IMG/VR virus record: IMGVR_UViG_3300031853_000001
Location: 116,933-180,932 of that record
DNA length: 64,000 nt
From: a virus
Lineage: Duplodnaviria; Caudoviricetes
Reading direction: 5' to 3' (one strand)
This document shows, one piece after another, positions 1 through 64,000 of the stretch. The position numbers were made by a program, and so were the translations under genes. The notes beneath the pieces were generated by a model. It saw only the letters and a program-made list of their open reading frames with translations, had not been told where the DNA came from and did no database searches. The stretch's first letter is position 1. The number at the start of each line of letters is the position of its first letter.

Positions 1-2
1 AA

Positions 3-386
3 ATTTTTGAGCAGGCTTTTGGCGATAAGGAAGTTATTCTATTCGGTGAGGGCTATGGTCGTAAAATTCAGAAGGGCGGTGGCAAGTATATTGCCGATGG
101 CGTTGATTTTATTCTATTTGACGTTCTAATTGGTGAGAATTATCAAGAACGTGAATGGGTTGAAAGCACCGCCAAGATGTTTGGTATTAAGGTCGTCCCA
201 ATTGTGGGTGGCGGTTCGCTTGAAGACGCTGTAAATTATGTTAAGAAGCACCCTAATTCGATAATTGCGGAAGATGTACGAGAAATGGAAGGTATTGTAT
301 GTAGACCCGCTGTTGAGCTACGTGACCGTCGTGGTAATCGTATTATTGTAAAAATTAAGTGGGAAGATATAAAGGAGCTTATTTAA
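3..386 (+). CDS. ATP-dependent RNA ligase (Rnl2-like nucleotidyltransferase), 5'-truncated by window edge
   Basis: Frame open from base 3: ...ILFGEGYG...FILFDV...EGIVCRP...IVKIK, matching nucleotidyltransferase motifs III, IIIa, IV and V. Confidence 0.75.
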   Translation: MFEQAFGDKEVILFGEGYGRKIQKGGGKYIADGVDFILFDVLIGENYQEREWVESTAKMFGIKVVPIVGGGSLEDAVNYVKKHPNSIIAEDVREMEGIVCRPAVELRDRRGNRIIVKIKWEDIKELI

Positions 387-387
387 T

Positions 388-612
388 ATGAATGGATTTT
401 ATAAAGTAAAAGTTAATAATTATGGAGAAAAACCCGAAGAATGGTCTGGTGTTGTTGTGGGTAACGATGAAGGTGACCTTATGAACAAGGTTATGAAATA
501 TTATGGTCACGATAATGTAGAACAAATAAGCTTTTGGTTTGGAGAATTTTATGATAATGATGTCGTAGAATTTGACGATTTTAAGGATTGTCCATTATTT
601 GACTTTCACTAA
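388..612 (+). CDS. hypothetical protein
   Basis: 74-aa ORF abutting the ligase, RBS AAGGAG. Confidence 0.6.
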   Translation: MNGFYKVKVNNYGEKPEEWSGVVVGNDEGDLMNKVMKYYGHDNVEQISFWFGEFYDNDVVEFDDFKDCPLFDFH

Positions 613-627
613 AAATTTTGATATAAT
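599..627 (+). promoter_or_regulatory. sigmaA-type promoter upstream of the tRNA island
   Basis: TTGACT-N17-TATAAT. Confidence 0.75.
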
Positions 628-658
628 ATTTATACAAGGTGAGGGAACTCACCAATAA

Positions 659-731
659 TGCGGAGTGGCCAAGTAGTTAAGGCAATTGGCTCATACCCAA
701 TAGATCAAGAGTGCAAATCTCTTCTCCGCAA
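659..731 (+). tRNA. tRNA-Met/Ile2 (CAT)
   Basis: Acceptor TGCGGAG/CTCCGCA; anticodon arm ATTGG-CTCATAC-CCAAT; T arm AAGAG-TGCAAAT-CTCTT. Confidence 0.85.
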
Positions 732-974
732 CTCAGCGCAAAAGGAGAGCAAGCTGTTACTCCGAGTGAACTTATCGGCGCTATATAAATAGGAAAAACC
801 AATTAAATACAGTATTTTAAATGAAGTAATAACTGCCATAGAAGTCATGACCTATGATAGAAGACACTTCATTTAAAGCAACCGGTTGATTTGCGCAATT
901 AAGTCGTTAGAAGCGACTAGAGGGAGAGACCCTGACTAATAAGCAAGTCCATTCTATGAAATGGTAATGTCGAA

Positions 975-1044
975 AACCAATTAGTGTAAAGTAGCATACC
1001 TTACCAATAATAAGGAGAATCAGCGTAGCGAACTGAATTGGCGT
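975..1044 (+). pseudogene. degenerate tRNA-like element (anticodon position AAT)
   Basis: CCAAT/ATTGG partial acceptor, GTGT..GCAT D stem, CCTTA-CCAATAA-TAAGG arm, TCAG..CTGA T stem; no CCA. Confidence 0.45.
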
Positions 1045-1708
1045 ACTGGAATTTGTTGTCCAGAGTAGGCATAAATCGAGCAGCAATGCGGTAATACCCG
1101 TGCACAGGTAGCTAAATTACCCTGGCTCACCAATTATTTTAGAAGATAAGACTTGAGCTTATCTCTGGCTATGAAGCGAGTGCCGTGCCGCAGATGCGGT
1201 GCTTAGTGGAGCCTATGTGGGTTTAGCGTGTCAACCACAATGCGGATAGGTATTAACCGAAAGAAAACACGCTTTAATGGCGCTTTATCCCAAGCCTTTT
1301 CGCGGCGGCGCTATAAGTACCAAAAGGTATTATTTAATACTGAGCGTGAAACTAAGAGGGAACTGAAGGCTGTGCCAAGGTGAAAGGCTAACAGTCCGAG
1401 TGATGACCGTTGAAGCCATTCGGTGCATAGTGGTGCCGTTAAAGCGATGGATGCATACATCGTCCACTTCATTTAATGACTTGATGCTTATCAAGCTAGA
1501 ACTATCGAGGACGTGTGCGGTGGGAATGTTTGAGATTAGATGTAGATAGTTTAAGTATAGACTTGCGGTGCAAGCCTAATCAACTGGCGTTCCGCGGCCA
1601 GAATACTTTGCGGGCTTTATTGATTCGGGAGGAAGTGTCCGTAGATGAACTTCTCGGAGTAATCGCCATAATCGAATCAGCCGTGCGGCTGGCATAATGC
1701 CGCAATAT

Positions 1709-1828
1709 GGCACCGTAGTGCAAAGGTAAGCACGCCGGCCTTTGTGAGATAGGGTAAAGTGCAGTTCAACTCTGCCGTCTCGCACCACAAGCCGGTGATG
1801 CTGGGTTCAAGTCCCGCCGGTGCTTCCA
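1709..1828 (+). tRNA. tRNA-Glu(TTC) interrupted by a 44-nt tRNA-like insert (1744-1787)
   Basis: GGCACCG/CGGTGCT acceptor + T-CCA; CCGGC/GCCGG anticodon stem; removing 1744-1787 gives loop CT-TTC-AA. Confidence 0.85.
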
Positions 1829-1831
1829 AGC

Positions 1832-1918
1832 AAAGAAAAGAGAAGCATAAATCTGATCAATTTATGAGATAATGATGCCCTAACATCAAGTCTTTTCTTT
1901 AATAAATATTATTAGGGT
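1832..1918 (+). promoter_or_regulatory. three-way junction with RBS-pairing loop (RAGATH-18-like) before HNH gene
   Basis: AAAGAAAAGA/TCTTTTCTTT stem; CATAAAT/ATTTATG; TGATG-CCCTAA-CATCA loop complementary to TTAGGG at the RBS. Confidence 0.55.
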
Positions 1919-1924
1919 GATATT

Positions 1925-2566
1925 ATGAGTAGAAAATTAAGCCAACAACAATTTGAAGAAAGAGTATATAAGACATTTGGAGATAAATATTCTGTAGTAA
2001 GTGAATATTTAGGTCAAAGAAAACCTATAACTTTACATTGTAATATACACAATATTGATTTTACAGCTACTGCTGAATGTTTCATGAGACAAGCTAATGA
2101 CACTCGCTCAAGTTGTCCAGAATGTACTGCAGAAAAACGAAGACAAGAAAATAATTCTGTAAAATGTGAATGTGCTTATTGTCATAAAATTTTTTATTTG
2201 TCTCAATCTAAAGCTAATAATTCTAAAAGTGGATTACATTTTTGTTGTAGAGAACATAAAGATTTAGCTCAAAGAATAGATAGCGGTGAACAATTCGATA
2301 TAATGCGCCCGCCTCATTATAATGCAATAAAAAATGATACAGGAACAATTGGGACATATCGTATTTTAGCTTTTAGAAATTATCCCCATAAGTGCGCTGT
2401 TTGTAATTGGGACGAAGATGAAGATATATTACAAGTTCATCATATAGATGAAAATAGACAAAATAATTCTTTAACCAATTTAATTATTTTATGTCCTAAT
2501 TGTCACGCAAAAATAACTTATGGGAAATATAAATTAATTGATCGAAAACAAATTATATTAAAATAA
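1925..2566 (+). CDS. HNH endonuclease
   Basis: CAVC...VHHIDENRQNN...LCPNCH. Confidence 0.85.
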   Translation: MSRKLSQQQFEERVYKTFGDKYSVVSEYLGQRKPITLHCNIHNIDFTATAECFMRQANDTRSSCPECTAEKRRQENNSVKCECAYCHKIFYLSQSKANNSKSGLHFCCREHKDLAQRIDSGEQFDIMRPPHYNAIKNDTGTIGTYRILAFRNYPHKCAVCNWDEDEDILQVHHIDENRQNNSLTNLIILCPNCHAKITYGKYKLIDRKQIILK

Positions 2567-2579
2567 AATTAAATAGGAG

Positions 2580-2885
2580 TTGTTGTATATGGCAATCCAC
2601 GATAGAGCTTATACTCGTACAAAAAGTTGGACTAAGGCACTTCGTAAATACCACATTGATAGAGATATTTCCGCAGGTAAATGGTGGCCTATGTACAATA
2701 ATCTCCATCAATATGCTGATAATAAAATTCATTGTTCCTGTCCAATGTGTAGTGCTAAAACCAACAACAAAAAGCGCAATGGGCCTCGTGGATGGGAACC
2801 TTCAAAAAATTGGTCTATTTCAGATCAAAAGAAAATTAATAGTATGGAAAGTCAAGTTGAGGAATTAAATGATAACTTGGAATAA
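2580..2885 (+). CDS. hypothetical protein (HCSCPMC motif)
   Basis: ORF with RBS AGGAG; start may be ATG 2589. Confidence 0.6.
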   Translation: MLYMAIHDRAYTRTKSWTKALRKYHIDRDISAGKWWPMYNNLHQYADNKIHCSCPMCSAKTNNKKRNGPRGWEPSKNWSISDQKKINSMESQVEELNDNLE

Positions 2886-3063
2886 TTTTAAATGTGATTT
2901 TCCGTATCATCGTATAGATAATTTTGGCGATTATAGTGAAATGTGGTGCGGACGATTAGAAAAATATATTTCTAATTGTAATGATTGCCCATTTAACCAA
3001 AAAGAAAAAGAGATGCGTGAAGACCCCAATAATTATCAAAAATGGCTAAAATTACATAATTGA
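2869..3063 (+). CDS. hypothetical Cys-rich protein
   Basis: Overlaps upstream ORF; RBS GAGG. Confidence 0.55.
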   Translation: MITWNNFKCDFPYHRIDNFGDYSEMWCGRLEKYISNCNDCPFNQKEKEMREDPNNYQKWLKLHN

Positions 3064-3121
3064 CTTTTTCTAAAAATTATAGTATAATATATATAGTTAA
3101 GGGAAAGGAGATAAATTATTT

Positions 3122-3253
3122 ATGAATTATCTGGATGATTTTCTTGTTGGCCCGCAGAGCGATGAATATGATTGGTATTATGAAAATGAAATTCCTGATC
3201 CAGAATGGGACAGGAGATGTCGAGGATTGGATAAACTAATACTTGACAAGTAA
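3122..3253 (+). CDS. small acidic protein (43 aa)
   Basis: RBS AAAGGAG and own promoter at ~3060; below ORF-track cutoff. Confidence 0.5.
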   Translation: MNYLDDFLVGPQSDEYDWYYENEIPDPEWDRRCRGLDKLILDK

Positions 3254-3271
3254 TAAAAATTATGTTATAAT
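3243..3271 (+). promoter_or_regulatory. consensus sigmaA promoter
   Basis: TTGACA-N17-TATAAT with TG extended -10. Confidence 0.8.
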
Positions 3272-3301
3272 ATTTATAGAAACAAGGAAAGGATGATAAT
3301 T

Positions 3302-3394
3302 GTGCGCTTTACGACTCGCAAGTCTCGTACTGTGTTTTCTTCTTCTTGGAGTCGCCGCAAGCAGGCAGAGATGCTTGATGAGTGGCAGATTTAA
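3302..3394 (+). CDS. small basic peptide (30 aa, GTG start) MRFTTRKSRTVFSSSWSRRKQAEMLDEWQI
   Basis: RBS GAAAGGA behind a consensus promoter. Confidence 0.5.
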   Translation: MRFTTRKSRTVFSSSWSRRKQAEMLDEWQI

Positions 3395-3939
3395 ACGCCA
3401 GATTAGTTCAGCAAATTGCGGCCAATATTAATGGCGTTACCGCATTCCTTACTTATAGTTTGGAAGTACAAAGGTTTTGAGTAATTGAACCGGTTAAATC
3501 AATGCTTGGCGCCGGGTCCACCCTACTGGGCTCGTAAACAAATCGCGGCCAATGGTGAGAAGCGCCACCGCTATAAAGGAATGCCCCACGACGGGTTTCG
3601 TAAGTTATGTTGAAAGATATATACTAGCTTGGAATAAGCACACGCAAGAGTTGCTATAATGCGCAACAGAAAAATCCTTTATAATAGGTTAACCTACGGT
3701 CGGATGGGAGACGATAAACCCCTTTCAAGCAGTCTCTTTGGCGGTTGGACTTAAAATAAACCACCTAGGTCAGCAGGACTGATAACTATATATTATAGAA
3801 GCAATCTCTTTTATAATATATAGAAAACGCAGCCATAATCCTGTCGTTGCGGCGAACAACGATAAAAATCGCTAGTAGCCCAGATACTTACTTAAAGGGT
3901 TTTCGCCGCGTTAATCTTGGTATCGGATTGCGGTTGTAT

Positions 3940-4074
3940 CCACGCGTGGTGCAAATGGCGAGACACAGCGGACTTACGTAGGCCCAGTGGCTTGTTGGAG
4001 AGCAACACTCCTTCCTACGACCAAAATCCGCGACGCAAGATACATTGCTGGTTCAAATCCAGTCGCGTGGACCA
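3940..4074 (+). tRNA. tRNA-Leu(TAA) interrupted by a 47-nt tRNA-like insert (3977-4023)
   Basis: CCACGCG/CGCGTGG-A-CCA; GCGGA/TCCGC stem; long variable region; removing the insert gives CT-TAA-AA. Confidence 0.85.
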
Positions 4075-4077
4075 TAT

Positions 4078-4154
4078 GAGTTTGTAACCGAATTGGCATA
4101 GGTACTTGGCTCAAACCCAAGGTTTTGTGGGTTCGACTCCCACCAAACTCACCA
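4078..4154 (+). tRNA. tRNA-Leu(CAA)
   Basis: GAGTTTG/CAAACTC-A-CCA; CTTGG-CTCAAAC-CCAAG; GTGGG-TTCGACT-CCCAC. Confidence 0.9.
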
Positions 4155-4222
4155 AAATTTATATTTCGAGTGCGAATTATAATAATTTGAATTCGATGTT
4201 ATTACTTATCTAATGTAAGGAG

Positions 4223-4993
4223 GTGGTTAATATGCCACTAAAATATAAATTAGAAGAAGTATTAACAGAAAATTCTCCTGTTACTAGAAAAGTTTTAAAA
4301 GATTATTTAGCAAAATATAATGTTTTAGAATATAAATGTGCAATATGCGATAACAGAGGAGAATGGAATGGAGTTTCTTTAACATTACAAATAGACCATA
4401 TTAATGGTATAAGAGATGATAATAGAAAAGAAAATCTTCGTTGGCTATGCCCGAATTGTCATTCTCAAACTGATACTTTTACTGGGAAAAATAAAACTAA
4501 AAAAGAAGTTGTTAATTTTACAGTAGAAGAAGCTATTAAAGCATTACAACAAACTGAAAATGTAAATCAAGCAACCAAATTAATCGGCTGTGCGCAAGGT
4601 GGAGCAAATTGGATTAGAGTAAATGATATTAAAAAAAAGTATGGAATTATTCAATCTGGGGATTTAAAGAAAGAAGAAAAACAAAAGTTTAAAGAAAATC
4701 ATATTAATGCGAAACCAATTAACTCTATTAAATTATGTAAAAAATGCGGCCGTCCGTTATCGACAAAAGATGCTGAATACTGTCAAACTTGTATACACGA
4801 ATTTCAACGAAAATGTGAATGGCCTTCTCGCGAAGAACTTAAAAAATTAATTCGCTCTACACCTTTTTTACAAATAGGTAAAAAATATAATGTAAGCGAT
4901 AATGCTGTAAGAAAATGGTGCTTAAATTATGGTTTGCCATCTAAAAAGATGGAAATAAAAGCAATTTCAGATGAAGATTGGAATAATATTTGA
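4223..4993 (+). CDS. HNH endonuclease
   Basis: CAIC...LQIDHING...NLRWLCPNCHSQT. Confidence 0.9.
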   Translation: MVNMPLKYKLEEVLTENSPVTRKVLKDYLAKYNVLEYKCAICDNRGEWNGVSLTLQIDHINGIRDDNRKENLRWLCPNCHSQTDTFTGKNKTKKEVVNFTVEEAIKALQQTENVNQATKLIGCAQGGANWIRVNDIKKKYGIIQSGDLKKEEKQKFKENHINAKPINSIKLCKKCGRPLSTKDAEYCQTCIHEFQRKCEWPSREELKKLIRSTPFLQIGKKYNVSDNAVRKWCLNYGLPSKKMEIKAISDEDWNNI

Positions 4994-5044
4994 CTTTCTT
5001 TTAAAATTATAGTATAATAATTATAGTAAAGAGAAAGGATTTAT

Positions 5045-5257
5045 ATGAAAGCAAAGTGTAAATGCAGTTGTATTTGGGACTATTCTTGTAATGATATTAA
5101 AGTTGAACCTGACGGTCACGATGTTGTAGTTACTTTATATTGCCCTAATTGTGGGCATCAGCTTTTTGCTTATAGCCCTAATGACCTAATAGAAAAAGTA
5201 TCTCCTTCTTATGTTGATACTCATTGTTTTTCAAAATACACTTGGAATAATACTTGA
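5045..5257 (+). CDS. hypothetical Zn-ribbon protein
   Basis: CxC..CPNCG; promoter and RBS upstream. Confidence 0.6.
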   Translation: MKAKCKCSCIWDYSCNDIKVEPDGHDVVVTLYCPNCGHQLFAYSPNDLIEKVSPSYVDTHCFSKYTWNNT

Positions 5258-5294
5258 CTTTTAGCAGAAAATCTGCTATAATAAATATGTAAGA

Positions 5295-5365
5295 ACGACG
5301 GTAGCAGCAGTTTTAATAATAAATATTTTTAATGTAAAAATCCTTATTAGCAAAAATTCCGTCGT
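5295..5365 (+). ncRNA. stem-CAGCA cassette 1 (skipping-rope-like)
   Basis: ACGACGG/CCGTCGT closing stem, GCAGCAG, internal AT-rich hairpin. Confidence 0.5.
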
Positions 5366-5379
5366 GCTGATTGAAATTA

Positions 5380-5445
5380 AGGCGGACACAGCAAATAACT
5401 ATTTAAGCAATAATCTTTTAAATTATGTAGCTAAAATAACCGCCT
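5380..5445 (+). ncRNA. stem-ACAGCAA cassette 2 carrying a Lys(TTT) anticodon arm
   Basis: AGGCGG/CCGCCT; ACAGCAA; ATAAT-CTTTTAA-ATTAT. Confidence 0.6.
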
Positions 5446-5454
5446 AGAATTTAT

Positions 5455-5532
5455 GTGCCCGTGGCGCAACTTGGCAGACGCGCTACACTTAGGATGTAGA
5501 TTTTCAGAGTTCAAATCTCTGCGGGCGCACCA
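5455..5532 (+). tRNA. tRNA-Leu(TAG)
   Basis: GTGCCCG/CGGGCGC-A-CCA; CTACA-CTTAGGA-TGTAG; CAGAG-TTCAAAT-CTCTG. Confidence 0.9.
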
Positions 5533-5740
5533 GTCACTCCTCGCTAATGCGACAAGTCGCGTTAACATTTGTTTGTTAGCTACTGTTGGAAAACGCGACT
5601 TTAAAATACAAAGAAGCAACAGTAAATAGCTCAAACCGTATGTTGAGACTATCGTAACTATCACATTCTAGGAGTCCTGACTCGTTATTGGACTTAATAC
5701 TCAACGGAGTTGGCGCCCAAACAAATCCTAGAATGTATAT

Positions 5741-5793
5741 GGTATCAAGTGAAGAGCCTTCTCGTGGCGATACTGATTTCGACTAATCTTCAC
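5741..5793 (+). ncRNA. minimal HDV-like (theta-type) self-cleaving ribozyme
   Basis: P1 GGTATC/GATACT with G1.U wobble; P2 GTGAAGA/TCTTCAC; P3 GCC/GGC; L3 TTCTCGT; J4/2 CTAA. Confidence 0.75.
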
Positions 5794-6015
5794 AAAATAT
5801 TAAAGCGTGCTTTTCCTTGCTGTACACTTGTTGAAAAGCCAAATGTTCCCGTATGAGAATACGCAGGTTATACCTGTATATTGAAATCCCATAAGACGTC
5901 ACAAAGGAATGGATAGAAATTACAATGGGCCATTCAGAAAGTAGAACACTTTAATATTTGACTTTTTCTGAAAATTCTGGTATAATAATTACAGAAACAA
6001 GGAAAGGACAAAATA

Positions 6016-6171
6016 ATGAAGATACTTGTTGTAAATAAAGATGAGAAAATACAATTAATTCATCTCCTAAAACAAGAAATACGCAAACCTGGTTGTCCTT
6101 ATGAATTACTTACTATTTTAGAAAAACTTAGTCCTGGAGACTATGAATATCTTTTTACAACTATGAAATAA
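6016..6171 (+). CDS. small hypothetical protein (51 aa)
   Basis: Promoter at 5958-5986, RBS GAAAGGA. Confidence 0.55.
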   Translation: MKILVVNKDEKIQLIHLLKQEIRKPGCPYELLTILEKLSPGDYEYLFTTMK

Positions 6172-6194
6172 AAGAAAGGAAGTAGATACTCCAT

Positions 6195-6748
6195 TTAATA
6201 AAATGGTTGAACCAAGTGAAGAAGAGTTAACCACTCTGCTTGGGCTATCTAAATAACAGCCATACGATTTAGCGGGATACTACTAAATCGCGGCCACGAA
6301 ATCAGTAATGATTAGTGATAAGGAGAAACTCTTAATGTTAAGGATAGGCGCTTGGTTATTCGCTAACAAAAACTTGGCTCCTTGCGGCGTCGTAATAGAA
6401 AGCAGATTGAGCAGATTTGCCGAACCCAGAAAAGACTTTAAGGTGGCAGTTAAAGGGACTCTGGGAAAGCCATAAGACGTTTGGTGTCGTTGAAACCTAG
6501 AAATAGGATATAAGCAAGGTTCACAGATAAAGTAGCCTAAAACGACAATGATTCTAATAAGTAATTTAATTAGAATAATGTGCTGAATGGTTTAGGTGAA
6601 ATTTGGGAGTAATCAGTCTCCCCGTTGCTAGCCAAAAGGCAGGATGAAGAAGTTAAAGGGTCGCTACCTTTGGCTCAGCCTTCATCTTCAACGTGGTTGA
6701 ATATGTTAGAAGGATAATACAAGTACGGCGAAGGTCGCAACGGTTTTA
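6195..6748 (+). ncRNA. large structured RNA, ROOL-like
   Basis: ~550 nt ORF-free and helix-rich; the 3' part (AAAAGGCAGGATGAAG..GGGTCGCTACC..CTCAGCCTTCATC..GTGGTTGAATA..GGCGAAGGTC) resembles ROOL 3' domains as recalled; tRNA-island context. Confidence 0.5.
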
Positions 6749-6768
6749 TTAAATGGGGTATTTGCCCT

Positions 6769-6854
6769 AGACTTTAAGGTAGCATTGGAGTAATTAACCA
6801 ATGAGACAAAGATGCTCCTACATCGGCTTAAAGTTTAAAATATAATCATAGGAG
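6769..6854 (+). promoter_or_regulatory. RAGATH-18-like three-way junction/pseudoknot masking the HNH RBS
   Basis: ACTTTAAG/CTTAAAGT; CATTGG/CCAATG; GAGACAAA; GATG-CTCCTA-CATC loop complementary to RBS TAGGAG. Confidence 0.6.
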
Positions 6855-6863
6855 TGATTTAAT

Positions 6864-7424
6864 ATGCCAAGGAAAATTGATTTAACAGGAAAAATTTTTG
6901 GAATCATACAGGTAGATTCGCCAGCACCAAGTCAATCTGGTAAAACGTATTGGAATTGTCATTGTACAATTTGTAATACTAAAAAAGTAATTCAAGGTTG
7001 CGCCTTAAAAAATGGTTCTATTAAAACTTGCGGTTGTGGTTGTTCTTTTCATAAACAAAATACTTCAAAAATTTGTGAAATTTGTGGAAAAGAATTTATT
7101 CCAATAAAATTTGGCGGTGCTAGAAAATATTGTTATGAATGTTCTCCGCAAGAAGGCTCAGAAACAGATAAGCGCACAGTTATAAGACGAGCTTTAAAAA
7201 AGATGCTAGTTGATTATAAAGGTGGAAAATGTGAACGATGTGGATATAATAAATGTTTACGCGCATTAGAATTTCATCATTTAAATCCGTCTGAAAAAGA
7301 TTTTGGAATTTCTGGATGTATAACTAAAAATGTAGAAGAATTAAAAAATGAAGTTAATAAATGTATTTTAGTTTGTTCTAATTGTCACGCGGAAATTCAT
7401 GAAGAATTAGACGAGGCCCGTTAG
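6864..7424 (+). CDS. HNH endonuclease
   Basis: CERCGY..LEFHH...CILVCSNCHAEIH; stop codon lies inside tRNA-Asn. Confidence 0.85.
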   Translation: MPRKIDLTGKIFGIIQVDSPAPSQSGKTYWNCHCTICNTKKVIQGCALKNGSIKTCGCGCSFHKQNTSKICEICGKEFIPIKFGGARKYCYECSPQEGSETDKRTVIRRALKKMLVDYKGGKCERCGYNKCLRALEFHHLNPSEKDFGISGCITKNVEELKNEVNKCILVCSNCHAEIHEELDEAR

Positions 7425-7491
7425 TCCAGTTGGCAGAACGATAGACTGTTAATCTATGTCAGCGCTGGTTCAAGTCCAGCACGGGCCGCCA
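7415..7491 (+). tRNA. tRNA-Asn(GTT)
   Basis: GGCCCGT/ACGGGCC-G-CCA; ATAGA-CTGTTAA-TCTAT. Confidence 0.92.
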
Positions 7492-7771
7492 TAGTCACAT
7501 AGAGGACTTATTCTCTATGCTTGCTCAACGTCCCACTTATGTGAACGCGCGAAGTCACATAAGAGAGTCAACCCTTCCGAAGTACGAAGGAACCCCTAAA
7601 ATGGTCTGTGGGGATAAGCGGTGTCATGAACCGCCTAATGTAGCTGGCAAAGAGCATAGGTTCGTTAGGCTCCTAAGAAAAGCCTATCACCATCACGATA
7701 GCAAATAAGTGAATAAACGGATACGCGGTTAGCTGACCTTAAAGCTATTCTAATCTAGAGGAGAATAAAAT

Positions 7772-8311
7772 ATGAGTGACGTAAGACTAAAAATTTTACC
7801 TCCATGGACAGTAACAATTCGTAAGTTTGAGGCACTATTTGACGGTGACCCACAAATTGCTTGTAATTGTAATTTCTCAGGTTCTAATCCTTCTATTGTA
7901 CTAGCTTGTAATAATGGTGATAAGGTTGCTGCTCTACAGCAGATTCTTCCTTCTGAAGTTGGCTTTGGCAATATTAAGCTAAAGGTCGCGGTTGATGGTG
8001 TTCCTTCTAATCGTACTTTCAAGAGTAAGGTTGAACTATTTGACACGGCTTTCAAGGGGAATCCAGCATACGCTTATTCTGCATGTCCTGCTGAGGAAGG
8101 TTATCAGTGGATTGGGACTACTTATGTTGTATTTAATAACTGTGTAGTGCAGTTCGCGGCGGACAATCTAAATGATTGCCATGGTATTATTAGCACCCTA
8201 TATGAAACTATCGCAAGCGAACTTCTAACTGGCCCCGCTACTGATGGTGTATTTTATAATACAAATGTAGAACGTGCTGGGCTTGGTCTTTCGCTAGGAG
8301 AATGGCCATAA
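7772..8311 (+). CDS. hypothetical protein
   Basis: 179 aa, RBS GAGGAG, phage-like codon usage. Confidence 0.75.
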   Translation: MSDVRLKILPPWTVTIRKFEALFDGDPQIACNCNFSGSNPSIVLACNNGDKVAALQQILPSEVGFGNIKLKVAVDGVPSNRTFKSKVELFDTAFKGNPAYAYSACPAEEGYQWIGTTYVVFNNCVVQFAADNLNDCHGIISTLYETIASELLTGPATDGVFYNTNVERAGLGLSLGEWP

Positions 8312-8532
8312 AAGATAAGTTCACTGGGCTCTTCTAAAGTCCAGTACCAAAGCCGAATGTCACATAAAGTTAACGACGGTGCGGTATGAAAAGACCACGC
8401 TGTAGTGGCACGGGCAGAGCTAATCCGGCAAGGAAAGCGGCGGTTAAAGTGAAATCGCGACGCGGAAAGAGAAAGAATAACAACCAGTGATGGGTCGAAA
8501 GACGTCTTATCAGTTTTCTCGGTCACTTTTAT

Positions 8533-8606
8533 AGTCCGTTAGTTTAACAGTAAAATATAACCCTGTCACGGTTAAGTTACGAGGGCAGCACTCGTACGGA
8601 CTGCCA
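8533..8606 (+). tRNA. tRNA-Asp(GTC) with atypical T loop GGCAGCA
   Basis: AGTCCGT/ACGGACT-G-CCA; TAACC-CTGTCAC-GGTTA. Confidence 0.85.
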
Positions 8607-8724
8607 TAGACTCAAACAGCAATATTTTACTTGCATGTGGGGCCGGAAGTATTGGTTTAACTCCAGTTCTCTCCACCACATGGAGAGATAGTGTAACGAT
8701 AGCACGCCGTATAGTATGAGTCTA
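8607..8724 (+). ncRNA. stem-ACAGCAA cassette 3 containing a circularly permuted tRNA (GTG/His-like anticodon)
   Basis: TAGACTCA/TGAGTCTA; the 3' half (T arm, TCTCTCC-A-CCA) precedes the 5' half (GGAGAGA-TA-D arm). Confidence 0.7.
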
Positions 8725-8730
8725 GTATAT

Positions 8731-9283
8731 CGGGTTGTAGCGCAGTTTGGTAGCGCGCCTCGCTTGGGAAAAGCGATTTGTGCTTAATTATTATGTTAGA
8801 CATTACTCAACAAAAAGGAACGATTACAGAATTACGATGTATTTTAGATTTAACTAATTTGGGAATACGATGTTTAGTTCCTGTAGATGAAAGTTCTAAA
8901 TATGATGTAGTAGCAGATTTAAATGGTACTTTTATTAGAATTCAATGTAAAACAGCTTGTTGGGCTAAAGATACCGTTCAAGAAAAAGTAGCCTTTGAAA
9001 TAGATACTTGTCGAAGTACAACAAATACTAAAACTACTACTCATTATAAGTATTCTGCTAATGAAATTGATTATTTTTATACATGGTTTGAAGGACAAGG
9101 TTACTTAGTCTCCATTAAAGAAGCAAAAGGTTTAACTTTTAGATGGCGATATGAATATCCTTCTACCAATCAAAAACAAGGTATTCATATCGCAGAATTA
9201 TATAAGACTGAGGAGGTTTTAAAAGCACTCTAAAATTTTCCTGGACGAGGAGGCCGCAGGTTCAAATCCTGCCTGCCCGACCA
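8731..9283 (+). tRNA. tRNA-Pro(TGG) split by a 476-nt endonuclease-bearing insert (8767-9242)
   Basis: 5' half CGGGTTG..CCTCG-CTTG; 3' half GGA-CGAGG..GCAGG-TTCAAAT-CCTGC-CTGCCCG-A-CCA. Confidence 0.85.
8778..9233 (+). CDS. PD-(D/E)XK homing endonuclease (I-Ssp6803I-like) inside tRNA-Pro; likely start ATG 8793
   Basis: KG.ITE...KYDVVAD...IRIQCKT motif. Confidence 0.8.
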   Translation: MCLIIMLDITQQKGTITELRCILDLTNLGIRCLVPVDESSKYDVVADLNGTFIRIQCKTACWAKDTVQEKVAFEIDTCRSTTNTKTTTHYKYSANEIDYFYTWFEGQGYLVSIKEAKGLTFRWRYEYPSTNQKQGIHIAELYKTEEVLKAL

Positions 9284-9394
9284 TAATCAACTGGGTTTGA
9301 AGGTTATCCCATTTGAAAAACCTTCCCCTTTCTTTCTTGACTTTTTCTAAAAATTTTGATATAATAAATATATCAAAGGAAAGGAAATAAAAAG

Positions 9395-9622
9395 ATGGAT
9401 AAGAAAGAACTTTCTACTAATGCGGCAAAAGCAGAATTTGTAAAGTCTATTCATAATTGGCTTATGCGAACTTTAGAGCAAAACAATAAATCTGAATATA
9501 AAGATTGTTTTACTGTTGAAGGTTCTAGTATTATGTGCCAACTGCCGCAAGACTACTTTAATTCATGTAGTATTCCAGCGAACACTAAGATTGAAATGAA
9601 GTTTATTTCTAAGAAATCATAA
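9395..9622 (+). CDS. hypothetical protein
   Basis: Promoter at 9337-9365, RBS. Confidence 0.65.
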   Translation: MDKKELSTNAAKAEFVKSIHNWLMRTLEQNNKSEYKDCFTVEGSSIMCQLPQDYFNSCSIPANTKIEMKFISKKS

Positions 9623-9626
9623 CTAA

Positions 9627-9718
9627 TAAGCCTTTACTGCAATTACTTAAATGGTTAAATTATTTTGCTTGAATACAAAATGAGAGAAGGTTCGAGCCCT
9701 TCACAATTAAAAGGCTTA
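9627..9718 (+). ncRNA. stem-ACTGCAA cassette 4 with an acceptor-less tRNA body
   Basis: TAAGCCTTT/AAAGGCTTA; D-loop-like AAATGGTTAAA; ATTTTG-CTTGAATA-CAAAAT; GAAGG-TTCGAGC-CCTTC. Confidence 0.6.
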
Positions 9719-9734
9719 GCAAAGTTAGAAACTA

Positions 9735-9800
9735 AAGGCACAAGCAGCAACAAGACGTTTTAATAATTTGATAGTGGATTAAATTTATTGAGTGTGCCTT
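9735..9800 (+). ncRNA. stem-GCAGCAA cassette 5 with a GTG anticodon-like arm
   Basis: AAGGCACA/TGTGCCTT; TTTGA-TAGTGGA-TTAAA. Confidence 0.55.
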
Positions 9801-9809
9801 GATTATTAA

Positions 9810-9886
9810 GTCGGTTTAGCTTAGCTGGTTAAAGCACTCGCCTTGTAAGCGAGAGACCTTCGGTCCGAATCCGAAAACCGGCTCCA
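9810..9886 (+). tRNA. tRNA-Thr(TGT)
   Basis: GTCGGTT/AACCGGC-T-CCA; CTCGC-CTTGTAA-GCGAG. Confidence 0.9.
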
Positions 9887-9907
9887 TCTAAAAGAAGGAG
9901 TATTAAA

Positions 9908-10354
9908 ATGGGACTTTTTAATCGGTCTAAAAAAGAGCCTACAAAACAATATATTCCACCTGAGCAGCCTAAAAAATGCGAGCATAAATTTCAAGATTTT
10001 CCTTGGTATATAGAAGGAGAAGAAAATGAAGGTAATGTATATGGTTGTAACTCTTGGTATCATCTAGTAATTAAAGAACCTTATGTTTGTATTTATTGTG
10101 GCGAAAGATATGATAAAATATTGTGGGAAATAAGACGATATGGCTCTCATAAAGAAGCAATGCAGGCTCTAGATGATGTTAATGAAAAATTTAAAGACCG
10201 AATAAGACATCGCGCAGAAATTGAAGATATGATAAATGATATGCAATTAGTCGATCCTCAATATTTACAATATTATCATATGCTTCAGGGAACAAAAGAC
10301 CCATCTACTTCTCGATTATATGAGCAAGAAATTAAACCAAAATTAAAAACTTAA
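9908..10354 (+). CDS. hypothetical protein
   Basis: RBS AAGGAG, 148 aa. Confidence 0.7.
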   Translation: MGLFNRSKKEPTKQYIPPEQPKKCEHKFQDFPWYIEGEENEGNVYGCNSWYHLVIKEPYVCIYCGERYDKILWEIRRYGSHKEAMQALDDVNEKFKDRIRHRAEIEDMINDMQLVDPQYLQYYHMLQGTKDPSTSRLYEQEIKPKLKT

Positions 10355-10357
10355 TTT

Positions 10358-10476
10358 TATGCGGTCACAGCAATTTTAGATTTAATCTAAGTGTCATCGG
10401 TTCGATTCCGATTATTCCAGCCATTTAATTTGGAGTGTAGCTCAATTGGTAGAGCATTAGAATTATAAACCGCATA
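10358..10476 (+). ncRNA. stem-ACAGCAA cassette 6 containing a circularly permuted tRNA (TTT or TAT anticodon)
   Basis: TATGCGGT/ACCGCATA; 3' half 10381-10423 (ATCGG-TTCGATT-CCGAT, TATTCCA-G-CCA), then 5' half 10431-10461 (TGGAGTG-TA-GCTC-AATTGGTA-GAGC-A-TTAGA). Confidence 0.75.
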
Positions 10477-10489
10477 GTACGATATTTAA

Positions 10490-10554
10490 GACGCTTACAG
10501 CAATTTAATACAGTCGCACACATAAATAATTACATGACTAAGTAATAGAGCGTC
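10490..10554 (+). ncRNA. stem-ACAGCAA cassette 7
   Basis: GACGCT/AGCGTC; TACAGCAA. Confidence 0.55.
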
Positions 10555-10577
10555 GCGTTTTTATTTGAGGAATTAAA

Positions 10578-11012
10578 ATGAAGTTATATACATCTTATTT
10601 CGCGCAATTAAGGAATTTTCCACCAAATCTTGTTGGGCTTTCAACTGCAATTTGGAATCCCAAATGGTTGAATCCTGGCCGCGATAAAAATGGAGCAATT
10701 TGGTTAGATATTCCGCCACTTAAACCTGGGAAGGAGTGCGATGGATTATGTAATGGGAAGTGTGCTCCAAAACATCCTAATGATTGTGATTTTCTTAAAG
10801 TATATCGTAAGCAACTTGATAGGATAGATTTTAAGATGTTTATTGAACATTTAGAAACTCTTGCTAAAACTATTCAACTTGGCGAAAATTTAGACGAAGT
10901 TAATTTTGCCTTTCTTGTTTATGAAAAGTATGATAATCCTTGTAGTGAACGCGCAATAATTCAACAATGGTTTAAGGATAATGGAATGGAGATTGAAGAA
11001 TGGAAGAAATAA
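10578..11012 (+). CDS. DUF488-like protein
   Basis: MKLYTSYFA...YEK....CSER..I..W pattern. Confidence 0.55.
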   Translation: MKLYTSYFAQLRNFPPNLVGLSTAIWNPKWLNPGRDKNGAIWLDIPPLKPGKECDGLCNGKCAPKHPNDCDFLKVYRKQLDRIDFKMFIEHLETLAKTIQLGENLDEVNFAFLVYEKYDNPCSERAIIQQWFKDNGMEIEEWKK

Positions 11013-11332
11013 ATAATTATGATTGGCTTCATTATATTCCACAGGGTTGGAAAGAAATTGGCCGACAAATGATTCAAGAGTGCGAAGCAATTGACCCAAC
11101 TTACTGCATTTGCGATTTAAAAGAAAAATGGGGAACCCTTGATGTAATCGCAAATTGTGATATGACTTATTGGCGTGAAATAGATATGATTGAAAATAAG
11201 TATGAAAAATTAAGTGCAAGAACTTGTTGTTCCTGCGGCCAACCCGCTACAAAATATTCTACTGGATGGATTCTTCCTTGGTGTGATAAATGCGGCGATA
11301 TGGATGAAAAGTTTTATAAGAGGTTTGAATAA
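11000..11332 (+). CDS. hypothetical phage protein
   Basis: KEKWG.L...TC..CG...GWI...C pattern. Confidence 0.65.
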   Translation: MEEINNYDWLHYIPQGWKEIGRQMIQECEAIDPTYCICDLKEKWGTLDVIANCDMTYWREIDMIENKYEKLSARTCCSCGQPATKYSTGWILPWCDKCGDMDEKFYKRFE

Positions 11333-11428
11333 GGCGGGTTAAGCCTAATTTGGTAAGGCAGGAGATTGCTAATCTCTGAGTAATCGGTGTATACCGGTGT
11401 TTCGGTTCAAGTCCGAAACCCGTCGCCA
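11333..11428 (+). tRNA. tRNA-Ser(GCT)
   Basis: GGCGGGT/ACCCGTC-G-CCA; GGAGA-TTGCTAA-TCTCT; long variable arm. Confidence 0.9.
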
Positions 11429-11430
11429 AT

Positions 11431-11588
11431 TGTGGACTGTTGGCTTAGAAGCAGCCATTCAGCTAAGGAGTTCTTAATTTCTCTATTAGTGCGAAATGTA
11501 TTGTGGGCTACATTTGTTATAATGCCCCACGAGTATGATGTGCAAATAGGTAATAGGAATATAAGATTTGGCGTAATAGCACACCACA
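11431..11588 (+). ncRNA. mimic of 23S rRNA H43-H44 (L11-binding / GTPase-associated centre)
   Basis: TGTTGGCTTAGAAGCAGCCAT (11438-11458) and GCGTAATAGC (11571-11580), closed by TGTGG/CCACA. Confidence 0.7.
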
Positions 11589-11719
11589 AATATTGAGCTG
11601 GCCAGAGTAGCGTGCAGAAAGCTCATTAAACACGGGGTTACTACATAGACTTGCCCACGCCTCTTAACAATGCGTACCTTGGAGAGCGCGTGTTCCGCGA
11701 CGTTTAACTGCGGATTTAT

Positions 11720-11794
11720 GCGGGTGTAGTTCAACGGCTCGAATACTTGGCTTCCACCCAGGAGATGAGGTTTCGACTACCTCTACTCGCACCA
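11720..11794 (+). tRNA. tRNA-Gly(TCC)
   Basis: GCGGGTG/TACTCGC-A-CCA; CTTGG-CTTCCAC-CCAGG. Confidence 0.9.
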
Positions 11795-11797
11795 TAT

Positions 11798-11874
11798 AGG
11801 GAATTAGCGTAATGGTAGCGCCGCGGGCTTTGAACCCGTCTGTTGTAAAGGTTCGATTCCTTTATTCCCTGCCA
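11798..11874 (+). tRNA. tRNA-Gln(TTG)
   Basis: AGGGAAT/ATTCCCT-G-CCA; GCGGG-CTTTGAA-CCCGT. Confidence 0.9.
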
Positions 11875-11947
11875 ACCCAGATAGCATTAGGGTTTTCGGT
11901 GCGATAAACTTGCTATCGGTTTGCACCTGTTTTAAGGAGATTATATT

Positions 11948-12184
11948 ATGAAACGAGGAACAGATCATTCTTGGGAAGTGCGTAAATATTTAGGAGACAT
12001 AGCTTGGTATGCACATTGTAAATGTGGGTTTGAATATGCTTGCTCAAAAAGTAAAAGAAATAATGATGGGACTTGGTCCGTTGAGCAAGAAATAGATTGG
12101 CTTGCCCATTATTGCCCAAATTGTGGTGCTCGCAAGAAATGGTATAATCTTGAAATAATTAAAATAAATAAACATAAGTTCTAG
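11948..12184 (+). CDS. hypothetical Zn-ribbon protein
   Basis: CKCG..YCPNCGA; RBS AAGGAG. Confidence 0.65.
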   Translation: MKRGTDHSWEVRKYLGDIAWYAHCKCGFEYACSKSKRNNDGTWSVEQEIDWLAHYCPNCGARKKWYNLEIIKINKHKF

Positions 12185-12196
12185 GAGGTTAATCGG

Positions 12197-12511
12197 ATGA
12201 ACAAAGATATTTTAGATTTTATTAACAGGAGATTTCCTATTACCGATGAAGATAATGACAATTGGATGACAACCAATTGTTATTACTTCGCCCGCATTTT
12301 AAAAACAAGATTCAAAGGTGAAATTTGGTATGACTTGGTTGATGGTCATTTTCTCTTCCGTCGCGGCGATTACTTTTTTGATTGGACTGGGGTTAGATTA
12401 GAATATGATTTAAATAAGCCCGAAACGGTTGATAATCTAGTCAAGTGGTCTGATTATAAAAAGGTTGACCCTGTGCATTATGATAGAATTGTAAGAGATG
12501 TAATTAATTAA
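12197..12511 (+). CDS. hypothetical protein
   Basis: RBS AGGAGG; NCYYFA..L..RF...GH...DWTG. Confidence 0.7.
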   Translation: MNKDILDFINRRFPITDEDNDNWMTTNCYYFARILKTRFKGEIWYDLVDGHFLFRRGDYFFDWTGVRLEYDLNKPETVDNLVKWSDYKKVDPVHYDRIVRDVIN

Positions 12512-12525
12512 AGAGGATTAAAATT

Positions 12526-12771
12526 ATGAGTAGATTTCTAAGAAATATTAATGATTTAGACGCTTTTCGCGCGGCCGTAAGACAGTGTAAGGGAGATGTA
12601 ATTCTTCGCAGCACTGATGGGGTGGAAGAGTTTAATTTAAAGAGTAAGCTATCGGAATTTATTGCTTTGGGTAAGTTAGCAGATACTCATGGCGATGAAT
12701 ATGAAATTTTTTGTATGGATAGAGCAGATGAAGCAGTTTTATTAAAGTATTTTTATGATAGAGATCATTAA
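12526..12771 (+). CDS. HPr-fold-like small protein
   Basis: CKGDVILRS.DG..NLKS.LS pattern. Confidence 0.5.
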   Translation: MSRFLRNINDLDAFRAAVRQCKGDVILRSTDGVEEFNLKSKLSEFIALGKLADTHGDEYEIFCMDRADEAVLLKYFYDRDH

Positions 12772-12779
12772 TTAGTATA

Positions 12780-12807
12780 AAACCCGCGAAAGCGGGTTTA
12801 TTTTTTT
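12780..12807 (+). terminator. intrinsic terminator
   Basis: AAACCCGC-GAAA-GCGGGTTT followed by a T tract. Confidence 0.8.
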
Positions 12808-12825
12808 AGGTGGAGGTGGGAAAAA

Positions 12826-15633
12826 ATGAGTAAAAGTTTTAATTTTGCAAATTTTGGTAATTTATATTATTACCCAGGATTTAAACAAGATTTCTTTTAT
12901 TTTAATAGTTTACTTTCTAATTATGAAAGAAATCCACCAAATTTAGCTTATGTAAAATATGCTCAAGGAATTGGACAAACAGCTGTCTCAGAATTATCTA
13001 ATATCCCTGGAATAGGTTTGGAACAAAAAAATCAAGATGATTTTTTAATAGATCAAATTTCTCAAATCTTACAAATTCTTAATGCAGCTATTGTTCAAGA
13101 AAAAGAAAATGAAATAAAATTTGTAGATGATAAAATTGCTATGCTAAAAAATAATATAGATCCTAAATATTATAGAAAAAATCAAGATTTAGCTGCAATT
13201 GAGCATTTTTTACTTCAATTAAAAACTGAAGATGGTGAAATTAATTATGACGCTTTAATTCCATTATTAAATATTGTTGAACAAGGATTTGAAAATTCTA
13301 AAGAAATATTTAATTTTGAACAAAAACATTTAGAAGATTTAGATAATGCTGTAAAAAATAATAAACAAGCTTTAGAAAATCAAATTCGTGGGTTGTTAAA
13401 AACTGACAAATACCGTAATAAATCTGCTGAAGAACAAGAAGAAATATTAAACCGCTCTTTAAAGAAAAGAGACAAATTGAGAGTAGAATCTTATTTAAAA
13501 CAATCTCATTTAACAAATGTTCCTAGTTTTAAAAAATATATGGCAAATATGACAACAGCAGATTATAAAATTGCCAATTGGATTTCAGAACAAATTCAAA
13601 ATGTTTTAGATAATAATTACAGTACTTGGGCTACACTATTACAAAATAGCGGATTTACAAAAAATGGATATAAAACCGTCGCTGAAAATATTAAAGAAAA
13701 ACTTATTAGCTCCGTTTCTGCTTTTGCTGCAGAACATCAAGCAGAAATTCTTACTGACGGTTTAAAAACATTGGATTTAAACAGTTTTTGTAATGATTTA
13801 ATAAATGACTTTAATATAAGTCTTGGAACTAAAATTAGTAATGTACCAGATGATTTTGGATTAAAAGAAAATCATTTAAAGTTATTTGAACAAGCTATTG
13901 AAGCAAATAGTGATACTTATTATTCTGCTGAAGGAATTTATCAAGCATTAGAAGAAATAATGGGGAAAATGAAAAGAAAAAACAGTTCTTCATACTCTCC
14001 AGAAGAACAATTAATTGACGGTCTTATTGGTAAAAATACTGTAACAAATTTTTATGATGATACTATTGAGCCCATTAATAAAATTATTAAACAAATGGAG
14101 CAACTTATTGAATTAGAAAAAAATAATAAAGCTTCAATAGTTTTACAAAGAAATAATGAAACTAAAACTATTGAAGCAGCAATTACTATAGACGGTAATA
14201 CTATTACTCAAAATTTTAGTCAAGCTTTCTCTTCTGCGGGACTAAAATTATACCAAAAAAAGAATTATATTCCAGCAAGTTTATCTTCTATAGTAACTAA
14301 TATGAAAAGAGCTGCAGGAAAAAAAATACGCGATGAAATTGTAAGAATAATTACTTCAAGGCCCGCACAAGCACGAAAAGATTTACAAACTGATATGGCG
14401 CATGCTTTACAACAAATTCATGTTGAAATAAAAGGGCCAGAAGTTTCAGAAATACTTCAAGGTTTTGACAAAACTTGGTCAACAAAAATTTGGACTGGTC
14501 GAACAAATGTAAAAAATGACGTAATTGAAATTGTCGTAGGCATGCCAAATGGTCAAGAAACAAGTATGATAGTAAATAATCTTTTAGAAGGAAATATCAA
14601 TGCGATAAATAAACCTGCTTATATTAAAAAATTTTTTCAAGGCTATTCAGAAGTTTTTAAAGATTTTCAATCTCAATTTGAACAAGCAATTACTAACGAT
14701 ATGATTCAGACAAGAAATGCACAAGAATATACCGATTACGACAAAATGGCTGAAAGATTTTTTAAAACTCAAGAAATCAAAAATGAAATGATTAAAAAAA
14801 TTAATGAATTATATGGACAATATAAAGAAGAATTAACCAAACAAATAAAAGATGAAGAAAAAAGAGCAAAAAGTATTGATAATATCGAACGCGCTGCAGA
14901 AAGATTTATCCAATCTATTAGAGATACTCTTTATGTTAGTTCAACTATGAAAACTTATACAAATTATCAAAATGATCTTGGCTTTACAGGGGGTAGTTTA
15001 GGTTCTACAATAGATTCTCAAATCGAATCTTTTGACCAATTATTTACAGCTGCAGGAATGCCAATTGAAACAACACTAAAACGATGGTTAAAATTTGCTA
15101 TTTTAAACTGTTCACCAGTTAGTGTAGTCGGAGAAAAAAATAAAGATTTTATTGAAAATTATTTAGGGGGATTAGCAGTATTTTCTTTATTTAATGAAGG
15201 AGGAGCAGAGTTAACTTTATTGCACCAACAATTACAAAATCAAGAATTAATAACCACAAATAATATTATGCATCTTTATAGGTTAAATGGAATTTATTAT
15301 CCTGGCTCTTATGTTTTAAAACAAGTTGTTGAAAATTTAAATATGGTAGTTACTCAAATTAATGAAGCTCAAGCTACAGTCGCAAGAAAAAATATTATGA
15401 TTTATAACCCTGCATCTTTTGACGTTTTACCAAATGGAAAATTTTCTAATGGAAAATTTTCAAAAGGTTCAGGAAAAAATAAAATATTTAAAACACAAAA
15501 TGAAACTAACCCTTGGAGCTATGTAGGGGAAAAAATTAATAGCCAAGTCCAAATAAAAGTTCTATTTTTAGCAGGTTTATTAGATGTGGTTAAAAATTTA
15601 CATAAACAAATGGAATTTGAATTACCACAATAA
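12826..15633 (+). CDS. large hypothetical protein (935 aa, coiled-coil rich)
   Basis: Long ORF, RBS GGAGG; no recognisable motif. Confidence 0.8.
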   Translation: MSKSFNFANFGNLYYYPGFKQDFFYFNSLLSNYERNPPNLAYVKYAQGIGQTAVSELSNIPGIGLEQKNQDDFLIDQISQILQILNAAIVQEKENEIKFVDDKIAMLKNNIDPKYYRKNQDLAAIEHFLLQLKTEDGEINYDALIPLLNIVEQGFENSKEIFNFEQKHLEDLDNAVKNNKQALENQIRGLLKTDKYRNKSAEEQEEILNRSLKKRDKLRVESYLKQSHLTNVPSFKKYMANMTTADYKIANWISEQIQNVLDNNYSTWATLLQNSGFTKNGYKTVAENIKEKLISSVSAFAAEHQAEILTDGLKTLDLNSFCNDLINDFNISLGTKISNVPDDFGLKENHLKLFEQAIEANSDTYYSAEGIYQALEEIMGKMKRKNSSSYSPEEQLIDGLIGKNTVTNFYDDTIEPINKIIKQMEQLIELEKNNKASIVLQRNNETKTIEAAITIDGNTITQNFSQAFSSAGLKLYQKKNYIPASLSSIVTNMKRAAGKKIRDEIVRIITSRPAQARKDLQTDMAHALQQIHVEIKGPEVSEILQGFDKTWSTKIWTGRTNVKNDVIEIVVGMPNGQETSMIVNNLLEGNINAINKPAYIKKFFQGYSEVFKDFQSQFEQAITNDMIQTRNAQEYTDYDKMAERFFKTQEIKNEMIKKINELYGQYKEELTKQIKDEEKRAKSIDNIERAAERFIQSIRDTLYVSSTMKTYTNYQNDLGFTGGSLGSTIDSQIESFDQLFTAAGMPIETTLKRWLKFAILNCSPVSVVGEKNKDFIENYLGGLAVFSLFNEGGAELTLLHQQLQNQELITTNNIMHLYRLNGIYYPGSYVLKQVVENLNMVVTQINEAQATVARKNIMIYNPASFDVLPNGKFSNGKFSKGSGKNKIFKTQNETNPWSYVGEKINSQVQIKVLFLAGLLDVVKNLHKQMEFELPQ

Positions 15634-15716
15634 TTTTTTATAAAACTTTTATACAAGTATTCCTACATATCAATGAGGAGAACAAATCCTCACTCTAACC
15701 AAGGAGGTATAGACCA

Positions 15717-16172
15717 ATGCAGCAAATCCTTCAATGGTTGGCGAATCATCCATTAACTGGTTTAATCGTCTTTACTGGTTTAATTCAAATTGTGCCAATC
15801 AAAATAAATCCTTGGTCAGCCCTTTTCAAATGGATTAGTAAAATCATAACTGGAGATGCTTGCTCCAAAATAGACGGTCTTATAGAGAAAGTAAATAAAA
15901 TTGACGGCTTAATTGATAAAGTTGATAAAATTGAAGCCGATGTAAAAACAAATGAAAAAGACCGAATTCGCTGGGAAGTATTAGATTTTGCTAATTCATG
16001 CCGCAATAATCGCAAGCATACAAGAGATGAATATCAGCATATTATCGCTTTAAATGACAAATATAGAGAATTACTAGCTCAAACTGGTGATACAAATGGT
16101 GTATTTGAAGCTGAATATGAATATATTAAAAAACTGTATGCCGAACGATTAGAGAAAAATGATTTTCTATAA
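15717..16172 (+). CDS. membrane-anchored lysis-module protein
   Basis: N-terminal TM with IKINPWS; R..ILDFA...NG motif; adjacent to holin. Confidence 0.6.
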   Translation: MQQILQWLANHPLTGLIVFTGLIQIVPIKINPWSALFKWISKIITGDACSKIDGLIEKVNKIDGLIDKVDKIEADVKTNEKDRIRWEVLDFANSCRNNRKHTRDEYQHIIALNDKYRELLAQTGDTNGVFEAEYEYIKKLYAERLEKNDFL

Positions 16173-16187
16173 GGAAGGTGAATTATT

Positions 16188-16397
16188 ATGATCTTTACTA
16201 AACAATGGCTAAAAGCCGCGGGTGTTCGTGCTATTAAAACTATTGCTCAAACTGCTATTGCTACTATTGGCACAAGTGCTGTTTTAGATGAAGTAAATTG
16301 GGTCATGGTAGCTTCCGCTTCTGCTTTAGCGGGCATTTTAAGCCTTCTAACTAGCGTCGCGGGCTTACCAGAAGTAGAGGAGAAGGAAGAGGCTTAA
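16188..16397 (+). CDS. holin (r1t-type)
   Basis: W.KAAGVRAIKT.AQTA...LLTSVAGLPEV. Confidence 0.85.
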   Translation: MIFTKQWLKAAGVRAIKTIAQTAIATIGTSAVLDEVNWVMVASASALAGILSLLTSVAGLPEVEEKEEA

Positions 16398-16466
16398 TAC
16401 CTCTTCCTTGACTTTTTTTTAATTTTATAGTATAATATTTTTGAAGAATAGAAGGAGGACAATATT

Positions 16467-16988
16467 TTGGAAAGACATAGTAAAGAAAAAGTAATTAATT
16501 TGGAAGTATATACTGATGGTTCTTTAAAGAAAACTGGTATGAAATCAACTTTTGGTGGTTGGGCCTATATTGTAACTCAAGATGGTAAGGAGTTATATTA
16601 TGCGTCTGGGAATGAGCCTAATACTACAAATCAAAGAATGGAATTAATTGCTATTCGTGAAGCTTTAAACTATGTAAAAAATGTCCGCCGTAACTCTGAA
16701 AAAGTTATTATATATAGCGACTCTGCTTATGCTATTAATTGTTATTTACAAGAATGGTATGTAAATTGGCAAGCGAATGGTTGGCGCAATGCTAATAAAA
16801 AAGAAGTTGCTAATCAAGATTTATGGCGAGAAATTATTCCATTCTTTGATAATTTTTGGTATGACTTTAAAAAAGTAGAGGGACATTCAGGAAATTATTG
16901 GAATGAAGAATGCGATAAACTTGCCCAAGATAAAGCAGAGGAGCTAAAGAAAACTTGGCGAGGTAATAAAAATTATGATAACAGATAA
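16467..16988 (+). CDS. rnhA: ribonuclease HI
   Basis: YTDGS, TNQRMEL, SDSAY, NQDLW, GHSG..NEECD. Confidence 0.92.
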   Translation: MERHSKEKVINLEVYTDGSLKKTGMKSTFGGWAYIVTQDGKELYYASGNEPNTTNQRMELIAIREALNYVKNVRRNSEKVIIYSDSAYAINCYLQEWYVNWQANGWRNANKKEVANQDLWREIIPFFDNFWYDFKKVEGHSGNYWNEECDKLAQDKAEELKKTWRGNKNYDNR

Positions 16989-17328
16989 TAGTATTTATGA
17001 AGTAACTCGTAATGAATATAAGGGATTTGTAGAACAAATTAAACCCGAATGTAGACGAGTTGAAGTTGTTGAAATAGATAAGATTCATACCGCAGCAAAA
17101 ATTTTCAGCACTAATACTGGAAAATGTTTATGTAGTAGATTAACTTATACCGCCGATTATGGTACACCAGAGCCAGAAAAATATTATGTGTTTGAAATGC
17201 CAGAAAATTATGAACGCCGAGCTCCGATACCAAAACAACAAGTAGTTTTAGAAACCAAAGAACAAGTTCAAGCTTTCTTTGATTTTTTAACGCAACAAGC
17301 GAAAAAGGAGAATAATAAAGATGATTGA
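16975..17328 (+). CDS. hypothetical protein
   Basis: Coupled ORF in operon. Confidence 0.65.
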   Translation: MITDNSIYEVTRNEYKGFVEQIKPECRRVEVVEIDKIHTAAKIFSTNTGKCLCSRLTYTADYGTPEPEKYYVFEMPENYERRAPIPKQQVVLETKEQVQAFFDFLTQQAKKENNKDD

Positions 17329-17533
17329 GATTTTTGCCAATATTCCAGAAGAAATTCGTAAGCAAACTGAGCTAATCGCAAATTTTATTTTCTCAACTCT
17401 TAAACCAGAAGCTGGTTTAAAATTTATAGAAAGTTATATTGCTTCTTGTGAAAACGAAGAAGAAAAAGAATTTATTCGTTTCTATTTTAATATGAGAATG
17501 GAGCAGTTATTAAATGAAAATAATAATGATTAG
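17321..17533 (+). CDS. hypothetical protein
   Basis: Coupled ORF, RBS AAGGAG. Confidence 0.65.
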   Translation: MIEIFANIPEEIRKQTELIANFIFSTLKPEAGLKFIESYIASCENEEEKEFIRFYFNMRMEQLLNENNND

Positions 17534-18047
17534 TGGTAAAGCAGGTCACGGGAAAGATACTGTCGCTCAAATATTAAAAGAGCAATTAGAAGAGCAAAAT
17601 GAAAAGGTTCTTATTATTAAATTTGGAGATCCTGTAAAATGGTTCGCGCGCGAATATTATGGTTATACTGGAATTAAAGACACAAAAGAACGGGCTTTGC
17701 TCCAATATATTGGAACAGAAATGATGCGTTCTTATGACGAATATTATTGGGGAAGAATTATAAGTGAATTTATCGCGGCAAATAAAGATTTTACTTACGC
17801 ACTAATTCCTGATTGGCGCTTTTATACAGAACGAGAAGCAATTCTTGCCGCGAATAAAAAATGCTATACTTTAAGAATTGAACGTCCTAATTTTATTAAT
17901 CCTAATATGACAGAAGAACAATTGAAACATATTAGTGAAACAGAATTAGATAATTATTATTTTAATTATATTATTTATAATTCTGGTGATTTATCTGACT
18001 TGCGCGAAAACGCAAAATTTGCTCTTGACTATTTCAATAAATTATGA
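17514..18047 (+). CDS. deoxynucleoside monophosphate kinase
   Basis: SGKAGHGKDT, R.LLQ..GTE, DWRF..E, HISE..LD. Confidence 0.85.
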   Translation: MKIIMISGKAGHGKDTVAQILKEQLEEQNEKVLIIKFGDPVKWFAREYYGYTGIKDTKERALLQYIGTEMMRSYDEYYWGRIISEFIAANKDFTYALIPDWRFYTEREAILAANKKCYTLRIERPNFINPNMTEEQLKHISETELDNYYFNYIIYNSGDLSDLRENAKFALDYFNKL

Positions 18048-18074
18048 TATAATAAAAGAAAAAGGAGAAAATAA

Positions 18075-19205
18075 ATGACTGATAACTTATTTGAAATGGA
18101 ACCAATGCGTTATTGGGCTCCTACTTCTTCTATGTCTCCCGAAGTTAAGCGACAGCATTTAGAGCAAATGATTGCTCATGGTGATTATATTTGGAGCCGC
18201 AAGTATGATGGTAATTGGTCACGCGCAGTTATTACCCCTGAACGTAATGCTCTTCAAACTCGCGGTATTAGTAAGAAAACTGGAACATATGGAGAAATTC
18301 AAAATAAAGTTTTCTTTTGGGATAGCGTTGTAAAGGCATTTTCGCGCGAAACAGTTATTCTTGGTGAAGTTTATCTTCCTGGTGGTATAGATAAAGACGT
18401 TGGTTCTATTCTTCGTTGTCTAGATCCAAAGGCTCAAGCTAGACAAAAAGACAAGAAACTAGAATGGAGAGTTTTTGATGTTCTTGTCCTTGATGGTGTT
18501 GATATGATGAATACTCCTGTTGAAGAGCGCATTCGATGTATTCCAGAAGTAGTTCATCGTATTAACAACCCTCTTGTTATAGGAATTGAATACCATTATA
18601 TGGATGAAGATTTTTTTGATGATTTAAATAATATCTTTGCAGAGGGTGGGGAAGGAGCTGTATGTTATCGTCGTTCTTCTATTTATGTTCCTGGTAAACG
18701 AGGCCCATCTGCTTGGGAAACCTGTAAAGTAAAGCAAGAAATTTCCGCAGATATTGACTGTTTTATTACTGGCGTTGAACCTGCTGTGCGTGATTATACT
18801 GGTAAAGATATTCAAACTTGGAACTTCTGGGAAGATGAACGTAGCGGAGAAAAGTTAGTTGGCCAATTATATGGAGATTATAGAACTGGTCGCGCAATTC
18901 GCCCAATTTCTAAAGGCTACTATTATGGATGGCCTGGCGCTATTTATACAAGCGTATATGATAATAATGGTAATATTATTCCACTTTGCAAAGTAGCTGG
19001 TCTTACAGAAGATTTCAAAACGGAACTGCGAGATAATTTTGAAGAGTGGAATATGTGCCCGCTAACAATTGGCGGAATGATGGTTTCAACCGCGCAAGCA
19101 GAAAGTGATGGAACTGGCGTTTCAATTCGTCACCCTTATATAAAGAGTATTAGAAAGAATGATATTGACCCCAAAGATTGCACTTTGACAAAAATTCTTT
19201 CTTAA
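18075..19205 (+). CDS. ATP-dependent DNA ligase
   Basis: KYDG, LGE, FD, EGAV, KVK, RHP motifs. Confidence 0.85.
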   Translation: MTDNLFEMEPMRYWAPTSSMSPEVKRQHLEQMIAHGDYIWSRKYDGNWSRAVITPERNALQTRGISKKTGTYGEIQNKVFFWDSVVKAFSRETVILGEVYLPGGIDKDVGSILRCLDPKAQARQKDKKLEWRVFDVLVLDGVDMMNTPVEERIRCIPEVVHRINNPLVIGIEYHYMDEDFFDDLNNIFAEGGEGAVCYRRSSIYVPGKRGPSAWETCKVKQEISADIDCFITGVEPAVRDYTGKDIQTWNFWEDERSGEKLVGQLYGDYRTGRAIRPISKGYYYGWPGAIYTSVYDNNGNIIPLCKVAGLTEDFKTELRDNFEEWNMCPLTIGGMMVSTAQAESDGTGVSIRHPYIKSIRKNDIDPKDCTLTKILS

Positions 19206-19250
19206 TATAAATAAATCTAAGTCGCGCGAAAACGCGGCGAGGAGGAACAA

Positions 19251-19847
19251 ATGAGCGACCTTGAATTTTTGGGTTTTGCTAATGATGTTAGCACTTTAGA
19301 CCCAATAATGTATCAATATTTTAATCAGCTTTTAAGAAAAAGAACTATTGTTTTAAATGCTGAAATTGATGAAAGTATTTTAGAAACAGTAGTTCTACCT
19401 TTAAAAGACTTTGAACAAGACACAGATGATACCCCAGTTAAGTTAATTTTAAATACTCCAGGCGGTTCAGTAGCTGATGGTTTAATGTTATGTAATATTA
19501 TTGATAATTATAAAAAACCATTAGAAATTATTGTACCATCTTATTCTTGTAGTATGGGAACTATCATTTTATGTTCTGGAAATAAAAATCCTAATGTTAT
19601 CAAGAAAGCATATCCCTTTTCTTTCGCTTTATTCCATAGCGGCCAAACTTATGTCGGCGGCGAATCTACTTCTGTTGAAGATGTTATGAATTTCAATAAG
19701 GGCGTTGATAATAAAATCCGCGATTATATTATTGCTAATACTAATATAACCGAAGAATTATATGATGCCCATCATCGCAAACAGTGGTATATTTCCGCAG
19801 AGGAAATGCTGAAATATGGACTAATAAACGAAATTATTGGGGCGTGA
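19251..19847 (+). CDS. clpP: ClpP-like protease
   Basis: NTPGGSV, CSMG (Ser), FH, A.E...YGLI. Confidence 0.85.
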   Translation: MSDLEFLGFANDVSTLDPIMYQYFNQLLRKRTIVLNAEIDESILETVVLPLKDFEQDTDDTPVKLILNTPGGSVADGLMLCNIIDNYKKPLEIIVPSYSCSMGTIILCSGNKNPNVIKKAYPFSFALFHSGQTYVGGESTSVEDVMNFNKGVDNKIRDYIIANTNITEELYDAHHRKQWYISAEEMLKYGLINEIIGA

Positions 19848-21096
19848 TAATGTGATTAATTTTCTTGACACTTCTGCTATTTTAAATGGGGCAATTAATT
19901 TATATGAAAATATTTATATTAGCCCATTAGCAATCGCAGAATTAGAAAATATTAAAACCTCCATTCATAAAGATGACAATTTAAAATATAAAGCACGGCA
20001 AGCCGTAAGAGATATTCTTGCCAATCCTAAAATTATTGTTCAACCAATTTCTCAAAAATTGGTTGAAAAAATTTTTAAAGAGTATCCTTTTTTAAGTGAT
20101 ATAAACGACCATCATCTACTGTGCGAAGCAGTTGCACTAGATAGAAAAACTGAATCAGTTAATTTTATTACCAGTGACTGTGCGTTATATGAAATGGCTA
20201 AATTTGTAGATTTAACCACAACTACATTTCTTGAAGAAAATGGAATGGAAAAATTCCAAGAAACATTTTATTGTGGTTATGGCAAATATTACCCAACAGA
20301 TGATGAGCTTGTCAAACTTTATTCAGAAGGTTTAAATCAAAATGTATTAAATGCGAAAGTAAATGAATATTGTGAAATTTTTGACCATAATGGCTCTCTA
20401 ACAGATATTTTACGTTGGGATGGCAAATCATACCAACATTTAAAATATATAAATATAGAAAATAAAACATTAGGTATTAGAGTTTCACCGCGAAATTTAA
20501 ATCAGAAAATGATGTTTGATTTATTACAAAATCCTGAAATTCCTATTAAATTAATTACAGGAGTTTATGGTAGCGGCAAAGACTACTGTGCTTTGATTCA
20601 CGCACTTAATTTAATTGAGAAAGGTAAAAAGAATAAATTAGTTTTCGTTAGAAATCTAATTGACTTAAAAGACACCCCACAAATTGGTTTCTTACCAAAT
20701 GATATAGAACAAAAAATTGGTTGGGGCCTTGGGCCAATTAAAGATATTTTAGGCGGCGACCAAGCCCTTGAAATATTTACTTCACAAGACCAAATAGAGG
20801 CAGTAAATTTAGGTTTCTGCCGCGGCCGTAGTTGGGAAAATGCGATAATATATGTAACTGAAGGCCAAAACTTAACAAGCTCTCAAATTAAATTACTTAT
20901 TTCTCGTTTAGGAGAAGGTTCGGAAATTATTATTAACGGAGACTATCACGGTCAAGTTGATAAAGAAATTTTTGAAAAGGATAATGGGATTAAAGCTATG
21001 CAAAATAAATTAGTTGGGCAGTCAATGTTTGGTTGTATTGATTTAATTAAAACAGAGCGTAGTAAAATGGCTGAATTAGCTACGCTATTAGATTAA
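19837..21096 (+). CDS. phoH: PIN + PhoH-family ATPase
   Basis: N-terminal LDTS..ND..TSD PIN; GVYGSGKD, GFLP, RGRS, EGQN, SRLGEGS. Confidence 0.85.
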   Translation: MGRDNVINFLDTSAILNGAINLYENIYISPLAIAELENIKTSIHKDDNLKYKARQAVRDILANPKIIVQPISQKLVEKIFKEYPFLSDINDHHLLCEAVALDRKTESVNFITSDCALYEMAKFVDLTTTTFLEENGMEKFQETFYCGYGKYYPTDDELVKLYSEGLNQNVLNAKVNEYCEIFDHNGSLTDILRWDGKSYQHLKYINIENKTLGIRVSPRNLNQKMMFDLLQNPEIPIKLITGVYGSGKDYCALIHALNLIEKGKKNKLVFVRNLIDLKDTPQIGFLPNDIEQKIGWGLGPIKDILGGDQALEIFTSQDQIEAVNLGFCRGRSWENAIIYVTEGQNLTSSQIKLLISRLGEGSEIIINGDYHGQVDKEIFEKDNGIKAMQNKLVGQSMFGCIDLIKTERSKMAELATLLD

Positions 21097-21173
21097 GAGG
21101 GAGAGAAATCTCCCTCTTTTATTTTTTGACTTTTTTCAGATTTTATGATATAATAAAAAAAAAGGAGTAAAGT

Positions 21174-21476
21174 ATGAACCAATATTTTGAAGAACAAAAG
21201 AGAAAGTTTTGGATTTTATCGGGACTTAACGAAGATAATTTAGTTGAGTTTTGGGCTGACCAAACCTATGATGCATATCAGGATGATGTCGCAGCGATGG
21301 CTGCTTTTGTCACAGTTTTAAATCATAAGTGCTGGTATTGGTATGATAAAGGAAATGAAGAACTTTCTAAAATCTATTCAGACCTTTATTATAAATATAA
21401 CGATTTAGAATGGGATTGGTTAGAAGCCCACGGAACTTCTGAAGAAAAAAGTTGGTATTTTGATACTTTGGATTAA
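21174..21476 (+). CDS. hypothetical protein
   Basis: Own promoter and RBS; LNHKCW. Confidence 0.7.
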   Translation: MNQYFEEQKRKFWILSGLNEDNLVEFWADQTYDAYQDDVAAMAAFVTVLNHKCWYWYDKGNEELSKIYSDLYYKYNDLEWDWLEAHGTSEEKSWYFDTLD

Positions 21477-21488
21477 TGGAGGAGTAAT

Positions 21489-22277
21489 ATGAAAATTTAT
21501 TTAGCAGGTTCAATATTTTATCACGGTGACGCTCTGCGAAACACAGAATGGGCCGCGAAAATTCGTGCGGCGGTTCCCAATGTAGATTTATATAGCCCTA
21601 TTGAAAATACTGAAATTAATGGAGCAGAAGGCAAAAAGAAATTCGCTGGTTCACAAGAAATCGCTAATGGCGATAACATTAGATTAAATAACACTGATAT
21701 TCTTGTTGCTTGTATTGACGGCGATATTCTTCCTGCGGGAACTTGTGCAGAAATTGGTAAGTTCCACGAAAAAATTGAGCGTGGCGACCATAAATATATT
21801 GTAGGTATTTGCACAGATAATCGTCAAATGTATTTAACTCATAGCGAAGCTAAAAATGCAGGTGGTGCCGCCTCACTTGGAGAACAGCAATATAGTTATC
21901 AAAATTTATATGTAACCGGTCTAATTAAGCAAGGCGGTATTTTAGTATCTAATATTGAAGATGCCATAAATTTTATTAAAGAAAAAGAACCTGAATTTAG
22001 TGAACAAAATCCAATTATTTACTTTGATAAAAATAAACTATTAAAAATGACTTCAAGAGTGCAAGCTTATGGTAAACCAATGATTTATTGTAATGATCTC
22101 TATGCTAGTCAAATGCTCAATAGTATTATATACAAAAATGAAGAATACCAAGCAAAAGGCCTCATTGGAAAATTTTATGGCACCCCAGTATATAAAAATA
22201 ATAGCTTATTTGAAAACAATGAACAACCTCAAGCAATGGTAGTACCAATTTTACAGGAGAAGTTTAAAAATGAATAA
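21489..22277 (+). CDS. nucleoside 2-deoxyribosyltransferase-family protein with C-terminal extension
   Basis: KIYLAG, YSP.EN, D..D..GT.AEIG. Confidence 0.8.
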   Translation: MKIYLAGSIFYHGDALRNTEWAAKIRAAVPNVDLYSPIENTEINGAEGKKKFAGSQEIANGDNIRLNNTDILVACIDGDILPAGTCAEIGKFHEKIERGDHKYIVGICTDNRQMYLTHSEAKNAGGAASLGEQQYSYQNLYVTGLIKQGGILVSNIEDAINFIKEKEPEFSEQNPIIYFDKNKLLKMTSRVQAYGKPMIYCNDLYASQMLNSIIYKNEEYQAKGLIGKFYGTPVYKNNSLFENNEQPQAMVVPILQEKFKNE

Positions 22278-22449
22278 ACTTGGCTACTGTCCTTTCTTTT
22301 CATACTGCTCGCATAAAGACGATATATACCATGCATCGTTGCCTTATAAAAAATGTTGCCATTATACTACTTTTATTAATGAAATGTATAAATTATATAA
22401 TATGAAACCAGAAGATTTTTTGAAATATATAGGAGTTAAAAATGAATAG
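22270..22449 (+). CDS. small hypothetical protein (59 aa)
   Basis: RBS CAGGAG; coupled to neighbours. Confidence 0.5.
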   Translation: MNKLGYCPFFSYCSHKDDIYHASLPYKKCCHYTTFINEMYKLYNMKPEDFLKYIGVKNE

Positions 22450-22599
22450 TTTAAAAAAACAAATTTTGAATTTATACCAAAATTGGTTTGAAAAAAACTA
22501 CCCTGTTGATTATGAATCATATAAAGATGCATTAAGAAAAACTAGTGAATTATTGACTAGCATTTATAATTTAACTAAAAATTATGAAGGAGAATAATT

Positions 22600-23874
22600 A
22601 TGAATAATATGTTATATGGTATTAACGATAAACTACCTACAAAGCGACTAATTGTCGCCGCACTACAACAAGTAGTTGCTTGCTTTGTTGCGACAGTTCT
22701 TATCCCGCAAATTTGTGGAGTTCCAATTGCTCCTGCAATGTTAGGCGCGGGTTTAGGCACTCTAATTTATCAACTATTCACTCGCGGCCAAAGCCCTATG
22801 TTTATTAGTTCTTCTGGCGCTTTTGTCGCCGCTGTTATTGGCGCATTAACATTAGGAACAGCTCCTAATTATTCAGCCGTATTTGTTGGTGGTCTAATTA
22901 TTTGTGCAGTTTATTTTATAATTGGTTTAGCGATTAATCATTTTGGAACAGATTGGATAAATAAATTATTACCTCCAGTTGTTATTGGCCCAATTGTAGC
23001 TGTAATTGGTTTAAATCTTGCTACTTTCTTACCAACTTATTTTCAAGTTAATGGTCAATATAGCCTAATTGGTTTTGGACTTGGAATACTTACACTACTA
23101 ATTACTGCTTTAATTTCACATTATGGAAAGGGTTTTATTAAAAATCTTCCATTTTTAATAGCCATTTTAATTGTTTATGTTTTTTCTGCGCTATTAACTG
23201 TTTGTGGTATTCCCATTATAGATTTTTCTGTTTTTAAGAATGTTAAATTAATTCAAATTCCAGATTTTTCATTCTTACATTTTAATGGATGGAATTGGGC
23301 TTGGCTACCACAAATTCTACTTCTATTTCTGCCCCTAAGTTTAGTCACTATCTGTGAACACACATCCGACCATAAAGCCTTAAGTGCTGTTATTGGAACA
23401 GATTTGACGCAAAACCCAGGGCTTGGTTATACTCTAATGGGTGATGGGGCCGCTACTGCTATCGGTTCATTATTCGCGGCAATGCCTAATACCTCCTATG
23501 GGGAAAGCGTAGGCACAACTGGATTTAGCCGTATTTGTTCTAAATATGTTATTGCTCTCGCAGCTGTAATTATGGGTGTTGCAGCCTTTATTGGCCCACT
23601 CCAAGCTTTCTTAATCAGCGTTCCATCTTGTATTTTTGGTGGCTGTGCTGGCGTATTGTATGGTTATATTACTTTAAGTGGTATTCGCACTATTAAAGAT
23701 AATGATATTGATTTAAATAATAATAAAAATATTATTATTCTTGCTGCTGTTCTTACTCTTGGTGTTTCTGGCGCAGTTTGTAATTTTGGTGTAGTAAGTA
23801 TTGGAACAACTGCTCTTGCTATGATTGTAGGTATTGTTCTAAATCTTATCTTAAAGGAGGAGAAGGCAGCATAA
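22600..23874 (+). CDS. uracil/xanthine permease (NCS2, UraA/PyrP-like)
   Basis: Polytopic membrane protein; SSSGAF, PPVVIGP, EH..DH, PNTSYGES.G, YG.I..SG. Confidence 0.9.
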   Translation: MNNMLYGINDKLPTKRLIVAALQQVVACFVATVLIPQICGVPIAPAMLGAGLGTLIYQLFTRGQSPMFISSSGAFVAAVIGALTLGTAPNYSAVFVGGLIICAVYFIIGLAINHFGTDWINKLLPPVVIGPIVAVIGLNLATFLPTYFQVNGQYSLIGFGLGILTLLITALISHYGKGFIKNLPFLIAILIVYVFSALLTVCGIPIIDFSVFKNVKLIQIPDFSFLHFNGWNWAWLPQILLLFLPLSLVTICEHTSDHKALSAVIGTDLTQNPGLGYTLMGDGAATAIGSLFAAMPNTSYGESVGTTGFSRICSKYVIALAAVIMGVAAFIGPLQAFLISVPSCIFGGCAGVLYGYITLSGIRTIKDNDIDLNNNKNIIILAAVLTLGVSGAVCNFGVVSIGTTALAMIVGIVLNLILKEEKAA

Positions 23875-23892
23875 ACTGCCTTCTTCAAAATT

Positions 23893-24192
23893 ATGAGTTG
23901 TATAGGATGTAAAAATTTTTACTACCGTAGTGATGGTAGCGGCTGCTGTGATATGCCTTATAAAGACGCTTGCTTAAACAATAATTTTCAATTTTATCAA
24001 TTGCCAATTTGTGAAGGAGATTCTGGTTTTTCTAGTAAAGAAGCCGCAGAAAGATATTTTAGACAAAAATTTCTTTGTGGTTTACGAGCCAAAGCTTCAT
24101 TTCTTGATGATTATTTAGTAGAAGATAAAAATAGTTTAGATATATTTTTACGCGAAAATTTAGAAGGAACTCCACCACCACCTTTATTTTGA
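23893..24192 (+). CDS. hypothetical Cys-rich protein
   Basis: 99-aa ORF. Confidence 0.5.
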   Translation: MSCIGCKNFYYRSDGSGCCDMPYKDACLNNNFQFYQLPICEGDSGFSSKEAAERYFRQKFLCGLRAKASFLDDYLVEDKNSLDIFLRENLEGTPPPPLF

Positions 24193-24237
24193 CTTTTTAT
24201 TTAATTTATTATATAATAAATATATAAAGGAGGAAAT

Positions 24238-24381
24238 ATGATTTGTGAACAATGTCCTTTTGGTGAATTAGTTCAAGTAGATTCTTTTATTTGGATGATT
24301 AAATGCACTATTGAGGATACACTAATGGCTCGAGAAGATGAATGTTTTTTCCCTGAAACAATTCAGGAGAAAGGAGTTTAA
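24238..24381 (+). CDS. small Cys-rich protein (47 aa)
   Basis: Promoter at ~24189, RBS AAGGAGG. Confidence 0.55.
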   Translation: MICEQCPFGELVQVDSFIWMIKCTIEDTLMAREDECFFPETIQEKGV

Positions 24382-24566
24382 TTTGAATCAATGGCACGAA
24401 TATTCTTATTTAGCTAAAACTTGTGGTAATACACATTGCAAATATTTTACAATAAACGGATGTATACACCCTAATGTAAAAGCTTGTAAAAGTGCTAGTT
24501 TATATTGGCCTTGGCAATTAGATTATGATAATATGAAAATTTTAATTAAGAAAAGGAATGAGATAA

Positions 24567-24779
24567 ATGAAATATAAATTAGCAATTGATTATGAATATA
24601 TACGAGATGTGCAAGAAGAATATGATGAATTAATTGAAGATGGTTATTTACCTGATGAAGCAAAACGACAAATTGAATCTAATTTAAAAGAATTAGCTTA
24701 TAAAATTAGTGGCCGTGCAGATAATACTTTTTGGGGCGGATACACCGAAGTTATTAATGTGGAGGAAATTGATGAATGA
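24567..24779 (+). CDS. hypothetical protein
   Basis: Coupled ORF. Confidence 0.6.
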   Translation: MKYKLAIDYEYIRDVQEEYDELIEDGYLPDEAKRQIESNLKELAYKISGRADNTFWGGYTEVINVEEIDE

Positions 24780-25000
24780 AACTTAATATAAATAACCATC
24801 AAAGTGTAAAAATGTTTAAACATACTTGTATGCGTGGATTGTTTCATCATAAAAGACGAGTAAGAAAGAAGAATTACGCTCGCGCGCATCGAAATCTTGA
24901 AATGTGGATGGGCGCTAAAAATAGAAAAATTAATCTTATTCGCGCGAAAAAATTAACTGGATGGAGAGAACCAGAATGGTATTTAGTTAGAGGCTATTAA
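24776..25000 (+). CDS. small basic protein
   Basis: ATGA overlap, RBS GGAGG. Confidence 0.6.
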   Translation: MKLNINNHQSVKMFKHTCMRGLFHHKRRVRKKNYARAHRNLEMWMGAKNRKINLIRAKKLTGWREPEWYLVRGY

Positions 25001-25122
25001 TTTTTATTAGTATAATAAAATGATAGAAATTAAATTAGAAATATTACTTATCTATTGGTAAGAATATTTCTTTTTACTTAAAGATGTGCTAAATATGTCC
25101 GCACATTTCAAGGAGGATAATT

Positions 25123-25317
25123 ATGATACAAGAAATCATTAATAAGTATAAACAGTATCAAATGGATAATAGATTAACTCAGCAACAAGCAGCTGATAAA
25201 GTTCATATTAGCAGAACTCATTTATCAAGAATTTTTAGTGGTGAAAGAACTCCATCTATGACATTACTTAACCGTATGGAAGAAGTAATGAAAACTGGAA
25301 GCAGTAGTAAATATTAA
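25123..25317 (+). CDS. XRE-family HTH regulator
   Basis: LTQQQAA..ISRTHLSRIFSG.RTPS. Confidence 0.85.
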   Translation: MIQEIINKYKQYQMDNRLTQQQAADKVHISRTHLSRIFSGERTPSMTLLNRMEEVMKTGSSSKY

Positions 25318-25330
25318 TCAAATTAACAAA

Positions 25331-25540
25331 ATGACAAAGAGGTATTCAGGTATGACAGATAAAAATATTTATCGAGTATATACTCGTTGGTTAGCTTATG
25401 AGCTAAGAAAATTAGGATTTAAAATAGTTGGAACAGATATAAATGAATATCATCCAGAGTATACTGTATGGCTTTTTGAAAATAGTCAAAAATTACAACA
25501 AGCAATTCCTAATTTAACTAAGCAGCATAAGCATAGTTAA
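25331..25540 (+). CDS. DUF5659-like small protein
   Basis: LAYELRKLGF...N...P...VWLFENS. Confidence 0.55.
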   Translation: MTKRYSGMTDKNIYRVYTRWLAYELRKLGFKIVGTDINEYHPEYTVWLFENSQKLQQAIPNLTKQHKHS

Positions 25541-25554
25541 GGAGGAAATCCAAG

Positions 25555-25890
25555 ATGGCAAATACTACAAACGCTCCCGCTTTATATATAAGCGGGCAAA
25601 AATGGAAACAACAAAATGAACAGCGTATAAGTGTCGCTGATAGATTATTAGTAGCAATAGGTAATAAAAAAGGATTAACCGCAAATGATAGATTATTACT
25701 TATAGTTCTTATTGGACAAACTGATGACCCAACTCGTCCATTTCATCCTTCCGAAAAATGGATAAGAGATAGAACTGGAATGTCACACGATACATATATA
25801 GAGCGACGTAAATCTCTCGCGGCAAAAGGTATAATTGATTTTAAAGAATACGAATCTATTACTATTAATTTAGAATCTTTAGAAAATTAG
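25555..25890 (+). CDS. winged-HTH protein (initiator-like N-terminal domain)
   Basis: PS..WI..RTGMS..T.....KSL..KGII; directly followed by iteron-like repeats. Confidence 0.55.
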   Translation: MANTTNAPALYISGQKWKQQNEQRISVADRLLVAIGNKKGLTANDRLLLIVLIGQTDDPTRPFHPSEKWIRDRTGMSHDTYIERRKSLAAKGIIDFKEYESITINLESLEN

Positions 25891-26156
25891 TCGGAAATTC
25901 CTACTTATTAACAAGTCGGAAAATCGTTCTATATTTTAGGTAGGAAATTTCGTGGCAATAAGTCGGAAATTCCTACTTATTATTAAGTAGGAAAATTCTA
26001 CCTATCAAAAGTCCGAAAATCCTACCCATAACATAATAAGAACATAATATATAAAACATAATAATAACACAAAAATAAAAATTACGACAGGTAGGAATTT
26101 CCGACCCTCTTACATTTACTGCTGTGCCCGTTGGGCTTCGCAGTAAATGTAAGAGC
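25890..26156. repeat. iteron-like repeat array, AT-rich ACATAAT repeats and long hairpin: putative replication origin
   Basis: About six ~24-bp-spaced GT(C/A)GGAAAtTCCTAC repeats, one inverted copy (~26090-26105), hairpin CTCTTACATTTACTGC..GCAGTAAATGTAAGAG. Confidence 0.6.
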
Positions 26157-26239
26157 CGCTTCGCGGGATTTTGTTATAAAAGAATTTGACTTTTTCTAAA
26201 AACTATGTTATACTAAATAAAAGAAAAGGAGAATTAAGT

Positions 26240-26668
26240 ATGTATAGATATAAGCAAGAGAAACGTTGGCGGTCAAAAAATAAAGCCGCAGAACTTGATC
26301 CAAACTATCCAATTGACCCAGAAGTTCTACAAAAGCAAGAAGAAGCAACTGCAAAACTTGAATTAATTTATCGTGAAATTGATACACAAGAGGTAAGTGG
26401 CAATGGTGCCCATGAACATATTTGTACTTTTGAAATGCTAAGTAATGATAAAACCCGTCAAGCCCGAGAATGTAAGGAATGGTTAAAGAAACATCCTATT
26501 AAATATCCAACAGACGATGATTTTTGGGAGCCTTGTGATTTTTGTGCTATGATGAATTATGTGGCACAAGATGACGAAGGAAAGATTATGTATGTATCAA
26601 GAGCTTTTCCAGAAAAACGAATAAATTGGACCAAAAGATTTAAGGAGACTAATAATGTTTCATTATAG
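26240..26668 (+). CDS. hypothetical protein
   Basis: Start ATG 26240 after RBS AAAGGAG; the track's upstream TTG lies in the promoter. Confidence 0.65.
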   Translation: MYRYKQEKRWRSKNKAAELDPNYPIDPEVLQKQEEATAKLELIYREIDTQEVSGNGAHEHICTFEMLSNDKTRQARECKEWLKKHPIKYPTDDDFWEPCDFCAMMNYVAQDDEGKIMYVSRAFPEKRINWTKRFKETNNVSL

Positions 26669-26873
26669 GTATGATATGATTGGAGCTGATTTAGATTATA
26701 ATATTCATAAACATCCTCAACAAGATTTAGAAGATAGAGGATACAAATGGATAAAAAGTGAACCTTTTTCAATTGCAGATTGTTGGATTTTTCGTTTTCA
26801 AAATGAATTAGAAAATCCTCCAAAGTATTTACAAAGAATTTCAAATGATTTTAAGTTTTCAGACGAGAGGTAA
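26655..26873 (+). CDS. hypothetical protein
   Basis: Coupled ORF. Confidence 0.6.
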   Translation: MFHYRYDMIGADLDYNIHKHPQQDLEDRGYKWIKSEPFSIADCWIFRFQNELENPPKYLQRISNDFKFSDER

Positions 26874-26878
26874 TTAAT

Positions 26879-27169
26879 ATGATTACAATTATTCAAAATC
26901 GTGGAACTGGTAAGGCAAAGAAACTACTTGAGACCGCGCGCGAAAAGAACGCAACAATTATTACCCAAGACAAACGAGCTTTTGAAGTAAAAGCAAAATC
27001 TTACGGCTTTTCTGATGTTGAAATTTTAGATTATGACGATTTAGAAGATGATAACTATACTATTGACAAGCCAGTTTTAGTTCATAATGGAGATAAGTTT
27101 TTAGAGTATCTACTTGACCGCTATTATGGTTTAGATATAATTGGCTTTAGCGCCACACAGGAGGATTAA
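26879..27169 (+). CDS. small P-loop-like protein
   Basis: RGTGKAK. Confidence 0.6.
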   Translation: MITIIQNRGTGKAKKLLETAREKNATIITQDKRAFEVKAKSYGFSDVEILDYDDLEDDNYTIDKPVLVHNGDKFLEYLLDRYYGLDIIGFSATQED

Positions 27170-27171
27170 TT

Positions 27172-27528
27172 ATGAATTATACGACTACTACTAATTTTAA
27201 AAATAAAACTACTCTAGAGCATTTTGAAGATATTTATTGTCGTATTAATAAGCTAGAAAATTATATGCTTGGAATTAAGAAAGACAATAAACCAGCAGAT
27301 ATTAATATTGTTGCAAACTTAGATTTAAAGAATGATAAAGCAATAGAAAATATTCACGAAGTAAAAGAAGAAGTTGAAGAATTAAATGATTTACTCGCGG
27401 AGTTAGAACTACCAGATATCCGCCCAATCATTAATTTCTATGGCTGTTCCTTCAATTTTGGAGAAGGTTCCGCAGAAGCTACTTATCATATGGGCGATGA
27501 CAATTGGGAAAGAAAGGTTGAGGATTAA
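27172..27528 (+). CDS. hypothetical protein
   Basis: RBS GGAGG. Confidence 0.65.
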   Translation: MNYTTTTNFKNKTTLEHFEDIYCRINKLENYMLGIKKDNKPADINIVANLDLKNDKAIENIHEVKEEVEELNDLLAELELPDIRPIINFYGCSFNFGEGSAEATYHMGDDNWERKVED

Positions 27529-27619
27529 TCAATAAAATAAAGATTTTTCCTAAAAAAAGAAGAAAACACATTAATTCATTTCCTATAATATTACTTATCT
27601 TATGAAAGGAGTGGTTCAT

Positions 27620-27817
27620 ATGGGTTTAAAAGAAAAAATTCAATATTTAATTGATAAAGGTTTTTCTTGCGGCCAGGTAGGAAAAATTTGTAATTGTCAT
27701 TCTTCTTCTATTTCTAAATGGTTAAATGGAGTTTCACAAATTTCACCGCGAATGGAAGAATCAATTGAAAATCATATGAAATCATTTCTAGAAGATTTAA
27801 ATAATATTTGGAAGTGA
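27620..27817 (+). CDS. small HTH protein
   Basis: SC.QV...C..SSISKWLNG; ATG 27620 after AAGGAG. Confidence 0.6.
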   Translation: MGLKEKIQYLIDKGFSCGQVGKICNCHSSSISKWLNGVSQISPRMEESIENHMKSFLEDLNNIWK

Positions 27818-28620
27818 TTTATATGGGTGCTAAAATAGATATGACTGGTTGGAAAATGTGGGAACATGGAGTTTCTGAAAGTAGAATAACCGTTATTAAA
27901 GAATTAACAGAAAGAAACTCTGATAATAGAATTATGTGGCAATGCCAATGTTCTTGCGGCAAAGTTTTTAATGCTTGTGGTAAATTAATTAAAAATGGTA
28001 CTACTAAATCTTGTGGCTGTTATAACCGAGATAAAATCCAAGAAAGACTCGCAAAAAAGGCATTGGAAAAAATTGGAAAACGAAATGGTTTATTAACGGT
28101 TAAAGAATTTATTGGTTTTAAAAAGAAAAAGAATAGTAATTTTAATACCGCTTATTTTTTATGCCAGTGTGATTGTGGTAATTTTATTGAATTAGAAGAA
28201 AAACGTGTTCAAGATGGAAGAGTAAAAAGTTGTGGTTGTACATCTACGTCTATTGGTGAAAAAAGAATTAAATATATATTAGAAAATAATCACATTCATT
28301 TTGATTATGATACATGTTTCCCGCAATTATTAAAAGATACAAATAGAAATCTTCGTTTTGATTTTATTATTTATAATAAAGATAATAGCATTAATAGATT
28401 TATTGAATTTGATGGGGTACAACATATCACTGGTTTAATAGGTGGTACTTGGGGAAAAATTAATAATAAAGAAATTATTCAAGAAAGAGATAAAATTAAA
28501 AATGATTGGTGTTTAAAAAATAATTATATATTAGTTAGAATTCCTCATACTAAACTTAATACTTTATGTTTAGAAGATATAATGGGTGATAAATTTATCT
28601 ATAAAGGAGATGATTTTTAA
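27808..28620 (+). CDS. free-standing homing endonuclease (CxCxCG repeats + Vsr/DUF559-like PD-(D/E)XK domain)
   Basis: CQCSCG..KSCGC repeats; LRFDF..IEFDG.QH..D..KN..C..LVRI. Confidence 0.8.
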   Translation: MEVIYMGAKIDMTGWKMWEHGVSESRITVIKELTERNSDNRIMWQCQCSCGKVFNACGKLIKNGTTKSCGCYNRDKIQERLAKKALEKIGKRNGLLTVKEFIGFKKKKNSNFNTAYFLCQCDCGNFIELEEKRVQDGRVKSCGCTSTSIGEKRIKYILENNHIHFDYDTCFPQLLKDTNRNLRFDFIIYNKDNSINRFIEFDGVQHITGLIGGTWGKINNKEIIQERDKIKNDWCLKNNYILVRIPHTKLNTLCLEDIMGDKFIYKGDDF

Positions 28621-29347
28621 TGTCCCGGTTTTTTCTTACCGGTGACACCTAACTCATGGGTCACTTGAAACTAAAAAATTAAGTTATAAAAATTTTCCGC
28701 TTGGCCGCGCACTCAATAAGGAAGACTGTATTTGTATATTAGGTGATTTTGGAAATGTTTGGCGTCTTGATAATGAAGATAACTATTGGCTAGATTTTTT
28801 AGAAGATAAAAATTTTACGACTATCTTCATTCCGGGGAACCATGAATGCTATCCTCTTCTTCGTACTTTTCCAATAGAACGATGGCATAATGGCATTGTT
28901 AGAAAAATTCGTCCTTCTGTAATTATGCTTGAACGTGGCGAAATATTTAATATAAATAATCAAACTTTCTTTTGCTTTGGCGCCGCACGAAGTGTAGATA
29001 AAATATACCGAAAAGAAGGTATTTCATGGTGGCCAGAAGAGCAAGCTTCACGAGAAGAATATGAAAATGGAATTAATAATCTTGAAAAACATAATTTTCA
29101 AATAGATTATATTTTAACCCATTGTGCGCCTAATTATTTAGTTGATAAACTTTTTCCTTATGAAAATCAACATGATGATACAACTAATTATCTCGAAAAG
29201 TGTATACGACAACAAGTAACTTTTAAAAAGTGGTTTTTAGCGCATTATCATGTTGACCGCAGCTATGACAATCAAAAATATAATATACTCTATAATGATA
29301 TAATTGAACTCTTTCCTAACGATGAAATTAAGGTGGTAAATAATTAA
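28620..29347 (+). CDS. calcineurin-like metallophosphoesterase interrupted by a 5-nt insert at 28650-28654
   Basis: ATG 28620 with RBS; TGDT|HG, LGDFG, PGNHE, LTH, AHYH motifs; the frame breaks at ACC-TAA-CT-CAT. Confidence 0.75.
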
Positions 29348-29758
29348 ATGGATAAATACGATTATTATGTTGAAGTAGCAAATGATATAGAATGCTGGAT
29401 GGATAAAGATGGAGACCCATTTGACCTATCTCAATTTGAAAATAGAGAAGAAGCCGCGGAATTTCTCCGCGATGAACTTTGGACAGAAGATACTATTACT
29501 GGTAATGGCCCGGATGGGTATGCTAGTGAAGAAGAGTGTGAGGAATATCTTTGTCATAATTTAAATCTTCTATTTGATGCTTTATTTGAATTTGGAGAAT
29601 TAGAAGAATCATTACTAGATAATATTCATAAACACTATAAAGAAAAAAACTTAGCCCGTTGGGCTGATTGCACAATACGATGTTATGTTTTAGATAATGC
29701 GATTGAAGAAGTACTTATTACTTGGGAAGGATATGGGTTTAAATATAAAGGAGAATAA
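29348..29758 (+). CDS. hypothetical acidic protein
   Basis: D.ITGN..G....D..IRCY.L. Confidence 0.7.
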   Translation: MDKYDYYVEVANDIECWMDKDGDPFDLSQFENREEAAEFLRDELWTEDTITGNGPDGYASEEECEEYLCHNLNLLFDALFEFGELEESLLDNIHKHYKEKNLARWADCTIRCYVLDNAIEEVLITWEGYGFKYKGE

Positions 29759-29759
29759 A

Positions 29760-30242
29760 ATGAAAATCTATCTAGCTGGAGATTGTAGTTCAGAAAATCG
29801 TTATAACATGGTTCAAATTTCCAAAGTTTTTCGCGAATATGGCGGTTATGAAGTATATTGTCCTTGGGAACTTAAAATTGAAAATGCTTGGGATATGCCG
29901 CAAGAAGACTGGGCACGAAAAGTTTTTGAAGCAGATATTAAAACTATTCAAGAATGTGAAGTATTTGTAATGATTACTTCTGGCCGCGAAAGTACCGCGG
30001 GAACCAATTGGGAAAATGGTTATGCTTATGCTTTAAATAAACGTATTGTAGTTATTCAAGTCACTGATAAACCAACGTCTTTAATGACTTATGCTAGTTC
30101 TTCTGAATTTTTTAATTCTTCTTTAGCAGATTGTTTAGATACCGTGAAAGAAGTTGTCAATCGTTGGGAACGATGGGGATTATATAGCATTGCTTTAAAC
30201 GGTGTTGATGGGAATTATGTGTGTAAGACGGTATTAACTTAA
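29760..30242 (+). CDS. nucleoside 2-deoxyribosyltransferase-family protein
   Basis: MKIYLAG..VF.AD...GTNWE.GYAYA; RBS AAAGGAG before ATG 29760. Confidence 0.8.
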   Translation: MKIYLAGDCSSENRYNMVQISKVFREYGGYEVYCPWELKIENAWDMPQEDWARKVFEADIKTIQECEVFVMITSGRESTAGTNWENGYAYALNKRIVVIQVTDKPTSLMTYASSSEFFNSSLADCLDTVKEVVNRWERWGLYSIALNGVDGNYVCKTVLT

Positions 30243-30252
30243 AGGAGTAATT

Positions 30253-30657
30253 ATGTCTAAATATCAAGAAATGTTAGATTATGTAAAATGGTATCAAGAA
30301 AAGCATAAATACGTAAATGGTAATGTTCCTAATCCTATTTTTGAAATTATGGTTTTTGAATATCCTAATAAAGAAATGACTTATCCTACATCAAATGGGA
30401 ATGTTCGTTCTGGTTGGCCAGATACTGGTTGTATAGACCATATAGGATTTTATTATGAACTTGATACCGCAATTCAAGCAATGAATGAAAACTGGTGTGA
30501 CATTCAAGAAACGTGCTATCACGCAGGTTTTATTCTCTGTCGTTTTCCTGGGCTATATTATGCGGCAATTTCTCGAATGTATTTTCTTTGGGATGAAGAA
30601 AAGAAAGGTTTTTTTGAAGCAGAAGAACCTGAAATTTTTAAACATGTTGCCTATTAA
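30253..30657 (+). CDS. hypothetical protein
   Basis: RBS AAAGGAG. Confidence 0.7.
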   Translation: MSKYQEMLDYVKWYQEKHKYVNGNVPNPIFEIMVFEYPNKEMTYPTSNGNVRSGWPDTGCIDHIGFYYELDTAIQAMNENWCDIQETCYHAGFILCRFPGLYYAAISRMYFLWDEEKKGFFEAEEPEIFKHVAY

Positions 30658-30703
30658 AGCCAAGAAAATCTTGGCTTTTTAAATATATAAAGGAGGAATA
30701 ATA

Positions 30704-31537
30704 ATGAGAGAAGTAACAGATAAAATGCGTATTGCCGCGAAAAAATATTTTACTCCTCGATGGCGTGAAAAATATGGATTTTTAGAACCATATGATATTG
30801 ATGAAGATAAAATACAAGAAACAACTTGTGGAATATATTTAAAATGTAGGTGTCATTTTCCAGACTGTCCAACAATGAAAGACCCAATTCATCCTTGGGT
30901 TAGTGTAAGAGGGAGTAAATTAAATGGAAGAACTCAAATTTCTTGCGGAGCTTGTTCTAAAAAAGCTAGACAATTAGAAGAATTTAAATTTAAAGAAATG
31001 AAAGTAGGAGATATAATAGGATGTTGGCAATTAGATGAAGAATTAAAAAATAAAGAATTAAAAACAAAAATGGGATGGTCAGGACATAGTAAATATTATA
31101 AAGCTCACTGTATATATTGCGGAATTTCAGACTATAAAAGTTCTGATCATCTTAAAGTTGGTGATGATAGCTGTGTATGTCGTTCTGGAAGTTTTAATGA
31201 AAAACGATTAAATAAATTATTAGGAAGAATTTTTAAAGATAATGAAAAATTTTTTTATACCTCTGAATATGGCTTTGACAATCAACGAATAGATTTTGCT
31301 ATTTTTAATAAAAATGAAGAACCTTTATTATTTATAGAATATGATGGAGAATTTCATGATAAAGATGAAATGCACAAAGGTGAATTAGAATTAAATAAAG
31401 AAAGAGATCACCGTAAAAATTCTCGCGCAGAACAGCTTGGAATTCCAATAATTAGAATTACATATAAAGAACAAAAACTCATTAGTGAAATTTGGCTGAA
31501 AAAACATATTAAAGAATTTATTGGAGAAATTGATTGA
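30704..31537 (+). CDS. Vsr/DUF559-like endonuclease
   Basis: RIDFAI..IEYDGEFH..D..KN..IPIIRI. Confidence 0.75.
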   Translation: MREVTDKMRIAAKKYFTPRWREKYGFLEPYDIDEDKIQETTCGIYLKCRCHFPDCPTMKDPIHPWVSVRGSKLNGRTQISCGACSKKARQLEEFKFKEMKVGDIIGCWQLDEELKNKELKTKMGWSGHSKYYKAHCIYCGISDYKSSDHLKVGDDSCVCRSGSFNEKRLNKLLGRIFKDNEKFFYTSEYGFDNQRIDFAIFNKNEEPLLFIEYDGEFHDKDEMHKGELELNKERDHRKNSRAEQLGIPIIRITYKEQKLISEIWLKKHIKEFIGEID

Positions 31538-31592
31538 CTTTTTCTTTAATTTATATTATAATAAATATATAAAATAAGAAAGGAAAATAATA

Positions 31593-31895
31593 ATGCACGA
31601 ATATATTATTGAAAAACAGACTTGTGATATGGGTAGTGGAAAAGGTGAATATATTTTTTCAAATATTACGCTAGAACAAGCATTAGATTGGTTTGAAAAG
31701 AATTTGAACGAATGGGGAACAATAATAATTAAATTCAAAAATGGAGAAATTTTGAGAAAATTTGATTATGACTTATATAATTCGCATCAATTTTATCACC
31801 ATTTAAACGGATGGGAATATGATTCCTTAATAAAGAAAATAGAATTTTCTTATTGTTTTATGAACAGAGATATTATTATTTATTTGAATAAATAA
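31593..31895 (+). CDS. hypothetical protein
   Basis: Promoter and RBS. Confidence 0.6.
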   Translation: MHEYIIEKQTCDMGSGKGEYIFSNITLEQALDWFEKNLNEWGTIIIKFKNGEILRKFDYDLYNSHQFYHHLNGWEYDSLIKKIEFSYCFMNRDIIIYLNK

Positions 31896-31966
31896 GTTAA
31901 ACCAAAAAGGTTTGACTTTTCTTTTAATTTATGTTATAATTAAATATAAAGAAAAGGAGGGATAAT

Positions 31967-34856
31967 GTGAATCAAAATTATGACATTAACTCCATTGAAA
32001 GTCTGGATTTTCGCACTGGCGTCCGCACTCGTATTCAAATGTATTTAGGCTCGGATGACATAGAAGGAACCTATCAGGCTTTAAAGGAAATTATTAATAA
32101 TAGCACTGATGAAGCGCTTGCTGGCTTTGGAAAGAAAATTGAAATTACAGTTGATGAAAAAGAAAACGCAGTAGCAGTAAGAGATTATGGCCGCGGCGTT
32201 CCTTTCGGCATTCGCGAAAATGGGGAAAACGTGCTAGTATCTGTTTATACACAATCTCATACAGGTGGTAAATTTAATCATAATGCTTATAAAAATTCCA
32301 GTGGCCTTAACGGTTTAGGAGCAAGCTGCACTTGTCTTTCTTCTGAAAAATTTGAAGTTCAAAGTAATCGTGATGGTAAGTGTGCTTGTGCTTTTTTTGA
32401 GAAAGGTAATTTAATCACTTATAAAGAAGGAAAAACTAAGGATAAGGATGGAACATATGTTCGTTTTAAGCCTGACCCAGAAGTTTTTTCTAATGGTGAA
32501 ATTGGCTATTCTTATGAGCGTATTTGCTCTGATATAAAAGATATTTCTTATCTTTATCCTGGAATAGATTTTGTTGTATCTTGTGGAGACGAAACAAAAA
32601 CATATTGTGCCAAAGAAGGTATTGTAGATTTCGTAAGAGAAATGGTTCAGAAACCATTACAAAAACATATTATTACTGGTTCTGCTTCTGATGGAACCGA
32701 TTCAGTAGAAATTGCTTTTCAATGGGGAACTAAGCGTGAAACTCCTTATGTTTTCGTAAATGGTCTTCGTTGTCCTGAATTAGGAACTCCAGTGACTGGT
32801 GCGAAAACCGCTATTACAAAAACTATTAATAGTTTATCTGGACAAAATTTTGAAGGAGAAAATATTCGGAAAAATTTATTTTATGTAATTAATTGTAAAG
32901 TAGAAAATCCTTCATTTGCAAATCAGACTAAAACTAAAATTAATAATCCTTCTCTACGCACTCTTGCTACAACTGCCTTTACTTCGGCCTTAAAAGAAAT
33001 GAACATTAAATATAATAGTGAATTTAACACTATTGTAGAAATGTTAAAGAAAGTTGAAAAGGCAGAAGCCGCAGCAGAAAAGGCTCGTAATGCTGTCCTT
33101 AATATGGAAAAGAAGGAGTCGGAACACAAGAAACAAAAGATTACTTCTTCCGATAAATTTAAGGACTGTGAAAAGCACGGACAAGATTCTATGCTAATTG
33201 TGTGCGAGGGTAATTCCGCTCTGGGCGGCCTTATGCCTGCACGTGATGTTAATACAGAAGCTTTATACGCTGTGCGCGGAAAGGTAAAGAATCTGTTAAA
33301 ACATCCACTTGATGAATGCCTTGAAAATCAGGAAGTTTCTGATATTATTATGGCTCTTGGCTGTGGTATTCAAAATCGGTATAATAGCAAGAAATTAAAT
33401 TATGGTAAGGTTGCTATTGCAGTTGATGCAGACGCTAAAATTTATTAAATTGGCGTAAAATGCTTTACTCTTTATCAGGAGGGTCTACATATTATATGAG
33501 GATGGATATCATATAAAGTAGGCTAACGGTCAACTAAACTGAAAAGTTAAGGTGGTAAGAGAGCCTAAGTCCTTTAAGGATATGGTAATACCGTGGGAAT
33601 CAAATATTAATCCATTCTCACTAATTTTATGAGGTGAGAATATGATAGGAATTTATAAAATAACAAATAAACTCTCTGGGAAAACCTATATTGGACAGTC
33701 TAATGATATTGAACGAAGATTTAAAGAACATAAATGTAAAAAAGATATTCCAGTTGAAATAGCAATTCAAAAATATGGAGTAGAAAATTTTATATTTGAA
33801 GTTCTTGAAGAATGTTCAATAGATGAATTAGATGAAAAAGAAAAATACTATATTAATCTTTATAATACATATCGTGGAAATGGTTATAATTGTAACGAAG
33901 GCGGCGGATGTTCTAATTGTGAAAACAATGGTAGAACTAAATTAACAAACGAAGATGTTTATGATATTCGTGAAGCATATAATAAACATTTAAGAAGAAA
34001 AGATGTTTATGAAAATTATAAAGATAAAATAGCTTTTGGGGCTTTTGCTCGTATTTGGGATGGTTCTACTTGGAAAGGTATACATTCTGATGTTTATACT
34101 CCAGAAAATAAAGAATATTATAAACATCAAGCAACTAATGGTGAATCATCAGATAGAGCAGTTTTTACCAATGAAGAAGTTATTGCAATGCGAACACGAT
34201 ATGTAAATGAAACCGCCGATAAAATTTATGAAGATTATAAAGATAGATGTGCTTTACAAACCTTAAAAGCAATTTTATGGGGTAACGCTTATAAAGATTT
34301 ACCTTTATATAAAAAAAGAGAGAAAAGATGGATTAATATTTGAAGCCTGTAACGACTATCTACGTTTAGTAGAGTACCGATACTATTGATACGTATTGGG
34401 AAAGAGCATTCCTTGTAAAAGGTAAAATATAGTCTAGCTTTATGGAAACATAAAGAGTAACTGGATGGTTATAATATAATGTGTTTAATTTCAACGATGT
34501 TTTATGTGTTAATGCCTGAATTTATTAAAGAAGGTAGATTATGTTGGCTAAGAGCTCCGTTATACCGTTTAAGTAAAGGAAATCAAAAAGTTTATGCTTA
34601 TACAGATGAAGAATTAAAACGACTTTCTAAAGGTAGAGAAAATTGGGAGCAAAGTCGCTATAAAGGCTTGGGAGAATGCACTGCAGATGATATGGAAGCC
34701 TCTATGCTTCACCCAACTGAACGTCGTCTTGAAATATTAACTATTCACGACGCAGAAGCCGCGGCTGAAAGTTTACAAATGCTTATGGGTAATGATGTTG
34801 ATCCACGGCGTGAGTTTCTATTTGAGAACGTTGATTTTAGTATTTTAAATAGTTGA
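31967..34856 (+). CDS. gyrB: DNA gyrase/topo IV subunit B (exons 31967-33436 and 34464-34856)
   Basis: E..NNS.DE, DYGRG.P, HTGGKF, EGNSA, RGKVKN; splicing restores Toprim DADADG. Confidence 0.9.
33437..34463 (+). mobile_element. group I intron in gyrB
   Basis: Exon ends in U with P1 ACGCT/GGCGT; core CCTGTAACGACTA and ATATAGTCT; terminal G 34463. Confidence 0.9.
33642..34343 (+). CDS. intron-encoded GIY-YIG endonuclease
   Basis: GIYKITN...YIGQS..R..EH..E..YI..GYN. Confidence 0.9.
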   Translation: MIGIYKITNKLSGKTYIGQSNDIERRFKEHKCKKDIPVEIAIQKYGVENFIFEVLEECSIDELDEKEKYYINLYNTYRGNGYNCNEGGGCSNCENNGRTKLTNEDVYDIREAYNKHLRRKDVYENYKDKIAFGAFARIWDGSTWKGIHSDVYTPENKEYYKHQATNGESSDRAVFTNEEVIAMRTRYVNETADKIYEDYKDRCALQTLKAILWGNAYKDLPLYKKREKRWINI

Positions 34857-34862
34857 GGTTTT

Positions 34863-35045
34863 ATGTTTAAAGAAATTCAAGAGCAAATTCAGGAAAATAT
34901 TCAAGAGCCAATTCTCAAAATCTTTTTTGAAAAATATTCTGGAGTATATAATATTTTAACACAAGATAATAAAAAAGATTATCATCTTTACTGGTTATAT
35001 CGTAAAATGGAAGATGCCACTTGGTATTGTGAAGAAATAATTTAA
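34863..35045 (+). CDS. hypothetical protein
   Basis: RBS GAGG. Confidence 0.5.
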   Translation: MFKEIQEQIQENIQEPILKIFFEKYSGVYNILTQDNKKDYHLYWLYRKMEDATWYCEEII

Positions 35046-35072
35046 AATGAAAAAATAGTTAAGGAGAAAATA

Positions 35073-35396
35073 ATGAAAACACAAGAATTTTTTTATACTG
35101 CTAAGCCAATTAAGAAAAAAGTATCTAAACAAGAATTTTTAAATTTTATTAAAAATTATCCTCGTAAGCTTCAAGTCGATTGTTGTGGAATTAGTGACCC
35201 TCCTAGTATTACTTATAATGATTTTGAGCTTGCTAATAGATGGCCGTATAGTATTGTAGCTTCAACATTTGCTTATGATGATAATCCAGATGATTATTTT
35301 TATGAACCCGAAGATAAAAGAGATTATTTTATCATTATAAACTATGAAGAATTATTTAAATCTAAAACTAGTAATATAGCAAAAAGCAATGAATAA
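35073..35396 (+). CDS. hypothetical protein
   Basis: RBS AAGGAG. Confidence 0.65.
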   Translation: MKTQEFFYTAKPIKKKVSKQEFLNFIKNYPRKLQVDCCGISDPPSITYNDFELANRWPYSIVASTFAYDDNPDDYFYEPEDKRDYFIIINYEELFKSKTSNIAKSNE

Positions 35397-35460
35397 AAGC
35401 TTGACTTCTCTCCAAAATCATGATATAATATAATAAAGAAGAAAAGGAAGTGAAAACAAT

Positions 35461-37839
35461 TTGATTTACGAAACTGACTTTCAAAAACAAATTGAAAATG
35501 CTTTCTTGACCTACGGAGCATCCGTGGCGCAAGAACGTGCCATTCCCGATGTTCGGGATATGCTCAAAATCGGTTTGCGTCAAGGACTGTATGCTCAATT
35601 CACAAATAAACTAACTCATAAGGACAAGATGCAAAAAGCACAGAAGTCCGTAGCAGCAGCCATGAACCAAAGTTACGTTCATGGTGATGTTGCTATGTAT
35701 GACACTTTCATTCGTGCGGCAAGACCTTGGTCTTATCGTTATCCTATTGAGGATGTTCAAGGTAGCTTTGGTAATCCATCTTCTCCTGATAGTCATGCGG
35801 CCGCGCGCTATGTTGAGATGCGCGCAGGTGAAATGGCGGATTATTTCTTTGCTGGTTTAAAGAAAAACGCGATTGGAGAACAATGGTATTCTAATTATGA
35901 TGATACAGAAATGATACCTTCTGTATTTCCCTCTGTTGGTTATTGGAATATTGTAAATGGTTGTTCTGGCATTGCTGTTGCGATGGCTACATCAGTTCCA
36001 CAATTTAACTTGCGTGAAGTTAATGAAGCATTAATTAAGATTATTCAAAATCCCGACGTAAGTTTCAATGAAATTTATTGTGCTCCAGATTTCGCAACTG
36101 GTGGAACAATTACCAATGCTAAGGCTGTTAAAGAAAGTTTAAAAAATGGTAAGGGAGAATCTATTCGTTTAAAGGCGAAGTTAGAATATTTCCCAGACCA
36201 AAATATGATTCAAGCTACCGAACTCCCTTATGGTGTTTTCACCAATACAATTATAGACCAACTAGCCGCGCTCACAAATGAAAATGAAAGTTATGGAATA
36301 GAACGAGTAGTTGACCATACGAAGAAAACAGCTGATATTCGCATTTACTTATCTAAGGGAGCAAACCCAAAGAAAATGATAGCAAAATTATATAAAGATA
36401 CTAGTCTTGAGAACTGGTATGCCATAAATATGATTTTGTTAGATAATGGCCGTTTCCCAAAAGTATTTGGTTGGCGTGAAGCCTGTGATGCTTATATTAC
36501 TCATATTAGAGAATGTAAGCGTAATATGGTTCAATTTGATTTAGATAAAGCTCTTGCTCGTGAAAATGTAGTAGAAGGATTAATTCTCGCGGCTGCATCC
36601 ATTGATGAAGTCGTAGCAATTATTCGTTCTTCTCAAAATCCCGCAGAAGCGTCAACTAAGTTAATTGCTCGTTTTAAGTTTAATGAAGAACAAACCAAAG
36701 CAATTCTTGCTATGAAGCTATCTTCATTAACAAAAATAGATGCTATTAAGCTAAATGATGAACTGGAAGAACTTAAAAGAAAAATTAAGGAGTATCAACA
36801 CTTATTATCTGATACTACCGCTTTGAATAATGAATTAATAAAAACACTACAGGTAGTTGCTGATAAATATGGAGATGCTCGTCGTACAAAAATTTTAAAT
36901 ATTGTAGAAAACGATAACGAAGAAGAACAGCAAATTCAAGAAGAAGAAATTGGTATTATGTTATTTGATAACAATATGCTTCGTCTTGTTAAAAAAGAGG
37001 ATTTACAAGGTGGAAAGCGTGGCCGTCGTGGAGTAAATATTAAGCCGCCGAAGAACGCGAACTTAATTAATACTTTATATACAACCAATCTTGGTGTAGT
37101 AGCAGCTTTTACTAATGCAGGTAGAATGTATAACTTTTCTCTTGCAGATTTAGATTATGGAAAGGACTATTCAATTTATGAACTCATTATGCTGCAAGAT
37201 AATGAAAAAGTCCTGCTACTAATAGATACAACTTCCTTCAACTCATATCATAATTTAGTAACCATAAGTAAGAAAGGTTATATTAAAAAAACTGCGACAC
37301 GAGAATATAATATGAGAGCCAAGAAAGGTACTGCCGCGATGAAATTAGATGCTGATGACCAACTAATTGGTGTTTATCTATCTATGAGTGATGAGGATAA
37401 GATTTTTATCGCAAGTAGTAGTGGTAATTATAATTTCTATGAAATTAATGAAATATCTGACACTGGTAGATTAACCAAGGGAGTTAAAGCTATTAAGCTA
37501 ACTTCTGATGAATACATTCGTGCGGCGACTTTAATTAAAAAAGATATTGAATATCGTGGTCTATTAACCATTACTACAACTGGTAAAGGCAAGATTACTA
37601 AAATAGAAGATTTCAATACTACAAGTCGTGCGATTAAAGGTCCACAAGTTATGGCTTTAAAAGATGAAAATCTTGCTACCGTTTTTGCTGTCCCAGTATC
37701 TCAAGAGAAAATATTTATTACAACAAATAATAAAGCGGTTCTATTAAATGTAGATTCAATTCCAATTCAAAATCGTGTAACTAGTGGTGTACGAATTATT
37801 GATGGACGAGGTGTTGAATCTGAAATAGAAATTATGTAA
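35461..37839 (+). CDS. gyrA: DNA gyrase/topo IV subunit A
   Basis: RAIPDVRD.LK, HGD, AAARY (catalytic Tyr), NG.SGIAVAMAT, PDF.TGG, C-terminal pinwheel. Confidence 0.92.
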   Translation: MIYETDFQKQIENAFLTYGASVAQERAIPDVRDMLKIGLRQGLYAQFTNKLTHKDKMQKAQKSVAAAMNQSYVHGDVAMYDTFIRAARPWSYRYPIEDVQGSFGNPSSPDSHAAARYVEMRAGEMADYFFAGLKKNAIGEQWYSNYDDTEMIPSVFPSVGYWNIVNGCSGIAVAMATSVPQFNLREVNEALIKIIQNPDVSFNEIYCAPDFATGGTITNAKAVKESLKNGKGESIRLKAKLEYFPDQNMIQATELPYGVFTNTIIDQLAALTNENESYGIERVVDHTKKTADIRIYLSKGANPKKMIAKLYKDTSLENWYAINMILLDNGRFPKVFGWREACDAYITHIRECKRNMVQFDLDKALARENVVEGLILAAASIDEVVAIIRSSQNPAEASTKLIARFKFNEEQTKAILAMKLSSLTKIDAIKLNDELEELKRKIKEYQHLLSDTTALNNELIKTLQVVADKYGDARRTKILNIVENDNEEEQQIQEEEIGIMLFDNNMLRLVKKEDLQGGKRGRRGVNIKPPKNANLINTLYTTNLGVVAAFTNAGRMYNFSLADLDYGKDYSIYELIMLQDNEKVLLLIDTTSFNSYHNLVTISKKGYIKKTATREYNMRAKKGTAAMKLDADDQLIGVYLSMSDEDKIFIASSSGNYNFYEINEISDTGRLTKGVKAIKLTSDEYIRAATLIKKDIEYRGLLTITTTGKGKITKIEDFNTTSRAIKGPQVMALKDENLATVFAVPVSQEKIFITTNNKAVLLNVDSIPIQNRVTSGVRIIDGRGVESEIEIM

Positions 37840-37852
37840 TGGAGAAATTAGT

Positions 37853-38239
37853 ATGGATAAAAGATATATAGAATTATTTACTTTGATTTCTAAAAGCGTT
37901 GCTAATTTAGCGGAACAAGTTATGAATAGTCATCAAGATAAAGGAGAAACCAAAGAACAGGAAACTGCTCAGATTATGCGTGATGATTATATGGCTCTTC
38001 ACGATAAACTTACCACAGGTGAAGATTTAGTAAAGGCAGATTTTGCTCGACTACTTGTCGGTGCAATTATTATTACTAATCAATTAGATGCTCGTATTAA
38101 GAATGAACAAAAGGCTTTAGATGGCTATAAGATAGATGTTATTCCTAAGTTAGATAGAATTAATAATACTGAAGCAGATGAAATTCCTTCTCTCGCAGTT
38201 GAACTATTTAATATTAAAGAATCAGATAATCAGGAATAA
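37853..38239 (+). CDS. hypothetical protein
   Basis: RBS GGAG. Confidence 0.7.
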   Translation: MDKRYIELFTLISKSVANLAEQVMNSHQDKGETKEQETAQIMRDDYMALHDKLTTGEDLVKADFARLLVGAIIITNQLDARIKNEQKALDGYKIDVIPKLDRINNTEADEIPSLAVELFNIKESDNQE

Positions 38240-38458
38240 TTAATATTTGACTTTTATAGAAAATTGTAATATAATATAATTACAGAAAAGGGAAAGGAAA
38301 ATACCGAGCTTGAACTTTTAGCAAGAAAAAATTATTTAACATTTGACTTTCACCTAAAAATCTGTTATAATATTTACATAAAGAGGAAAAGGAGAAAAGA
38401 AAGTCCTTGCCGCTTTAAAAAACTATTAACAAACGTATTAAAAGGAGATTGATGTATT

Positions 38459-38818
38459 ATGATTACCCCAAATAGTGAACTAGTTCTAAATTATCTAAAG
38501 AAGCATTTTGGCCAGGAGTTTACCAAGCAGGAGATCGCAGAGACTCTAAATATTTCAGTTCCCGCCGTTACTGGTTCTATTAATGGCCTAGTAAAGAAGG
38601 GCTATGTTGTTGAGCGTCTAGAAGAGGTTGAGGTAGAGCCCGCCACCGATACTCGCAAGGCAAAGGTTAAGACTATTCGTCACGAGACTCTAACTGAGAC
38701 TGGTCTAGCTTATGACCCAGTAGCTGAGGAAGAGGCTAAGCAGGCTGCTAAGGCTGCCGAGAAGGAGCGTAAGGCTGCTGAGCGTGCCGCTGCTAAGGCC
38801 GCAAAAGAGAACGCCTAA
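38459..38818 (+). CDS. winged-HTH DNA-binding protein with AK-rich tail
   Basis: T..EIAETLNIS..AV.GSINGLVKKG; tandem promoters upstream. Confidence 0.75.
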   Translation: MITPNSELVLNYLKKHFGQEFTKQEIAETLNISVPAVTGSINGLVKKGYVVERLEEVEVEPATDTRKAKVKTIRHETLTETGLAYDPVAEEEAKQAAKAAEKERKAAERAAAKAAKENA

Positions 38819-38924
38819 TTAAATAGATTGGAGCGGTCCCCGCTCGGGGCCGCTCTTTTATCTTGATAAATTATTAAATTTATGTTAAAATAAATATACA
38901 AAATAAATAAATGAGGTAAAAAAT

Positions 38925-39815
38925 ATGAGCAAGAATATTATGGAACAAGCAACAAATAAGGTAAATATTGTTGGTAAGCTACTAGATACAACTTTCCGTG
39001 AAGGTAAGACTTCTACTGGTCAGACTTATGAGAGCTGTAATTTTACAGTTCGGGTCACTCAAACCTATGGTGGCCGTGAGGAAACCAGTGAAATTCCAGT
39101 AAGCATTTTTGCGACTCAATATACTTCCCAGAATAAGCCGCATCCTGGTTATAAGAATATTCAGGAAATGAAGAAAATGAAGACTGTTCAAGATTATGGC
39201 GAAGCTGAAGCTACCGTTGTTCGTATGACTAGTGCGAATATTCGCGAAAACAACTTCGTATCTCGTAATGGTCAGCTAATTAATGGTTGGCAGATTAACA
39301 CTTCCTTCCTAAACGAAGGTAAGACTTCTGATATTGCTTCCTTTAATATGGACATCTTCATTATGGATATGCACGAGGAGATGGATCGTGAAGGTGAGCC
39401 TACTGGCCGTCTAGTTATTAAGGGTGCTGTTGTTCAGTATCTGGGTAGACTTGACGTAATTGAATTTATCGTTGAAGGTTCTGACGCCGTTAATTATATT
39501 TCTCGTAATTGGGAAGAGAATAAGACTGTTAATGTTGGCGGTCGTATTCGTGTAACTTCTCAGGAAGAGAAGCGTTCTGCCAACGAAAGTTCTTGGGGTG
39601 AAGAGCTACCAGAAACTTCCACTCGTATGGTTCGTGAGCTAATTATCACTCGTGGTTCTGATGAGCCATTTGATGACGATTTTGCTTATGATGCTACAGA
39701 AATTAAGAAAGCATTTAATGAGCGTAAGGCTCGTCTAGAGCAGATGCAGATTGATGCTAAGAAGGGCTCTCCTGCGAAGGCAGCTGCCTCTGATAAGAAG
39801 TATAGTTGGGAATAA
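38925..39815 (+). CDS. ssDNA-binding protein (OB fold)
   Basis: NKVNIVG.L; replication-module context. Confidence 0.65.
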   Translation: MSKNIMEQATNKVNIVGKLLDTTFREGKTSTGQTYESCNFTVRVTQTYGGREETSEIPVSIFATQYTSQNKPHPGYKNIQEMKKMKTVQDYGEAEATVVRMTSANIRENNFVSRNGQLINGWQINTSFLNEGKTSDIASFNMDIFIMDMHEEMDREGEPTGRLVIKGAVVQYLGRLDVIEFIVEGSDAVNYISRNWEENKTVNVGGRIRVTSQEEKRSANESSWGEELPETSTRMVRELIITRGSDEPFDDDFAYDATEIKKAFNERKARLEQMQIDAKKGSPAKAAASDKKYSWE

Positions 39816-39851
39816 TAAATTCCCAACTATATTTTAAAGGAGGGCTAAGTT

Positions 39852-40853
39852 ATGGCTGATATAGATATTTTTAATTTAAGTCCAAGTGTTATAGACAAGT
39901 CGCTTAAGGGAAAGTATTTACTTATTTATGGTTCTAGTAAAATCGGCAAAACTTCTTTTGCAGTTCAAGCTCCTCGAACATTAACTTGTGCTTTTGAATT
40001 AGGTCTTAATGCTTTAAGCGGGCAAAGATATGTGCCTATTCCAAAATGGTCAGATTTCAAAAAGGTACTTTCTCAGTTGCGGAAACCCCAAGCCAGAGAG
40101 ATGTATGATACTATTGTTATTGATACAGCAACTTGGGCTTATGGTCTTTGTGAAAAATATATTTTACAGAGAGAGGGCGCGGATGATATAAGGTCGATAC
40201 CCTGGGGGCAGGGTTGGGGCATGGTAAAAAATGAATTTTCAGAATCGTTGCGCGAAATTACAATGCTAGGTTTTGGAATTATTCTTATTTGCCACGAAAA
40301 AGAAAAACCCACAGAATTTCGGGACGAAGAAGGAAATGCGATTTCAAGAGTTGAACCAGATGGCCCGCGTCAAATGCGAGAAATTATAGACGCTCTTGTT
40401 GATATTATCGGCTATATTGGAGTAGAATTTGATCCTGTCACTGGTGAAAGTGTTAGATATTTATATACTCGTTCTACCCCAACTATTTTTGCTGGTTCTA
40501 GGTATCGTTATCTAGCTCCTAAAATTAAATTTGGATATCAAGAATTAGTAGATGCAATAGGACAAGCAATTGATGACTCAGTAGAAAAAGATGGCGCACA
40601 AGTAACAGAACACGCAGAGACTGTTCAAATTAAATCTCGTTCATTTACGGATGTTATGCAAGAAGCAAGAGATATTTGGATTTCTTATTTAAATGATGGA
40701 AAAACAGATGAAGATAAAGAGCAACGATTAAGAATTATGAAAGATATTGTTCGTCGAATTTTTGGTTCAGAGGATTTTAAAATTAGTGGGGCTGTAATGT
40801 CACAACAAGATCTTGTTGAACTTTTTATAGATGAAATGAAAAATTTGGAATAA
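39852..40853 (+). CDS. AAA_24/Sak4-like ATPase
   Basis: LIYGSSKIGKT, IVIDT, WGQGW, ICHE, DIIGY. Confidence 0.8.
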   Translation: MADIDIFNLSPSVIDKSLKGKYLLIYGSSKIGKTSFAVQAPRTLTCAFELGLNALSGQRYVPIPKWSDFKKVLSQLRKPQAREMYDTIVIDTATWAYGLCEKYILQREGADDIRSIPWGQGWGMVKNEFSESLREITMLGFGIILICHEKEKPTEFRDEEGNAISRVEPDGPRQMREIIDALVDIIGYIGVEFDPVTGESVRYLYTRSTPTIFAGSRYRYLAPKIKFGYQELVDAIGQAIDDSVEKDGAQVTEHAETVQIKSRSFTDVMQEARDIWISYLNDGKTDEDKEQRLRIMKDIVRRIFGSEDFKISGAVMSQQDLVELFIDEMKNLE

Positions 40854-40922
40854 AATTAAATAATTTACCTTTTATATCACTACTAATTTTATGAGTGAGA
40901 AAGTAATTAGGAGTGAAAAAAA

Positions 40923-41987
40923 ATGGGAATTATTTATTTAATGACAAATAAAATTAATGGCCTACAATATGTAGGCCAAACTTCTTTAACTTTAGCCGCG
41001 AGAATGAGAGGGCATAAAAATGAAGCAAAATATCTAAAACCAAATGTTTATTTTGTGAGAGCAATGCACAAGTATGGGTTTGAAAATTTTGATGTAAAAA
41101 TAATCGAAGAATGCCCGGATGAAAATTTAGATGAAAGAGAAGTATTTTGGATTTCTGAATATAACACTTTCTTAGGGCCAGGTTATAATTCTACACGGGG
41201 CGGACAAGGAAACAAAAAAATTTTAAACTCTGATATTGCAAAATTATGGGATGCAGGTTTTACGCGCGCCGAAATTGCGGATAAGTTAAATTGCAGTAAA
41301 GCAACTGTTACAAATGGTTTTAGAATTTTGGGTATTTCGCAAGAAGAAATAAGAAAAAGAGGCCAATCTTTAGTCTGTAAGAAAAAAGAAGTTTTACAAT
41401 ATGATTTGTCAGGTATGTTAATTGCCACATATTCCTGTGTAGATGAAGCCGCAAGAATAATTGGTGGTTCTTCCAGTATTATTCGACAAGTTTGTAATCA
41501 TCATTTGCATACAGGATTTGGCTATATTTGGTGCCACGCAGATGAACCAAAAGCTATCCAAGAACTTATAAACGAGATTCCTAAATCTAAACGAGAAAAA
41601 CAAGTAGAACAATATGATTTAAACGGTAAATTAATTAAAATATATAATTCTTGTGCAGAAGCCAGCCGGCAACTAAACGTCAGTGCTTGCACAATTGAAC
41701 AGGCCGCAAGAGGAGAACTTTTTTCGTGCGCCAATTTTCTTTGGAAATATACTAATGATAGTATAGAAATTGGAGAAAAAGTTCAAAAAAATCAGAGTAA
41801 AAAAGATTATAAAAAAAGACAAATAAATCAATACGATTTAAAAGGCAAGTTTATAATGTCACATAATTCAGCTAAAGAAGCTTCTTTATTTATCGGCAAA
41901 GAGCAAGGAAGTTCTTCTATTACAAAAGCTTGTCGCGGGAAATTAAAAACTGCATACGGTTATAAGTGGAGTTATGCTGAAGCATAA
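40923..41987 (+). CDS. GIY-YIG homing endonuclease with NUMOD1 repeats
   Basis: GIIY..YVGQT; repeated QYDL.G...S..EA..AYGYKW. Confidence 0.88.
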   Translation: MGIIYLMTNKINGLQYVGQTSLTLAARMRGHKNEAKYLKPNVYFVRAMHKYGFENFDVKIIEECPDENLDEREVFWISEYNTFLGPGYNSTRGGQGNKKILNSDIAKLWDAGFTRAEIADKLNCSKATVTNGFRILGISQEEIRKRGQSLVCKKKEVLQYDLSGMLIATYSCVDEAARIIGGSSSIIRQVCNHHLHTGFGYIWCHADEPKAIQELINEIPKSKREKQVEQYDLNGKLIKIYNSCAEASRQLNVSACTIEQAARGELFSCANFLWKYTNDSIEIGEKVQKNQSKKDYKKRQINQYDLKGKFIMSHNSAKEASLFIGKEQGSSSITKACRGKLKTAYGYKWSYAEA

Positions 41988-42053
41988 CTTCACTTGACTT
42001 TTTTTAAAAACTGTGCTATACTTAATATAGTAAAAGTATAGGAAGGTGTTTAT

Positions 42054-42548
42054 ATGGCAATTCGTCCAACTCATAAATGTCATGTTTGTAAAGAAGTTTT
42101 TAGAAATGAAGATATGGTAAATTACGCCAGTCCTCGCTCGAAAACTTCTTATTGGTATTGTAAAAAGTGCTATGATGAAAAAATGGCACAAGAAAATTTT
42201 TCTAATAAAGTTTGTTCTATTTTTGGAATTAAAACTCCTGGCCCAAGGATTTGGGCTGAGCGTAAGCGTTTAATAGATACTTATGGATATACTGATGAAA
42301 CAATTGTAAATTGTTTAGATTATATTTATAATGTTCTTAAAAAGCCAAAAAAAGTTGAAACAATTTATTTAGTTAATCCAACTATGGTTGATGAAATGAT
42401 GCGTTATAAGCGACAGCAAAATCATAAAAGTTTAAATCTTGCGGCCGCACTTCAAACTGAAGTGCATGAGCATATTGTTCCAATTAAAGAAAATGTTGGT
42501 GGGAAAAAGAAAGTAAATTATGATCCAGATGAATGGCTGGATGATTAA
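42054..42548 (+). CDS. Zn-finger replication-module protein
   Basis: C..C..C..C; directly upstream of helicase. Confidence 0.6.
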   Translation: MAIRPTHKCHVCKEVFRNEDMVNYASPRSKTSYWYCKKCYDEKMAQENFSNKVCSIFGIKTPGPRIWAERKRLIDTYGYTDETIVNCLDYIYNVLKKPKKVETIYLVNPTMVDEMMRYKRQQNHKSLNLAAALQTEVHEHIVPIKENVGGKKKVNYDPDEWLDD

Positions 42549-42562
42549 GGAGAGATTTAGTT

Positions 42563-44188
42563 GTGACTTTATCAGACAAAATGGCATATCGTCAAATTAT
42601 AGGGTGTTTGATGAAAAATCCTCTTTTATTTTTAGAGTATCCCGACATACATCCTCTTGACTTTGATAACACAAATAAAGTCGCACGAATTTGTTTTATA
42701 AGTATTCAAAGGTTATATAACGAAGGAGCAACTAAATTAACACCAATTGAAGTAGATCAAGAAATAGAGAAACATATTAATAGTGCGGCGATTTATAATA
42801 ATGATGGTGGTCTTGATTTTTTAAAAGCTTGTTTTGAGTTTGCAGAATTAGCAAATTTCAAAGTTTACTATACAAGATTAAAAAAATATTCTTTATTAAG
42901 AAGATTGATTAGTGAAGGATATGACGTTAGCGAATTTTATGTAGATGATAAAAGTGATGTAAGTCCAATTGAAGAAGCTGAAATTCAAGAGCGTTTTGAC
43001 GGCGCGTCAATTGAAGATATATTAAATTCTGTTGAAGGAAAATATAATATAATTCGCAATGAGTTTTTACAAGGAGGGTCAATGAATGGAGACCCATCAG
43101 AAGGAATTTTTGAACTTATTGATGAATTACAAAAACTTCCGAATATTGGGCCAAGTTTAGAAGGCAAGTTTTTAAGCACAGCAGTTCGTGGCGCGAGACA
43201 GGGCTGTTTTTATTTAAAGACAGCAAGTTCTGGCGCTGGTAAAACAAGAACAGCTGTATTTGATGCTTGTCATTTAGCATACCCAATAAGGTATTCTCAC
43301 GAAAAAGGGACTTTTATTAGAGAGATAGATGAAGATGGAAATCCGCGGCAACCTCGTAAAGTTTTGTTTATTGTAACAGAGATGGATAAAGAAGAACTTC
43401 AAACTATTATGCTTGCTTATTTATCAGGGGTAAATGAATCTCATATTCTTACTGGTAAATATGACGGTGGTGAAATAGACAGAGTTCGTTTTGCAGGAAC
43501 AATTCTTCAAATGTATAAAGGTTATTTTATAATTGAAGAAATTAGTGACCCAAATCTAGTTAATGTTGAAGCAACAATTAAGAAATATGCGACAATTGAC
43601 GAAGTTAAGTATGTCGCATTTGACTATATACATTCAACCGCGAGTATGTTTGGGCAGTTCGCAAAAAATAATGTCCGAGAGGATGTTATTCTAATGATGA
43701 TGGCTAACCAACTAAAACAATTAGCAAAGGATTATAAAATCTTTATTATGTCAGCAACACAAGTTAATGCTTTGGGTATGTCTGACGACGGAGAGTTTAA
43801 AAATGAAACTAGTATTCGTGGCAGTAAAGCTGTTGCAGATAAAGCTGATGTTGGTATGGTTATGTCAAGAGTTTCAGAAAAGAATCTTAATACCTATATG
43901 ATTGAATGGCGTAAAGCCGCGAGAGAAGGTTTACTAGATTCTAAATATGTTGAAGATGAAAGATTTCGTCCAACTCACGTTTTAGATATATATAAAAATC
44001 GTCGTGGTGGTTATAAAAATGTTAGAATTTGGATAAGACTCCATTTAGGAACTGGTGAGCGTGAAGATTTGTTTATGACAACCGCGGAAAATGAGCCAAT
44101 TAGAGAACCGTACATTGATCTGTTTTCATCCGCCCGCGAAGAAATTATAAATTGGAGAAATTATTTTGAAAGGGATTCAAAAGAATGA
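42563..44188 (+). CDS. dnaB: DnaB-like replicative helicase
   Basis: SGAGKT, TEM, FDYI, LKQLA, ATQVN, KNRRG. Confidence 0.9.
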   Translation: MTLSDKMAYRQIIGCLMKNPLLFLEYPDIHPLDFDNTNKVARICFISIQRLYNEGATKLTPIEVDQEIEKHINSAAIYNNDGGLDFLKACFEFAELANFKVYYTRLKKYSLLRRLISEGYDVSEFYVDDKSDVSPIEEAEIQERFDGASIEDILNSVEGKYNIIRNEFLQGGSMNGDPSEGIFELIDELQKLPNIGPSLEGKFLSTAVRGARQGCFYLKTASSGAGKTRTAVFDACHLAYPIRYSHEKGTFIREIDEDGNPRQPRKVLFIVTEMDKEELQTIMLAYLSGVNESHILTGKYDGGEIDRVRFAGTILQMYKGYFIIEEISDPNLVNVEATIKKYATIDEVKYVAFDYIHSTASMFGQFAKNNVREDVILMMMANQLKQLAKDYKIFIMSATQVNALGMSDDGEFKNETSIRGSKAVADKADVGMVMSRVSEKNLNTYMIEWRKAAREGLLDSKYVEDERFRPTHVLDIYKNRRGGYKNVRIWIRLHLGTGEREDLFMTTAENEPIREPYIDLFSSAREEIINWRNYFERDSKE

Positions 44189-45306
44189 CAAATTTTAATG
44201 AAGCTGATAGAGATGCTTATTTAGCAACTTTAAATACTAAAGATATAATTGATTCAATTACTCTAATAGATGTTAAAAACTTTTTAGAAAGTTTAGGAGT
44301 AGAGCAAATAGATGTTAATGAAGAAAAACAGTATCTAGTTTGCCCTACAATTTGTCATAATCCAATTCACGAAGCGGAGTCGATGAAACTGTATTGGTAT
44401 CAAAATAATAAAATTTTTAGATGCTATACAGAATGTGATGAAGCAATGTCAATATTTGAATTATACCGCAAATATATGGCGTTAAATCAATATCCAATTA
44501 CGCTAGAAGAAGCAGAAAATTATGTTAAACAATTTTTAAAACATATTATAGTTACTACGAAGCGAGCAAATTCCAGTTTTGAAAATGATATTGAAAAATA
44601 TAAATATACTGCGAATATTCCAGTATTAGATGAATATTCACCAGTAGTATTAGATTATTTTACAAAATATTATCATCCTCTTTGGTTAAAGGATGGGATA
44701 ACCAAAGAAGCTATGGATAAATTTAAAATTAAATTTTCTCTTGGACAAAATAAAATTATTATTCCACATTTTGATATTGAAGGTCGGTTAATTGGTATTC
44801 GCGGCCGTGCCTTAGAGAAAAAAGAAATAGAAGAATATGGAAAATATCGTCCAATTCAAATTGGGAAAATTTTATATACCCATCCCTTACAATTTAATCT
44901 ATATGGTATTTATGAGCATCAGAAAGCCATTTCTAAACGTAGATGCGCGATTATAGCCGAAGCTGAAAAATCTGTTCTATTAGATGATGGTTATTATGGT
45001 GAATGGAGCAATTGTGTTGCTTGTTGTGGTTCTACATTTAATAAATATCATATTAGTTTATTAACAGATATATTAGGAGCAAATGAAATTATTGTTGCTT
45101 TGGATAAAGAATATACTGATTGGCGAACAGAAAAAGCTCAGAAATACCGAGATAAAATAGAACATATGTGTAAAAAATATTCTAATCAAGCTTCTTTCTC
45201 TTATATTTGGGATTTTGATAATCTACTTAATGAAAAAGATTCTCCCTTTGATAGAGGCAAGGAAGTATTTGAAGAACTTTATAAAAATAGAATTAGAGTG
45301 AGGTAA
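44185..45306 (+). CDS. DNA primase
   Basis: TICHN..CYTEC Zn motif; IIIP, IRGR, EAEKS, ALDK Toprim. Confidence 0.85.
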   Translation: MTNFNEADRDAYLATLNTKDIIDSITLIDVKNFLESLGVEQIDVNEEKQYLVCPTICHNPIHEAESMKLYWYQNNKIFRCYTECDEAMSIFELYRKYMALNQYPITLEEAENYVKQFLKHIIVTTKRANSSFENDIEKYKYTANIPVLDEYSPVVLDYFTKYYHPLWLKDGITKEAMDKFKIKFSLGQNKIIIPHFDIEGRLIGIRGRALEKKEIEEYGKYRPIQIGKILYTHPLQFNLYGIYEHQKAISKRRCAIIAEAEKSVLLDDGYYGEWSNCVACCGSTFNKYHISLLTDILGANEIIVALDKEYTDWRTEKAQKYRDKIEHMCKKYSNQASFSYIWDFDNLLNEKDSPFDRGKEVFEELYKNRIRVR

Positions 45307-45310
45307 CTAT

Positions 45311-45805
45311 ATGGTACAAATTATTACTGCCCCAAGTATTGAAAAACCAAAATTTATTTCTCTATTTTTGGCGGGTGGCATTACTAATTGTAAAAATTGG
45401 CAAAATGAAGTAATAAAAGAATTAGAATTTGAAGATGTTTCTATTTTTAATCCTCGTCAAATAAATTTTGATATAAATGATAAATCCGCATCTTTTAAGC
45501 AAATATCTTGGGAATTTGAAAGATTGGAGCAAATGGAAATTTTTAGTATGTATTTTTGTGAAAGTAACTCTGACCAACCAATTTGTATGTATGAGTTAGG
45601 TCGTAATATAGTTCGCATGCAAAATAGATTTCCATCAAATTGGCAAGATAGAATAATTATTGGAGTAGAAGAAAACTATAAAAGAAAACAAGATGTAATT
45701 ATTCAGACATCATTGTGTGCCCCTCAATTATTTGTAGATAATCTTGCAAGACCTGAAACTCATGCTAATTATATAAAAAATAAAATAAGAAAAATAAAGG
45801 AGTAA
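45311..45805 (+). CDS. nucleoside 2-deoxyribosyltransferase-like protein
   Basis: FLAGGI..WQ, NPR, QI.WE, PI...ELG. Confidence 0.75.
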   Translation: MVQIITAPSIEKPKFISLFLAGGITNCKNWQNEVIKELEFEDVSIFNPRQINFDINDKSASFKQISWEFERLEQMEIFSMYFCESNSDQPICMYELGRNIVRMQNRFPSNWQDRIIIGVEENYKRKQDVIIQTSLCAPQLFVDNLARPETHANYIKNKIRKIKE

Positions 45806-45811
45806 TAGCCT

Positions 45812-47593
45812 ATGAATTATAGATTAAGAAAACAATATACTACAAATCCAGAAAAAGCGTTATCAGAAATTTTAATAGATCGTGGTGTTCAAGATATTGA
45901 AACTTTTTTACATCCTACATCAGAATGTGAATTAGACCCTTATGGCCTTGAAAATATTGATCTCGCGGCAGAAATGTTGTTAAGACATTTAAGAAAAAAT
46001 AGTAAGATTATGATTATTGTGGACAGCGATACGGATGGATTTACTAGTGCGAGTATTTTATGGCTTTATGTCAAACATATTTTCCCTAACGCAGATTTAA
46101 ATTTTACTTTGCACGAGCATAAGCAACACGGTCTGGATGATAAAATTGATTGGCTAGAAACATTAAATGAGGTTGATTTAGTTATTTGCCCTGATTCTGC
46201 GAGTTATGATATTGAAGAACATGAACGATTAGCGGATTTAAATATTAGTTGTTTAGTGTTAGACCATCACGAACAGCAATACGACCTAGATGGAAACCCA
46301 ATTATTTCTACTTCTCCAAACACCATAGTTGTTAATAATCAACTATCTCCAATGTATTCAAATAAATCACTATGCGGGGCTGGTGTAGTTTATAAATTTT
46401 GTGAAGTGCTAGATGAAATTTTAGGTATTAAGCAAGCCCAAGAATATATGGATTTAGTCGCTCTTGGAGAAATAGCTGATGTTATGGATAGAACAACTTC
46501 TGAAACAAACTATCTAATGCTTCGTGGTTTAAAAAATATTAAAAATAAAGGTTTCCAAACTTTACTTGAAGCTCAATCGTATTCTTTAAAAGAAAAAGCA
46601 ACATATCCTTGGTATGGATTAACTCCAATTGATATTGCTTTTTATATTGCTCCTCTTATTAACGCCCTTACTCGCGTCGGTTCTATGAAAGAAAAAGAAG
46701 CAATGTTTTATTGTTTTATTGAACCAGATAGGATTTTACCAAGCACAAAGCGTGGGGCAAAGCCAGGAGATACCGAAACCGCGGCAGAACAAACCGCGAG
46801 AGTTGGTAAGAACGCAAAGGCTCGCCAAGATAAGTTAAAAGAAAAAGCTATTGATTTAATTGATTTTAAAATTCAAAAGAATGATTTAGCAAGTAATAAT
46901 ATTATTTTGGTTGAAGTAGAGCCAGAAGATAATATTCCGCCAGAATTAACTGGATTGATAGCAATGGCTATTGTTAATAAGTATAACAAACCAGTTATGA
47001 TTGGTCGCAGAAATGACAATAATGAAATAAATGGTAGTATTCGCAGCAGCGGAAATTTTGCTGGCCTTCCTAGTTTCAAGCAATTTCTTGAAGAAAGTAG
47101 CTTAATTAATTATGTGGCTGGTCACGATGCGGCCGCAGGCTTTGGAATTAATAGTTTTAATGCGGACAAATTACTTTCTTATAGTAACGAAAAATTAGAT
47201 GATAATGCTTTTGTGAAATGCTATACTGTTGATTATATATTAGATGGGCGTGAAAATATTAATCCACTACTTGAAAGTTTAGCCGAGCACCCTGAATTTT
47301 TTGGTAATCACATTGATGAAATTAAAGTAGTTATTAAAAATATTTCTCTTGCCAGTGTAATGGCGATGGGTGCAAATAAAGATAGTATGAAAATTAATTT
47401 TAATAATATTGATTATGTGCGTTTTAAGGACGCTACTTTTACAGAAGAAGTTTTTAGTAATAGAATGAAAACACTTACTGTATATGGACGAGTTAATTTA
47501 AATACTTTCGCGGGAAGAACCACTACACAAGTTTTTATTGATGATTATGATTTAGATGATGCTCAGGAAGATCCGCATAAGTATGATTTTTAA
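45812..47593 (+). CDS. recJ: RecJ-like ssDNA exonuclease
   Basis: DSDTDG, DHH, GAGV, AD, GS.R, GH..AAG. Confidence 0.9.
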   Translation: MNYRLRKQYTTNPEKALSEILIDRGVQDIETFLHPTSECELDPYGLENIDLAAEMLLRHLRKNSKIMIIVDSDTDGFTSASILWLYVKHIFPNADLNFTLHEHKQHGLDDKIDWLETLNEVDLVICPDSASYDIEEHERLADLNISCLVLDHHEQQYDLDGNPIISTSPNTIVVNNQLSPMYSNKSLCGAGVVYKFCEVLDEILGIKQAQEYMDLVALGEIADVMDRTTSETNYLMLRGLKNIKNKGFQTLLEAQSYSLKEKATYPWYGLTPIDIAFYIAPLINALTRVGSMKEKEAMFYCFIEPDRILPSTKRGAKPGDTETAAEQTARVGKNAKARQDKLKEKAIDLIDFKIQKNDLASNNIILVEVEPEDNIPPELTGLIAMAIVNKYNKPVMIGRRNDNNEINGSIRSSGNFAGLPSFKQFLEESSLINYVAGHDAAAGFGINSFNADKLLSYSNEKLDDNAFVKCYTVDYILDGRENINPLLESLAEHPEFFGNHIDEIKVVIKNISLASVMAMGANKDSMKINFNNIDYVRFKDATFTEEVFSNRMKTLTVYGRVNLNTFAGRTTTQVFIDDYDLDDAQEDPHKYDF

Positions 47594-47652
47594 TTGACTT
47601 TTATTAAAGTTTATGATATAATAAATATAGAATAAAAGAAGGAAGTGATTTT

Positions 47653-50600
47653 GTGTATTATAGCTTACACAACCACACCTGTGCGAGCAACCAGCGTCTC
47701 GTTGATTCTATAAACGTTATAGAAGATTTAATTCAATATGCTTTTGATTTAGGTTTATATGGTGTAGCTTTAACTGAACACGAAACAGTTAATAGTCATA
47801 TTAAAGCATTAAAGTATGTTGACAAACAAAGAAAAAAAGAAAATCACGATCCGCGATGGGATAAATTTAAACTTATTCTTGGTAATGAGATTTATCTTTG
47901 CCGAAATGGATTAAATAATGATAATTATGATAGTAAGAAGGATAGTTTTTATCATTTTATTCTTCTTGCGAAAGATGAAATTGGGCATAAGCAGATTCGT
48001 CAACTTTCAACACGAGCATATGGTCAAAGTTTTATGAAAAGTCGTATGCGTCGTGTGCCAACTTATTATTCTGATTTAGAAGATATTATTGGTGGAAATC
48101 CAGGACACGTAATCGCAAGCACAGCTTGTATTGGTGGATATTTTGGAAAAACAATTTTAAAGGCTAGTAAGTTTGAGAAAGATGAAGAACTTTTTGAAGA
48201 AGAATTAATTAAACTAAAAAGTTGGTGTGAGTATTTACAAAGTATTTTTGGTAAAGAAAATTTCTTTCTTGAACTTCAACCTTCTGATAATAATGAACAA
48301 ATTTATGTAAATAAGTGGTTATTAAAGTTTTCGGAAGAATTAGGTATTCCCGCAATTGTAACCACTGATAGCCATTATTTAACAAAAGAAGATAGACGTT
48401 TTCATAAAGCATATCTAAATTCAAAAGATGGCGACCGCGAAGTTGATGAATTTTACGCAACAACTTATATGATGAGTGCGAAAGAACTTCACGGTTATAT
48501 GGATAAATATAATGGTGCTGAGATTGTTAATCAATTAATGGAAAACACAAAGTTAATTGGTGAACGAATTGAGCAATATGATTTGAGAAAACCATTTAAG
48601 CTTCCTTATCTTCCAAGTAGGCAAGATGCTCGCATTTCAGCGTTGCCAATTATAGTAGATAGACCTCTACCTGATATTTGGTATAATTTTATTAATTCTC
48701 ACGAAGCCGCAGATAGAGTTTTCATCCGTAGAATTATTGATAAATGTAATAGTAATGAAAACTATTATTGGACTGATGAACGTATCGCACGAATGACGAT
48801 TGAGTTAGAAACTGTATGGAATGCTTCAAAGAAACAAGATATTGTTTGGTCAAAGTATTTCTTACAGGTGGCAGATTATTTAAAGATTGCGTGGGATGAA
48901 GGCGATACATTAGTTGGCCCCGGTCGTGGTTCTGGTGTTGGTTTCTATCTAAATTATCTATTAGATATTATTCAGATAGACCCAATGGTTGAGAAAGTGC
49001 CTTTGTTTCCGTGGAGATTCCTTAATCCAGAAAGAACTAGTATTTTGGATTAACAAAATTTTTACAAACAGTAGATATTGATGTATAATTGGGTAGGCAT
49101 AATCACTTGTTATATGAGGTGAGTGATATGTCAGAAAATAAAAGAAAAGGTTGTAAATTTACTTTTGAGCAAGAACAAGAAATTATTCAAGAATATAAAA
49201 ATGGTAATAGTCTTAGAACATTAGGCGAAAAGTATAATTGTTCTCCCACAACAATAAAAAATATATTAAATAGAAATGAAATTTCTACAAGAAATTTTTC
49301 CGAAGCAAGAAGAAACTTTTTAAATTATACCATAGACGAATCTTGTTTTGAAATAATTGATAACCCTGATAAAGCTTATTGGTTAGGAGTTATGTATAGT
49401 GATGGATATATTAGCAAAGCAAGAAAATATACTAACTCTTTTGGTTTATCTGTTTCAGAAAAAGATTTAGAATGGGTAGAAAAATTTAAAAGTTTTTTAA
49501 AATATAATGGAGAAATTAAACATTATATTGTTACTGAGGGGTATAACCCTGGCAGCAAATATGTCAGACTTATAATTGGTAATAATAAAATTGTAGAAGA
49601 TTTAGAAAAACTTGGTGTGGTAGAACATAAAAGTAAAATAATTTCTTGCTTACCCAATATACCTTTTTTAGATGATTTTATTCGCGGTTATATAGATGGT
49701 GACGGTTCTTTATTAAAACGATTACCTTGTTTTCAAATTAGTGGCAATAAAGATTTTTTATTAGAAATAGCAAATTATTTTAAAATTCCATATAATTTAA
49801 CTCCTGATAAAAGTATTTATTGTTTAAGATATAACGCAAAAGAGAGCCGCTATCTAGAAAAAAGATTATATAAAAACGCGAATTATTATTTAAAAAGAAA
49901 ATATGATATTGCTAGTAGAAGTTTTAACAGTCCCATTACATTGGAAGATGTAATGAAAAAGTCAGAATAACAGGGAAAGTCCTTAGAGCTTTACTTACTA
50001 AACATTAGCGAAAGCGAAGTGCGGCGTTGCTAATCACAACGGTATAGTAAAAAGAGTAAAGATTGGATAATCCTGTGGCATAGTCCTTAAAAGGAAAGGC
50101 CGCAACGACTACCAATGACTACCGAGAACCGGTAATGGTATAGTCTACTCCGCTAATAAATATCGGGAAACCGACGGTAGCAAGGATTGATAGTGATGTC
50201 CAAAGTAATCGTCGTAATAAGGTTATTGAAGCACTTCAAAGTCATTATGGAGAATTAAATGTCGTAAGAGTTGGAACTGAAAGAACAGAGGCGGCAAAAG
50301 CAGCAATTCTTACAGCCGCACGCGGCCTTGAAATTGATGTAGATACTGCTCAGGCAATTGCGGCGTTAATTGAAAGTGACCGTGGTATTCAGCGTTCTTT
50401 AAAGGTAACTTACTATGGTGATCCAGAAAATGATATTCCTCCAAATAGAACTTTCCAAGAAGAAATGGCAAAGTATCCAGAACTTTGGGCAGTAGCTCAA
50501 AAAATTGAGGGATTACAGTGCGGATGCGGTTGCCACGCTGGCGGAGTTATCATTGTAGATGAAGATATTACAGAAACTAATTCTCTTATTAAATTAAATA

Positions 50601-52786
50601 GCGGAGAATGGGTAACTGCGTGGGACCTTCACGAATCTGAGGAAGTAAGCAATGTTAAGATTGACTTACTTGCGACTTTAAACTTAACTCGTATGAGAAC
50701 CTGCTTAGACTTACTTGTCCAGTATGGATATATTGAAAAGAAGGATAGTTTAAGAGAAACATATGAGGCCGCGATTGGAGTTTATAACTTAGATAGAGAT
50801 AATCCTAAGATGTGGGAAATGCTTGCGAATAATGAAATTCTAAGTGTATTCCAGTTTGATACTCCGCAGGGTATTCAAGGCATTTCACTAGCAAAACCAA
50901 CTTCTGTTGAAGAAATGGCAGCCTTAAACTCTATTATGCGACTAATGGCAAGTGAAAAAGGTGCGGAACAGCCTCTTGAAAAGTATGCTCGTTTTAAAAG
51001 AAATCCAATGTTATGGGAACAAGAAATGAATCAGTATGGATTAACAAACGAGCAGAAGCAACTTCTTCATAAATATCTTGATTATGAGTATGGTATTTGT
51101 GCTTCGCAAGAAGATATTATGTCTATGATTCAAGACCCTCAACTTGGTGGTTGGAGCTTGAAAGATAGTGATATGCTTCGTAAATCAATTGCAAAGAAAG
51201 ACCCAAAACTTTATGAACAGTTATCTAAAAAGTATTTTGATACAGTAAAAGATAAAGATCTTGATAATAAACTTTGTAATTATTTTTGGAATGTTCTAGT
51301 TAATACTCAGCGCGGTTATTCATTTAATCTAAGCCACACATTAGCTTATAGTATTGTTGGACTTCAAAATATGAATTTAGCTTGTAATTATCCAATTATA
51401 TTCTGGAATACAGCAAATCTAATTGTTGATAGTGCAGGCGTAGATGATGGTGAAAATCCCGAAGATATAGACCAAGATGAAGTTGCGGAAAACATCGAAG
51501 AAGTAATGGAAGAAATTGAAATTGAAGATGATGACGACGATGAAGATGAAGAAGTAAAAGTCGGGCCAAAAGAAAAGGTTAAGCGAGTAAAGAAAACCGT
51601 TGATTATGGTAAAACTGCCCGAGCAATTGGTCGTTTCAAATCTTACGGTATTAATATTCTTCCCCCTGATATAAATACTTCAAGTTTTACATTCGCACCA
51701 AATGTAGAACAAAATAGTATAACATATGGACTTCGTGGTATTACACGAATTTCAAATGATGTGATTAGATTGATTATGAGTAATAGACCTTACGAATCTT
51801 TTAATGATTTTATGGTTAAAAATAGAACTAATAAATTACAAACAATTAATCTAATAAAATCTGGTGCATTTGACGCAGTTGAAGGTAAGCCGCGAGAAGA
51901 GATAATGAATAATTATCTATTAAGTATCGCAGACCAAAAGCAAAGATTAACTTTACAGAATATGCAAATGTTAATTAATAAAGATTTAATTCCCGAAGAA
52001 ATGGAATTTTATGCGAAGTTATTTTCTTTCAATAAATATCTAAAGACTTGTAAAAGTGGATTAAAGTATCATTTAGTCCCTAACGCGGTTGATTTTATTA
52101 GTGAGCATTTTGATGTAGATCTTATTGAAGATGGAGAATATATACTTCAAAAAACTTGGGATAATCTTTATAAGAAGGCTATGGAGCCAATGCGTCAGTA
52201 TTTAAAAGATAATAAAGAAGTTATGCTAGATAAGTTAAATAATTCTCTATTTAATGAAGTGGCTGAAAAATATGGTAAGGGTAATATTAGCAAGTGGGAA
52301 ATGGATAGTATTTCATTCTACTATCACGAACACGAGCTCGCGGCCGCAGCTTCAAATTATGATGACTTCTTTGAATTAAATGAAGAGCCGGAAGTGGAAT
52401 ATAGTTTCCCAGGTTCTAACGGACAAGAAGTGAAGATTTTCAAACTTCATAAACTTATTGGAACCGTAATTGATAAGAATAAGTTAAAGAATAGTATTTC
52501 ACTTCTAACTCCAACTGGCGTTGTTCAAGTTAAGATTTATAAAAATCAATATGCGATTTATGATAAGCAAATTTCGCAAAAAGGTGAAGATGGCCACAAA
52601 AAGGTTTTAGAGAAGAGTTGGTTCTCGCGAGGGACAATGCTTATGGTGCAGGGCATAAGGAGGGGAGACGCGTTCATTCCACGCAAAAAGAAGAACTCCT
52701 TATATCCAATTATCTCAAAGATTACAAACGTTTCAAAAGATGGTGAATTAACATTTCAGTATGAACGAGCGGAGGTTGATGCCTGA
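47653..52786 (+). CDS. dnaE: DNA polymerase III alpha (exons 47653-49050 and 50186-52786)
   Basis: PHP LHNHT/TEH/DSHY; GRGS; splicing gives RFLNPER..LDIDSD; HAGG, KIDLL, YSFN.SH. Confidence 0.9.
49051..50185 (+). mobile_element. group I intron in dnaE
   Basis: Exon ends GAT; core GCAACGACTA / GTATAGTCT; terminal G 50185; interrupts the catalytic DID motif. Confidence 0.88.
49089..49970 (+). CDS. intron-encoded LAGLIDADG endonuclease (likely start ATG 49128)
   Basis: AYWLGVMYSDG and FIRGYIDGDG. Confidence 0.9.
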   Translation: MGRHNHLLYEVSDMSENKRKGCKFTFEQEQEIIQEYKNGNSLRTLGEKYNCSPTTIKNILNRNEISTRNFSEARRNFLNYTIDESCFEIIDNPDKAYWLGVMYSDGYISKARKYTNSFGLSVSEKDLEWVEKFKSFLKYNGEIKHYIVTEGYNPGSKYVRLIIGNNKIVEDLEKLGVVEHKSKIISCLPNIPFLDDFIRGYIDGDGSLLKRLPCFQISGNKDFLLEIANYFKIPYNLTPDKSIYCLRYNAKESRYLEKRLYKNANYYLKRKYDIASRSFNSPITLEDVMKKSE

Positions 52787-53868
52787 TGATAGGCTTACTA
52801 GACTATGATTGGTGTGTATCTAATAAAAACTCCGTTCTAATTCCTAATATTGAAATTATGAAACTTGCTACTTATTATAAAATTGAAAAAAACCAATTTT
52901 GCCGGCTACTAACTCTTGAAGATCAAGAGTTAAGTAGCTGCGACAAAATTTACTTTTTTAGCGAACTAAATAAAAATCCTCAAATACCCGAGCATTATTT
53001 GCGGGCGAAAAATGTTTTTTATGGCGGGACAGCATTTACAAACGGAGTGTATATTCCCTTTGAAGAAGAAATTATTGATTACACTATCCCAAAGCCATTT
53101 ATATATAAAGAGTTTTTAAAACAGAAATATAACGATGGAGTAAAGGCAAGAGTTATTTCCCACGTATTAGATGATACTTATTATCGCAATTATGCTGGAG
53201 ATAATAAACTTCCTCTTCCCGCAATCTTACCACGAAAAAGAGTTTATCTATATGATAGAGATTTCTTTTACGATGACTGGCAAGAAACTTTAACTAAAAT
53301 TTCTGAGCGGTCTCCCGCGAGCATTGTTAGAATACACCCAATTATTTGTCATACTTTAACAGAATATTTTACTTTACGTTCATTTCAAAAATTTTCACGG
53401 GTGAATGAAATTATTTTAGATTTAAATATTCCATTAGATGAAGTTTATTATATGTTAAAGAAATATAAAAAGCAATTTCTTGCAGATATTACTCAAAGTT
53501 CTAATGTTTATATAGTTTTAGGAGGCTCTTGGCCTACTCAAATGTTATATTTTCGAGATTTTATTTATAAACTTAATCTTTTATTTTCTTTTTGGAGTTG
53601 CGGTATAATGATTAAAATAAAGTTTGAAGAACCAAATTTAGGTTTTAAAAATCCGCTTATGAATCTTTCTCAACTTGTTGAAAGTGTTTTTAATATAAGC
53701 TATGAAAGAAAAAAAGATTATAGTTTAAATAGTAAAATTGATAAAATAAAGAAAAATAATTTTTGTGCAGAAGAAAAGAAATTATTATTAAAATTCCATC
53801 CTTCTGCAAAAGATTTATTTGACCAATCTTTTAATAAAATAGCAAAAGAAGGGAGATGGCGTATATGA
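52786..53868 (+). CDS. hypothetical protein (N-terminus like radical-SAM-associated phage proteins)
   Basis: IGL.D.D..PN..IMKLA.YYK..GGT; no CxxxCxxC. Confidence 0.6.
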   Translation: MIGLLDYDWCVSNKNSVLIPNIEIMKLATYYKIEKNQFCRLLTLEDQELSSCDKIYFFSELNKNPQIPEHYLRAKNVFYGGTAFTNGVYIPFEEEIIDYTIPKPFIYKEFLKQKYNDGVKARVISHVLDDTYYRNYAGDNKLPLPAILPRKRVYLYDRDFFYDDWQETLTKISERSPASIVRIHPIICHTLTEYFTLRSFQKFSRVNEIILDLNIPLDEVYYMLKKYKKQFLADITQSSNVYIVLGGSWPTQMLYFRDFIYKLNLLFSFWSCGIMIKIKFEEPNLGFKNPLMNLSQLVESVFNISYERKKDYSLNSKIDKIKKNNFCAEEKKLLLKFHPSAKDLFDQSFNKIAKEGRWRI

Positions 53869-54083
53869 TAGATGATATTATTGCTACTCACGAAAAATTA
53901 GAACGCGAATTACGTATGGCATTGGCAACAATGGAACGTTCTGATAAAGTTTTTGAAATCAAAAAGCAGATAATTGCTAATCAATCAAAATGCCCTCATT
54001 TTGATAATAATTATAATTGGGCTATAACAAATGATACTTGTCCATATTGTGGAATGCATTTTGCTACAGGAGGAATTGTATGA
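53856..54083 (+). CDS. hypothetical protein
   Basis: CPH..CPYCG. Confidence 0.6.
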   Translation: MAYMIDDIIATHEKLERELRMALATMERSDKVFEIKKQIIANQSKCPHFDNNYNWAITNDTCPYCGMHFATGGIV

Positions 54084-56317
54084 CTATTCAAGAATGGCTT
54101 GGTAAAGATAATGAAATTGGTATTTCTATTTGGGAAAGAAAATATCAACATAATGGAGAAAATTTTGAAGCTTGGTTAAATAGAGTAAGTGGTAATAAAG
54201 AAAATATTAAAGAAATAATTCGTAATAAGAAATTTTTATTTGGTGGGCGAATTTTAGCAAATCGTGGCCTTGCGGATTCAGCAAAAATTACATATTCTAA
54301 TTGTTATGTAGTTTCTCCTCCAGAAGATAATCTTGAATCTATTTTTGATTGTGCAAAAAGCCTCGCAAGAACTTATTCATATGGCGGCGGAGTTGGAGTA
54401 GATTTGTCAAAACTTGCTCCTAAAGGAGCAAAAGTTCGTAACGCAGCTAAAGAAAGTTCCGGAGCAGTATCATTTATGGATTTATATTCTATGGTTACAG
54501 GGCTTATTAGTCAAAATGGTAGACGTGGAGCTCTTATGTTATCTATGAATTGTAACCACCCAGATATTGAAGATTTTATCAATATTAAAAGTGATTTAAA
54601 TAGAGTTACAAAAGCTAATACTTCTATTAAAATTTTTGATGATTTTATGCAAGCGGCAAAAAATCATCAATCATATACCTTATCTTTTACAAGAGAAGAA
54701 ACTGGAGAAGTTATTAATAAAACCATTGATGCTTACGAATTATTTAAAAAGATGGCTTATAATAACTGGGACATGGGCGAACCAGGTATGTTATTTTGGA
54801 ATAGAATAAGCAATCATAATCTACTTTCTGGTTTTGAAGATTTTGAATATGCCGGGACTAATCCATGTGCTGAAGAACCGCTTCCCGCGGGAGGGAGTTG
54901 TTTACTTGGTTCTATCAATTTAGCCGAATTTGTAAAAACAAGCCCTGCTGGTTCAATTTATTTTGATTTTGACGATTTAGCAGAAACAGTATATATTGCA
55001 GTAGAAGCTTTAAATGATGTTTTGGACGAAGGACTTCCTTTACATCCATTAATAGAGCAGCAAGAAAGTGTTAAAAATTGGCGACAAATTGGTTTAGGAG
55101 TGATGGGAATTGCAGATATGCTAATCAAAATGGGCATTCGCTATGGCAGCCCAGAATCTCTTGAATTATGCGGCACTATTGCTCATGATATATTAAATTT
55201 TGCAGCCTACGCTTCTTGTAATTTAGCCGCACAAAAAGGAACTTTCCCTAGATATGATTTTCATAAATTAAATCAATCAGACTTCTTTTTTGATAATTTA
55301 GATGATAAAGTTCGTGCAATTATCGCAAGAAATGGTTTAGCTAATAGTCAATTACTAACAATTGCACCAACTGGTACATTAAGCACTATGTTAGGAATTA
55401 GTGGCGGCATTGAACCAATTTTTGCAAATTATTATACTCGTAAAACTGAAAGTCTTTATGGTAAAGATGTTGAGTATAAAGTTTACACGCCTATTGTAAA
55501 AAAATATATTGAAGAACATCACCTTTCAGATGACAGTCAGCTTCCAGACTATTTTATTACAGCAGGAGAATTAAATTATCATCAAAGAATAGATATGCAA
55601 GCCACCTGGCAAAAGTATATTGACGCTTCAATTTCTTCAACTGTTAATCTTCCTGAAACAGCAACCGTAGAAGATATTATGAATATTTATATGGAAGCGT
55701 GGGAAAAAGGTTTAAAAGGTATTACCGTTTTTAGAAATAATTGTCGTCGTGCAGGAATACTAACTACCGAAAAAAAAGATTCAGTAAAAGAAATTCACCC
55801 AGAAGATTTTCCAGTAATTTTTGATTCTATTACTCCAGTATCGCGTAAAACGTTAGGAACTACACACGGTAATACATATTGCCGTCATTGTGCTTGTGGA
55901 ACTTTATATATTACTGTTAATTGCGACGATGAAGGTAATTTAGTTGAAACTTTTATTGAAAGTAGTAAAGGCGGTATTTGTAAAGCTAATACTGCGGCAG
56001 TAAATAGATTAATTTCTGTTGGCCTTCGTTCTGGCGTAAAAGTAACTGAAATTATTGACCAATTAAAAGGTATTTATTGCCCAGCTTGTGCAAAAACTAG
56101 TAAAGCTGTAGATGGTTTATCTTGTCCAGATATTATGGCTAAAACTTTACAGGCTTTTTATTATGGAGAAGAAGAAAAACCTCAAAAAAATATTGTAAAA
56201 AGTAAAAAAGCTATTGAAATTGAAACGAATGAAAAATGTCCTGAATGCGGCGAACCCATTCGCAGAGAAGGTGGTTGTGTTATTTGTAGTAGTTGTGGAT
56301 GGAGTAAATGTGGTTAA
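54080..56317 (+). CDS. nrdJ: class II (B12-dependent) ribonucleotide reductase
   Basis: NCY, GGGVG, RRGA, TNPCAE, CLLGS, APTG, SIS.T.N, KGIT; C-terminal Zn ribbon; ATG 54080 after AGGAGG. Confidence 0.92.
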   Translation: MTIQEWLGKDNEIGISIWERKYQHNGENFEAWLNRVSGNKENIKEIIRNKKFLFGGRILANRGLADSAKITYSNCYVVSPPEDNLESIFDCAKSLARTYSYGGGVGVDLSKLAPKGAKVRNAAKESSGAVSFMDLYSMVTGLISQNGRRGALMLSMNCNHPDIEDFINIKSDLNRVTKANTSIKIFDDFMQAAKNHQSYTLSFTREETGEVINKTIDAYELFKKMAYNNWDMGEPGMLFWNRISNHNLLSGFEDFEYAGTNPCAEEPLPAGGSCLLGSINLAEFVKTSPAGSIYFDFDDLAETVYIAVEALNDVLDEGLPLHPLIEQQESVKNWRQIGLGVMGIADMLIKMGIRYGSPESLELCGTIAHDILNFAAYASCNLAAQKGTFPRYDFHKLNQSDFFFDNLDDKVRAIIARNGLANSQLLTIAPTGTLSTMLGISGGIEPIFANYYTRKTESLYGKDVEYKVYTPIVKKYIEEHHLSDDSQLPDYFITAGELNYHQRIDMQATWQKYIDASISSTVNLPETATVEDIMNIYMEAWEKGLKGITVFRNNCRRAGILTTEKKDSVKEIHPEDFPVIFDSITPVSRKTLGTTHGNTYCRHCACGTLYITVNCDDEGNLVETFIESSKGGICKANTAAVNRLISVGLRSGVKVTEIIDQLKGIYCPACAKTSKAVDGLSCPDIMAKTLQAFYYGEEEKPQKNIVKSKKAIEIETNEKCPECGEPIRREGGCVICSSCGWSKCG

Positions 56318-56350
56318 TATTTGACTTTTTCTAAAATTTATGATATATTA

Positions 56351-56438
56351 AGATAAAGGATAGGAAAGATTAGCTACCTTTCTGATAAGCGTTCAACTCC
56401 CGCTTCCTTTATCTTTTTTATTTTGGAGTTGAAGGAGT
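56351..56438 (+). promoter_or_regulatory. three-way junction whose loop pairs next to the RBS of a GIY-YIG gene
   Basis: AGATAAAGGA/TCCTTTATCT; GCG-TTCAACTCC-CGC loop complementary to GGAGTTGAA. Confidence 0.6.
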
Positions 56439-56445
56439 TAAGAAT

Positions 56446-57132
56446 ATGCGAGATATTATTTGTGGAATATATCGCATTCATAATAATCTTAATAATAAAG
56501 ATTATATTGGCCAAGCGATAGACATATATCAAAGATGGCGGCAACATAAAGCACGATACGATGATTGTGCTATTCATAGAGCGATAAGTAAATATGGAAT
56601 TGATAATTTTACTTTTTCAATTCTTGAAGAATGTAGTGAAGAGTTGTTAGATGAAAAAGAAATCTATTGGATTAATTATTATGATAGTTATTTTAACGGT
56701 TATAATGAAACTTCTGGAGGGAAACGTCCTATTCATACTATTTGTAACAGACAAATTGAAATGTATGATTTAAATGGAAATTACATAAAAGATTTCCCAT
56801 CTATGAGTGCCGCGGCAAGAGAGTTAAAATGCGAACCTTCTTTAATAAATGCGGTAATTCAACAACGACGTCCTACTGCAAAAGGTTACCAATTTAAAAC
56901 GAAAAATGATGATACAATTGTTATAAAACCTTTTGTTAAAAAGAAAAGTGGGCCTTCTGGTAAAAAAGTAATTCAATATGATTTAGAAGATAATGTTATA
57001 GCAGAATATATTAGTGCAAGCGAAGCCGCGAGACAAACTGGTTTATATGCACAAAATATAAGTGGAGTTTGTCGTGGTGTAAAGAAAACTTGTGGTGGAT
57101 ATAAGTGGAAATATAAAAATGAGCAGGCTTAA
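56446..57132 (+). CDS. GIY-YIG homing endonuclease with NUMOD1 repeats
   Basis: GIYRI..YIGQA..RW.QH. Confidence 0.88.
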   Translation: MRDIICGIYRIHNNLNNKDYIGQAIDIYQRWRQHKARYDDCAIHRAISKYGIDNFTFSILEECSEELLDEKEIYWINYYDSYFNGYNETSGGKRPIHTICNRQIEMYDLNGNYIKDFPSMSAAARELKCEPSLINAVIQQRRPTAKGYQFKTKNDDTIVIKPFVKKKSGPSGKKVIQYDLEDNVIAEYISASEAARQTGLYAQNISGVCRGVKKTCGGYKWKYKNEQA

Positions 57133-57218
57133 TGCCTGCTCTTTTCTTTTTAATACTTGACTTTTTCAAAAACCTATGTTATAATTAATTATAAAGTAAA
57201 GGAGTGGTTGTGATGTAG

Positions 57219-58232
57219 ATGTTATATGGAATTATTGGAATATTAATATTTGTTATAATAATACTTGGGATAAAACTTGGGAAAAAAGTTTTTATAAATA
57301 ACCAAGAATTAAAAAAATATAATGATGAAATTAATGCCGCGAAAATAACCATTGATAAATTACTTAATCAAAAAATAGATTTAGAAAGAAATATTCTTAA
57401 TCAACGCAATTTAATTGAAGATTATCAAGATAAAATCCTTACCGTTCAAAATAAATACCGAGAAGAATTAAATAAAAAAACAGAGGATTTAAATGTATAT
57501 TTTGAGCATCAAAAGAATACGCGGCAGTCCGAAATGGATACAGATTTTGAACGATTGTGGCGAGAAAAAGAAGACAATTTAAAAAATCAATATATTAAAC
57601 TTGAACAAGAAGAATTAGAAAAAGAGAATAAATTTAAACAAGAAGTAGCTGATAATATTGAGGCCGCGAAGAAAAGCCAAGATAATATTCTTGCAGATAC
57701 TCTATATCAGCAACAAAGATTTGAAGCTCTACTTGAACCATTAAAACAATATGAAAAAGACCAACAGGAGCGGCTATTTTATACAATACAAGTTCCTGAT
57801 GAATATAAAGATGATATTAACTTCTTAATTACTACCGTATCACAAAAAGTTCAACATCCTGATATTATCAATAAACTCGTTTGGGCTGAATATGTTAAAC
57901 CTTATATAGACGGAACTTTCAAGCGGGCAAGCATAGAGGATAAACCTGGCATTTATAAAATCACTAATATAAACAGTGGTAAATGTTATATTGGTAAAAG
58001 TACCAATGTGAAAAAGCGAATTGCTGACCACTTTAAAAGTTCTATTGGAATTAAAACAATCGCAGACCAAGCGGTTCATCACGAAATTTGGAAAACAGGA
58101 TTTTGGAATTGGACAATTGAAGTTATTATTTATTGTGAAAAAGAACAACTTAATGAGTTAGAAAAATATTATATAGATTTCTTTAAAAGCCAAGAGTTTG
58201 GTTATAATAAAAATGTAGGTGGCGGTGGATAA
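57219..58232 (+). CDS. membrane-anchored coiled-coil protein with C-terminal GIY-YIG domain
   Basis: N-terminal TM; GIYKITN..YIGKS. Confidence 0.8.
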   Translation: MLYGIIGILIFVIIILGIKLGKKVFINNQELKKYNDEINAAKITIDKLLNQKIDLERNILNQRNLIEDYQDKILTVQNKYREELNKKTEDLNVYFEHQKNTRQSEMDTDFERLWREKEDNLKNQYIKLEQEELEKENKFKQEVADNIEAAKKSQDNILADTLYQQQRFEALLEPLKQYEKDQQERLFYTIQVPDEYKDDINFLITTVSQKVQHPDIINKLVWAEYVKPYIDGTFKRASIEDKPGIYKITNINSGKCYIGKSTNVKKRIADHFKSSIGIKTIADQAVHHEIWKTGFWNWTIEVIIYCEKEQLNELEKYYIDFFKSQEFGYNKNVGGGG

Positions 58233-58534
58233 TGATTAAACAAGTTTTAAAATATCAAGGAAATGCAAATTATATTTGTATTTTATGTTTGAATGAAAAA
58301 GATGAATTATTTATATTTTATGCACTAACTGGAAAGTTAAGTATTAATATAAATAAAGAAACTGAGTATTGTGACTTAGGTCTTGCTGAAAAATTTATCA
58401 TTCACACATTGTCAGAATGTGAAATAAATATCCCAATTCTCGCAGCAAAAGATTCATCACTTTTTCATATTATTAAAATAGACAATGAAAAAGAATATGA
58501 GCATATTTGCTCCGTAGTGGAGAGCTTAGTATGA
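58232..58534 (+). CDS. hypothetical protein
   Basis: Coupled ORF. Confidence 0.55.
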   Translation: MIKQVLKYQGNANYICILCLNEKDELFIFYALTGKLSININKETEYCDLGLAEKFIIHTLSECEINIPILAAKDSSLFHIIKIDNEKEYEHICSVVESLV

Positions 58535-58818
58535 GTGATGACACATTTGTAACTGGTCTAACAACAGACCAAGATAATATAGAAGAAATCGTAGAAGAAA
58601 CTACTTCTGCAATTGAAAGCAAGGTAAATCAACCGCAATTCCATAATCGTGCGAAACGTCGCAAATTTGCCAAGAAACTTGGTAAGTCTGGCCGTGCGAA
58701 AATGGGAACTATTTCTGAGACAGCTAAAAAGCTTACATATATAAATCTAATTCAAAAACTAAGAGAACTAAATGAAGAAAAGGAGAATGAAAATTATGAA
58801 CAAGCAACTGAAGACTGA
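58531..58818 (+). CDS. hypothetical protein
   Basis: ATGA overlap; NRAKRR motif. Confidence 0.6.
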   Translation: MSDDTFVTGLTTDQDNIEEIVEETTSAIESKVNQPQFHNRAKRRKFAKKLGKSGRAKMGTISETAKKLTYINLIQKLRELNEEKENENYEQATED

Positions 58819-59014
58819 AACTCTAGTATTTAAGGTAGATAGCGAACAGCTGGCAATGGACACTATTGAAGAGTATAAGAATAATCAGGTAACTGATGGA
58901 TATACTCTCACAAAGTATAATACAACTTATAAGTGTAAGAAGAATCGCAAGACAGGTGAAATTGAAGATGAATTTTGGCTTGTAAGTGTAACTAAGGAAT
59001 ATGAGGTAATGTAA
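58796..59014 (+). CDS. hypothetical protein
   Basis: RBS AAGGAG; start codon uncertain. Confidence 0.6.
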   Translation: MNKQLKTETLVFKVDSEQLAMDTIEEYKNNQVTDGYTLTKYNTTYKCKKNRKTGEIEDEFWLVSVTKEYEVM

Positions 59015-59015
59015 T

Positions 59016-59825
59016 ATGGCAGATTTTATGAATATTGCGGACGGTCTAGCAGATAATGAAAATGCCCGTCCTTTACTAGATATTATTGAACAAATTATGG
59101 AACTTCCAGAAGATAGCTTAAATGATACATCTGTTGATGTTATTTCTGGAATGATGCGTGGGGCTTTAACTCCAAAGATTAAGGAAGAGTCTATTAAGAG
59201 TGTTATTCAAGGTTTTGAGGATGAAAACCTTTCTCGCGTCCAGGCTGCTGAAATTGTAGCCCAATCAAAACAGGCTCTTAAAGATGCAATTGATGAGGTA
59301 AAGCCTTCTCCTAATAAGCGCGCTCTACTTGATGCTGCGTTTGATTTCTTCTATGAAGTATTTGATGAAGCTTTTGAGAAGTATCATTCTTATACTTTTG
59401 AACTTCCCATTAAACTAGAAGATGGCGGTAAGGCTCCGACTTATGCACACGAAACTGACGCTTGTGCTGATATTTATGCTTCTAAAGATATTACAATTCC
59501 GGCGCATTCTTGCTCTACAAAAATACCTACTGGATTGCGAATTGCTTTACCAGAAGGCTGGGTAGCAAAGATTGCTCCTCGTTCTAGTATCGGAGCAAAG
59601 ACTGGTCTGCGTCTTTCTAACTCAATCGGTATTATTGACGCAGATTATCGTGGAGAAATTGGAGTTCTTTATGATAATATTTCCGATTCTGATTATAAAA
59701 TTAAAGCTGGCGACCGAATCGCACAAGTGTGGGTTGAGCGTGTAGAACGTTTTAAGCCCGTGCTCGTTGATATTCTTCCTGCGACTGAGCGCGGAGAAGG
59801 AGGATTTGGCTCCAGCGGCAAGTAA
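59016..59825 (+). CDS. dut: dUTPase with ~125-aa N-terminal extension
   Basis: DACAD, PRSS, GIIDADYRGE, GDRIAQ, RGEGGFGSSG. Confidence 0.92.
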   Translation: MADFMNIADGLADNENARPLLDIIEQIMELPEDSLNDTSVDVISGMMRGALTPKIKEESIKSVIQGFEDENLSRVQAAEIVAQSKQALKDAIDEVKPSPNKRALLDAAFDFFYEVFDEAFEKYHSYTFELPIKLEDGGKAPTYAHETDACADIYASKDITIPAHSCSTKIPTGLRIALPEGWVAKIAPRSSIGAKTGLRLSNSIGIIDADYRGEIGVLYDNISDSDYKIKAGDRIAQVWVERVERFKPVLVDILPATERGEGGFGSSGK

Positions 59826-60566
59826 ATGCCTATAAATATTTATAGTGTCCGGAATCATTTAGAAGAAGAAGGATGGCAATTGATTTCGGACACTTATAAA
59901 AATTTAGATACAGAATTGGAAATGAAATGCCCGGAAGGGCATTTACAAACTCAGACTTATCGTCACTGGCGGACACATCCTCAATGTGAAGTATGTATGG
60001 CTGGCGACCCTTATAAAGTCAAAAAAAATAAAGTGCCAATTAAAAAGATTGACACAACACGAATTTTAGCATTAGATGCGGCAACAGTTATTACTGGTTA
60101 TTCTATATATGATGATGGAATTCTTGTTAGTTATGGAACTCATAAAGCGGATAAAGAATTACCTACAGAAGAAAGAATAAATGATATGAAAAAATGGCTC
60201 GCTGCCGCAATTAATGAATGGGAACCTGATTTTATTGGTTTAGAACATATTCAATTACAAACTTATGGTCACGGTCAGGCACAGGTTGAAACTTATAGAG
60301 TGCTTGCTAATTTACAAGGCGTATTAGTAGATACTATTTTTGAAGCTTGTATAGACCACGATTTAGCTTATTCTGTAGAATGGCGAAAATATTGTGGTGT
60401 GGGTGAAGGCACTGGTCGCGAAAATAAAAAGAAACAGGCTCAAAATAAAGTTAAATTATGGTACAATCAAGATTGTACTCAAGATGAAGCTGACGCGATT
60501 TGTATTGGCAAATATTTTGTTAGCTTGTTGAAAAAAAACAAATCCACTTGGGGTGAAAATATATGA
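59826..60566 (+). CDS. RuvC-like Holliday junction resolvase with N-terminal Zn domain
   Basis: ILALD...TGY, LE, WRK, K, DEADAI.IG. Confidence 0.8.
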   Translation: MPINIYSVRNHLEEEGWQLISDTYKNLDTELEMKCPEGHLQTQTYRHWRTHPQCEVCMAGDPYKVKKNKVPIKKIDTTRILALDAATVITGYSIYDDGILVSYGTHKADKELPTEERINDMKKWLAAAINEWEPDFIGLEHIQLQTYGHGQAQVETYRVLANLQGVLVDTIFEACIDHDLAYSVEWRKYCGVGEGTGRENKKKQAQNKVKLWYNQDCTQDEADAICIGKYFVSLLKKNKSTWGENI

Positions 60567-60946
60567 TTAAGGTTAGCTTAAATAATATTTTAAATTCAAT
60601 TAGTATTTTTCAGTCAATTATGCAGCAGCCATGTAAAGGCTCTATTGCTTTTAAGATAGCAAGACTCGCGCGAGAACTTAATAAAGAAATTGATACCTTT
60701 GACAGAGAAAAAGAAAAGATTTTGAAAAAGTTTTGCGAATTAAATGAAAATGGTGAATTAATGATTGAAGAAAATGGCAATGTTAAAGTTTTACCAGAAA
60801 AGATTAAAGATTTTAATGAAGAATTCGCAGTTCTTTTAAATACTGAAATTGAGATTAATGCAGATAAAATTCCACATGAAGCTATGGATAGTTTTGAAAT
60901 TACTCCACAGGAAATGATAAATTTGGAAGTTTTTTTTGAAGATTAA
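60563..60946 (+). CDS. hypothetical phage protein
   Basis: Last gene before the convergent terminator. Confidence 0.7.
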   Translation: MIKVSLNNILNSISIFQSIMQQPCKGSIAFKIARLARELNKEIDTFDREKEKILKKFCELNENGELMIEENGNVKVLPEKIKDFNEEFAVLLNTEIEINADKIPHEAMDSFEITPQEMINLEVFFED

Positions 60947-60990
60947 AAATAAAACCCTTCGCTTATAAAGCGAAGGGTTTATTTTTTTAT
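60945..60990. terminator. bidirectional intrinsic terminator
   Basis: AAACCCTTCGCTT-ATA-AAGCGAAGGGTTT with A/T tracts, between convergent genes. Confidence 0.85.
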
Positions 60991-63900
60991 AGAATTTGTT
61001 CAGTGCCGCCAAATTCATGTAATTTATCACCATCTTCAGATAACCAAACATCTGAAAGTTGGCTTGGGTCATGAATTAATAAATTTATTATTTTAGCTAA
61101 AGAATACCTTCCACGAGCTTTTTCCGTTGAAGGATCATATCTTCCTGGCCAAACAGTTAAAACAGTATCATTATAATTACTACTATTATGATTTTCTATA
61201 GTATGAGGATAAAATTGCTGAAAAACAATATCAGAAACAGTAACTACACCATCACGCCTTACTGAAAATGGAGCATTAACACTTGATTCATCTCCTACCC
61301 ATATTGCGTAATTTTTTCCATCTAAATTTCCAAAACCACTATCGTTAGTGTTTAAAACTATTCTTGCACGTTTCAAATATGGATTGTAAGCAGATGTAAT
61401 TTCACTTGCGGCAGTATACTCAAAAGTATTTTGTCTTTGATTATCAGCGGTAGTTCGCCAATCTCCTTTAGAAGTTCCTAAATCACTAAATTCACCGCCT
61501 TGAAACCTTGCACGAGATTGACCTATTAAAGCTCCACCGCCTTGAAGTGACCATATTCCAAATGTAAAAGCAGTATCAAATCCTCTTCCTAATTTTAAAT
61601 TTCCTTCTGCGTCTAAATCAAAATTTTTCATCTGGCATACTAACTTACCCTCTGAACCTAAAGTTATACCTTTATCGTTAATTTTTACAACACTAGAACC
61701 AGAAGCATTTAACTCAATAGCTGCTCCATTTAACGTCAATTTAGTTGATGATGCTAGTGTTATACCAGAATGATTGAGTGCAATAACATTTGTTTCTGTA
61801 GCAGAAGCAGTTGTAATGTTAATTGCCGCTCCATGCAACGCAATACCGCTTTTATCTAATACTAAAGCAGCTCCATCACTCTGAGATCCAGACTTAGCTA
61901 TTGTAATACCATTATTTGCTCCAATTAATAATGGATTTTTATTACTATCATTCACTAAAGCAACCGGGTATGTTTCATTATTCCATTCATAATCAGTTAA
62001 TAAGCCATGACCTGTAAAAGCTTGCGCACTTGTTGCTGCAGCTGCAGCAGAAACACTCGCGGAAGTAGCGTTTGCTACTGCGGCTGTAAGGCCATAATCT
62101 ATATAATAATTTGTGAAAGTAATACTTTCATCAGACCATTCTTGTTTCTCACTTCTATAATATGTAGCACTACTATTAGTAGGATAAGTAGGAACAACTG
62201 TAGTCCAGGCATCTTGCCTATCATTAGTATAAATATTTGTTGAAGTTGTCGGTTGAGATGGATTAGTTGTTTTTTTTAACCAATATAATGGGGTAATTTT
62301 TGTAATATATTTACCATTTGTACCATTGGTACCATTGGTACCGTCTGCGCCTCTTTTTGAAATAGAATAAGAAACGCTTTGATTACCAGCAGTATAAGTA
62401 GTTATAGTTCTAGTCCATAAAAACGGTTTTGCCGCAGTTGTCGATGGGATACTAGACTGCCATTCTGAGCTTCCAGGAGTTGTTGTGCCACTACTACTAA
62501 TAGCATAACTAATTGTTGCACTAATTGCTTCCATATTATTAACTTTAGTTTGAAGAGTACTAAACCCATCTACATCACCGGAAGAAATTTTTGTTCCTTC
62601 TAGATTAAATGCTGTAGCAGTTACTTCTCCTTTAAAAGAACCACTTGTCGCGTGAATTTCGCCATTAATAACAGCATTTTGTGCAACCAATTTACCGTTA
62701 TTAAGAACATAAAACATTCCTTTATAAGTATTATTATCAATAGCGTTTTGCCAAGTTGCACTTACTGGTTTTCTAAAAACATAAAAAGCTATATCTGTTG
62801 GATCACCGCTTGCCTTTAAACCAACTTCATATTCATAATTATTATCACTACTATGACCAAATAAAGAATTTGTATAATAATGCCCACCATTCGCAGAAGT
62901 TGCACCTCGATTAGCAGAACTGGTAATCGAAAAACCACCGACTGAACCACTTGTTGCTTCAATCTTACCCTTTACCTGTACAGTTCCATTACCATCTGTA
63001 TTAACTTTTAAATTTGTACTATCAAGAGTAAACGTTCCACTTGAAGAAATATCTATTTTACTTGGACCAATTTTTATTGCAGAACTATTGCTAAAAGTAG
63101 ATGTTCCGCTTTTAGTAGATAATGTAATTAAACCATCAGACATTGATAACGTGGCCACGTTATTTATCCCAGAAACTGACTCAAATTTTAAATTACCATT
63201 AGCATCTAATTCCATTGTTGTTCCAGAAATAACTATTTTACCATTTTTCGTCTCTTGTAAAGCAGAACCTTTAATAATTCCCTTAGTTGAGTCAGAATAT
63301 AAAGAGGTTTTAGTAACATAAGCGTCTCCACCAATAAAAGACTGGATATCTTCACCATTAATATCTAAAGATGTGGCATGAATTGTACCTCTAATAACTG
63401 CATTTTGTGCAACCAATTTACCATTATTAAGAACATAAAAAGCAAATTTACGTTTTGTAGAATCACTTTTAGCTTCAGCCCAAGTCGCACTTAATGGTTT
63501 ATTAACTGAATAAAATGCCACACTATCAGGCCCAGAACTAGCTTTAAAACCAATTTCATATTCTCGTCTATCTGCCGCAGCAACACTATCTCCATCTTGT
63601 GAATGTGCGTATAATGAAGTGGCATAATAATGATTCATAGGAGAGGTAGAATCATTTTCAATAATATGAAAGCCACCAATTGAACCACTTTTTGCATTAA
63701 TGGATCCTGTTACAGTCAAACCTCCACCAACTTTATACTGTAAATATGGATTGGAACTAGAACCAATTCTAAAAACTTCTTCACCATTAACTGAAGTATT
63801 TTTTACAACAAAATTATTACTTCCAATATTTAATTCTCCACCAGTTTTAATTTCTATTCCTGTGCTATCTATAACTACAGCAGAGGCTGTTTTTTGAGCA

Positions 63901-64000
63901 TTTACAATAACAATTCCACCATTAGAACCAATTAACATTGGTAATGTTTGATTATTACCAAGTATTAATCCATAAGAATCTCCCGCATAAATTGGATAAC
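60987..64000 (-). CDS. tail fibre / large tail protein, open to the window edge
   Basis: G/S/T-rich beta repeats, duplicated FYVLNNGKLVAQNAVI.G.IHATS module, GTNGTNG collagen-like segment; frame stays open 63939-64000. Confidence 0.8.
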   Translation of the reverse strand, partial: YPIYAGDSYGLILGNNQTLPMLIGSNGGIVIVNAQKTASAVVIDSTGIEIKTGGELNIGSNNFVVKNTSVNGEEVFRIGSSSNPYLQYKVGGGLTVTGSINAKSGSIGGFHIIENDSTSPMNHYYATSLYAHSQDGDSVAAADRREYEIGFKASSGPDSVAFYSVNKPLSATWAEAKSDSTKRKFAFYVLNNGKLVAQNAVIRGTIHATSLDINGEDIQSFIGGDAYVTKTSLYSDSTKGIIKGSALQETKNGKIVISGTTMELDANGNLKFESVSGINNVATLSMSDGLITLSTKSGTSTFSNSSAIKIGPSKIDISSSGTFTLDSTNLKVNTDGNGTVQVKGKIEATSGSVGGFSITSSANRGATSANGGHYYTNSLFGHSSDNNYEYEVGLKASGDPTDIAFYVFRKPVSATWQNAIDNNTYKGMFYVLNNGKLVAQNAVINGEIHATSGSFKGEVTATAFNLEGTKISSGDVDGFSTLQTKVNNMEAISATISYAISSSGTTTPGSSEWQSSIPSTTAAKPFLWTRTITTYTAGNQSVSYSISKRGADGTNGTNGTNGKYITKITPLYWLKKTTNPSQPTTSTNIYTNDRQDAWTTVVPTYPTNSSATYYRSEKQEWSDESITFTNYYIDYGLTAAVANATSASVSAAAAATSAQAFTGHGLLTDYEWNNETYPVALVNDSNKNPLLIGANNGITIAKSGSQSDGAALVLDKSGIALHGAAINITTASATETNVIALNHSGITLASSTKLTLNGAAIELNASGSSVVKINDKGITLGSEGKLVCQMKNFDLDAEGNLKLGRGFDTAFTFGIWSLQGGGALIGQSRARFQGGEFSDLGTSKGDWRTTADNQRQNTFEYTAASEITSAYNPYLKRARIVLNTNDSGFGNLDGKNYAIWVGDESSVNAPFSVRRDGVVTVSDIVFQQFYPHTIENHNSSNYNDTVLTVWPGRYDPSTEKARGRYSLAKIINLLIHDPSQLSDVWLSEDGDKLHEFGGTEQIL

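Follow-up and report, generated by a model that had tools for sequence, protein, structure and literature searches.

Can a protein-coding insert be removed from the anticodon loop of a phage tRNA when it leaves almost no nucleotides for a ribozyme, and if so, by what means? The question is raised by the tRNA-Pro(UGG) gene of a rumen phage, which lies in the window analysed here (the whole stretch of 64,000 nucleotides of viral DNA; Table 1). When introns were allowed, ARAGORN called tRNA-Pro(tgg) at 8731-9283 with a 476-nt intron; plain ARAGORN and Rfam both missed the split gene. The cloverleaf formed across the insert covaries in ten tRNA-Pro loci. No other tRNA-Pro gene is present in the phage genome, which keeps about 25 tRNAs.

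Table 1. Features of the split tRNA-Pro locus, with positions counted in the window
Feature	Position	Strand	Remarks
Window			Last 64 kb of a 180,932-bp IMG/VR virus record rated complete (~181-kb rumen phage)
Rnl2-like RNA ligase, C-terminal part	1-386	+	Whole gene (216 aa) at 116668-117318 of the record; PF09414, 4e-18; T4 Rnl2, 4e-7; candidate only
tRNA-Pro(UGG) 5' exon, nt 1-36	8731-8767	+	Acceptor, D arm, anticodon stem CCTCG, loop C32 U33 U34 G35 G36; from sequence and ARAGORN
Anticodon UGG	8765-8767	+	Pairs with the terminal C, U and G of the insert (9241-9243) through one G-C and two G-U pairs
Insert (intron), 476 nt	8768-9243	+	Placed after nt 36 by the family rule
Helix 1, 5' strand GAAAA	8768-8772	+	Pairs with UUUUC at 9236-9240
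Internal loop, 5' side GCGAUUU	8773-8779	+	Opposite 9229-9235 (UCUAAAA / UCUAAGA); GAGAUUU in most relatives
Helix 2, 5' strand GUGCUU	8780-8785	+	Pairs with AAGCAC at 9223-9228, inside the last codons of the ORF
Homing-endonuclease ORF, 146 aa	8793-9233	+	441 of 476 nt; I-Ssp6803I family (PD-(D/E)XK) by sequence and model; ATG 8793, TAA 9231-9233
Rod, 3' strand	9223-9243	+	Helix 2 (9223-9228), loop (9229-9235), helix 1 (9236-9240), anti-anticodon (9241-9243)
tRNA-Pro 3' exon, nt 37-76	9244-9283	+	G37 A38, stem CGAGG, variable loop, T arm, acceptor, A73, encoded CCA

The split gene lies in a tRNA and non-coding-RNA region (bases 1-12,000 of the window) that also holds ROOL, drum RNA and free-standing HNH endonuclease genes. 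Many tRNAs of this region have an encoded CCA, and several further structured RNAs without a family name occur there besides ROOL and drum. The DNA carrying this stretch was found in bovine, sheep and other gut metagenomes. Relatives in MAG collections were binned with Bacillota, and the host is taken to be bacterial. The phage GenBank collection held no close relative of the tRNA-Pro locus, only distant homologues of the endonuclease (27-32% identity).

The endonuclease reading frame and its mobility

The insert had been described from its letters as mostly an ORF for a PD-(D/E)XK endonuclease of the I-Ssp6803I type, and this description was borne out. The ORF matched PF11645 (PDDEXK_5) with an E-value of 2.6e-20 (73.3 bits against a cut-off of 26.1) over 134 of the 138 profile positions, and a profile built from 11 family members matched only PDB 2OST, which is I-Ssp6803I (E 3e-14). 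An AlphaFold model of the protein had a pLDDT of 89.5; the fold search returned 2OST first (TM 0.75, E 1e-9) and Hjc resolvases next. The fold matches comprised DNA enzymes only (I-Ssp6803I, Hjc, EcoRV), with no RNA-splicing endonuclease among them. Residues E13, D38, Q51 and K53, including the QxK motif, are invariant in an alignment of 11 diverse family members; these are the presumptive catalytic residues. The ATG column is likewise invariant among ten homologues. The in-frame stops found in the ORFs of relatives are all TAG, and the phages concerned carry a CTA suppressor tRNA, so these ORFs are probably intact and read through; broken ORFs were for this reason dropped as a test of dependence in cis. 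By sequence and modelled fold, the ORF product belongs to the I-Ssp6803I/PDDEXK_5 homing endonucleases, and DNA cleavage is its predicted activity.

Comparison of related loci was used to judge whether the insert moves. Nine viral contigs encode endonucleases that are 67-87% identical, all of them in tRNA-Pro at the same position, and their exons differ by compensatory changes. The exons of these relatives diverge more than the inserts, which indicates that the insertions may be recent. A 179-aa ORF neighbouring the insert retrieved 74 loci from a phage family with genomes of ~170-190 kb; many of these loci have an intron-less tRNA-Pro(UGG), in several cases directly downstream of the 179-aa ORF, as in the window. 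A filled and an empty site were also found within one metagenome: in locus L069 a 463-nt insert separates CTGTT from AA of a tRNA-Asn gene that is uninterrupted in locus L070, with flanks that are 96-100% identical and no target duplication. The empty tRNA-Pro sites at the syntenic spot, together with this filled/empty sister pair, argue that the element is selfish and mobile, and its selfish nature had been proposed at the outset. An alignment-based scan identified 80 viral loci with members of the endonuclease family, of which 42 are enclosed by a split tRNA gene; for the other 38 no enclosing split gene was called, and several of these stand alone with intact tRNA genes on either side. Each enzyme clade keeps to one tRNA species. 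Judged by these comparisons, the tRNA-Pro insert looks like a mobile element of the homing type.

The site of insertion and the pairing of the insert's ends

The boundary of the insert is ambiguous over the letters GGA. Placements at 8767-9242, 8768-9243 and 8769-9244 all give the same product, and the tRNA-Pro sequence alone cannot choose between sites 35/36, 36/37 and 37/38. The insert was placed at 8768-9243 by homology; the end of the 5' exon at nt 36 was set by the family rule, and ends at 8766 or 8768 lead to an identical product. In all of about 40 distinct related inserts the site is after nt 36, and the ends form a rod in which an internal loop or bulges separate helix 1 from helix 2 and the ORF is looped out; k = 5 was the sole placement that fitted all of them. 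In Arg, Asn, Ser, Gln, Val, Glu, Met and Asp tRNA hosts, moreover, only placement after nt 36 restores the anticodon that the tRNA body predicts, as judged by the likeness of the body to intron-less tRNAs of known anticodon (for example, 64/66 for Arg ACG and 67/67 for Asn GUU). The 36/37 site is fixed independently twice, because the similarity of the tRNA bodies and the L069/L070 pair both point to it, and the same two observations ruled out site 35/36 for the family. The sequence-only reading, which had put the insert into the anticodon at 35/36, was right that a tRNA-Pro gene is split; the site it named gives way to 36/37.

Analysis of covariation revealed strong support for the pairing of the insert's ends. 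When the cloverleaf and the closing helices were scored over ten tRNA-Pro loci, 99% of cells were paired and double changes were present in 21 of 35 pairs, a result reached by none of 500 shuffles. Helix 1 contains a compensatory G-C to A-U double change in L002 and L003 and an A-U to G-U change in L009. The ends GGAAAA and TTTTCC had already been proposed to pair, and they do so (8767-8772 with 9236-9241) with conservation in nine related loci, including one compensatory and one wobble change; a 6-bp match in AT-rich DNA is weak taken alone, and it is this conservation that lends it weight. Each of the five pairs counted in helix 2 has undergone compensatory change, with 100% of cells paired; in L010 this helix extends to 11 bp. 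The internal loop between the helices is conserved in sequence, with purine-purine oppositions, and its position 2 (A or C) co-varies with an opposite G or A. A K-turn or loop-E identity was considered for this loop, and comparison by eye gave no convincing match.

The pairing includes the anticodon itself. Its helix with the end of the insert, the anti-anticodon, is invariant among the tRNA-Pro loci. Of 37 distinct related inserts, spanning 14 anticodon types (counted as registered by ARAGORN), 33 have a terminal triplet that pairs with the anticodon at every position. The T at 9242, which had been read as discriminator-like, is the middle base of this triplet and pairs with G35. Across the rod, 50 G-U pairs were counted compared with 10 A-C oppositions, an excess indicating that pairing is selected in the sense RNA and not in DNA. 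This excess and the lack of a target duplication rule out DNA inverted repeats or a cruciform as the cause of the rod. When the junctions of about 40 inserts were folded, the helix ran unbroken through the 5' site and a 2x2 mismatch was present at the 3' site. A terminator-like hairpin can also be drawn at 8760-8776, and its pairing is not conserved in relatives. Taken together, the comparative data indicate that the rod is a structured RNA that aligns both junctions.

This architecture differs from that of the minihelix (mini-tRNA) introns of the same phages. In the window, tRNA-Glu (1709-1828) and tRNA-Leu(UAA) (3940-4074) carry such inserts, which are also found in many tRNAs of relatives; they are 44-117 nt long, lack an ORF and consist of an acceptor stem, T arm, discriminator and CCA. 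They sit after nt 33 to nt 35 and end exactly at CCA, and the placement ending in CCA also yields the anticodon of identical or near-identical intron-less tRNAs. In contrast, the tRNA-Pro insert has neither T arm nor CCA, and its terminal C-U-G pairs with the anticodon. A minihelix route through RNase P or RNase Z was rejected for this insert, since its putative cut sites are located within paired stretches or where these end, the T at 9242 is engaged with G35, and T arm and CCA are missing. The proposal that the insert is a mobile form of the minihelix introns with the same recognition was not supported, given the 36/37 site in about 40 inserts and the lack of a T arm and CCA. From their sequences, the mini-tRNA and the endonuclease-bearing inserts cannot share the recognition of cut sites; they may share a ligase.

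Ribozyme searches, RNA data and candidate enzymes

The non-coding part of the insert amounts to 25-26 nt before the ATG and 9-10 nt past the stop (~35 nt in total); the values of 26 and 9 nt given previously are correct for the boundaries then used. This leaves no room outside the ORF for a structured RNA of ~200 nt. An Rfam search of 8400-9600 at E <= 10 gave no match to an intron or ribozyme family, RF00028 included, and a search of 20 diverse related inserts at E <= 1 gave no ribozyme family and no group I or group II signal. Other tRNA genes of the sister phages hold inserts of 173-226 nt, two of which matched RF00028 (L056:8063-8248, 65.5 bits; L079:3686-3895, 49.7 bits) and served as positive control. 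The covariance-model search is thus in agreement with the sequence-only reading, which had held that no P3-P9 core is present and had named a core overlapping the ORF as the finding that would speak against it. No such core is indicated. Synonymous variation affects 52 of 81 residue-conserved codons and occurs in every 15-codon window (with only 9 distinct homologues compared), and this change all along the ORF makes a group I core concealed within it unlikely. The group I splice-site rule (U before the 5' site, G as last intron base) also fails: the position before the insert holds G36 in tRNA-Pro but any of the four bases (G, T, C or A) in relatives, and the insert ends in G in tRNA-Pro but in A, C or T in relatives. 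On the evidence of these searches, the insert is without any known ribozyme.

RNA data were examined for joined exons. In one contig of a bovine gut metatranscriptome (run X14), 8766 is directly followed by 9243; the 476 nt between them are missing, three letters are ambiguous, as expected, and the depth is 6.9. The shorter side of this contig measures only 29 nt and was accepted at a likeness threshold of 90%, which makes it weak evidence. Contigs of the unspliced locus in the same run have a depth of 2-3, and 95% of the matched contigs of X14 continue into unlike sequence. No such joint occurs in X1, the source DNA run (depth ~25), which is a different sample from X14. We regard the X14 joint as a faint hint of splicing. 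It could stem from an empty allele, since empty alleles with identical exons coexist with filled ones elsewhere (L069/L070). Runs X20 and X21 cover parts of the insert only, without the joint, and gaps in RNA coverage are uninformative. Joints from 8756 to 9252 with 19 other letters were rejected as splice products, as they derive from other tRNA-Pro genes.

Measured by stem pairs, the exons of the split genes equal 835 intron-less tRNAs in integrity (16.25 versus 16.21 of 17), and decayed exons were absent from the 52 distinct split genes. Both results are biased, in that ARAGORN finds only intact exons.

A protein-dependent route would need enzymes that cut and seal. The Rnl2-like ligase encoded at the left end of the window is a candidate for sealing the exons. 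Upstream of it are genes for a DUF2828/VWA (Ro60-like) protein and a cyclic-phosphate REC protein (cREC_REC), and all three lie just upstream of the tRNA region; a kinase-HD protein is encoded at 74889-75770 of the phage record. In each of the four other near-complete phages with such introns, a PHA02142-OB + RNA-ligase protein is accompanied by an AAA_33 kinase. An RNA-ligase domain protein and an AAA_33 kinase are present in 5/5 near-complete intron-bearing phages; RNA ligase plus kinase is, however, a common tRNA-repair set of phages. That mini-tRNA introns occur alongside identical intron-less alleles in this phage family suggests that a pathway for joining tRNA halves exists.

Several known enzymes were considered and rejected. 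EndA (PF01974, E <= 1), RtcB and RNase III were all absent from the five near-complete phage genomes. EndA is generally missing in bacteria, and the bulge-helix-bulge (BHB) route that depends on it is ruled out by this absence from the five phages and by the lack of bulges in the folded junctions of about 40 inserts. A phage RtcB was excluded as the sealing enzyme because the five genomes lack it. RNase III leaves 2-nt overhangs; none is encoded by the phages, and the 2-nt stagger of the host enzyme does not match the 3-nt offset of the cuts proposed below. RNase P and RNase Z are unsuitable as cutters of paired sites, and a 3-nt 3' stagger also misfits them.

Possible fates of the insert and comparison with known systems

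We put at about an even chance that the insert is a mobile, ribozyme-less tRNA intron that is removed by a symmetric nuclease cut followed by healing and ligation. On this proposal, the I-Ssp6803I-type enzyme would cut an intron-less tRNA-Pro gene at the anticodon, and repair would copy the ORF-bearing insert in exactly after nt 36, as comparison of related loci suggests. In the transcript, the short non-coding ends of the insert and the last codons of the ORF fold into the covarying rod, which prolongs the anticodon stem through the 32/38 and 33/37 positions, the 3-bp helix of anticodon and anti-anticodon, helix 1 and the conserved internal loop to helix 2, beyond which the ORF loops out. Both strands would then be cut just 3' of the 3-bp helix, leaving 3-nt 3' overhangs, by an endoribonuclease that is specific for structure and probably a dimer. 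The kinase-HD, cREC and Rnl2-like ligase proteins of the phage, or a host ligase, would heal and seal the exons in the anticodon loop, and the end product would be the phage's only tRNA-Pro.

The strongest rival, which we consider clearly less probable but serious, is that insertion disables the tRNA and the insert is never spliced, the endonuclease gene homing into phage tRNA genes that can be spared and the rod serving the endonuclease. The rod might help to free the endonuclease mRNA from a polycistronic tRNA transcript or to stabilise it, host RNase III being one possible agent; it might also limit translation of the endonuclease, or mask the anticodon of an unusable precursor. Such a fate fits the failure to find EndA, RtcB or RNase III in the five phages, and the 38 of 80 family members outside split tRNA calls indicate that the family can spread without being an intron. 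The greater divergence of exons than of inserts would then reflect recent invasions of intact genes, and the RNA joint in X14 is explicable by an empty allele. What tells against disablement most is the anti-anticodon match in 33 of 37 inserts, which needs lasting selection on junction pairing that expression of the enzyme does not obviously demand. The split gene is, moreover, the sole tRNA-Pro of a phage that retains some 25 tRNAs, decayed exons are missing among the 52 split genes (in the biased sample described above), and selfishness does not account for the ORF-less mini-tRNA introns of these phages.

A variant of the splicing proposal, in which the intron's own PD-(D/E)XK enzyme cuts the RNA at the rod and a ligase joins the exons, is improbable in our view. 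The rod copies the left half and centre of the DNA site, with the anticodon stem followed by the anticodon and its paired complement, and symmetric cuts with 3-nt 3' overhangs are a natural geometry for a dimeric restriction-fold enzyme. I-Ssp6803I leaves 3-nt 3' overhangs on DNA, in agreement with the cuts proposed for the RNA. Each such intron also brings its own enzyme, and the ORFs of the relatives are probably intact given their TAG-only stops and the CTA suppressor tRNA. Yet the fold search returned DNA enzymes only, the right half of the rod is unlike the DNA site, and we know of no cleavage of A-form RNA by the I-Ssp6803I family. This is the boldest variant, and the argument for it is geometric. 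Similarly doubtful is the broader idea that bacterial viruses possess a protein-dependent tRNA splicing of their own, in which the rod would mimic the DNA site, the intron's own or another symmetric nuclease would cut, and phage kinase, phosphoesterase and ligase would rebuild the loop. If this were true, a homing enzyme doubling as splicing endonuclease would be the bacterial-virus counterpart of the archaeal EndA-dependent mobile introns.

Least probable of all is an RNA catalyst missed by the searches, either a tiny cis ribozyme made of rod and tRNA body or a trans-acting ribozyme of the tRNA region: the conserved internal loop with its non-Watson-Crick opposition that changes on both sides together, the structured RNAs (ROOL, drum and others) of the tRNA region and the group I introns in tRNAs of sister phages would suit it, but no Rfam ribozyme family was found inside any insert searched, both proposed cut sites are in paired stretches and separated from the conserved loop by at least 6 pairs, the base preceding the 5' cut is free to vary, as is the final base of the insert, in contrast to group I introns, and only ~50 nt are available.

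To our knowledge, the bacterial and phage tRNA introns described so far are all self-splicing, and protein-dependent tRNA splicing is regarded as archaeal or eukaryotic. Our literature search revealed no description of a class of rod-type, endonuclease-bearing, ribozyme-less tRNA introns. As of 2014, all known phage introns were in protein-coding genes (review, PMC3984707). The inserts form a large family marked by a fixed site after nt 36, a covarying rod paired to the anticodon in more than 12 tRNA species, a homing endonuclease and no ribozyme. If they are spliced, they represent a third route of tRNA intron removal. If they are not, selfish endonucleases silence phage tRNAs on a large scale, and counts of phage tRNA sets would need revision, because standard tRNA finders miss the split genes.

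The closest known system by enzyme is the group I intron in tRNA-fMet of Synechocystis PCC 6803, whose endonuclease (I-Ssp6803I; 2OST; PF11645) is of the same family by sequence and fold. Both are mobile inserts of a tRNA anticodon loop with anticodon stem-loop DNA as target. Unlike the Synechocystis intron, the tRNA-Pro insert has no core and only ~35 nt outside the ORF; the 5' cut follows a G in tRNA-Pro and differing bases in relatives, and pairing with the exon involves the 3' end of the insert instead of an internal guide near the 5' end. Among phages, the Lak megaphage tRNA introns are also non-group-I inserts in anticodon loops; they have been called 'enigmatic', with a tRNA predicted inside some of them (Devoto et al., bioRxiv 10.1101/356790). 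The mini-tRNA inserts in tRNA-Glu and tRNA-Leu of the window are of this kind. Such introns are short and ORF-less, whereas the tRNA-Pro insert codes for a protein, forms a rod and occupies a fixed site, 36/37. The tRNA repair of phage T4 (Pnkp and Rnl1 after an anticodon nuclease) offers a precedent for phage enzymes that heal and seal a break in the anticodon loop, and the present phage encodes a kinase-HD protein, a cREC protein and an Rnl2-like ligase. In T4 the break is a host defence; here it would be part of gene expression, with the enzymes only presumptively connected to the insert. In design, the insert also resembles the archaeal BHB introns with LAGLIDADG genes, which are spliced by EndA and RtcB: both are ribozyme-less, coding, mobile introns of a stable-RNA gene, with pairing of exon and intron at the splice sites and two cuts (here proposed) of twofold symmetry. 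It differs from them in lacking 3-nt bulges around a 4-bp helix, in its site at 36/37 instead of 37/38, and in its bacterial host.

Putative expression signals and the upstream gene row

The tRNA-Pro gene ends just upstream of a terminator-like hairpin (window ~9300-9335) and a near-consensus extended -10 promoter. Similar sequences were identified near window positions 3062, 4991 and 5958, and the motif is repeated upstream of small ORFs across the region. Analysis of the endonuclease ORF that splits the tRNA revealed that the conserved C-terminal E-E-V of these endonucleases is nearly always encoded by GAGGAGG (window 9211-9218; same place in many relatives), a strong Shine-Dalgarno-like string just 5' of helix 2 in an otherwise AT-rich gene. 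No Shine-Dalgarno-like site of this kind is present at the start of the ORF itself.

Immediately upstream of the tRNA/non-coding-RNA region in the whole phage record (G000) lies a row of RNA-repair-like genes, comprising a Ro60-like protein (DUF2828/DUF7788/VWA), a cyclic-phosphate REC protein (cREC_REC), an ORF of 101 aa and an Rnl2-like RNA ligase. Weak matches to YrlA (Y RNA-like) were obtained from relatives.

Structured RNAs and mini-tRNA inserts

The window's ROOL and drum RNAs are interspersed with tRNA genes; ROOL is also present in one related contig (L065) and drum in another (L180). A tRNA-Asp (GUC) with an unusual T loop was found by Rfam but missed by ARAGORN. Neither a long ORF nor a family match was identified in the inter-tRNA stretches at window ~780-1700, 3300-3940, 5530-5940, 7490-7760 and 8311-8530. 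Sister-phage tRNA arrays include tmRNA genes. L104 has a match resembling the twister-P1 ribozyme ~300 nt downstream of a split tRNA-Pro; at 59.1 bits, it falls short of the gathering score (67.2).

Many phage tRNAs are interrupted after nt 33-35 by ORF-less mini-tRNA inserts, which consist of an acceptor stem, T arm, discriminator and CCA (CAA in some). ARAGORN misnames these genes. When the insert was removed from its first paired base through CCA, the anticodon agreed with that of intron-less alleles of identical sequence, such as those of Lys (69/69) and Leu (79/79).

Coordinates of features in the window, the phage record (G000) and related viral contigs (L numbers, own coordinates)
Feature	Location	Detail
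Extended -10 promoter	window 9337-9365	TTGACT, 17 nt, TG-n-TATAAT
RNA-repair-like gene row	G000 114116-117318	last 386 bases = window 1-386
ROOL RNA	window 6188-6756	315 bits
drum RNA	window 1166-1277	70.8 bits
tRNA-Asp (GUC)	window 8533-8603	loop CTGTCAC; Rfam 45.8 bits
tmRNA	L112:106-528	76.6 bits
tmRNA	L056:2327-2679	95.4 bits
Twister-P1-like match	L104:1406-1472	
tRNAs with mini-tRNA insert	window 1709-1828; window 3940-4074	
tRNAs with mini-tRNA insert, relatives	L021:5263-5443; L033:4039-4171; L048:6478-6624; L065:3799-3921	others too
Endonuclease ORFs with in-frame TAG	L056:1340-1771; L056:3008-3436; L086:6847-7332; L083:2719-3126	
Group I introns (RF00028)	L056:8063-8248; L079:3686-3895	
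Inserts resembling these introns	L031:3839-4107; L065:5005-5280	

Probable stop-codon recoding and group I introns in sister phages

Every in-frame stop in four endonuclease ORFs of relatives (two in L056, one each in L086 and L083) is TAG. Stop codons are probably recoded in some sister phages, since relatives carry tRNA(CTA) and tRNA(TTA) genes. Inserts of 173-177 nt, similar to the group I introns of sister phages, occupy CTA (amber-suppressor) tRNAs; no RF00028 match was detected in these inserts at E<=0.001 (scanned in L031 and L056). Genuine group I introns, matching RF00028, interrupt sister-phage tRNA genes; a 2014 review (PMC3984707) described such introns as absent from phage tRNA genes.

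What the first reader, a model, noticed from the sequence alone, without database searches (positions are those of the whole stretch)
10358..10476. Circularly permuted tRNA inside an ACAGCAA cassette
The complete 3' half (TTT-AA-TCTAA, variable region, canonical T arm, TATTCCA-G-CCA) comes before the complete 5' half (TGGAGTG, D arm, TTAGA), with a 7-nt linker between CCA and +1. The break is in the anticodon loop, giving TTT or TAT depending on the junction. Established: permuted tRNA genes are known from some algae and archaea, where they mature via circularisation. A phage example held by an outer stem next to an RNA ligase would be unusual.
Basis: partly seen in the sequence, partly recalled or inferred. 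Interest (0 to 1): 0.85.

Follow-up and report, generated by a model that had tools for sequence, protein, structure and literature searches.

The report
Phage Y-RNA-like permuted tRNA mimic
This 119-base phage gene really does carry a tRNA with its two halves swapped. It is most likely a small tRNA-mimicking RNA that partners a Ro60-like phage protein, one member of a widespread and apparently undescribed RNA family, and not a tRNA that is re-joined to read codons.

Summary
At 10358-10476 (+), the 3' half of a tRNA (T arm, acceptor 3' strand, G, CCA), a 7-nt linker and then the 5' half (acceptor 5' strand, D arm) lie inside an 8-bp closing helix that is followed by ACAGCAA. Re-joining the halves gives a cloverleaf that ARAGORN accepts.

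Nine orthologues in related rumen phages keep every helix (99% of cells paired, 9 of 29 pairs with compensatory changes), so it is not a decayed tandem remnant. The supposed anticodon loop and the discriminator base are not conserved. The phage has no splicing endonuclease or RtcB, and no back-joined form was seen. A decoding tRNA matured by circularisation is therefore unlikely.

The topology is that of YrlA-type Y RNAs; Rfam YrlA is the best hit but falls below threshold. The phage encodes a DUF2828-vWA protein whose model matches Ro60/Rsr over its full length. Closing helix plus CAGCAA cassettes sit beside this gene, on the same strand, in dozens of uncultured phages. They also occur in E. 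coli phage nataliec (Felix O1 type) and Listeria phage P100.

The handle also resembles Dictyostelium Class I RNAs. This scan had already reported the same family on this genome and on at least 19 others.

Verdict: a new variant of the Ro60/Y-RNA kind, with no expression or binding data yet.

The parts
10358..10365 (+). Closing (outer) helix, 5' strand TATGCGGT
   Evidence: It pairs with 10469-10476. In 9 orthologues 4 of the 8 pairs change on both sides. In 39 family members all 8 pairs covary and 97% of cells are paired.
10367..10373 (+). ACAGCAA handle motif, single-stranded, directly 3' of the closing helix
   Evidence: CAGCAA is invariant in all 9 orthologues. The motif NC[AT]GCA[AGT] is present in 37 of 39 model hits. 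It is the hallmark of 194 non-identical cassettes in DUF2828 loci.
10376..10390 (+). Local hairpin TTAGA-TTTAA-TCTAA; TCTAA (10386-10390) is also the 3' strand of the tRNA-like anticodon stem
   Evidence: TCTAA can pair either with the upstream TTAGA or with the downstream TTAGA (10457-10461). Both pairings follow the A-to-T change seen in the divergent orthologues. Nearest-neighbour energy is -29.2 kcal/mol with the hairpin and -24.7 with the tRNA-like fold. The upstream copy is found only in this clade (16 of 39); the downstream pairing is family-wide (29 of 39 complete).
10391..10412 (+). Variable region GTGTC and T arm (ATCGG-TTCGATT-CCGAT)
   Evidence: The T arm is invariant in the orthologues. 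GGTTCRA is kept in all 39 family members. The arm aligns to the YrlA T arm.
10413..10423 (+). Acceptor 3' strand TATTCCA, discriminator G, CCA
   Evidence: CCA is invariant in the 9 orthologues, while the discriminator is G, T or A. NCCA is present in 18 of 39 family hits.
10424..10430 (+). 7-nt linker TTTAATT that closes the acceptor helix
   Evidence: The linker is 5 nt with a different sequence in the divergent orthologues. U at -1 and a 7-bp helix ahead of it are features of RNase P substrates (inference by analogy with M. smegmatis YrlA).
10431..10437 (+). Acceptor 5' strand TGGAGTG
   Evidence: It forms 7 bp with 10413-10419. Two pairs change on both sides and one on one side among the orthologues.
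10440..10455 (+). D arm (GCTC-AATTGGTA-GAGC)
   Evidence: Two of 4 pairs are compensatory. The GG of the D loop is invariant.
10457..10468 (+). Anticodon-stem 5' strand TTAGA plus the non-conserved 7-nt tail ATTATAA
   Evidence: The stem pairs with 10386-10390 (5 bp, one compensatory pair). The tail varies in length and sequence.
10469..10476 (+). Closing helix, 3' strand ACCGCATA
   Evidence: See the 5' strand. Variant contigs in rumen RNA libraries diverge from the window exactly at 10359 and at 10478, which are the cassette borders.
10490..10554 (+). Neighbouring short cassette (GACGCT-TA-CAGCAA ... AGCGTC), no tRNA body
   Evidence: Found by the closing helix plus CAGCAA scan.
8607..8724 (+). 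Sister cassette with a second permuted tRNA-like body (ACCA plus a 3-nt linker)
   Evidence: model R1 scores it 39.6 bits, E 1.4e-5.
9735..9800 (+). Short cassette (AAGGCACA-AG-CAGCAA ... TGTGCCTT)
5380..5445 (+). Short cassette (AGGCGG-ACA-CAGCAA ... CCGCCT)
1..386 (+). C-terminal part of a 216-aa RNA ligase gene that starts 264 nt before the window. Further upstream, outside the window, lie a cREC gene (genome 115771-116208) and the Ro60-like DUF2828-vWA gene (genome 114116-115756, 1.2-2.8 kb before the window start).
   Evidence: Pfam RNA_ligase PF09414, E 1.1e-10; cREC_REC, E 1.8e-18; DUF2828 plus DUF7788/vWA, E 2e-29 and 7e-36. The fold of the DUF2828 protein matches Ro60/Rsr.

Best explanation
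The element is a gene for a small structured RNA of about 120 nt. It is made on the + strand as part of the phage's tRNA island.

It has two modules. The first is a handle: an 8-bp closing helix of the 5' and 3' ends followed by single-stranded ACAGCAA. At least six other cassettes in this phage, and hundreds in other phages, share this handle. The second is the cargo: a circularly permuted tRNA body (anticodon-type stem, variable loop, T arm, 7-bp acceptor helix closed by G-CCA plus a linker, D arm). This body can fold into the tRNA L-shape but has no anticodon loop. That is the architecture of YrlA-type Y RNAs.

The most likely mechanism has three steps.
- The handle is bound by the phage's Ro60-like DUF2828-vWA protein (inferred).
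- The tRNA-like domain is displayed to enzymes or factors that recognise tRNA shape. This could tether the Ro-like ring to them, or act as a decoy or substrate within the phage's RNA-repair set of RNA ligase and cREC phosphoesterase (inferred).
- Because this copy keeps a 7-bp acceptor helix, a T arm and NCCA, it is probably nicked by host RNase P before U10431 and trimmed to CCA. That would give a two-piece tRNA-like RNA held together by its helices, as shown experimentally for Mycobacterium smegmatis YrlA (inferred by analogy).

It is not re-ligated into a decoding tRNA.

Shown here: the structure, its conservation and covariation, the Ro60-like fold of the protein, and the genomic association. 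Not shown: transcription, RNA ends, binding, or any phenotype.
For: - Structure: the un-permuted sequence gives a perfect cloverleaf. In 9 syntenic orthologues at about 76-98% identity, 99.2% of cells are paired and 9 of 29 pairs are compensatory, against 24-40% paired when partners are slid. In 39 family hits, 97% are paired and 28 of 29 pairs covary.
- Topology: Rfam YrlA is the best family hit on the core, with T arm, acceptor stem-loop and D arm in YrlA order (30.4 bits, E 7.7e-5).
- Precedent: Chen et al. 2014 describe YrlA, and show that M. smegmatis YrlA, which has a 7-bp acceptor stem, is cut by RNase P and gains CCA in vivo (PMC4201824).
- Partner: the AF2 model of the DUF2828-vWA protein (pLDDT 82, pTM 0.83) has Ro60/Rsr as its top 12 listed Foldseek PDB hits (ranks 1-13), over the full length (E 1e-9 to 3e-6, TM up to 0.57). 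These include the Ro60 of Thermus phage phiLo. The protein also matches PHROG 850 'RNA-binding protein', and homologues in mycobacteriophages are annotated 'Ro-like'.
- Association: model R1 finds full-length members on the gene's strand in about 25 of 64 DUF2828 loci. Generic handle hits number 253 on the gene's strand against 89 on the other, and are concentrated within 10 kb upstream.
- Independent test: four phages found only through a T-arm pattern carry CAGCAA cassettes, and all four encode DUF2828. A permuted tRNA mimic without CAGCAA (L065) lies 600 nt upstream of a true TROVE gene.
- Cultured phages: E. coli phage nataliec and Listeria phage P100plus have the cassettes next to the gene.
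Against: - There is no direct evidence of a discrete transcript. The RNA-library data are contigs, which cannot show ends or strand and may include DNA.
- In this genome the DUF2828 gene is 11.5 kb from the element, not adjacent.
- This copy's handle departs from the family consensus at the best-conserved G-C pair of the closing helix (U-A here), and it starts UAUG rather than AAG.
- It fails the formal YrlA criteria: it is below the gathering score, lacks the GNCGAA motif and has no Pfam TROVE partner.
- Secondary-structure energy favours the local hairpin over the tRNA-like anticodon stem by about 4.5 kcal/mol.
- Retention of CCA is unexplained if the acceptor end is never opened.
- L032 has a similar element with no partner found, though that contig is only 36% complete.
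Confidence: 0.6

Rival explanations
1. It is a genuine permuted tRNA gene. The closing helix brings the ends together, the handle is excised, the ends are ligated (by the phage RNA ligase) into a 7-nt anticodon loop, and RNase P and 3' processing open the acceptor end. The product would be a decoding tRNA (Lys-UUU or Ile-UAU).
For: All parts of a tRNA are present, with encoded CCA. An RNA ligase and a cyclic-phosphate-processing domain are encoded in the same island. AA is conserved just before the anticodon-stem 3' strand, as at positions 37-38 of a tRNA.
Against: The would-be loop is not conserved in sequence or length among close orthologues, and the discriminator varies. There is no bulge-helix-bulge at the ends. 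The phage has no splicing endonuclease or RtcB. It already has ordinary tRNA-Lys(UUU) and tRNA-Ile(UAU) genes. Half of the family has a closed acceptor loop without CCA, and other cassettes carry non-tRNA cargo on the same handle. No back-joined contig was seen (weak evidence).
Confidence: 0.05
2. It is a non-functional remnant of two tandem copies of one tRNA gene, with the 5' part of the first copy and the 3' part of the second lost.
For: The content equals positions 27-76 of one copy, a spacer, and positions 1-38 of a second copy, including a duplicated anticodon-stem 5' strand. This probably is how such elements arose.
Against: Compensatory changes keep the acceptor helix between the two halves, as well as the D, anticodon and closing helices, across orthologues at about 76% identity. 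A perfectly paired closing helix with an invariant CAGCAA flanks it. The same design recurs in many phage lineages.
Confidence: 0.03
3. It is a tRNA-shaped decoy or sponge that works without the Ro-like protein. The handle would only be a processing, stability or cassette-shuffling signal. The tRNA body would soak up host tRNA-targeting defence nucleases or tRNA-binding factors, or, once nicked by RNase P, be charged and used as an amino-acid carrier.
For: Determinants for RNase P, CCA and T-arm recognition are intact. Variant genomes break exactly at the cassette borders, and homing endonuclease genes are interspersed. The DUF2828 gene is 11.5 kb away here.
Against: The handle co-occurs with DUF2828 on the same strand in unrelated phage groups, and a different handle goes with TROVE. 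The closing helix has sequence-conserved pairs (A-U in 38 of 39, G-C in 34 of 39, C-G in 37 of 39), which is typical of a protein site. The variable discriminator argues against a fixed aminoacylation identity.
Confidence: 0.2

Closest known systems
YrlA-type bacterial and phage Y RNAs (Rfam RF02553; Chen et al. 2014, PMC4201824), especially M. smegmatis YrlA
   Same: The 5' and 3' ends pair. Inside lies a tRNA-like domain in the order T arm, acceptor stem-loop, D arm, with the anticodon-type stem running into the terminal helix. The M. smegmatis RNA has a 7-bp acceptor stem, is cleaved by RNase P and carries CCA. It is encoded near a Ro60-type protein and RNA-repair genes.
   Different: It scores 30.4 bits against a gathering score of 69. 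There is no GNCGAA(N)G motif; ACAGCAA stands in its place. The partner is a DUF2828-vWA protein that Pfam TROVE does not detect, and it lies 11.5 kb away rather than within 4 kb. CCA and a linker are encoded. It is one of many cassettes with different cargo on one handle.
Thermus phage phiLo Ro60 with Yrl1/Yrl2 (PMC12135203; PDB 9L5Y, 9KOP)
   Same: A phage-encoded Ro60-fold ring protein with phage-encoded RNAs built as a 5'-3' stem flanking an internal bulge that carries a short conserved motif. The phiLo protein is among the fold hits of this phage's protein.
   Different: The phiLo RNAs carry a CGAA motif, lie directly upstream of the gene, and are not described as permuted tRNAs.
Permuted tRNA genes of Cyanidioschyzon merolae, some green algae and Thermofilum (my own knowledge; reviewed in PMC3400036, PMC4238349)
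   Same: The 3' half with its acceptor end precedes the 5' half, with a short intervening sequence between them. The precursor ends are brought together by pairing.
   Different: Those precursors form a bulge-helix-bulge that is cut by the splicing endonuclease and ligated to a circle, restoring a conserved loop. Here there is no BHB, no such enzyme and no conserved anticodon loop, and a conserved handle sits at the ends.
Two-piece (permuted) tmRNA (Rfam RF04321 and relatives)
   Same: It has a permuted tRNA-like domain in which T arm, acceptor 3' strand and CCA precede the acceptor 5' strand. It is processed into two base-paired pieces with a free CCA end.
   Different: tmRNA carries a tag reading frame and pseudoknots. 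The only match here is a 17-nt T-arm hit of 9.3 bits.
Dictyostelium Class I RNAs (Rfam RF01414; Kjellin et al. 2021, PMC7919456)
   Same: A short covarying helix joins the 5' and 3' ends. A conserved motif containing UUACAGCAA follows the 5' strand directly, and the rest is variable. In the phage family consensus the start is AAG and the end CUG(U). RF01414 is the top Rfam hit for the short cassettes of phages nataliec and P100.
   Different: All hits are below threshold (19-23 bits against 41.5), and none falls on this window's own cassettes at E<=10. The G of the helix sits 2 nt nearer the motif. This element is 119 nt with a tRNA body, against 42-65 nt. Class I RNAs are reported as unique to dictyostelids, with an RRM protein as their known binder.

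Membership tests
YrlA (Rfam RF02553) | tRNA-like domain in the order T arm, acceptor stem-loop, D arm, enclosed by pairing of the RNA ends | tested here: met
   cmscan alignment to model positions 23-87; cloverleaf after un-permuting; covariation.
YrlA (Rfam RF02553) | Score at or above the Rfam gathering threshold (69 bits) | tested here: not met
   30.4 bits; only the tRNA-like core aligns, and the Ro-binding module (positions 1-22 and 88-114) does not.
YrlA (Rfam RF02553) | GNCGAA(N0-1)G motif near the 5' end (PMC4201824) | tested here: not met
   The 5' module reads TATGCGGT-CACAGCAA-TTTTAGA. The only CGA in the element is in the T loop.
YrlA (Rfam RF02553) | Encoded within about 4 kb of a TROVE/Ro60 gene and on the same strand | tested here: not met
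   Pfam TROVE finds nothing in the complete 181-kb phage. A Ro60-fold DUF2828-vWA gene is on the same strand but 11.5 kb upstream.
YrlA (Rfam RF02553) | Bound by the Ro60 orthologue | not testable with these tools
   Needs RIP/CLIP or a gel-shift assay.
Functional permuted tRNA gene | 3' half upstream of 5' half; together they give a canonical cloverleaf | tested here: met
Functional permuted tRNA gene | A conserved 7-nt anticodon loop can be restored at the junction | tested here: not met
   The tail after the stem differs in every orthologue group, and the upstream loop is 3-6 nt.
Functional permuted tRNA gene | Bulge-helix-bulge at the paired ends, with a splicing endonuclease and ligase available | tested here: not met
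   The ends form a terminal 8-bp helix next to a 20-nt/7-nt asymmetric internal loop. The phage lacks tRNA_int_endo and RtcB. The host enzymes are unknown.
Functional permuted tRNA gene | Circular or re-joined RNA intermediate | tested here: inconclusive
   No back-joint appears in contigs of four rumen RNA libraries, but contigs drop rare forms and show no ends.
Phage 'closing helix + ACAGCAA' handle RNAs beside DUF2828 genes (undescribed; defined here and in earlier notes of this scan) | Covarying terminal helix followed within 1-4 nt by CAGCAA, with variable cargo, on the strand of a DUF2828-vWA gene in the same genome | tested here: met
Dictyostelium Class I RNA (RF01414) | 42-65 nt; 6-bp terminal helix; 11-nt motif CCUUACAGCAA; start AAG, end CUGU; score of at least 41.5 bits | tested here: not met
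   This copy is 119 nt. It starts UAUG and ends CAUAGU, shares only ACAGCAA, and RF01414 gives no hit at E<=10 in 9600-10600. Short cassettes of cultured phages score 19-23 bits over the full model length.

The most novel reading that the evidence does not exclude
The handle RNAs, this element included, may be the phage and bacterial counterparts of the unexplained Class I RNAs of dictyostelid amoebae. DUF2828-vWA proteins, which Pfam records in viruses and eukaryotes, would then be a second, Ro60-like branch of ring proteins whose cognate 'Y RNAs' all carry a closing helix plus (UU)ACAGCAA. Within that system this copy would be a two-piece tRNA mimic with a free, possibly chargeable CCA end after RNase P nicking. 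It would link a Ro-like RNP to the tRNA-processing or translation machinery during infection.
Probability: 0.3. Interest if true: 0.85.

Novelty: new variant of a known kind. Interest (0 to 1): 0.62.

Why it matters
Ro60-Y RNA particles are known in animals, about 5% of bacteria and a few phages, and their tRNA-like module is still unexplained. This locus suggests a second, much more widespread phage version with three distinguishing features:
- a different ring protein (DUF2828, present in about 700 GenBank phage records, including Felix O1-type, P100/A511-type and mycobacteriophages);
- a different RNA handle;
- a modular design in which one handle carries many tRNA-derived cargoes.

If the reading is right, it gives a testable function to a large 'unknown function' protein family and to unannotated RNAs inside phage tRNA islands. 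It places them within phage RNA-repair and counter-defence gene sets. It may also explain the Class I RNAs of Dictyostelium. Cultured E. coli and Listeria phages carry the system, so the tests are straightforward.

Tried and rejected
- **Megablast of 9000-12000 against GenBank phages:** no match.
- **Other YrlA hits in the genome (L002, L003):** these were ordinary tandem tRNAs, the false-positive type noted by Chen et al..
- **Pfam TROVE on the phage:** none. phmmer of the DUF2828 protein against PDB sequences: none.
- **Single-sequence AF2 model:** too poor to use (pLDDT 46). It was replaced by a 28-sequence alignment.
- **Promoter and terminator scan of 9600-10700:** nothing near the element, and fewer sites than in shuffles.
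- **Rumen metatranscriptome runs:** they hold a part of the stretch, but only as contigs, so there are no ends, no strand, no back-joints and possible DNA carry-over. This is not evidence of expression.
- **RF01414:** it does not hit this window's own cassettes.
- **The bare count of ACAGCAA:** not significant on its own.
- **Linker-to-tail pairing (TAATT with AATTA):** not conserved in the orthologues and rejected.
- **Literature searches** for DUF2828 with phage Y RNAs, for permuted tRNA in phages and for Ro-like proteins with tRNA clusters found no description of this family.
- **Avesson et al. 2011** (proteins bound to Class I RNA) is not held in the library.
- **ESM Atlas:** it only returned DUF2828 clusters.
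- **Dictyostelium DUF2828:** I did not test whether Dictyostelium encodes a DUF2828 protein.

Full report
**1. The observation**

In order it contains:
- an 8-bp helix of the two ends (10358-10365 with 10469-10476);
- ACAGCAA (10367-10373);
- TTAGA-TTTAA-TCTAA, a 5-nt variable region and a canonical T arm;
- the acceptor 3' strand, G and CCA;
- a 7-nt linker;
- the acceptor 5' strand, UA, a D arm, A and a second TTAGA;
- seven further bases before the closing strand.

ARAGORN and the Rfam tRNA model do not call it in its native order. When the 5' half is placed before the 3' half, ARAGORN draws a flawless 76-nt cloverleaf. The strand folds better than all 200 shuffles (z = -3.85).

The window is the last 64 kb of a complete 180,932-bp phage record. 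The phage has 21 ARAGORN tRNAs, two more that only Rfam calls, a ROOL RNA and a drum RNA, all in one island.

**2. It is under selection, so it is not a remnant**

The element lies directly after a 148-aa ORF. Relatives of that ORF in IMG/VR rumen-type phages are followed by the same element. Nine distinct orthologues, down to about 76% identity, were aligned (A3).
- With the tRNA-like structure, 99.2% of cells pair.
- Nine of 29 pairs change on both sides: 4 in the closing helix, 2 in the acceptor helix that joins the two halves, 2 in the D stem and 1 in the anticodon-type stem.
- Sliding the partners gives only 24-40% pairing.

A covariance model of these nine (R1) found further full-length members. 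On 39 of them, 97% of cells pair and 28 of 29 pairs covary. That alignment is fitted to the model, but the slid controls stay at or below 42.5%.

**3. It is not a decoding tRNA**

- The seven bases that would supply the anticodon loop differ in every orthologue group and vary in length. The loop of the upstream hairpin is only 3-6 nt.
- The discriminator is G, T or A among close relatives.
- The ends form a terminal helix next to a 20-nt/7-nt asymmetric internal loop, not a bulge-helix-bulge.
- The phage has no tRNA-splicing endonuclease and no RtcB, and it already has ordinary tRNA-Lys(UUU) and tRNA-Ile(UAU) genes.
- In the wider family only 18 of 39 members keep NCCA. The rest close the acceptor helix with a 3-7-nt loop.
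- Contigs from four rumen RNA libraries show no back-joined form. Contigs cannot show ends, so this is weak evidence.

**4. What it resembles**

The only meaningful Rfam hit is YrlA, the tRNA-like Y RNA. It aligns over the T arm, acceptor stem-loop and D arm at 30.4 bits (E 7.7e-5), below the gathering score of 69.

Chen et al. 2014 (PMC4201824) describe exactly this topology. They also show that M. smegmatis YrlA, the one with a 7-bp acceptor stem, is cut by RNase P and carries CCA in vivo, and they warn that tandem tRNAs give false hits. The other two weak YrlA hits in this genome are indeed tandem tRNAs.

The element lacks YrlA's GNCGAA motif, and Pfam TROVE finds no protein in the phage.

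**5. The handle and its likely partner**

A scan for a helix followed by CAGCAA found seven such cassettes on the + strand of the tRNA island.
- Three carry permuted tRNA bodies: this one, 8607-8724, and genome 105904-106030.
- Four carry shorter cargo.

- The phage encodes a 546-aa DUF2828 + DUF7788/vWA protein, followed by a cREC phosphoesterase-type domain protein and an RNA ligase (PF09414). They lie 1-3 kb before the window and run into its first 386 bases.
- With a 28-sequence alignment, AlphaFold gives pLDDT 82 and pTM 0.83.
- The first 12 listed Foldseek PDB hits (ranks 1-13) are all Ro60/Rsr over the full length (E 1e-9 to 3e-6, TM up to 0.57), including the Ro60 of Thermus phage phiLo.

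**6. Tests of the association**

- In 64 loci fetched through the protein alone, R1 hits at E below 1e-3 occur in about 25 loci, and all listed DUF2828-locus hits (E up to 1) are on the gene's strand.
- A generic handle scan gives 253 hits on that strand against 89 on the other. Of the hits in the 41 loci of at least 18 kb, 173 lie in the 10 kb upstream and 32 downstream.
- Four phages from a different group were reached only through a T-arm pattern. They carry CAGCAA cassettes, and all four encode DUF2828 on the same strand 4-10 kb away.
- Conversely, a permuted tRNA mimic without CAGCAA (L065, 69 bits with R1) lies 600 nt upstream of a true TROVE gene in a complete 38.7-kb phage.
- 37 of 39 R1 hits carry the motif. 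The two that do not are L065 and L032, and their records lack DUF2828.
- The closing helix has sequence-conserved pairs (A-U in 38 of 39, G-C in 34 of 39, C-G in 37 of 39), as expected for a protein site.

**7. Cultured phages**

Homologues of the protein (27-39% identity) occur in 698 GenBank phage records. In mycobacteriophages they are annotated 'Ro-like RNA binding protein'.
- In E. coli phage nataliec (Felix O1 type), four cassettes lie among the tRNAs just downstream of the gene. One carries a permuted tRNA-like body.
- In Listeria phage P100plus, three cassettes lie just upstream of the gene, and an RtcB ligase gene is nearby.

**8. The Class I RNA lead**

For the short cassettes of both cultured phages, the top Rfam hit is Dicty_Class_I_RNA (RF01414). 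It aligns over the full model length at 19-23 bits, below the 41.5 threshold.

Kjellin et al. 2021 define Class I RNAs by four features: a 6-bp covarying helix of the ends, an adjacent 11-nt motif (Rfam consensus CUUACAGCAAU), a start of AAG and an end of CUGU. They report them as unique to dictyostelids.

The phage handle logo from 194 cassettes is AAGRCNCWUA-CAGCAA ... YCU(U)G. The signature is the same apart from a 2-nt shift of the helix.

RF01414 does not hit this window's own cassettes, and I could not check the other Class I binding proteins. This remains a lead.

**9. Points specific to this copy**

- The 3' strand of the anticodon-type stem can pair either with the downstream TTAGA (the tRNA-like fold, -24.7 kcal/mol) or with an upstream copy (a local hairpin, -29.2 kcal/mol). 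Both partners changed together in the divergent orthologues. The upstream copy is restricted to this clade (16 of 39), whereas the downstream pairing is family-wide (29 of 39 complete). The content equals positions 27-76 plus positions 1-38 of a tandem tRNA dimer, which is probably its origin.
- CCA is invariant in the orthologues, although the linker and discriminator change. This fits use of the RNase P/CCA determinants but does not prove it.
- Variant contigs diverge from the window exactly at 10359 and 10478, so cassettes are shuffled as units.
- The closing helix of this copy carries U-A where most members have G-C.

**10. Verdict**

The reading as a maturing, decoding permuted tRNA is not supported.

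The best explanation is a Y-RNA-like tRNA mimic on an ACAGCAA handle whose probable partner is the phage's Ro60-like DUF2828 protein. It is likely to be nicked by RNase P.

Earlier follow-ups of this scan reached the same family-level reading on this genome and on at least 19 others. Before reading those follow-ups I had re-derived the YrlA topology, the orthologue covariation, the protein fold, the independent co-occurrence test, the cultured-phage cassettes and the RF01414 hits. The lead to the DUF2828 gene came from a first-reader note.

Noticed in passing
window 6188-6756 and 1166-1277: A full-length ROOL RNA (315 bits) and a drum RNA (70.8 bits) lie in the same tRNA island as the cassettes. 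Both are RNAs of unknown function.
   Followed up: no
window 1709-1825 and 8533-8603: Two Rfam tRNA hits that ARAGORN does not call. The first spans 117 nt for a 71-position model, so it may be a tRNA with an insertion or intron. The second lies directly before the cassette at 8607.
   Followed up: no
window 5295-5365 and 9629-9716: Two further helix-plus-C[AT]GCA[AGT] candidates found with a looser motif. The second overlaps a weak tRNA hit (9641-9709, 20 bits), which suggests a tRNA-like body without an acceptor stem.
   Followed up: partly
genome 105904-106030 (L083:1105-1231), before the window: A cassette whose permuted tRNA is opened after a complete anticodon arm (loop CTAACAA), not in the anticodon loop. 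The handle can therefore be attached at different points of a tRNA body.
   Followed up: partly
window 9727/10359 and 10478: Contigs from rumen RNA libraries join 9727 to 10359, skipping a cassette, tRNA-Thr and the 148-aa ORF. Others continue after 10478 into a different cassette start (TAGGCGCACACAGCAA). Cassettes behave as exchangeable modules.
   Followed up: partly
L065:13871-13987 (-) = G002 37676-37792: A complete 38.7-kb phage has a permuted tRNA mimic without CAGCAA 600 nt upstream of a true TROVE/Ro60 gene. Rfam YrlA did not report it at E<=0.001.
   Followed up: partly
L032:4312-4425: A permuted tRNA-like element with a closed 5-nt acceptor loop, no CAGCAA, and neither a DUF2828 nor a TROVE gene found on a contig that is 36% complete.
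   Followed up: partly
L034 (about 5750-5860) and L058/L068: tRNA-like genes in other phages whose anticodon stem encloses a 25-35-nt insert in place of a 7-nt loop. They may be mini-introns or another kind of tRNA mimic.
   Followed up: no
window 1925-2566, 4223-4993, 8778-9233; genome 109635-110273: Two HNH, one PD-(D/E)XK and one GIY-YIG endonuclease genes are interspersed in the tRNA/cassette island.
   Followed up: no
L153 (giant-virus MAG contig): A distant DUF2828 relative (27% identity over residues 219-514) lies on a GVMAG contig. Model R1 found no cassette there.
   Followed up: no

Follow-up and report, generated by a model that had tools for sequence, protein, structure and literature searches.

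A large rumen phage carries, sited among its tRNA genes, a 160-base RNA gene whose product imitates, as a self-contained unit, the GTPase-associated centre (GAC) of bacterial 23S rRNA – H43, H44 and their junction – and that belongs to a conserved family found inside tRNA arrays and carried by hundreds of phages spanning very different hosts. The family has no model in Rfam 15, and we found no description of it in the literature. By GAC we mean what we take to be the top of H42 together with H43 and H44 (E. coli positions 1051-1108), the site to which uL11 and thiostrepton bind. The window, i.e. the whole stretch of DNA that was analysed, comprises the final 64 kb of an IMG/VR virus record of 180,932 bp (100% complete according to CheckV), in which the GAC-like element occurs a single time, at window positions 11430-11589 on the + strand. 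An earlier note on this DNA had proposed a non-coding RNA that copies the H43/H44 domain of 23S, with a closing stem not taken from rRNA and with a structured insert, and the analysis reported here supports that proposal.

The element and its parts

The features of the locus are as follows (window coordinates, strand, feature and basis).

11333-11428, +, tRNA-Ser(GCU) with encoded CCA (ARAGORN; Rfam tRNA model, 42.3 bits)
11430-11435, +, 5' strand of P1 (TTGTGG), a non-rRNA closing stem; pairs with 11584-11589
11436-11462, +, H43 copy (aligned by LSU_rRNA_bacteria positions 1094-1147)
11463-11471, +, junction C-UAA-G (equivalent of the 1082-1086 pair), then GAGU (1087-1090) (covariation, conservation)
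11472-11566, +, 95-nt insert, a long irregular hairpin (MFE fold; RNAalifold)
11567-11570, +, UUUG linker from the insert to the H44 hairpin (family signature, absent from rRNA)
11571-11583, +, H44 copy: GC/GC stem, hexaloop, ACA (sequence reading; family conservation)
11584-11589, +, 3' strand of P1 (CCACAA); pairs with 11430-11435
11590-11719, +, 130-nt spacer before the next tRNA, with a sub-threshold abiF-RNA-like hairpin at 11650-11687
11720-11794, +, tRNA-Gly(UCC) (ARAGORN; Rfam)
11798-11874, +, tRNA-Gln(UUG) (ARAGORN; Rfam)

The closing stem begins at 11430, two nucleotides after the tRNA gene that ends at 11428, which bears out the claim that the element lies right after tRNA-Ser. That stem had been read as TGTGG/CCACA; it is there and it is not of rRNA origin, but it is really TTGTGG/CCACAA, one pair longer, and it occupies the place that the top of H42 has in 23S. 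In the H43 copy, a purine (11436) precedes a lower stem CUG/CAG (11437-11439 with 11460-11462), followed by UU, an upper stem GGC/GCC (11442-11444 with 11454-11456) and a 9-nt loop, UUAGAAGCA (11445-11453), in which we take 11447 to be the equivalent of A1067 (E. coli numbering). An extra U in this hairpin, at 11459, is found only in the sub-lineage to which this element belongs.

The 21-nt H43 block singled out by the earlier note, TGTTGGCTTAGAAGCAGCCAT, lies at 11438-11458 as the one match in the window, and none of 100 shuffles of the window gave any match with up to three mismatches allowed. The junction, CTAAGGAGT (11463-11471), and the H44 block, GCGTAATAGC (11571-11580), are equally where they had been reported, and the H43 and H44 blocks at the observed spacing were found in 0 of 100 window shuffles. 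The H44 copy pairs 11571-11572 with 11579-11580 below the hexaloop GUAAUA (11573-11578), whose base 11575 is the equivalent of A1095 (E. coli numbering), and the A at 11581, which stands in place of the U of rRNA, can pair with U11471. As for the downstream spacer (11590-11719), it may be part of the transcript of the mimic; its abiF-like hairpin was rejected as a member of that RNA family, as it scores 30.5 bits against a gathering threshold of 37 and is absent from seven relatives at E <= 0.1.

A family almost confined to phages

The two blocks are jointly conserved in relatives, as the earlier reading of the element implied. A 20-mer from the 5' block has 110 loci in IMG/VR, only three of which (L080, L090 and L095) show the spacing of rRNA (14-15 nt), whereas at 89 of the 110 the pattern [AG]GCGTAnnAGC[AT]C occurs 56-349 nt downstream. 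At most of these 89 loci, sequence complementary to the 5' flank of the same locus comes after the 3' block, and the stem so formed has a different sequence from one locus to the next. The 17-mer of the 3' block alone is found in ~460 IMG/VR stretches.

For the alignment, 149 instances were extracted, 108 of them unique (two rRNA pieces included; median length 194 nt), and the 58 of the 106 unique non-rRNA instances that are no longer than 200 nt were aligned (alignment A1) and used to build a covariance model (R1). R1 matches 86 of 100 IMG/VR loci found through the 3' block alone (100 of the 120 listed, from ~460 in all) and every one of the 80 5'-block loci to which it was applied (out of the 110), 75 of these at 61 bits or more; the true rRNA locus L080, which is among the 80, reaches 42 bits. 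The element of the window scores 125.6 bits, a value that is not independent, since A1 includes the sequence of this element. The search of phage genomes for both blocks and a covarying closing stem that the earlier note had suggested has therefore uncovered a large family. Its carriers include many sizeable contigs, 33 of the 80 5'-block loci listed being on contigs of at least 100 kb.

The same 17-mer occurs in ~660 stretches of prokaryote assemblies, but only six of the 80 loci searched there are strong R1 matches, the others scoring 20-27 bits, which is the 17-mer itself; by regular expression, nine of 120 such loci qualify. Almost all of the family is found in phage DNA.

Cultured phages are among the carriers. 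Although a blastn search of the 601-nt region against GenBank phages returned tRNA matches only, carriers surfaced at an E limit of 10, and this permissive search followed by R1 identified eight isolated phages with an unannotated copy. These are Pseudomonas phage Milchi (109 bits, 9 nt before a tRNA-Met), Pseudomonas phage pf16 (KU873925, ~29189-29379; 100.9 bits, between tRNA-Asn and tRNA-Pro), Aeromonas phage 4_4572, Xanthomonas phages XacN1 and XbC2, Erwinia phages Kaldavass and pEa_SNUABM_12, and Serratia phage BF. A further candidate, Paenibacillus phage Pd_22F, was discarded because its match is a genuine piece of 23S.

Covariation and base conservation

Of the alignment cells of the 24 GAC-like pairs in A1, 95.5% form a pair, where shuffles reach 69.4 +/- 0.8%, and in 17 of the 24 pairs both partners have changed. 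Covariation scores 0.579; shuffling lowers this to 0.133, and sliding the partners to 0.165 or less. Compensation is seen in all eight closing-stem pairs, in two of the three pairs of lower H43, in the 1082-1086 pair and in all four pairs of the insert stem (position numbers of conserved bases, here and below, follow what we take to be E. coli numbering). The P1 pairs are formed in 97.3% of cells of the family alignment. The lower-H43 pairs alternate between AU (40) and CG (14) in one case and between UA (32), GC (13) and AU (8) in the other, while the 1082-1086 pair (n = 58) is CG in 29 members, UA in 20, AU in two and unpaired in seven. The pairs that never vary in the family are the pairs that are invariant in rRNA.

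Base conservation was scored free of search bias, by examining each half of the RNA in sequences that had been found through the other half. In all 79 distinct sequences found through the 3' block, U1060, G1063, C1072, C1075, A1077, A1084, A1085 and GAGU (1087-1090) are fixed, and G1071 is present in 78. Position 1061 varies (U in 48, A in 22, G in eight, C in one), as do 1068 and 1070 (in ~20% of the same 79), and among the key bases it is the equivalent of A1067 that varies most (A in 66, G in ten, U in two, C in one). The 80 sequences found through the 5' block were reduced to 59 distinct ones after L080 (rRNA), L024 and L026 (partial) and L002 and L069 (weak) had been dropped. In these 59, the successive bases of the UUUG linker are kept in 58, 58, 55 and 54 sequences, G1091 to A1095 (GCGUA) in 58-59 (A1095 in 58), A1098 to A1101 in 58-59 (A1098 in 59), and the AGCAC that follows positions 1096-1097 in 57-59. 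Positions 1096 (A 41, G 17, U 1) and 1097 (U 27, C 24, A 7, G 1) are themselves variable.

In rRNA, the tertiary fold is built by 1060-1088, by 1071/1072 with H44 and by 1082-1086. In the family these fold-building bases are fixed and those of the loops that contact factors and thiopeptides are somewhat freer, since the variation at A1067, 1068, 1070, 1096 and 1097 suggests that the factor- and drug-contacting loops are less constrained than the fold.

The insert and the secondary structure

The insertion sits exactly between the equivalents of 1090 and 1091, so that in this RNA an insert with a stem of its own comes directly after GAGU and is followed by UUUG and GCGUAnnAGCACA (11472-11583 in all). 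The earlier note had described a structured insertion of ~100 nt between the two parts, which holds good: it measures 95 nt and is a covarying hairpin. Its helices in the MFE fold are 11472-11476/11562-11566, 11477-11482/11555-11560 and 11483-11487/11545-11549, beyond which come an irregular conserved segment, GUGCGAAAUG facing UAUGAUGUGC (11489-11498/11534-11543), and an apical stem (11501-11507/11526-11532). Likewise, RNAalifold draws one long irregular hairpin, with 16 of 49 pairs compensated, in an alignment (A2) of the 13 members that have the same type of insert as this element.

The apical stem is made by the very GTGGG/CCCAC strands for which a pseudoknot had been suggested. The pseudoknot was rejected, because the stem is nested (~11501-11507 with 11526-11532) and covaries: in 13 close relatives four of its pairs are changed on both sides (CG/UA, AU/GC, UA/AU and GC/AU) and still pair. 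The one knot-like alternative, AAATGTA with the loop TACATTT, shows no covariation, its 5' strand being invariant and its loop variable. Both RNAalifold and the MFE fold also draw an alternative helix between the junction (1082-1086) and UUUG plus GC, which we judge unlikely since the A-U variants of the 1082-1086 pair break that helix at both ends and keep the GAC pair.

At the base of the insert stem, the four pairs form in 58 of 58, 57 of 58, 52 of 57 and 41 of 57 family members, and all four show double changes. Further out, the insert ranges from a simple hairpin of ~25 nt (whole RNA 91 nt) to several hundred nucleotides (whole RNA 425 nt), and this variability in length implies that the constant part of the RNA is the rRNA-like core. 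Certain sub-motifs of the insert nevertheless recur across sub-families (GUGCGAAAUG facing UGAUGUGC, and also CACCCCGUAACUGGUAAGG), which lends something to an alternative view of the whole RNA, namely that the GAC fold is only a stable, nuclease-resistant scaffold, or a spacer for processing of the tRNA precursor, and that the variable insert is the functional part. We consider this unlikely. The insert is the least conserved part of the RNA, with whole RNAs of 91 to 425 nt, whereas the core is invariant at bases of rRNA function and keeps exact rRNA loop sequences that a scaffold would not need.

A mimic and not a piece of 23S

Direct comparison with rRNA models captures the likeness in part. 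The Rfam bacterial LSU model places its positions 1094-1147 on 11433-11485 (19.5 bits, E 5e-4 in 431 nt searched), and the alignment to 23S that the earlier note had called for thus succeeds for the H43 side, the distant H44 block remaining outside it. With Rfam 15, no family reaches its gathering threshold at 11431-11588, and at E <= 10 there is only this weak LSU match.

What the mimic keeps of the bacterial GAC is (i) the H43 hairpin with its 9-nt loop, (ii) the UAA junction and the 1082-1086 pair, (iii) GAGU and (iv) the GC/GC stem of H44 with a GUAAnA loop, and the bases that vary and covary coincide in the two. Where it departs from 23S is that (i) it is free-standing, an arbitrary stem replacing H42, (ii) a variable domain and UUUG are placed between the equivalents of 1090 and 1091, (iii) 1101 is A and not the U of rRNA and (iv) it is encoded by phages beside tRNAs, outside any rRNA operon.

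Real pieces of 23S do exist in phage records (L080, L090 and L095 in IMG/VR, and that of Paenibacillus phage Pd_22F), and the element could accordingly be imagined not as a gene but as a fragment of the host's 23S rDNA that was captured or wrongly assembled. Its flanks are tRNA-Ser and non-rRNA sequence, and the rest of domain II (H42, H45) is missing; 112 nt separate the H43 and H44 blocks, where L080, L090 and L095, which are true rRNA, have 14-15 nt; and the element has its own covarying closing stem, a covarying insert and family-specific signatures common to hundreds of phages. The covariation and these signatures refute a stray scrap, to which we attach a vanishingly small probability.

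The signatures (constant GAGU, insert, UUUG and A1101) are common even to phages of Enterobacterales such as those of Serratia and Erwinia, while the true rRNA locus L095 has GAAA where the family has GAGU. That GAGU and the other signatures are kept in these phages points to one lineage that has spread among phages, rather than to repeated capture from their hosts.

tRNA context, gene content and expression

The association with tRNA genes extends to the family. ARAGORN found a tRNA in the flanks (300-1500 nt) of 65 of the 106 unique instances, within 300 nt in 59 and within 50 nt in 41, and all 203 of 203 neighbouring tRNA genes are on the strand of the mimic. In the phage analysed here, the mimic lies in a 12-kb stretch with ten tRNA-model matches, a drum RNA (1166-1277) and a ROOL RNA (6188-6756). 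A scan for consensus promoters gave six promoter-like sites, compared with 7.0 +/- 2.3 in shuffles, and one for terminators gave four sites against 1.5 +/- 1.4 expected; one of the latter is inside tRNA-Ser and three are on the opposite strand, so none of them bounds the mimic RNA. Between tRNA-Ser and the mimic, there is no better-than-chance promoter or terminator.

Pfam searches of the 42 open reading frames of the window identified a split PolIII alpha, gyrase, ribonucleotide reductase and many homing endonucleases, in keeping with a large phage, and no ribosomal or translation protein; the PolIII piece is 36% identical to its counterparts in phages of the Bacillus SPbeta group. The C-terminal domain of uL11 (PF00298) is over its cut-off in none of 34 carrier records (G000 and 33 from contigs of 100 kb or longer, with a completeness of 90% or more for 18 of the 34), compared with 14 of 14 control genomes, and any uL11 partner of the RNA must therefore come from the host.

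The stretch occurs mainly in sequencing runs from bovine and other guts, and expression was looked for in contigs assembled from four rumen RNA libraries, which contain relatives ~90-97% alike. Contigs of such relatives cover 11424-11648, insert included, at a depth of 22-30 (e.g. X22 record 22, 229 nt, 11426-11647, depth 29.8; X19 record 1, 11393-11648; also X20 records 6-9 and X21 records 15-17), and the upstream coding sequence at 11200-11280 has zero depth in all bins of all four runs, although lack of cover in these runs does not demonstrate absence. As a sign that the mimic is transcribed this is weak, since assembled contigs give neither ends, strand nor level and may derive from DNA. 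A large depth peak at 11438-11471 was set aside, being true 23S of other organisms whose loose ends read on as rRNA. So was a circularly permuted form, suggested by one contig that joins 11584 to 11438 via a 25-nt hairpin; a scan of IMG/VR for this pattern gave 0 loci, and the contig is probably an assembly chimera.

What the RNA might do

The 58-nt rRNA fragment 1051-1108 is an autonomous uL11- and thiostrepton-binding unit. As this domain binds both on its own, we propose by analogy that the mimic is cut out of a tRNA precursor and forms a complex with the host's uL11 apart from the ribosome, a reading that we judge to have an even chance of being right. The earlier note had likewise suggested a decoy, one that would titrate uL11 or translation factors or dampen the stringent response, given that uL11 is needed for the activation of RelA. 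The mimic RNA would be made within the tRNA precursor transcript and freed by the enzymes that trim the flanking tRNAs, its closing stem would protect the released ends, and it would then fold as the rRNA domain does and bind uL11 of the host away from the ribosome. The outcome would be a free uL11-RNA surface of the kind normally met by thiopeptides, EF-G and other GTPases, and RelA-bound tRNA, and its likeliest consequence would be that free or exchangeable uL11 is captured, leaving ribosomes or signalling without it.

Several observations count against uL11 binding. The base of H44 differs from that of rRNA (an inserted helix, UUUG and an A for the U at 1101), and the A1067 equivalent and the contact loops are less constrained than the fold. 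The closing stem has no feature of H42, so the base of the uL10 stalk is not imitated. Moreover, uL11 is dispensable in laboratory bacteria, which leaves the benefit of titrating it doubtful. A broader formulation is that, in phages of many bacterial phyla, a free copy of the ribosomal centre, made from the tRNA transcripts, captures uL11 or another molecule that docks there, and leaves the cell either in a relaxed state blind to uncharged tRNA or with ribosomes shielded from GAC-directed toxins; we offer this tentatively, as a possibility that we rate below uL11 binding itself.

The main rival to the uL11 reading is that the RNA is a decoy substrate, i.e. that a free copy of the GAC soaks up an enzyme that attacks this centre (an ADP-ribosyltransferase, RNase or methyltransferase that belongs to a defence system or serves a competitor as a toxin) and so spares the ribosomes, much as phage tRNAs replace or shield the tRNAs hit by anticodon nucleases. 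The GAC is a real target of toxins, one study describing the Rhs toxin Tre23 as ADP-ribosylating H44 of 23S within nucleotides 1095-1098 and blocking the GTPase of EF-G (PMC8661411). Defence nucleases that cut rRNA and tRNA are an emerging theme (bioRxiv 10.64898/2026.07.14.738597). The siting of the gene in tRNA arrays and the near-invariance of A1095 (58/59) and A1098 (59/59) would also suit a decoy. Yet no anti-phage system directed at the GAC came up in literature searches, the substrate of Tre23 is the ribosome in the experiments considered here (PMC8661411), and 1096 and 1097, although inside the mapped Tre23 window, are freely variable in the family. A decoy would, moreover, have to outnumber tens of thousands of ribosomes, and the very different hosts of the carriers would require an attacker that is just as widespread. 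We consider a decoy improbable, though less so than either the scaffold discussed above or the capture of a GTPase or RelA.

The last of these would have the RNA, with or without uL11, act as a sponge or sensor blocker that takes up a GTPase of translation, RelA or deacylated tRNA (by its elbow) and directly damps the cycling of GTPases or the synthesis of (p)ppGpp. The RNA retains the two loops that contact factors (UUAGAAGCA being the form most often seen of the first, while GUA..A of the second is found in 58-59 of 59), and an effect on the stringent response, as suggested by the earlier note, would fit phages that flood the cell with tRNAs. Factors that work at the GAC of the ribosome also require the sarcin-ricin loop and the stalk, however, and no further rRNA-like piece, such as a sarcin-ricin loop, was found in window positions 1-13000 at E <= 1. 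The A1067 equivalent is in addition the least fixed of the key bases (66/79). We accordingly see little likelihood in a sponge of this kind, and uL11 binding remains our preferred reading.

Should uL11 or a GAC-directed factor indeed be bound, this would be a new viral way to manipulate or protect translation, it might partly explain why phages keep islands of tRNA genes, and it would provide a natural, compact and self-folding RNA that binds uL11 and thiopeptides and has a site at which insertions are tolerated. If the capture of ribosomal partners or the shielding of ribosomes proves true, RNAs that imitate an rRNA domain would form a class of their own, new among the RNAs by which viruses take over a cell or counter its defence. 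The eight cultured carriers have laboratory hosts, and the question is therefore directly testable, for instance with the Pseudomonas phages pf16 and Milchi.

Comparison with known systems

In our literature searches, no article on a GAC copy in phages came to light. Two large surveys of structured RNAs make no mention of the family in their text: that of Weinberg et al. (2017) is without the terms '23S', 'L11', 'GTPase' or 'rRNA', and that of Fremin et al. (2023) contains no rRNA-like candidates, nor do the family motifs occur in the six of its supplementary files that were searched. PMC2441807 has nothing on insertions in H44 of 23S.

Closest in principle are the leader RNAs of ribosomal protein operons (L20, S15 and S4), which share with the mimic an extra-ribosomal copy of the rRNA site of a ribosomal protein (PMC7247131). 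They are cis-acting 5' leaders that copy a few nucleotides, whereas the mimic is a whole domain, and no L11 leader appears in the text of that paper (PMC7247131). Nor does the mimic have the surroundings of an autoregulatory leader, as no ribosomal protein gene is found beside it among the 42 open reading frames and PF00298 is found in 0 of the 34 carriers.

In their setting, the species 1 and 2 RNAs of T4 (rnaC and rnaD) are comparable, being likewise small stable RNAs at the end of a tRNA cluster and on the strand of the tRNAs. They are not members of the family: the best R1 score in the 10-kb tRNA region of T4 is 9.0 bits (filters off), and their sequence contains no GAC blocks. ROOL and GOLLD form RNA-only assemblies (bioRxiv 10.1101/2024.12.08.627333). 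These two and drum are structured RNAs too, and ROOL and drum are in the same tRNA-rich stretch as the mimic, but they have no likeness to it in sequence or structure and are not rRNA-like.

Finally, there are the RNAs that imitate a ligand. 6S RNA and CsrB are decoy or sponge RNAs, and EBER1 of Epstein-Barr virus binds ribosomal protein L22. Mimicry of ToxI by a phage RNA has been documented (PMC3475682). If the uL11 reading is right, the mimic would have in common with 6S RNA, CsrB, phage pseudo-ToxI and EBER1 that a ligand is imitated so as to capture a protein; none of these imitates a functional centre of the ribosome, and the binding of uL11 by the mimic is putative. To our knowledge, mimicry of rRNA is known only from short, cis-acting leaders of ribosomal protein operons. 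Here, a whole functional centre of the ribosome, the site of uL11, thiopeptides, EF-G and RelA-bound tRNA, is kept as a separate phage gene, under the same constraints as on the ribosome itself.

A non-coding RNA island and its endonucleases

In the first 12,000 nt of the window, non-coding RNA genes are densely packed on the + strand as an island, whose members include the GAC mimic, that is, the phage RNA copying the GTPase-associated centre (H43/H44) of 23S rRNA. This island harbours eight tRNAs identified by ARAGORN, two additional matches to the Rfam tRNA model and two other RNA genes.

Additional RNA genes in the island (window positions)
1166-1277, +, drum RNA (70.8 bits)
1709-1825, +, Rfam tRNA-model match (117 nt)
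6188-6756, +, full-length ROOL RNA (315 bits)
8533-8603, +, Rfam tRNA-model match

Given its length, the 117-nt match may contain an insert. The RNA genes are interspersed with ORFs for HNH and PD-(D/E)XK endonucleases.

Endonuclease ORFs are also found in the replication module, which is dotted with several GIY-YIG and HNH homing endonucleases, and where the gene for PolIII alpha is split, its two ORFs being separated by a LAGLIDADG endonuclease.

Split PolIII alpha gene (window positions)
47653-49053, PolIII alpha, ORF 1
49089-49970, LAGLIDADG endonuclease
50465-52786, PolIII alpha, ORF 2

Sub-threshold matches and an apparent rearrangement

At window 11650-11687 lies a hairpin with some likeness to abiF RNA, which scores 30.5 bits vs. 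a gathering score of 37. Because seven related loci yield no such hairpin at E <= 0.1, this resemblance is probably fortuitous, and identity with abiF RNA was rejected on both score and absence from these loci. The model for YrlA, a Y-RNA-like RNA, gives weak matches in the window and three relatives (30-32 bits vs. a gathering score of 69), which may represent a tRNA-like module kept across this phage group.

Sub-threshold YrlA matches (30-32 bits)
window 10388-10461
L034 353-450, relative
L053 2574-2672, relative
L070 156-229, relative

In one contig from a rumen RNA library (run X21), running from window 11584 to 11438, the 3' block of the GAC mimic is joined to the 5' block via a 25-nt hairpin; taken at face value, this would be a circularly permuted mimic. 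Since a pattern scan of IMG/VR found 0 loci with this order, the permuted form was dismissed, and chimeric assembly is the probable source of the contig.

The deposited genome of Paenibacillus phage Pd_22F includes a piece of true 23S rRNA sequence (MZ092003.1, about 83,900-84,060; locus L357), within an unannotated region near the genome end; it stems either from host DNA or from faulty assembly.

Variation within the GAC-mimic family

Some members (L028, L036, L044, L050, L055, L118 and L169; columns 31-53 of the family alignment A1) possess a second small hairpin, which interrupts the 3' strand of H43 where A1077 and U1078 would adjoin in the rRNA, so that there are two sites at which the core can accommodate extra sequence. 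In the same alignment, two modules, which may be tertiary-contact or protein-binding motifs, recur across the inserts of differing sub-families. The first, CACCCCGUAACUGGUAAGG, lies close to the insert 3' end, while the second, GUGCGAAAUG facing UGAUGUGC, is present in the window's own GAC mimic. Examples in A1 come from L012, L074, L134, L144, L186, L219 and L229; others come from three of the cultured carriers, Pseudomonas phages pf16 and Milchi and Aeromonas phage 4_4572.

Follow-up and report, generated by a model that had tools for sequence, protein, structure and literature searches.

A phage metallophosphoesterase gene is interrupted within its first metal-binding motif by five nucleotides that begin with a stop codon, and we propose that the ribosome hops over them. 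Comparison of related alleles suggests that the locus is probably, if not securely, a miniature programmed translational bypass (stop-hop) cassette tied to a homing endonuclease. The balance also tips, if narrowly, toward a broader reading, namely, a natural short-range stop-hop in which a self-contained 40-nt cassette would immunize a site in a catalytic motif without loss of the gene, as one of a wider and unpublished class of miniature phage bypass cassettes.

Gene layout and identity of the interrupted gene

The window, that is, the whole stretch of DNA analyzed here, is the final 64 kb of an IMG/VR virus record of 180,932 bp with 34% G+C and 21 tRNA genes. The features of the locus are collected in Table 1. 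The original prediction had described a 5-nt stop-containing insert in a phosphoesterase motif, and the sequence reads exactly in that way: motif I (G-D-x-H-G) is split between Thr and His by TAACT and is complete only when the gap is skipped. The good ribosome-binding site that it had noted is also there, and the phosphoesterase ATG overlaps the stop codon of a free-standing endonuclease gene as TAATG, as had been claimed.

Table 1. Features of the phosphoesterase locus (window coordinates)
Feature	Position	Strand	Remarks
Homing-endonuclease-like gene, free-standing, 265 aa	27823..28620	+	PHROG matches and structure model; stop TAA at 28618-28620
Shine-Dalgarno sequence AAAGGAG of the phosphoesterase gene	28603..28609	+	Read directly; within the endonuclease gene, at its 3' end, 10 nt 5' of the phosphoesterase ATG
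ORF1, 10 codons, MSRFFLTGDT	28620..28649	+	Strand 1 and Gly-Asp of motif I; ATG at 28620-28622, then TCC CGG TTT TTT CTT ACC GGT GAC ACC; take-off ACC at 28647-28649
5' hairpin, 9-bp bulged stem, 8-nt loop	28621..28647	+	Begins at the UG of the start codon; its last base is the first of the take-off codon
Coding gap TAACT, 5 nt	28650..28654	+	Stop TAA at 28650-28652, then CT at 28653-28654; landing triplet ACT at 28652-28654
ORF2, metallophosphoesterase remainder	28655..29347	+	CAT GGG from 28655; CAT is the predicted resume codon (motif I His), followed by the remaining 230 codons and the stop

Downstream, an open frame extends from 28646 to 29347; counted from the CAT, it is a metallophosphoesterase frame of 231 codons. 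It matched Pfam Metallophos (PF00149; E = 1.3e-7) and PHROG 1649, metallo-phosphoesterase (E = 9e-31), and it contains GDFG, GNHE, THC, and HYH motifs. The profile match and the GDxHG, GDxxDRG-like, GNHE, and GHxH-like motifs are those of the calcineurin-like metallophosphoesterases (PF00149), in which the Asp and His of motif I are metal ligands. No ATG, GTG, or TTG is found in the downstream frame before 28925, a run of 93 codons without a start. Reinitiation after the stop was considered and rejected because the one AUG close by, that of CAUGGG, is in a different frame from ORF2 and because a product without the Gly-Asp of motif I would miss a metal ligand.

Recurrence of the insert in related alleles

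Relatives were gathered by protein searches, from the contigs that carry them, and by a scan of JGI metagenomes. The insert is present at the identical site in 12 distinct alleles (that of the window and eleven others, from independent assemblies), in seven variants of 5, 6, or 7 nt (Table 2). Since eleven further distinct alleles carry it at this exact site, the insert is, judging from the alleles compared, neither a product of chance nor an assembly artifact, and the idea that it might be unique to this assembly can be set aside. A sequencing or assembly error in the window contig, which the original prediction had kept as an option, is effectively refuted: five further assemblies, made from different samples, share the TAACT junction exactly, and still others have related variants.

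Table 2. Insert variants and state of the adjoining endonuclease gene
Insert	Length (nt)	Locus	Endonuclease gene
TAACT	5	Window, L017	Intact
TAACT	5	L014, L018	Partial, at contig ends
TAACT	5	L143, L164	Deleted, last 21 nt remain
TGACT	5	L009	Decayed into two frames
TGACT	5	L010, L011, L012	Intact
TAACC	5	L146	Intact
TAGACT	6	L008	Absent
TAAATT	6	L013	Intact
TAGATT	6	L144	Absent
TAGAATT	7	L015	Intact

A stop codon (TAA, TGA, or TAG) stands immediately 3' of ACC in 12 of the 12 alleles, and the GAC ACC that precedes the insert is invariant in all of them, though the genome uses ACC for only 13% of Thr and GAC for 22% of Asp. All inserts end in ACT, ACC, or ATT, directly before CAT/CAC GG. The original prediction had called for take-off and landing triplets that match, with a stop, in homologs; the stop is universal and the landing triplet is cognate in eight of the 12 distinct alleles (ACT in seven, ACC in one), and in the other four it is the near-cognate ATT. 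By our own estimate, a random 5-nt insert would have a stop first and ACN last before CAT in about 0.4 to 0.8% of cases. The changes from one stop to another within the insert are all transitions, and for a stop to survive two or three such changes is only weakly improbable (about 0.1 to 0.4). Slightly more distant homologs have the motif uninterrupted, as GAC ACA CAT GGT in L140 and L141 and as GAT ACC CAC GGA in L142, and the same is true of L002 to L007.

The ATG is kept in all of the insert-bearing alleles, with a Shine-Dalgarno-like motif upstream in every one; the same Shine-Dalgarno sequence persists in the endonuclease remnants of L143 and L164. Two family members have other possible defects, an ATA that replaces the ATG in L016 and an in-frame TGA in L165. 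A blastn search against the phage collection gave no match, and tblastn recovered only relatives with less than 42% identity. Scanning viral contigs gave 119 chance hits with a loose pattern and two chance hits with a tighter one, and a scan of genome contigs for relatives found none.

Coding constraint flanking the insert

Leaving out the insert brings each of the 12 alleles into ungapped alignment with L140 and L142, which lack it, across GDTHG, and the N terminus of L140 is identical, MSRFFLTGDTHGS. The original prediction held that the remaining frame, with its GD, GNHE, TH, and HYH motifs, is intact, and this is confirmed: besides being open to 29347 in the window, ORF2 has no second stop or frameshift in any of the 12 alleles, ten of which reach the stop codon while L144 and L146 are open to their contig ends. 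Pairwise dN/dS is 0.07 to 0.18, at dS values between 0.16 and above 1, and values as low as these come from the first 95 codons, which no internal start could reach. The 24 codons that flank the insert have accumulated at least 16 synonymous versus at least 8 nonsynonymous changes, with 15 of their 72 sites being synonymous (binomial P = 1.6e-6). The length of the insert has changed at least two times; the other ~720 nt have undergone one in-frame codon deletion and no frame-breaking indel.

A recent pseudogene, the other caveat of the original prediction, does not agree with these data, since none of the 12 alleles has extra lesions, a dN/dS near 1, or decayed start signals. The test loses some of its force, though not all, through recombination with live alleles. 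Moreover, part of the low dN/dS could predate the insert, because the histories of the alleles are mosaic and recombination breakpoints lie near the insert (see below).

A hairpin specific to the insert-bearing alleles

The first codons of the gene fold into a hairpin of -12.9 kcal/mol (z = -4.5), and none of 200 shuffled sequences was as stable. The fraction of synonymous recodings of the ORF1 peptide (drawn with the codon usage of the genome) that fold as well is 5e-5. Rare codons build the structure (TCC 7%, CGG 4%, ACC 13%, and GAC 22% in genome usage), with TCC and TCG as alternatives. It is found in 12 of the 12 insert alleles, at -9.9 to -13.1 kcal/mol, including the four without an endonuclease gene, and is absent from the insert-less L140, in spite of an identical peptide (-4.1 kcal/mol, z = -0.2), and from L142. 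Its loop positions vary freely. One compensatory change, U-A to C-G, is seen in the stem of L013, made through two nonsynonymous substitutions, and there is a switch in stem register from TCC/GGT to TCG/GGC. Covariation tests on the 12 alleles, which have few changes, were not statistically significant, and we argue for the hairpin instead from the synonymous recodings and from its absence in alleles that lack the insert. As a structure it is real, and it is specific to insert-bearing alleles; it may stimulate the bypass, or it could serve another purpose. Other small structures at the locus are GGUGAC/GUCAC, which flanks the gap and is lost in L017, and ACCUA/UGGGU.

Small structures around an insert are also what one might look for if the 5 to 7 nt were removed from the mRNA before translation by an RNA cut-and-join activity. 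We give this idea hardly any credence: no known splicing motif would fit in so short a gap, an Rfam search of positions 27000 to 51000 gave no match, and the conserved stop at the front and Thr-like triplet at the end are translation signals that would be meaningless for excision.

The adjoining endonuclease gene

In the 265-aa endonuclease, two Cys-rich repeats are accompanied by a putative nuclease domain of Vsr/PD-(D/E)xK-like type at the C terminus. The protein has matches to PHROGs 374, 559, 9084, and 7140, named HNH, homing, or intron-encoded endonuclease, as expected from the original prediction. A match to Pfam DUF2726 was weak (E = 0.026, below threshold), and a sequence search against the PDB gave chance matches only. 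The AlphaFold model (pLDDT of 80) was matched by Foldseek to the catalytic domain of I-Bth0305I (3r3p; probability of 1.0, TM score of 0.64) and to Vsr (1cw0), with E values of only 0.07 to 0.09, and tentatively suggests a Vsr/I-Bth0305I-like fold. The genome carries five further paralogs of this endonuclease, and no gaps like TAACT were found beside them.

An endonuclease gene or a decayed copy of one accompanies nine of 13 insert loci versus none of 10 insert-less loci (Fisher P = 0.0016). Presence or absence of the gene at this locus among the relatives, together with its multicopy state, is the behavior of a mobile cassette. The endonuclease alleles are highly diverged (dS about 1, dN 0.2 to 0.5), and their histories are not those of the phosphoesterase next to them: between the window and L009, dS is 0.16 for the phosphoesterase and 0.88 for the endonuclease, and between the window and L014 it is 0.08 for the endonuclease and 0.46 for the phosphoesterase. 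Such decoupling would be expected of active homing with recombination, and recombination breakpoints lie within ~15 nt of the insert in L144 and L164. Considering the association between insert and endonuclease, on which this view is based, the target of the enzyme is probably disrupted by the insert, so that a genome carrying both escapes self-cleavage and keeps the enzyme. The target would most likely lie in the most conserved part of the phosphoesterase gene, as is typical.

The main rival explanation takes up the same association but dispenses with the hop. The insert would only give immunity to its own endonuclease and would kill the phosphoesterase, with homing into fresh alleles outpacing decay. 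We consider this unlikely, but it is the alternative to be taken most seriously. It can draw on the mosaic histories of the two genes, on recombinant alleles such as L144 and L164, on the chimeric P0009 and P0010, on the lost ATG of L016 and the in-frame TGA of L165, and on the restriction of stop-to-stop changes to transitions; yet it has to accommodate the fact that none of the 12 distinct alleles has acquired a second lesion, and that L008, L143, L144, and L164, which lack the endonuclease and hence its drive, retain the ATG, the Shine-Dalgarno-like motif, the hairpin, the insert, and the open frame. Besides, ORF1, lying between the endonuclease and the insert, must travel with them, yet it shows mostly synonymous change and maintains a costly hairpin of rare codons. 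Finally, a mere knock-out would leave it unexplained that every variant has a stop after ACC and a Thr-like triplet before CAT.

Proposed mechanism of the stop-hop

In the stop-hop that we favor, the ribosome would initiate at the ATG at 28620, translate ten codons, and then halt, its P site holding peptidyl-tRNA-Thr on ACC and its A site the stop codon. The tRNA would release ACC and, after a forward slip of the mRNA by 5 nt (6 or 7 nt, depending on the allele), would itself re-pair with ACU, or in other alleles with ACC or AUU, the latter by a middle-position G-U pair. Decoding would resume at CAU to give a single protein with G-D-T-H-G intact and the junction peptide FFLTGDTHGSLETK. In the paused complex, the 5' arm of the hairpin would lie ~18 to 26 nt upstream of the P-site ACC, outside the ribosome, and the 3' arm would be in the exit channel, ending in the first base of the take-off codon; formation of the hairpin might thus compete with codon-anticodon pairing and draw the mRNA forward, in the manner suggested for the 5' and extended stem-loops of T4 gene 60. 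At the DNA level, the insert would break the target of the adjacent Vsr-like endonuclease.

The hop anticipated in the original prediction is supported by the recurrence of the insert, the coding constraint on both sides of it, the insert-specific hairpin, and the linkage to an endonuclease. The codons of the window, ACC and ACT, are both Thr codons, as in bypassing with take-off and landing by the same tRNA, and a stop is right 3' of the take-off codon in all of the alleles. The phage encodes tRNA-Thr(AGU) and tRNA-Thr(UGU). In the 5-nt variants, the fourth base after the stop is C; a C in this position is a weak termination context in E. coli, which may not hold for the host of this phage. 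Counting against the hop, four alleles land on AUU and need the middle G-U pair, and in E. coli constructs, hops of short range have low efficiency. Only 10 residues precede the take-off codon, too few to reach the tunnel constriction, and therefore no nascent-peptide signal like that of gene 60 is possible; however, such a signal defines the gene 60 cassette and not hopping in general.

It could also be imagined that the three insert lengths are handled by different recoding events, the 5-nt gap by a -1 or +2 shift of frame, the 6-nt gap by readthrough of the stop, and the 7-nt gap by a +1 shift, each with a product reading GDT-xx-HG. The products of these routes would be equally long, and on every route the stop might provide a pause, but three separate mechanisms are less parsimonious than one and we judge the combination very improbable. 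There is no slippery sequence, slips of -1, +1, or +2 from ACC meet no cognate triplet for re-pairing, and no suppressor tRNA was found among the 21 tRNA genes of the phage; readthrough could serve the 6-nt variants only. In addition, the two extra residues would part the Asp and His metal ligands of motif I. A forward hop of the P-site tRNA is the only single mechanism that would restore GDTHG at 5, 6, and 7 nt alike.

Comparison with known recoding systems

Natural examples of efficient bypassing come down, in essence, to a single phage cassette, T4 gene 60 with its homologs, and to yeast mitochondria. In Magnusiomyces capitatus, the byp elements are 27 to 55 nt long. As far as they are described in a review of recoding (Lang 2014 and Nosek 2015, via PMC5009743), these mitochondrial elements rely on an unused A-site codon and have no link to an endonuclease gene, unlike the phosphoesterase locus.

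The parallel with T4 gene 60 and MobA that the original prediction had drawn (Huang 1988; Bonocora 2011; bioRxiv 10.1101/2022.08.31.505936) is upheld by the constraint flanking the insert, the 5' hairpin, and the link to a homing endonuclease. In both cases, a conserved metal-binding motif is interrupted by a noncoding gap, with the gene of a free-standing homing endonuclease, a putative one in our case, next to it; the gap outlives decay or loss of the endonuclease, and the partner may be of the Vsr type. The gene 60 gap protects against the MobA endonuclease, and a 2022 survey called the gene 60 cassette unique (bioRxiv 10.1101/2022.08.31.505936). The differences are also considerable. The gap is 5 to 7 nt here versus 50 nt in gene 60, so that neither a stem-loop nor a mini Shine-Dalgarno would fit within the shorter gap, and the 10 residues before take-off preclude a KKYK-type nascent-peptide signal. 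The tRNA would be Thr (ACC to ACU, ACC, or AUU) instead of Gly, and the host gene is a phosphoesterase that is not split into two proteins instead of a topoisomerase. There is no sequence similarity between the two cassettes, the lineage of the endonuclease differs, and bypassing is, in our case, predicted from sequence. The arrangement is thus predicted to work like gene 60/MobA and is not a member of that family. For gene 60, pairing of the exiting mRNA has been proposed to have a forward-drawing role (bioRxiv 10.1101/2024.12.09.627546).

The proposed hop has the same geometry as the synthetic +5 and +6 stop-hops made in E. coli that PMC5009743 reviews (Weiss, Dunn, Atkins & Gesteland 1987). 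The synthetic stop-hops were engineered and of low efficiency, whereas the phosphoesterase arrangement is natural and conserved and has a dedicated candidate hairpin. The same 2016 review regarded natural stop-hops as unknown (PMC5009743), and our search of the literature for a published natural short stop-hop found none. The +1 frameshift of prfB (RF2) at CUU UGA is also similar in that a slow stop codon in the A site is the trigger and an upstream mRNA element pushes forward; however, re-pairing in prfB is with an overlapping codon (+1) and the stimulator is a Shine-Dalgarno sequence, while at the phosphoesterase locus the codon would be nonoverlapping and the candidate stimulator is a hairpin.

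If the stop-hop is true, this would be a second, unrelated, and much simpler bypass cassette, and selfish endonucleases would be seen to rely on hopping repeatedly when they strike invariant catalytic motifs. The cassette would also provide a minimal system of ~40 nt, free of any nascent-peptide signal, for studying how a hairpin in the exiting mRNA and a stop in the A site act in release and re-pairing. Annotators would be warned as well, since such genes would be miscalled as truncated or as pseudogenes; public gene callers present the relatives found here as fragments of about 140 to 221 aa, one of them under a code with TAG=Q.

Insert site and the proposed hop

The 5-nt insert (TAACT) that interrupts the GDTHG motif of the phosphoesterase gene is flanked on both sides by an inverted repeat, GGTGAC/GTCAC (positions 28641-28665 of the window), and deletion of the insert from this segment would create the palindrome CCCATGGG. 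In the GGC...TCG alleles, this repeat carries a linked T/C and A/G change. The repeat, or the palindrome, may be a recognition site of the endonuclease. In a further small stem that can form at the insert, ACCUA/UGGGU, the landing triplet of the proposed ribosomal hop is looped out. The phage genome codes for three tRNAs with A34, Thr(AGT), Leu(AAG), and Arg(ACG), and also for Thr(TGT). We speculate that, if tRNA-Thr(AGU) is used at the hop, its pairing would be better at the landing triplet ACU than at the take-off codon ACC.

Phosphoesterase homologs

In a relative with a 6-nt insert (L008), a public gene call reads through TAGACT with TAG as Gln, giving a protein with GDTQTHG, which looks like an annotation artifact of the same gap. 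In the insert-less homolog at L165, an in-frame TGA takes the place of a Trp that is conserved among its relatives (FKN*PL versus FKNWP), reflecting either a nonsense mutation or a phage that reads TGA as Trp. At L016, ATA replaces the ATG start of the relatives, and hence the gene calls begin at an internal Met. Two protein-search matches (P0009 and P0010) are chimeric alleles, with a C-terminal half nearly identical to that of the window's gene and an N-terminal half from a distant lineage; they show that recombination inside this gene is frequent.

Other endonuclease loci

No interrupted gene was found adjoining any of the five endonuclease paralogs elsewhere in the genome. The gene for the DNA polymerase III alpha subunit (dnaE) is split (window 47653-52786). 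Rfam detected no group I intron there at E <= 0.1. The first start codon in the frame of the second half of dnaE lies 107 codons in.

Coordinates of the features discussed (G000:C1, the whole record of the phage)
Feature	Sequence	Positions	Remarks
Endonuclease paralog	Window	30704-31537	
Endonuclease paralog	G000:C1	36716-37660	
Endonuclease paralog	G000:C1	73927-74832	
Endonuclease paralog	G000:C1	95920-96696	
Endonuclease paralog	G000:C1	112146-113105	
tRNA genes Thr(AGT), Leu(AAG), Arg(ACG), Thr(TGT)	G000:C1; window	104942-106464 (before the window); 9810-9886	
Phosphoesterase, TAGACT allele (6 nt)	L008	712-1440	
Phosphoesterase homolog	L165	313-1031	Insert-less; 62% identity
Phosphoesterase homolog	L016	1480-2199	GDIH motif intact
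dnaE, first half	Window	Ends at 49053	PHP and first 101 profile positions of DNA_pol3_alpha
LAGLIDADG endonuclease ORF	Window	49089-49970	Between the two dnaE halves
dnaE, second half	Window	Frame open from 50144	DNA_pol3_alpha profile resumes at position 100
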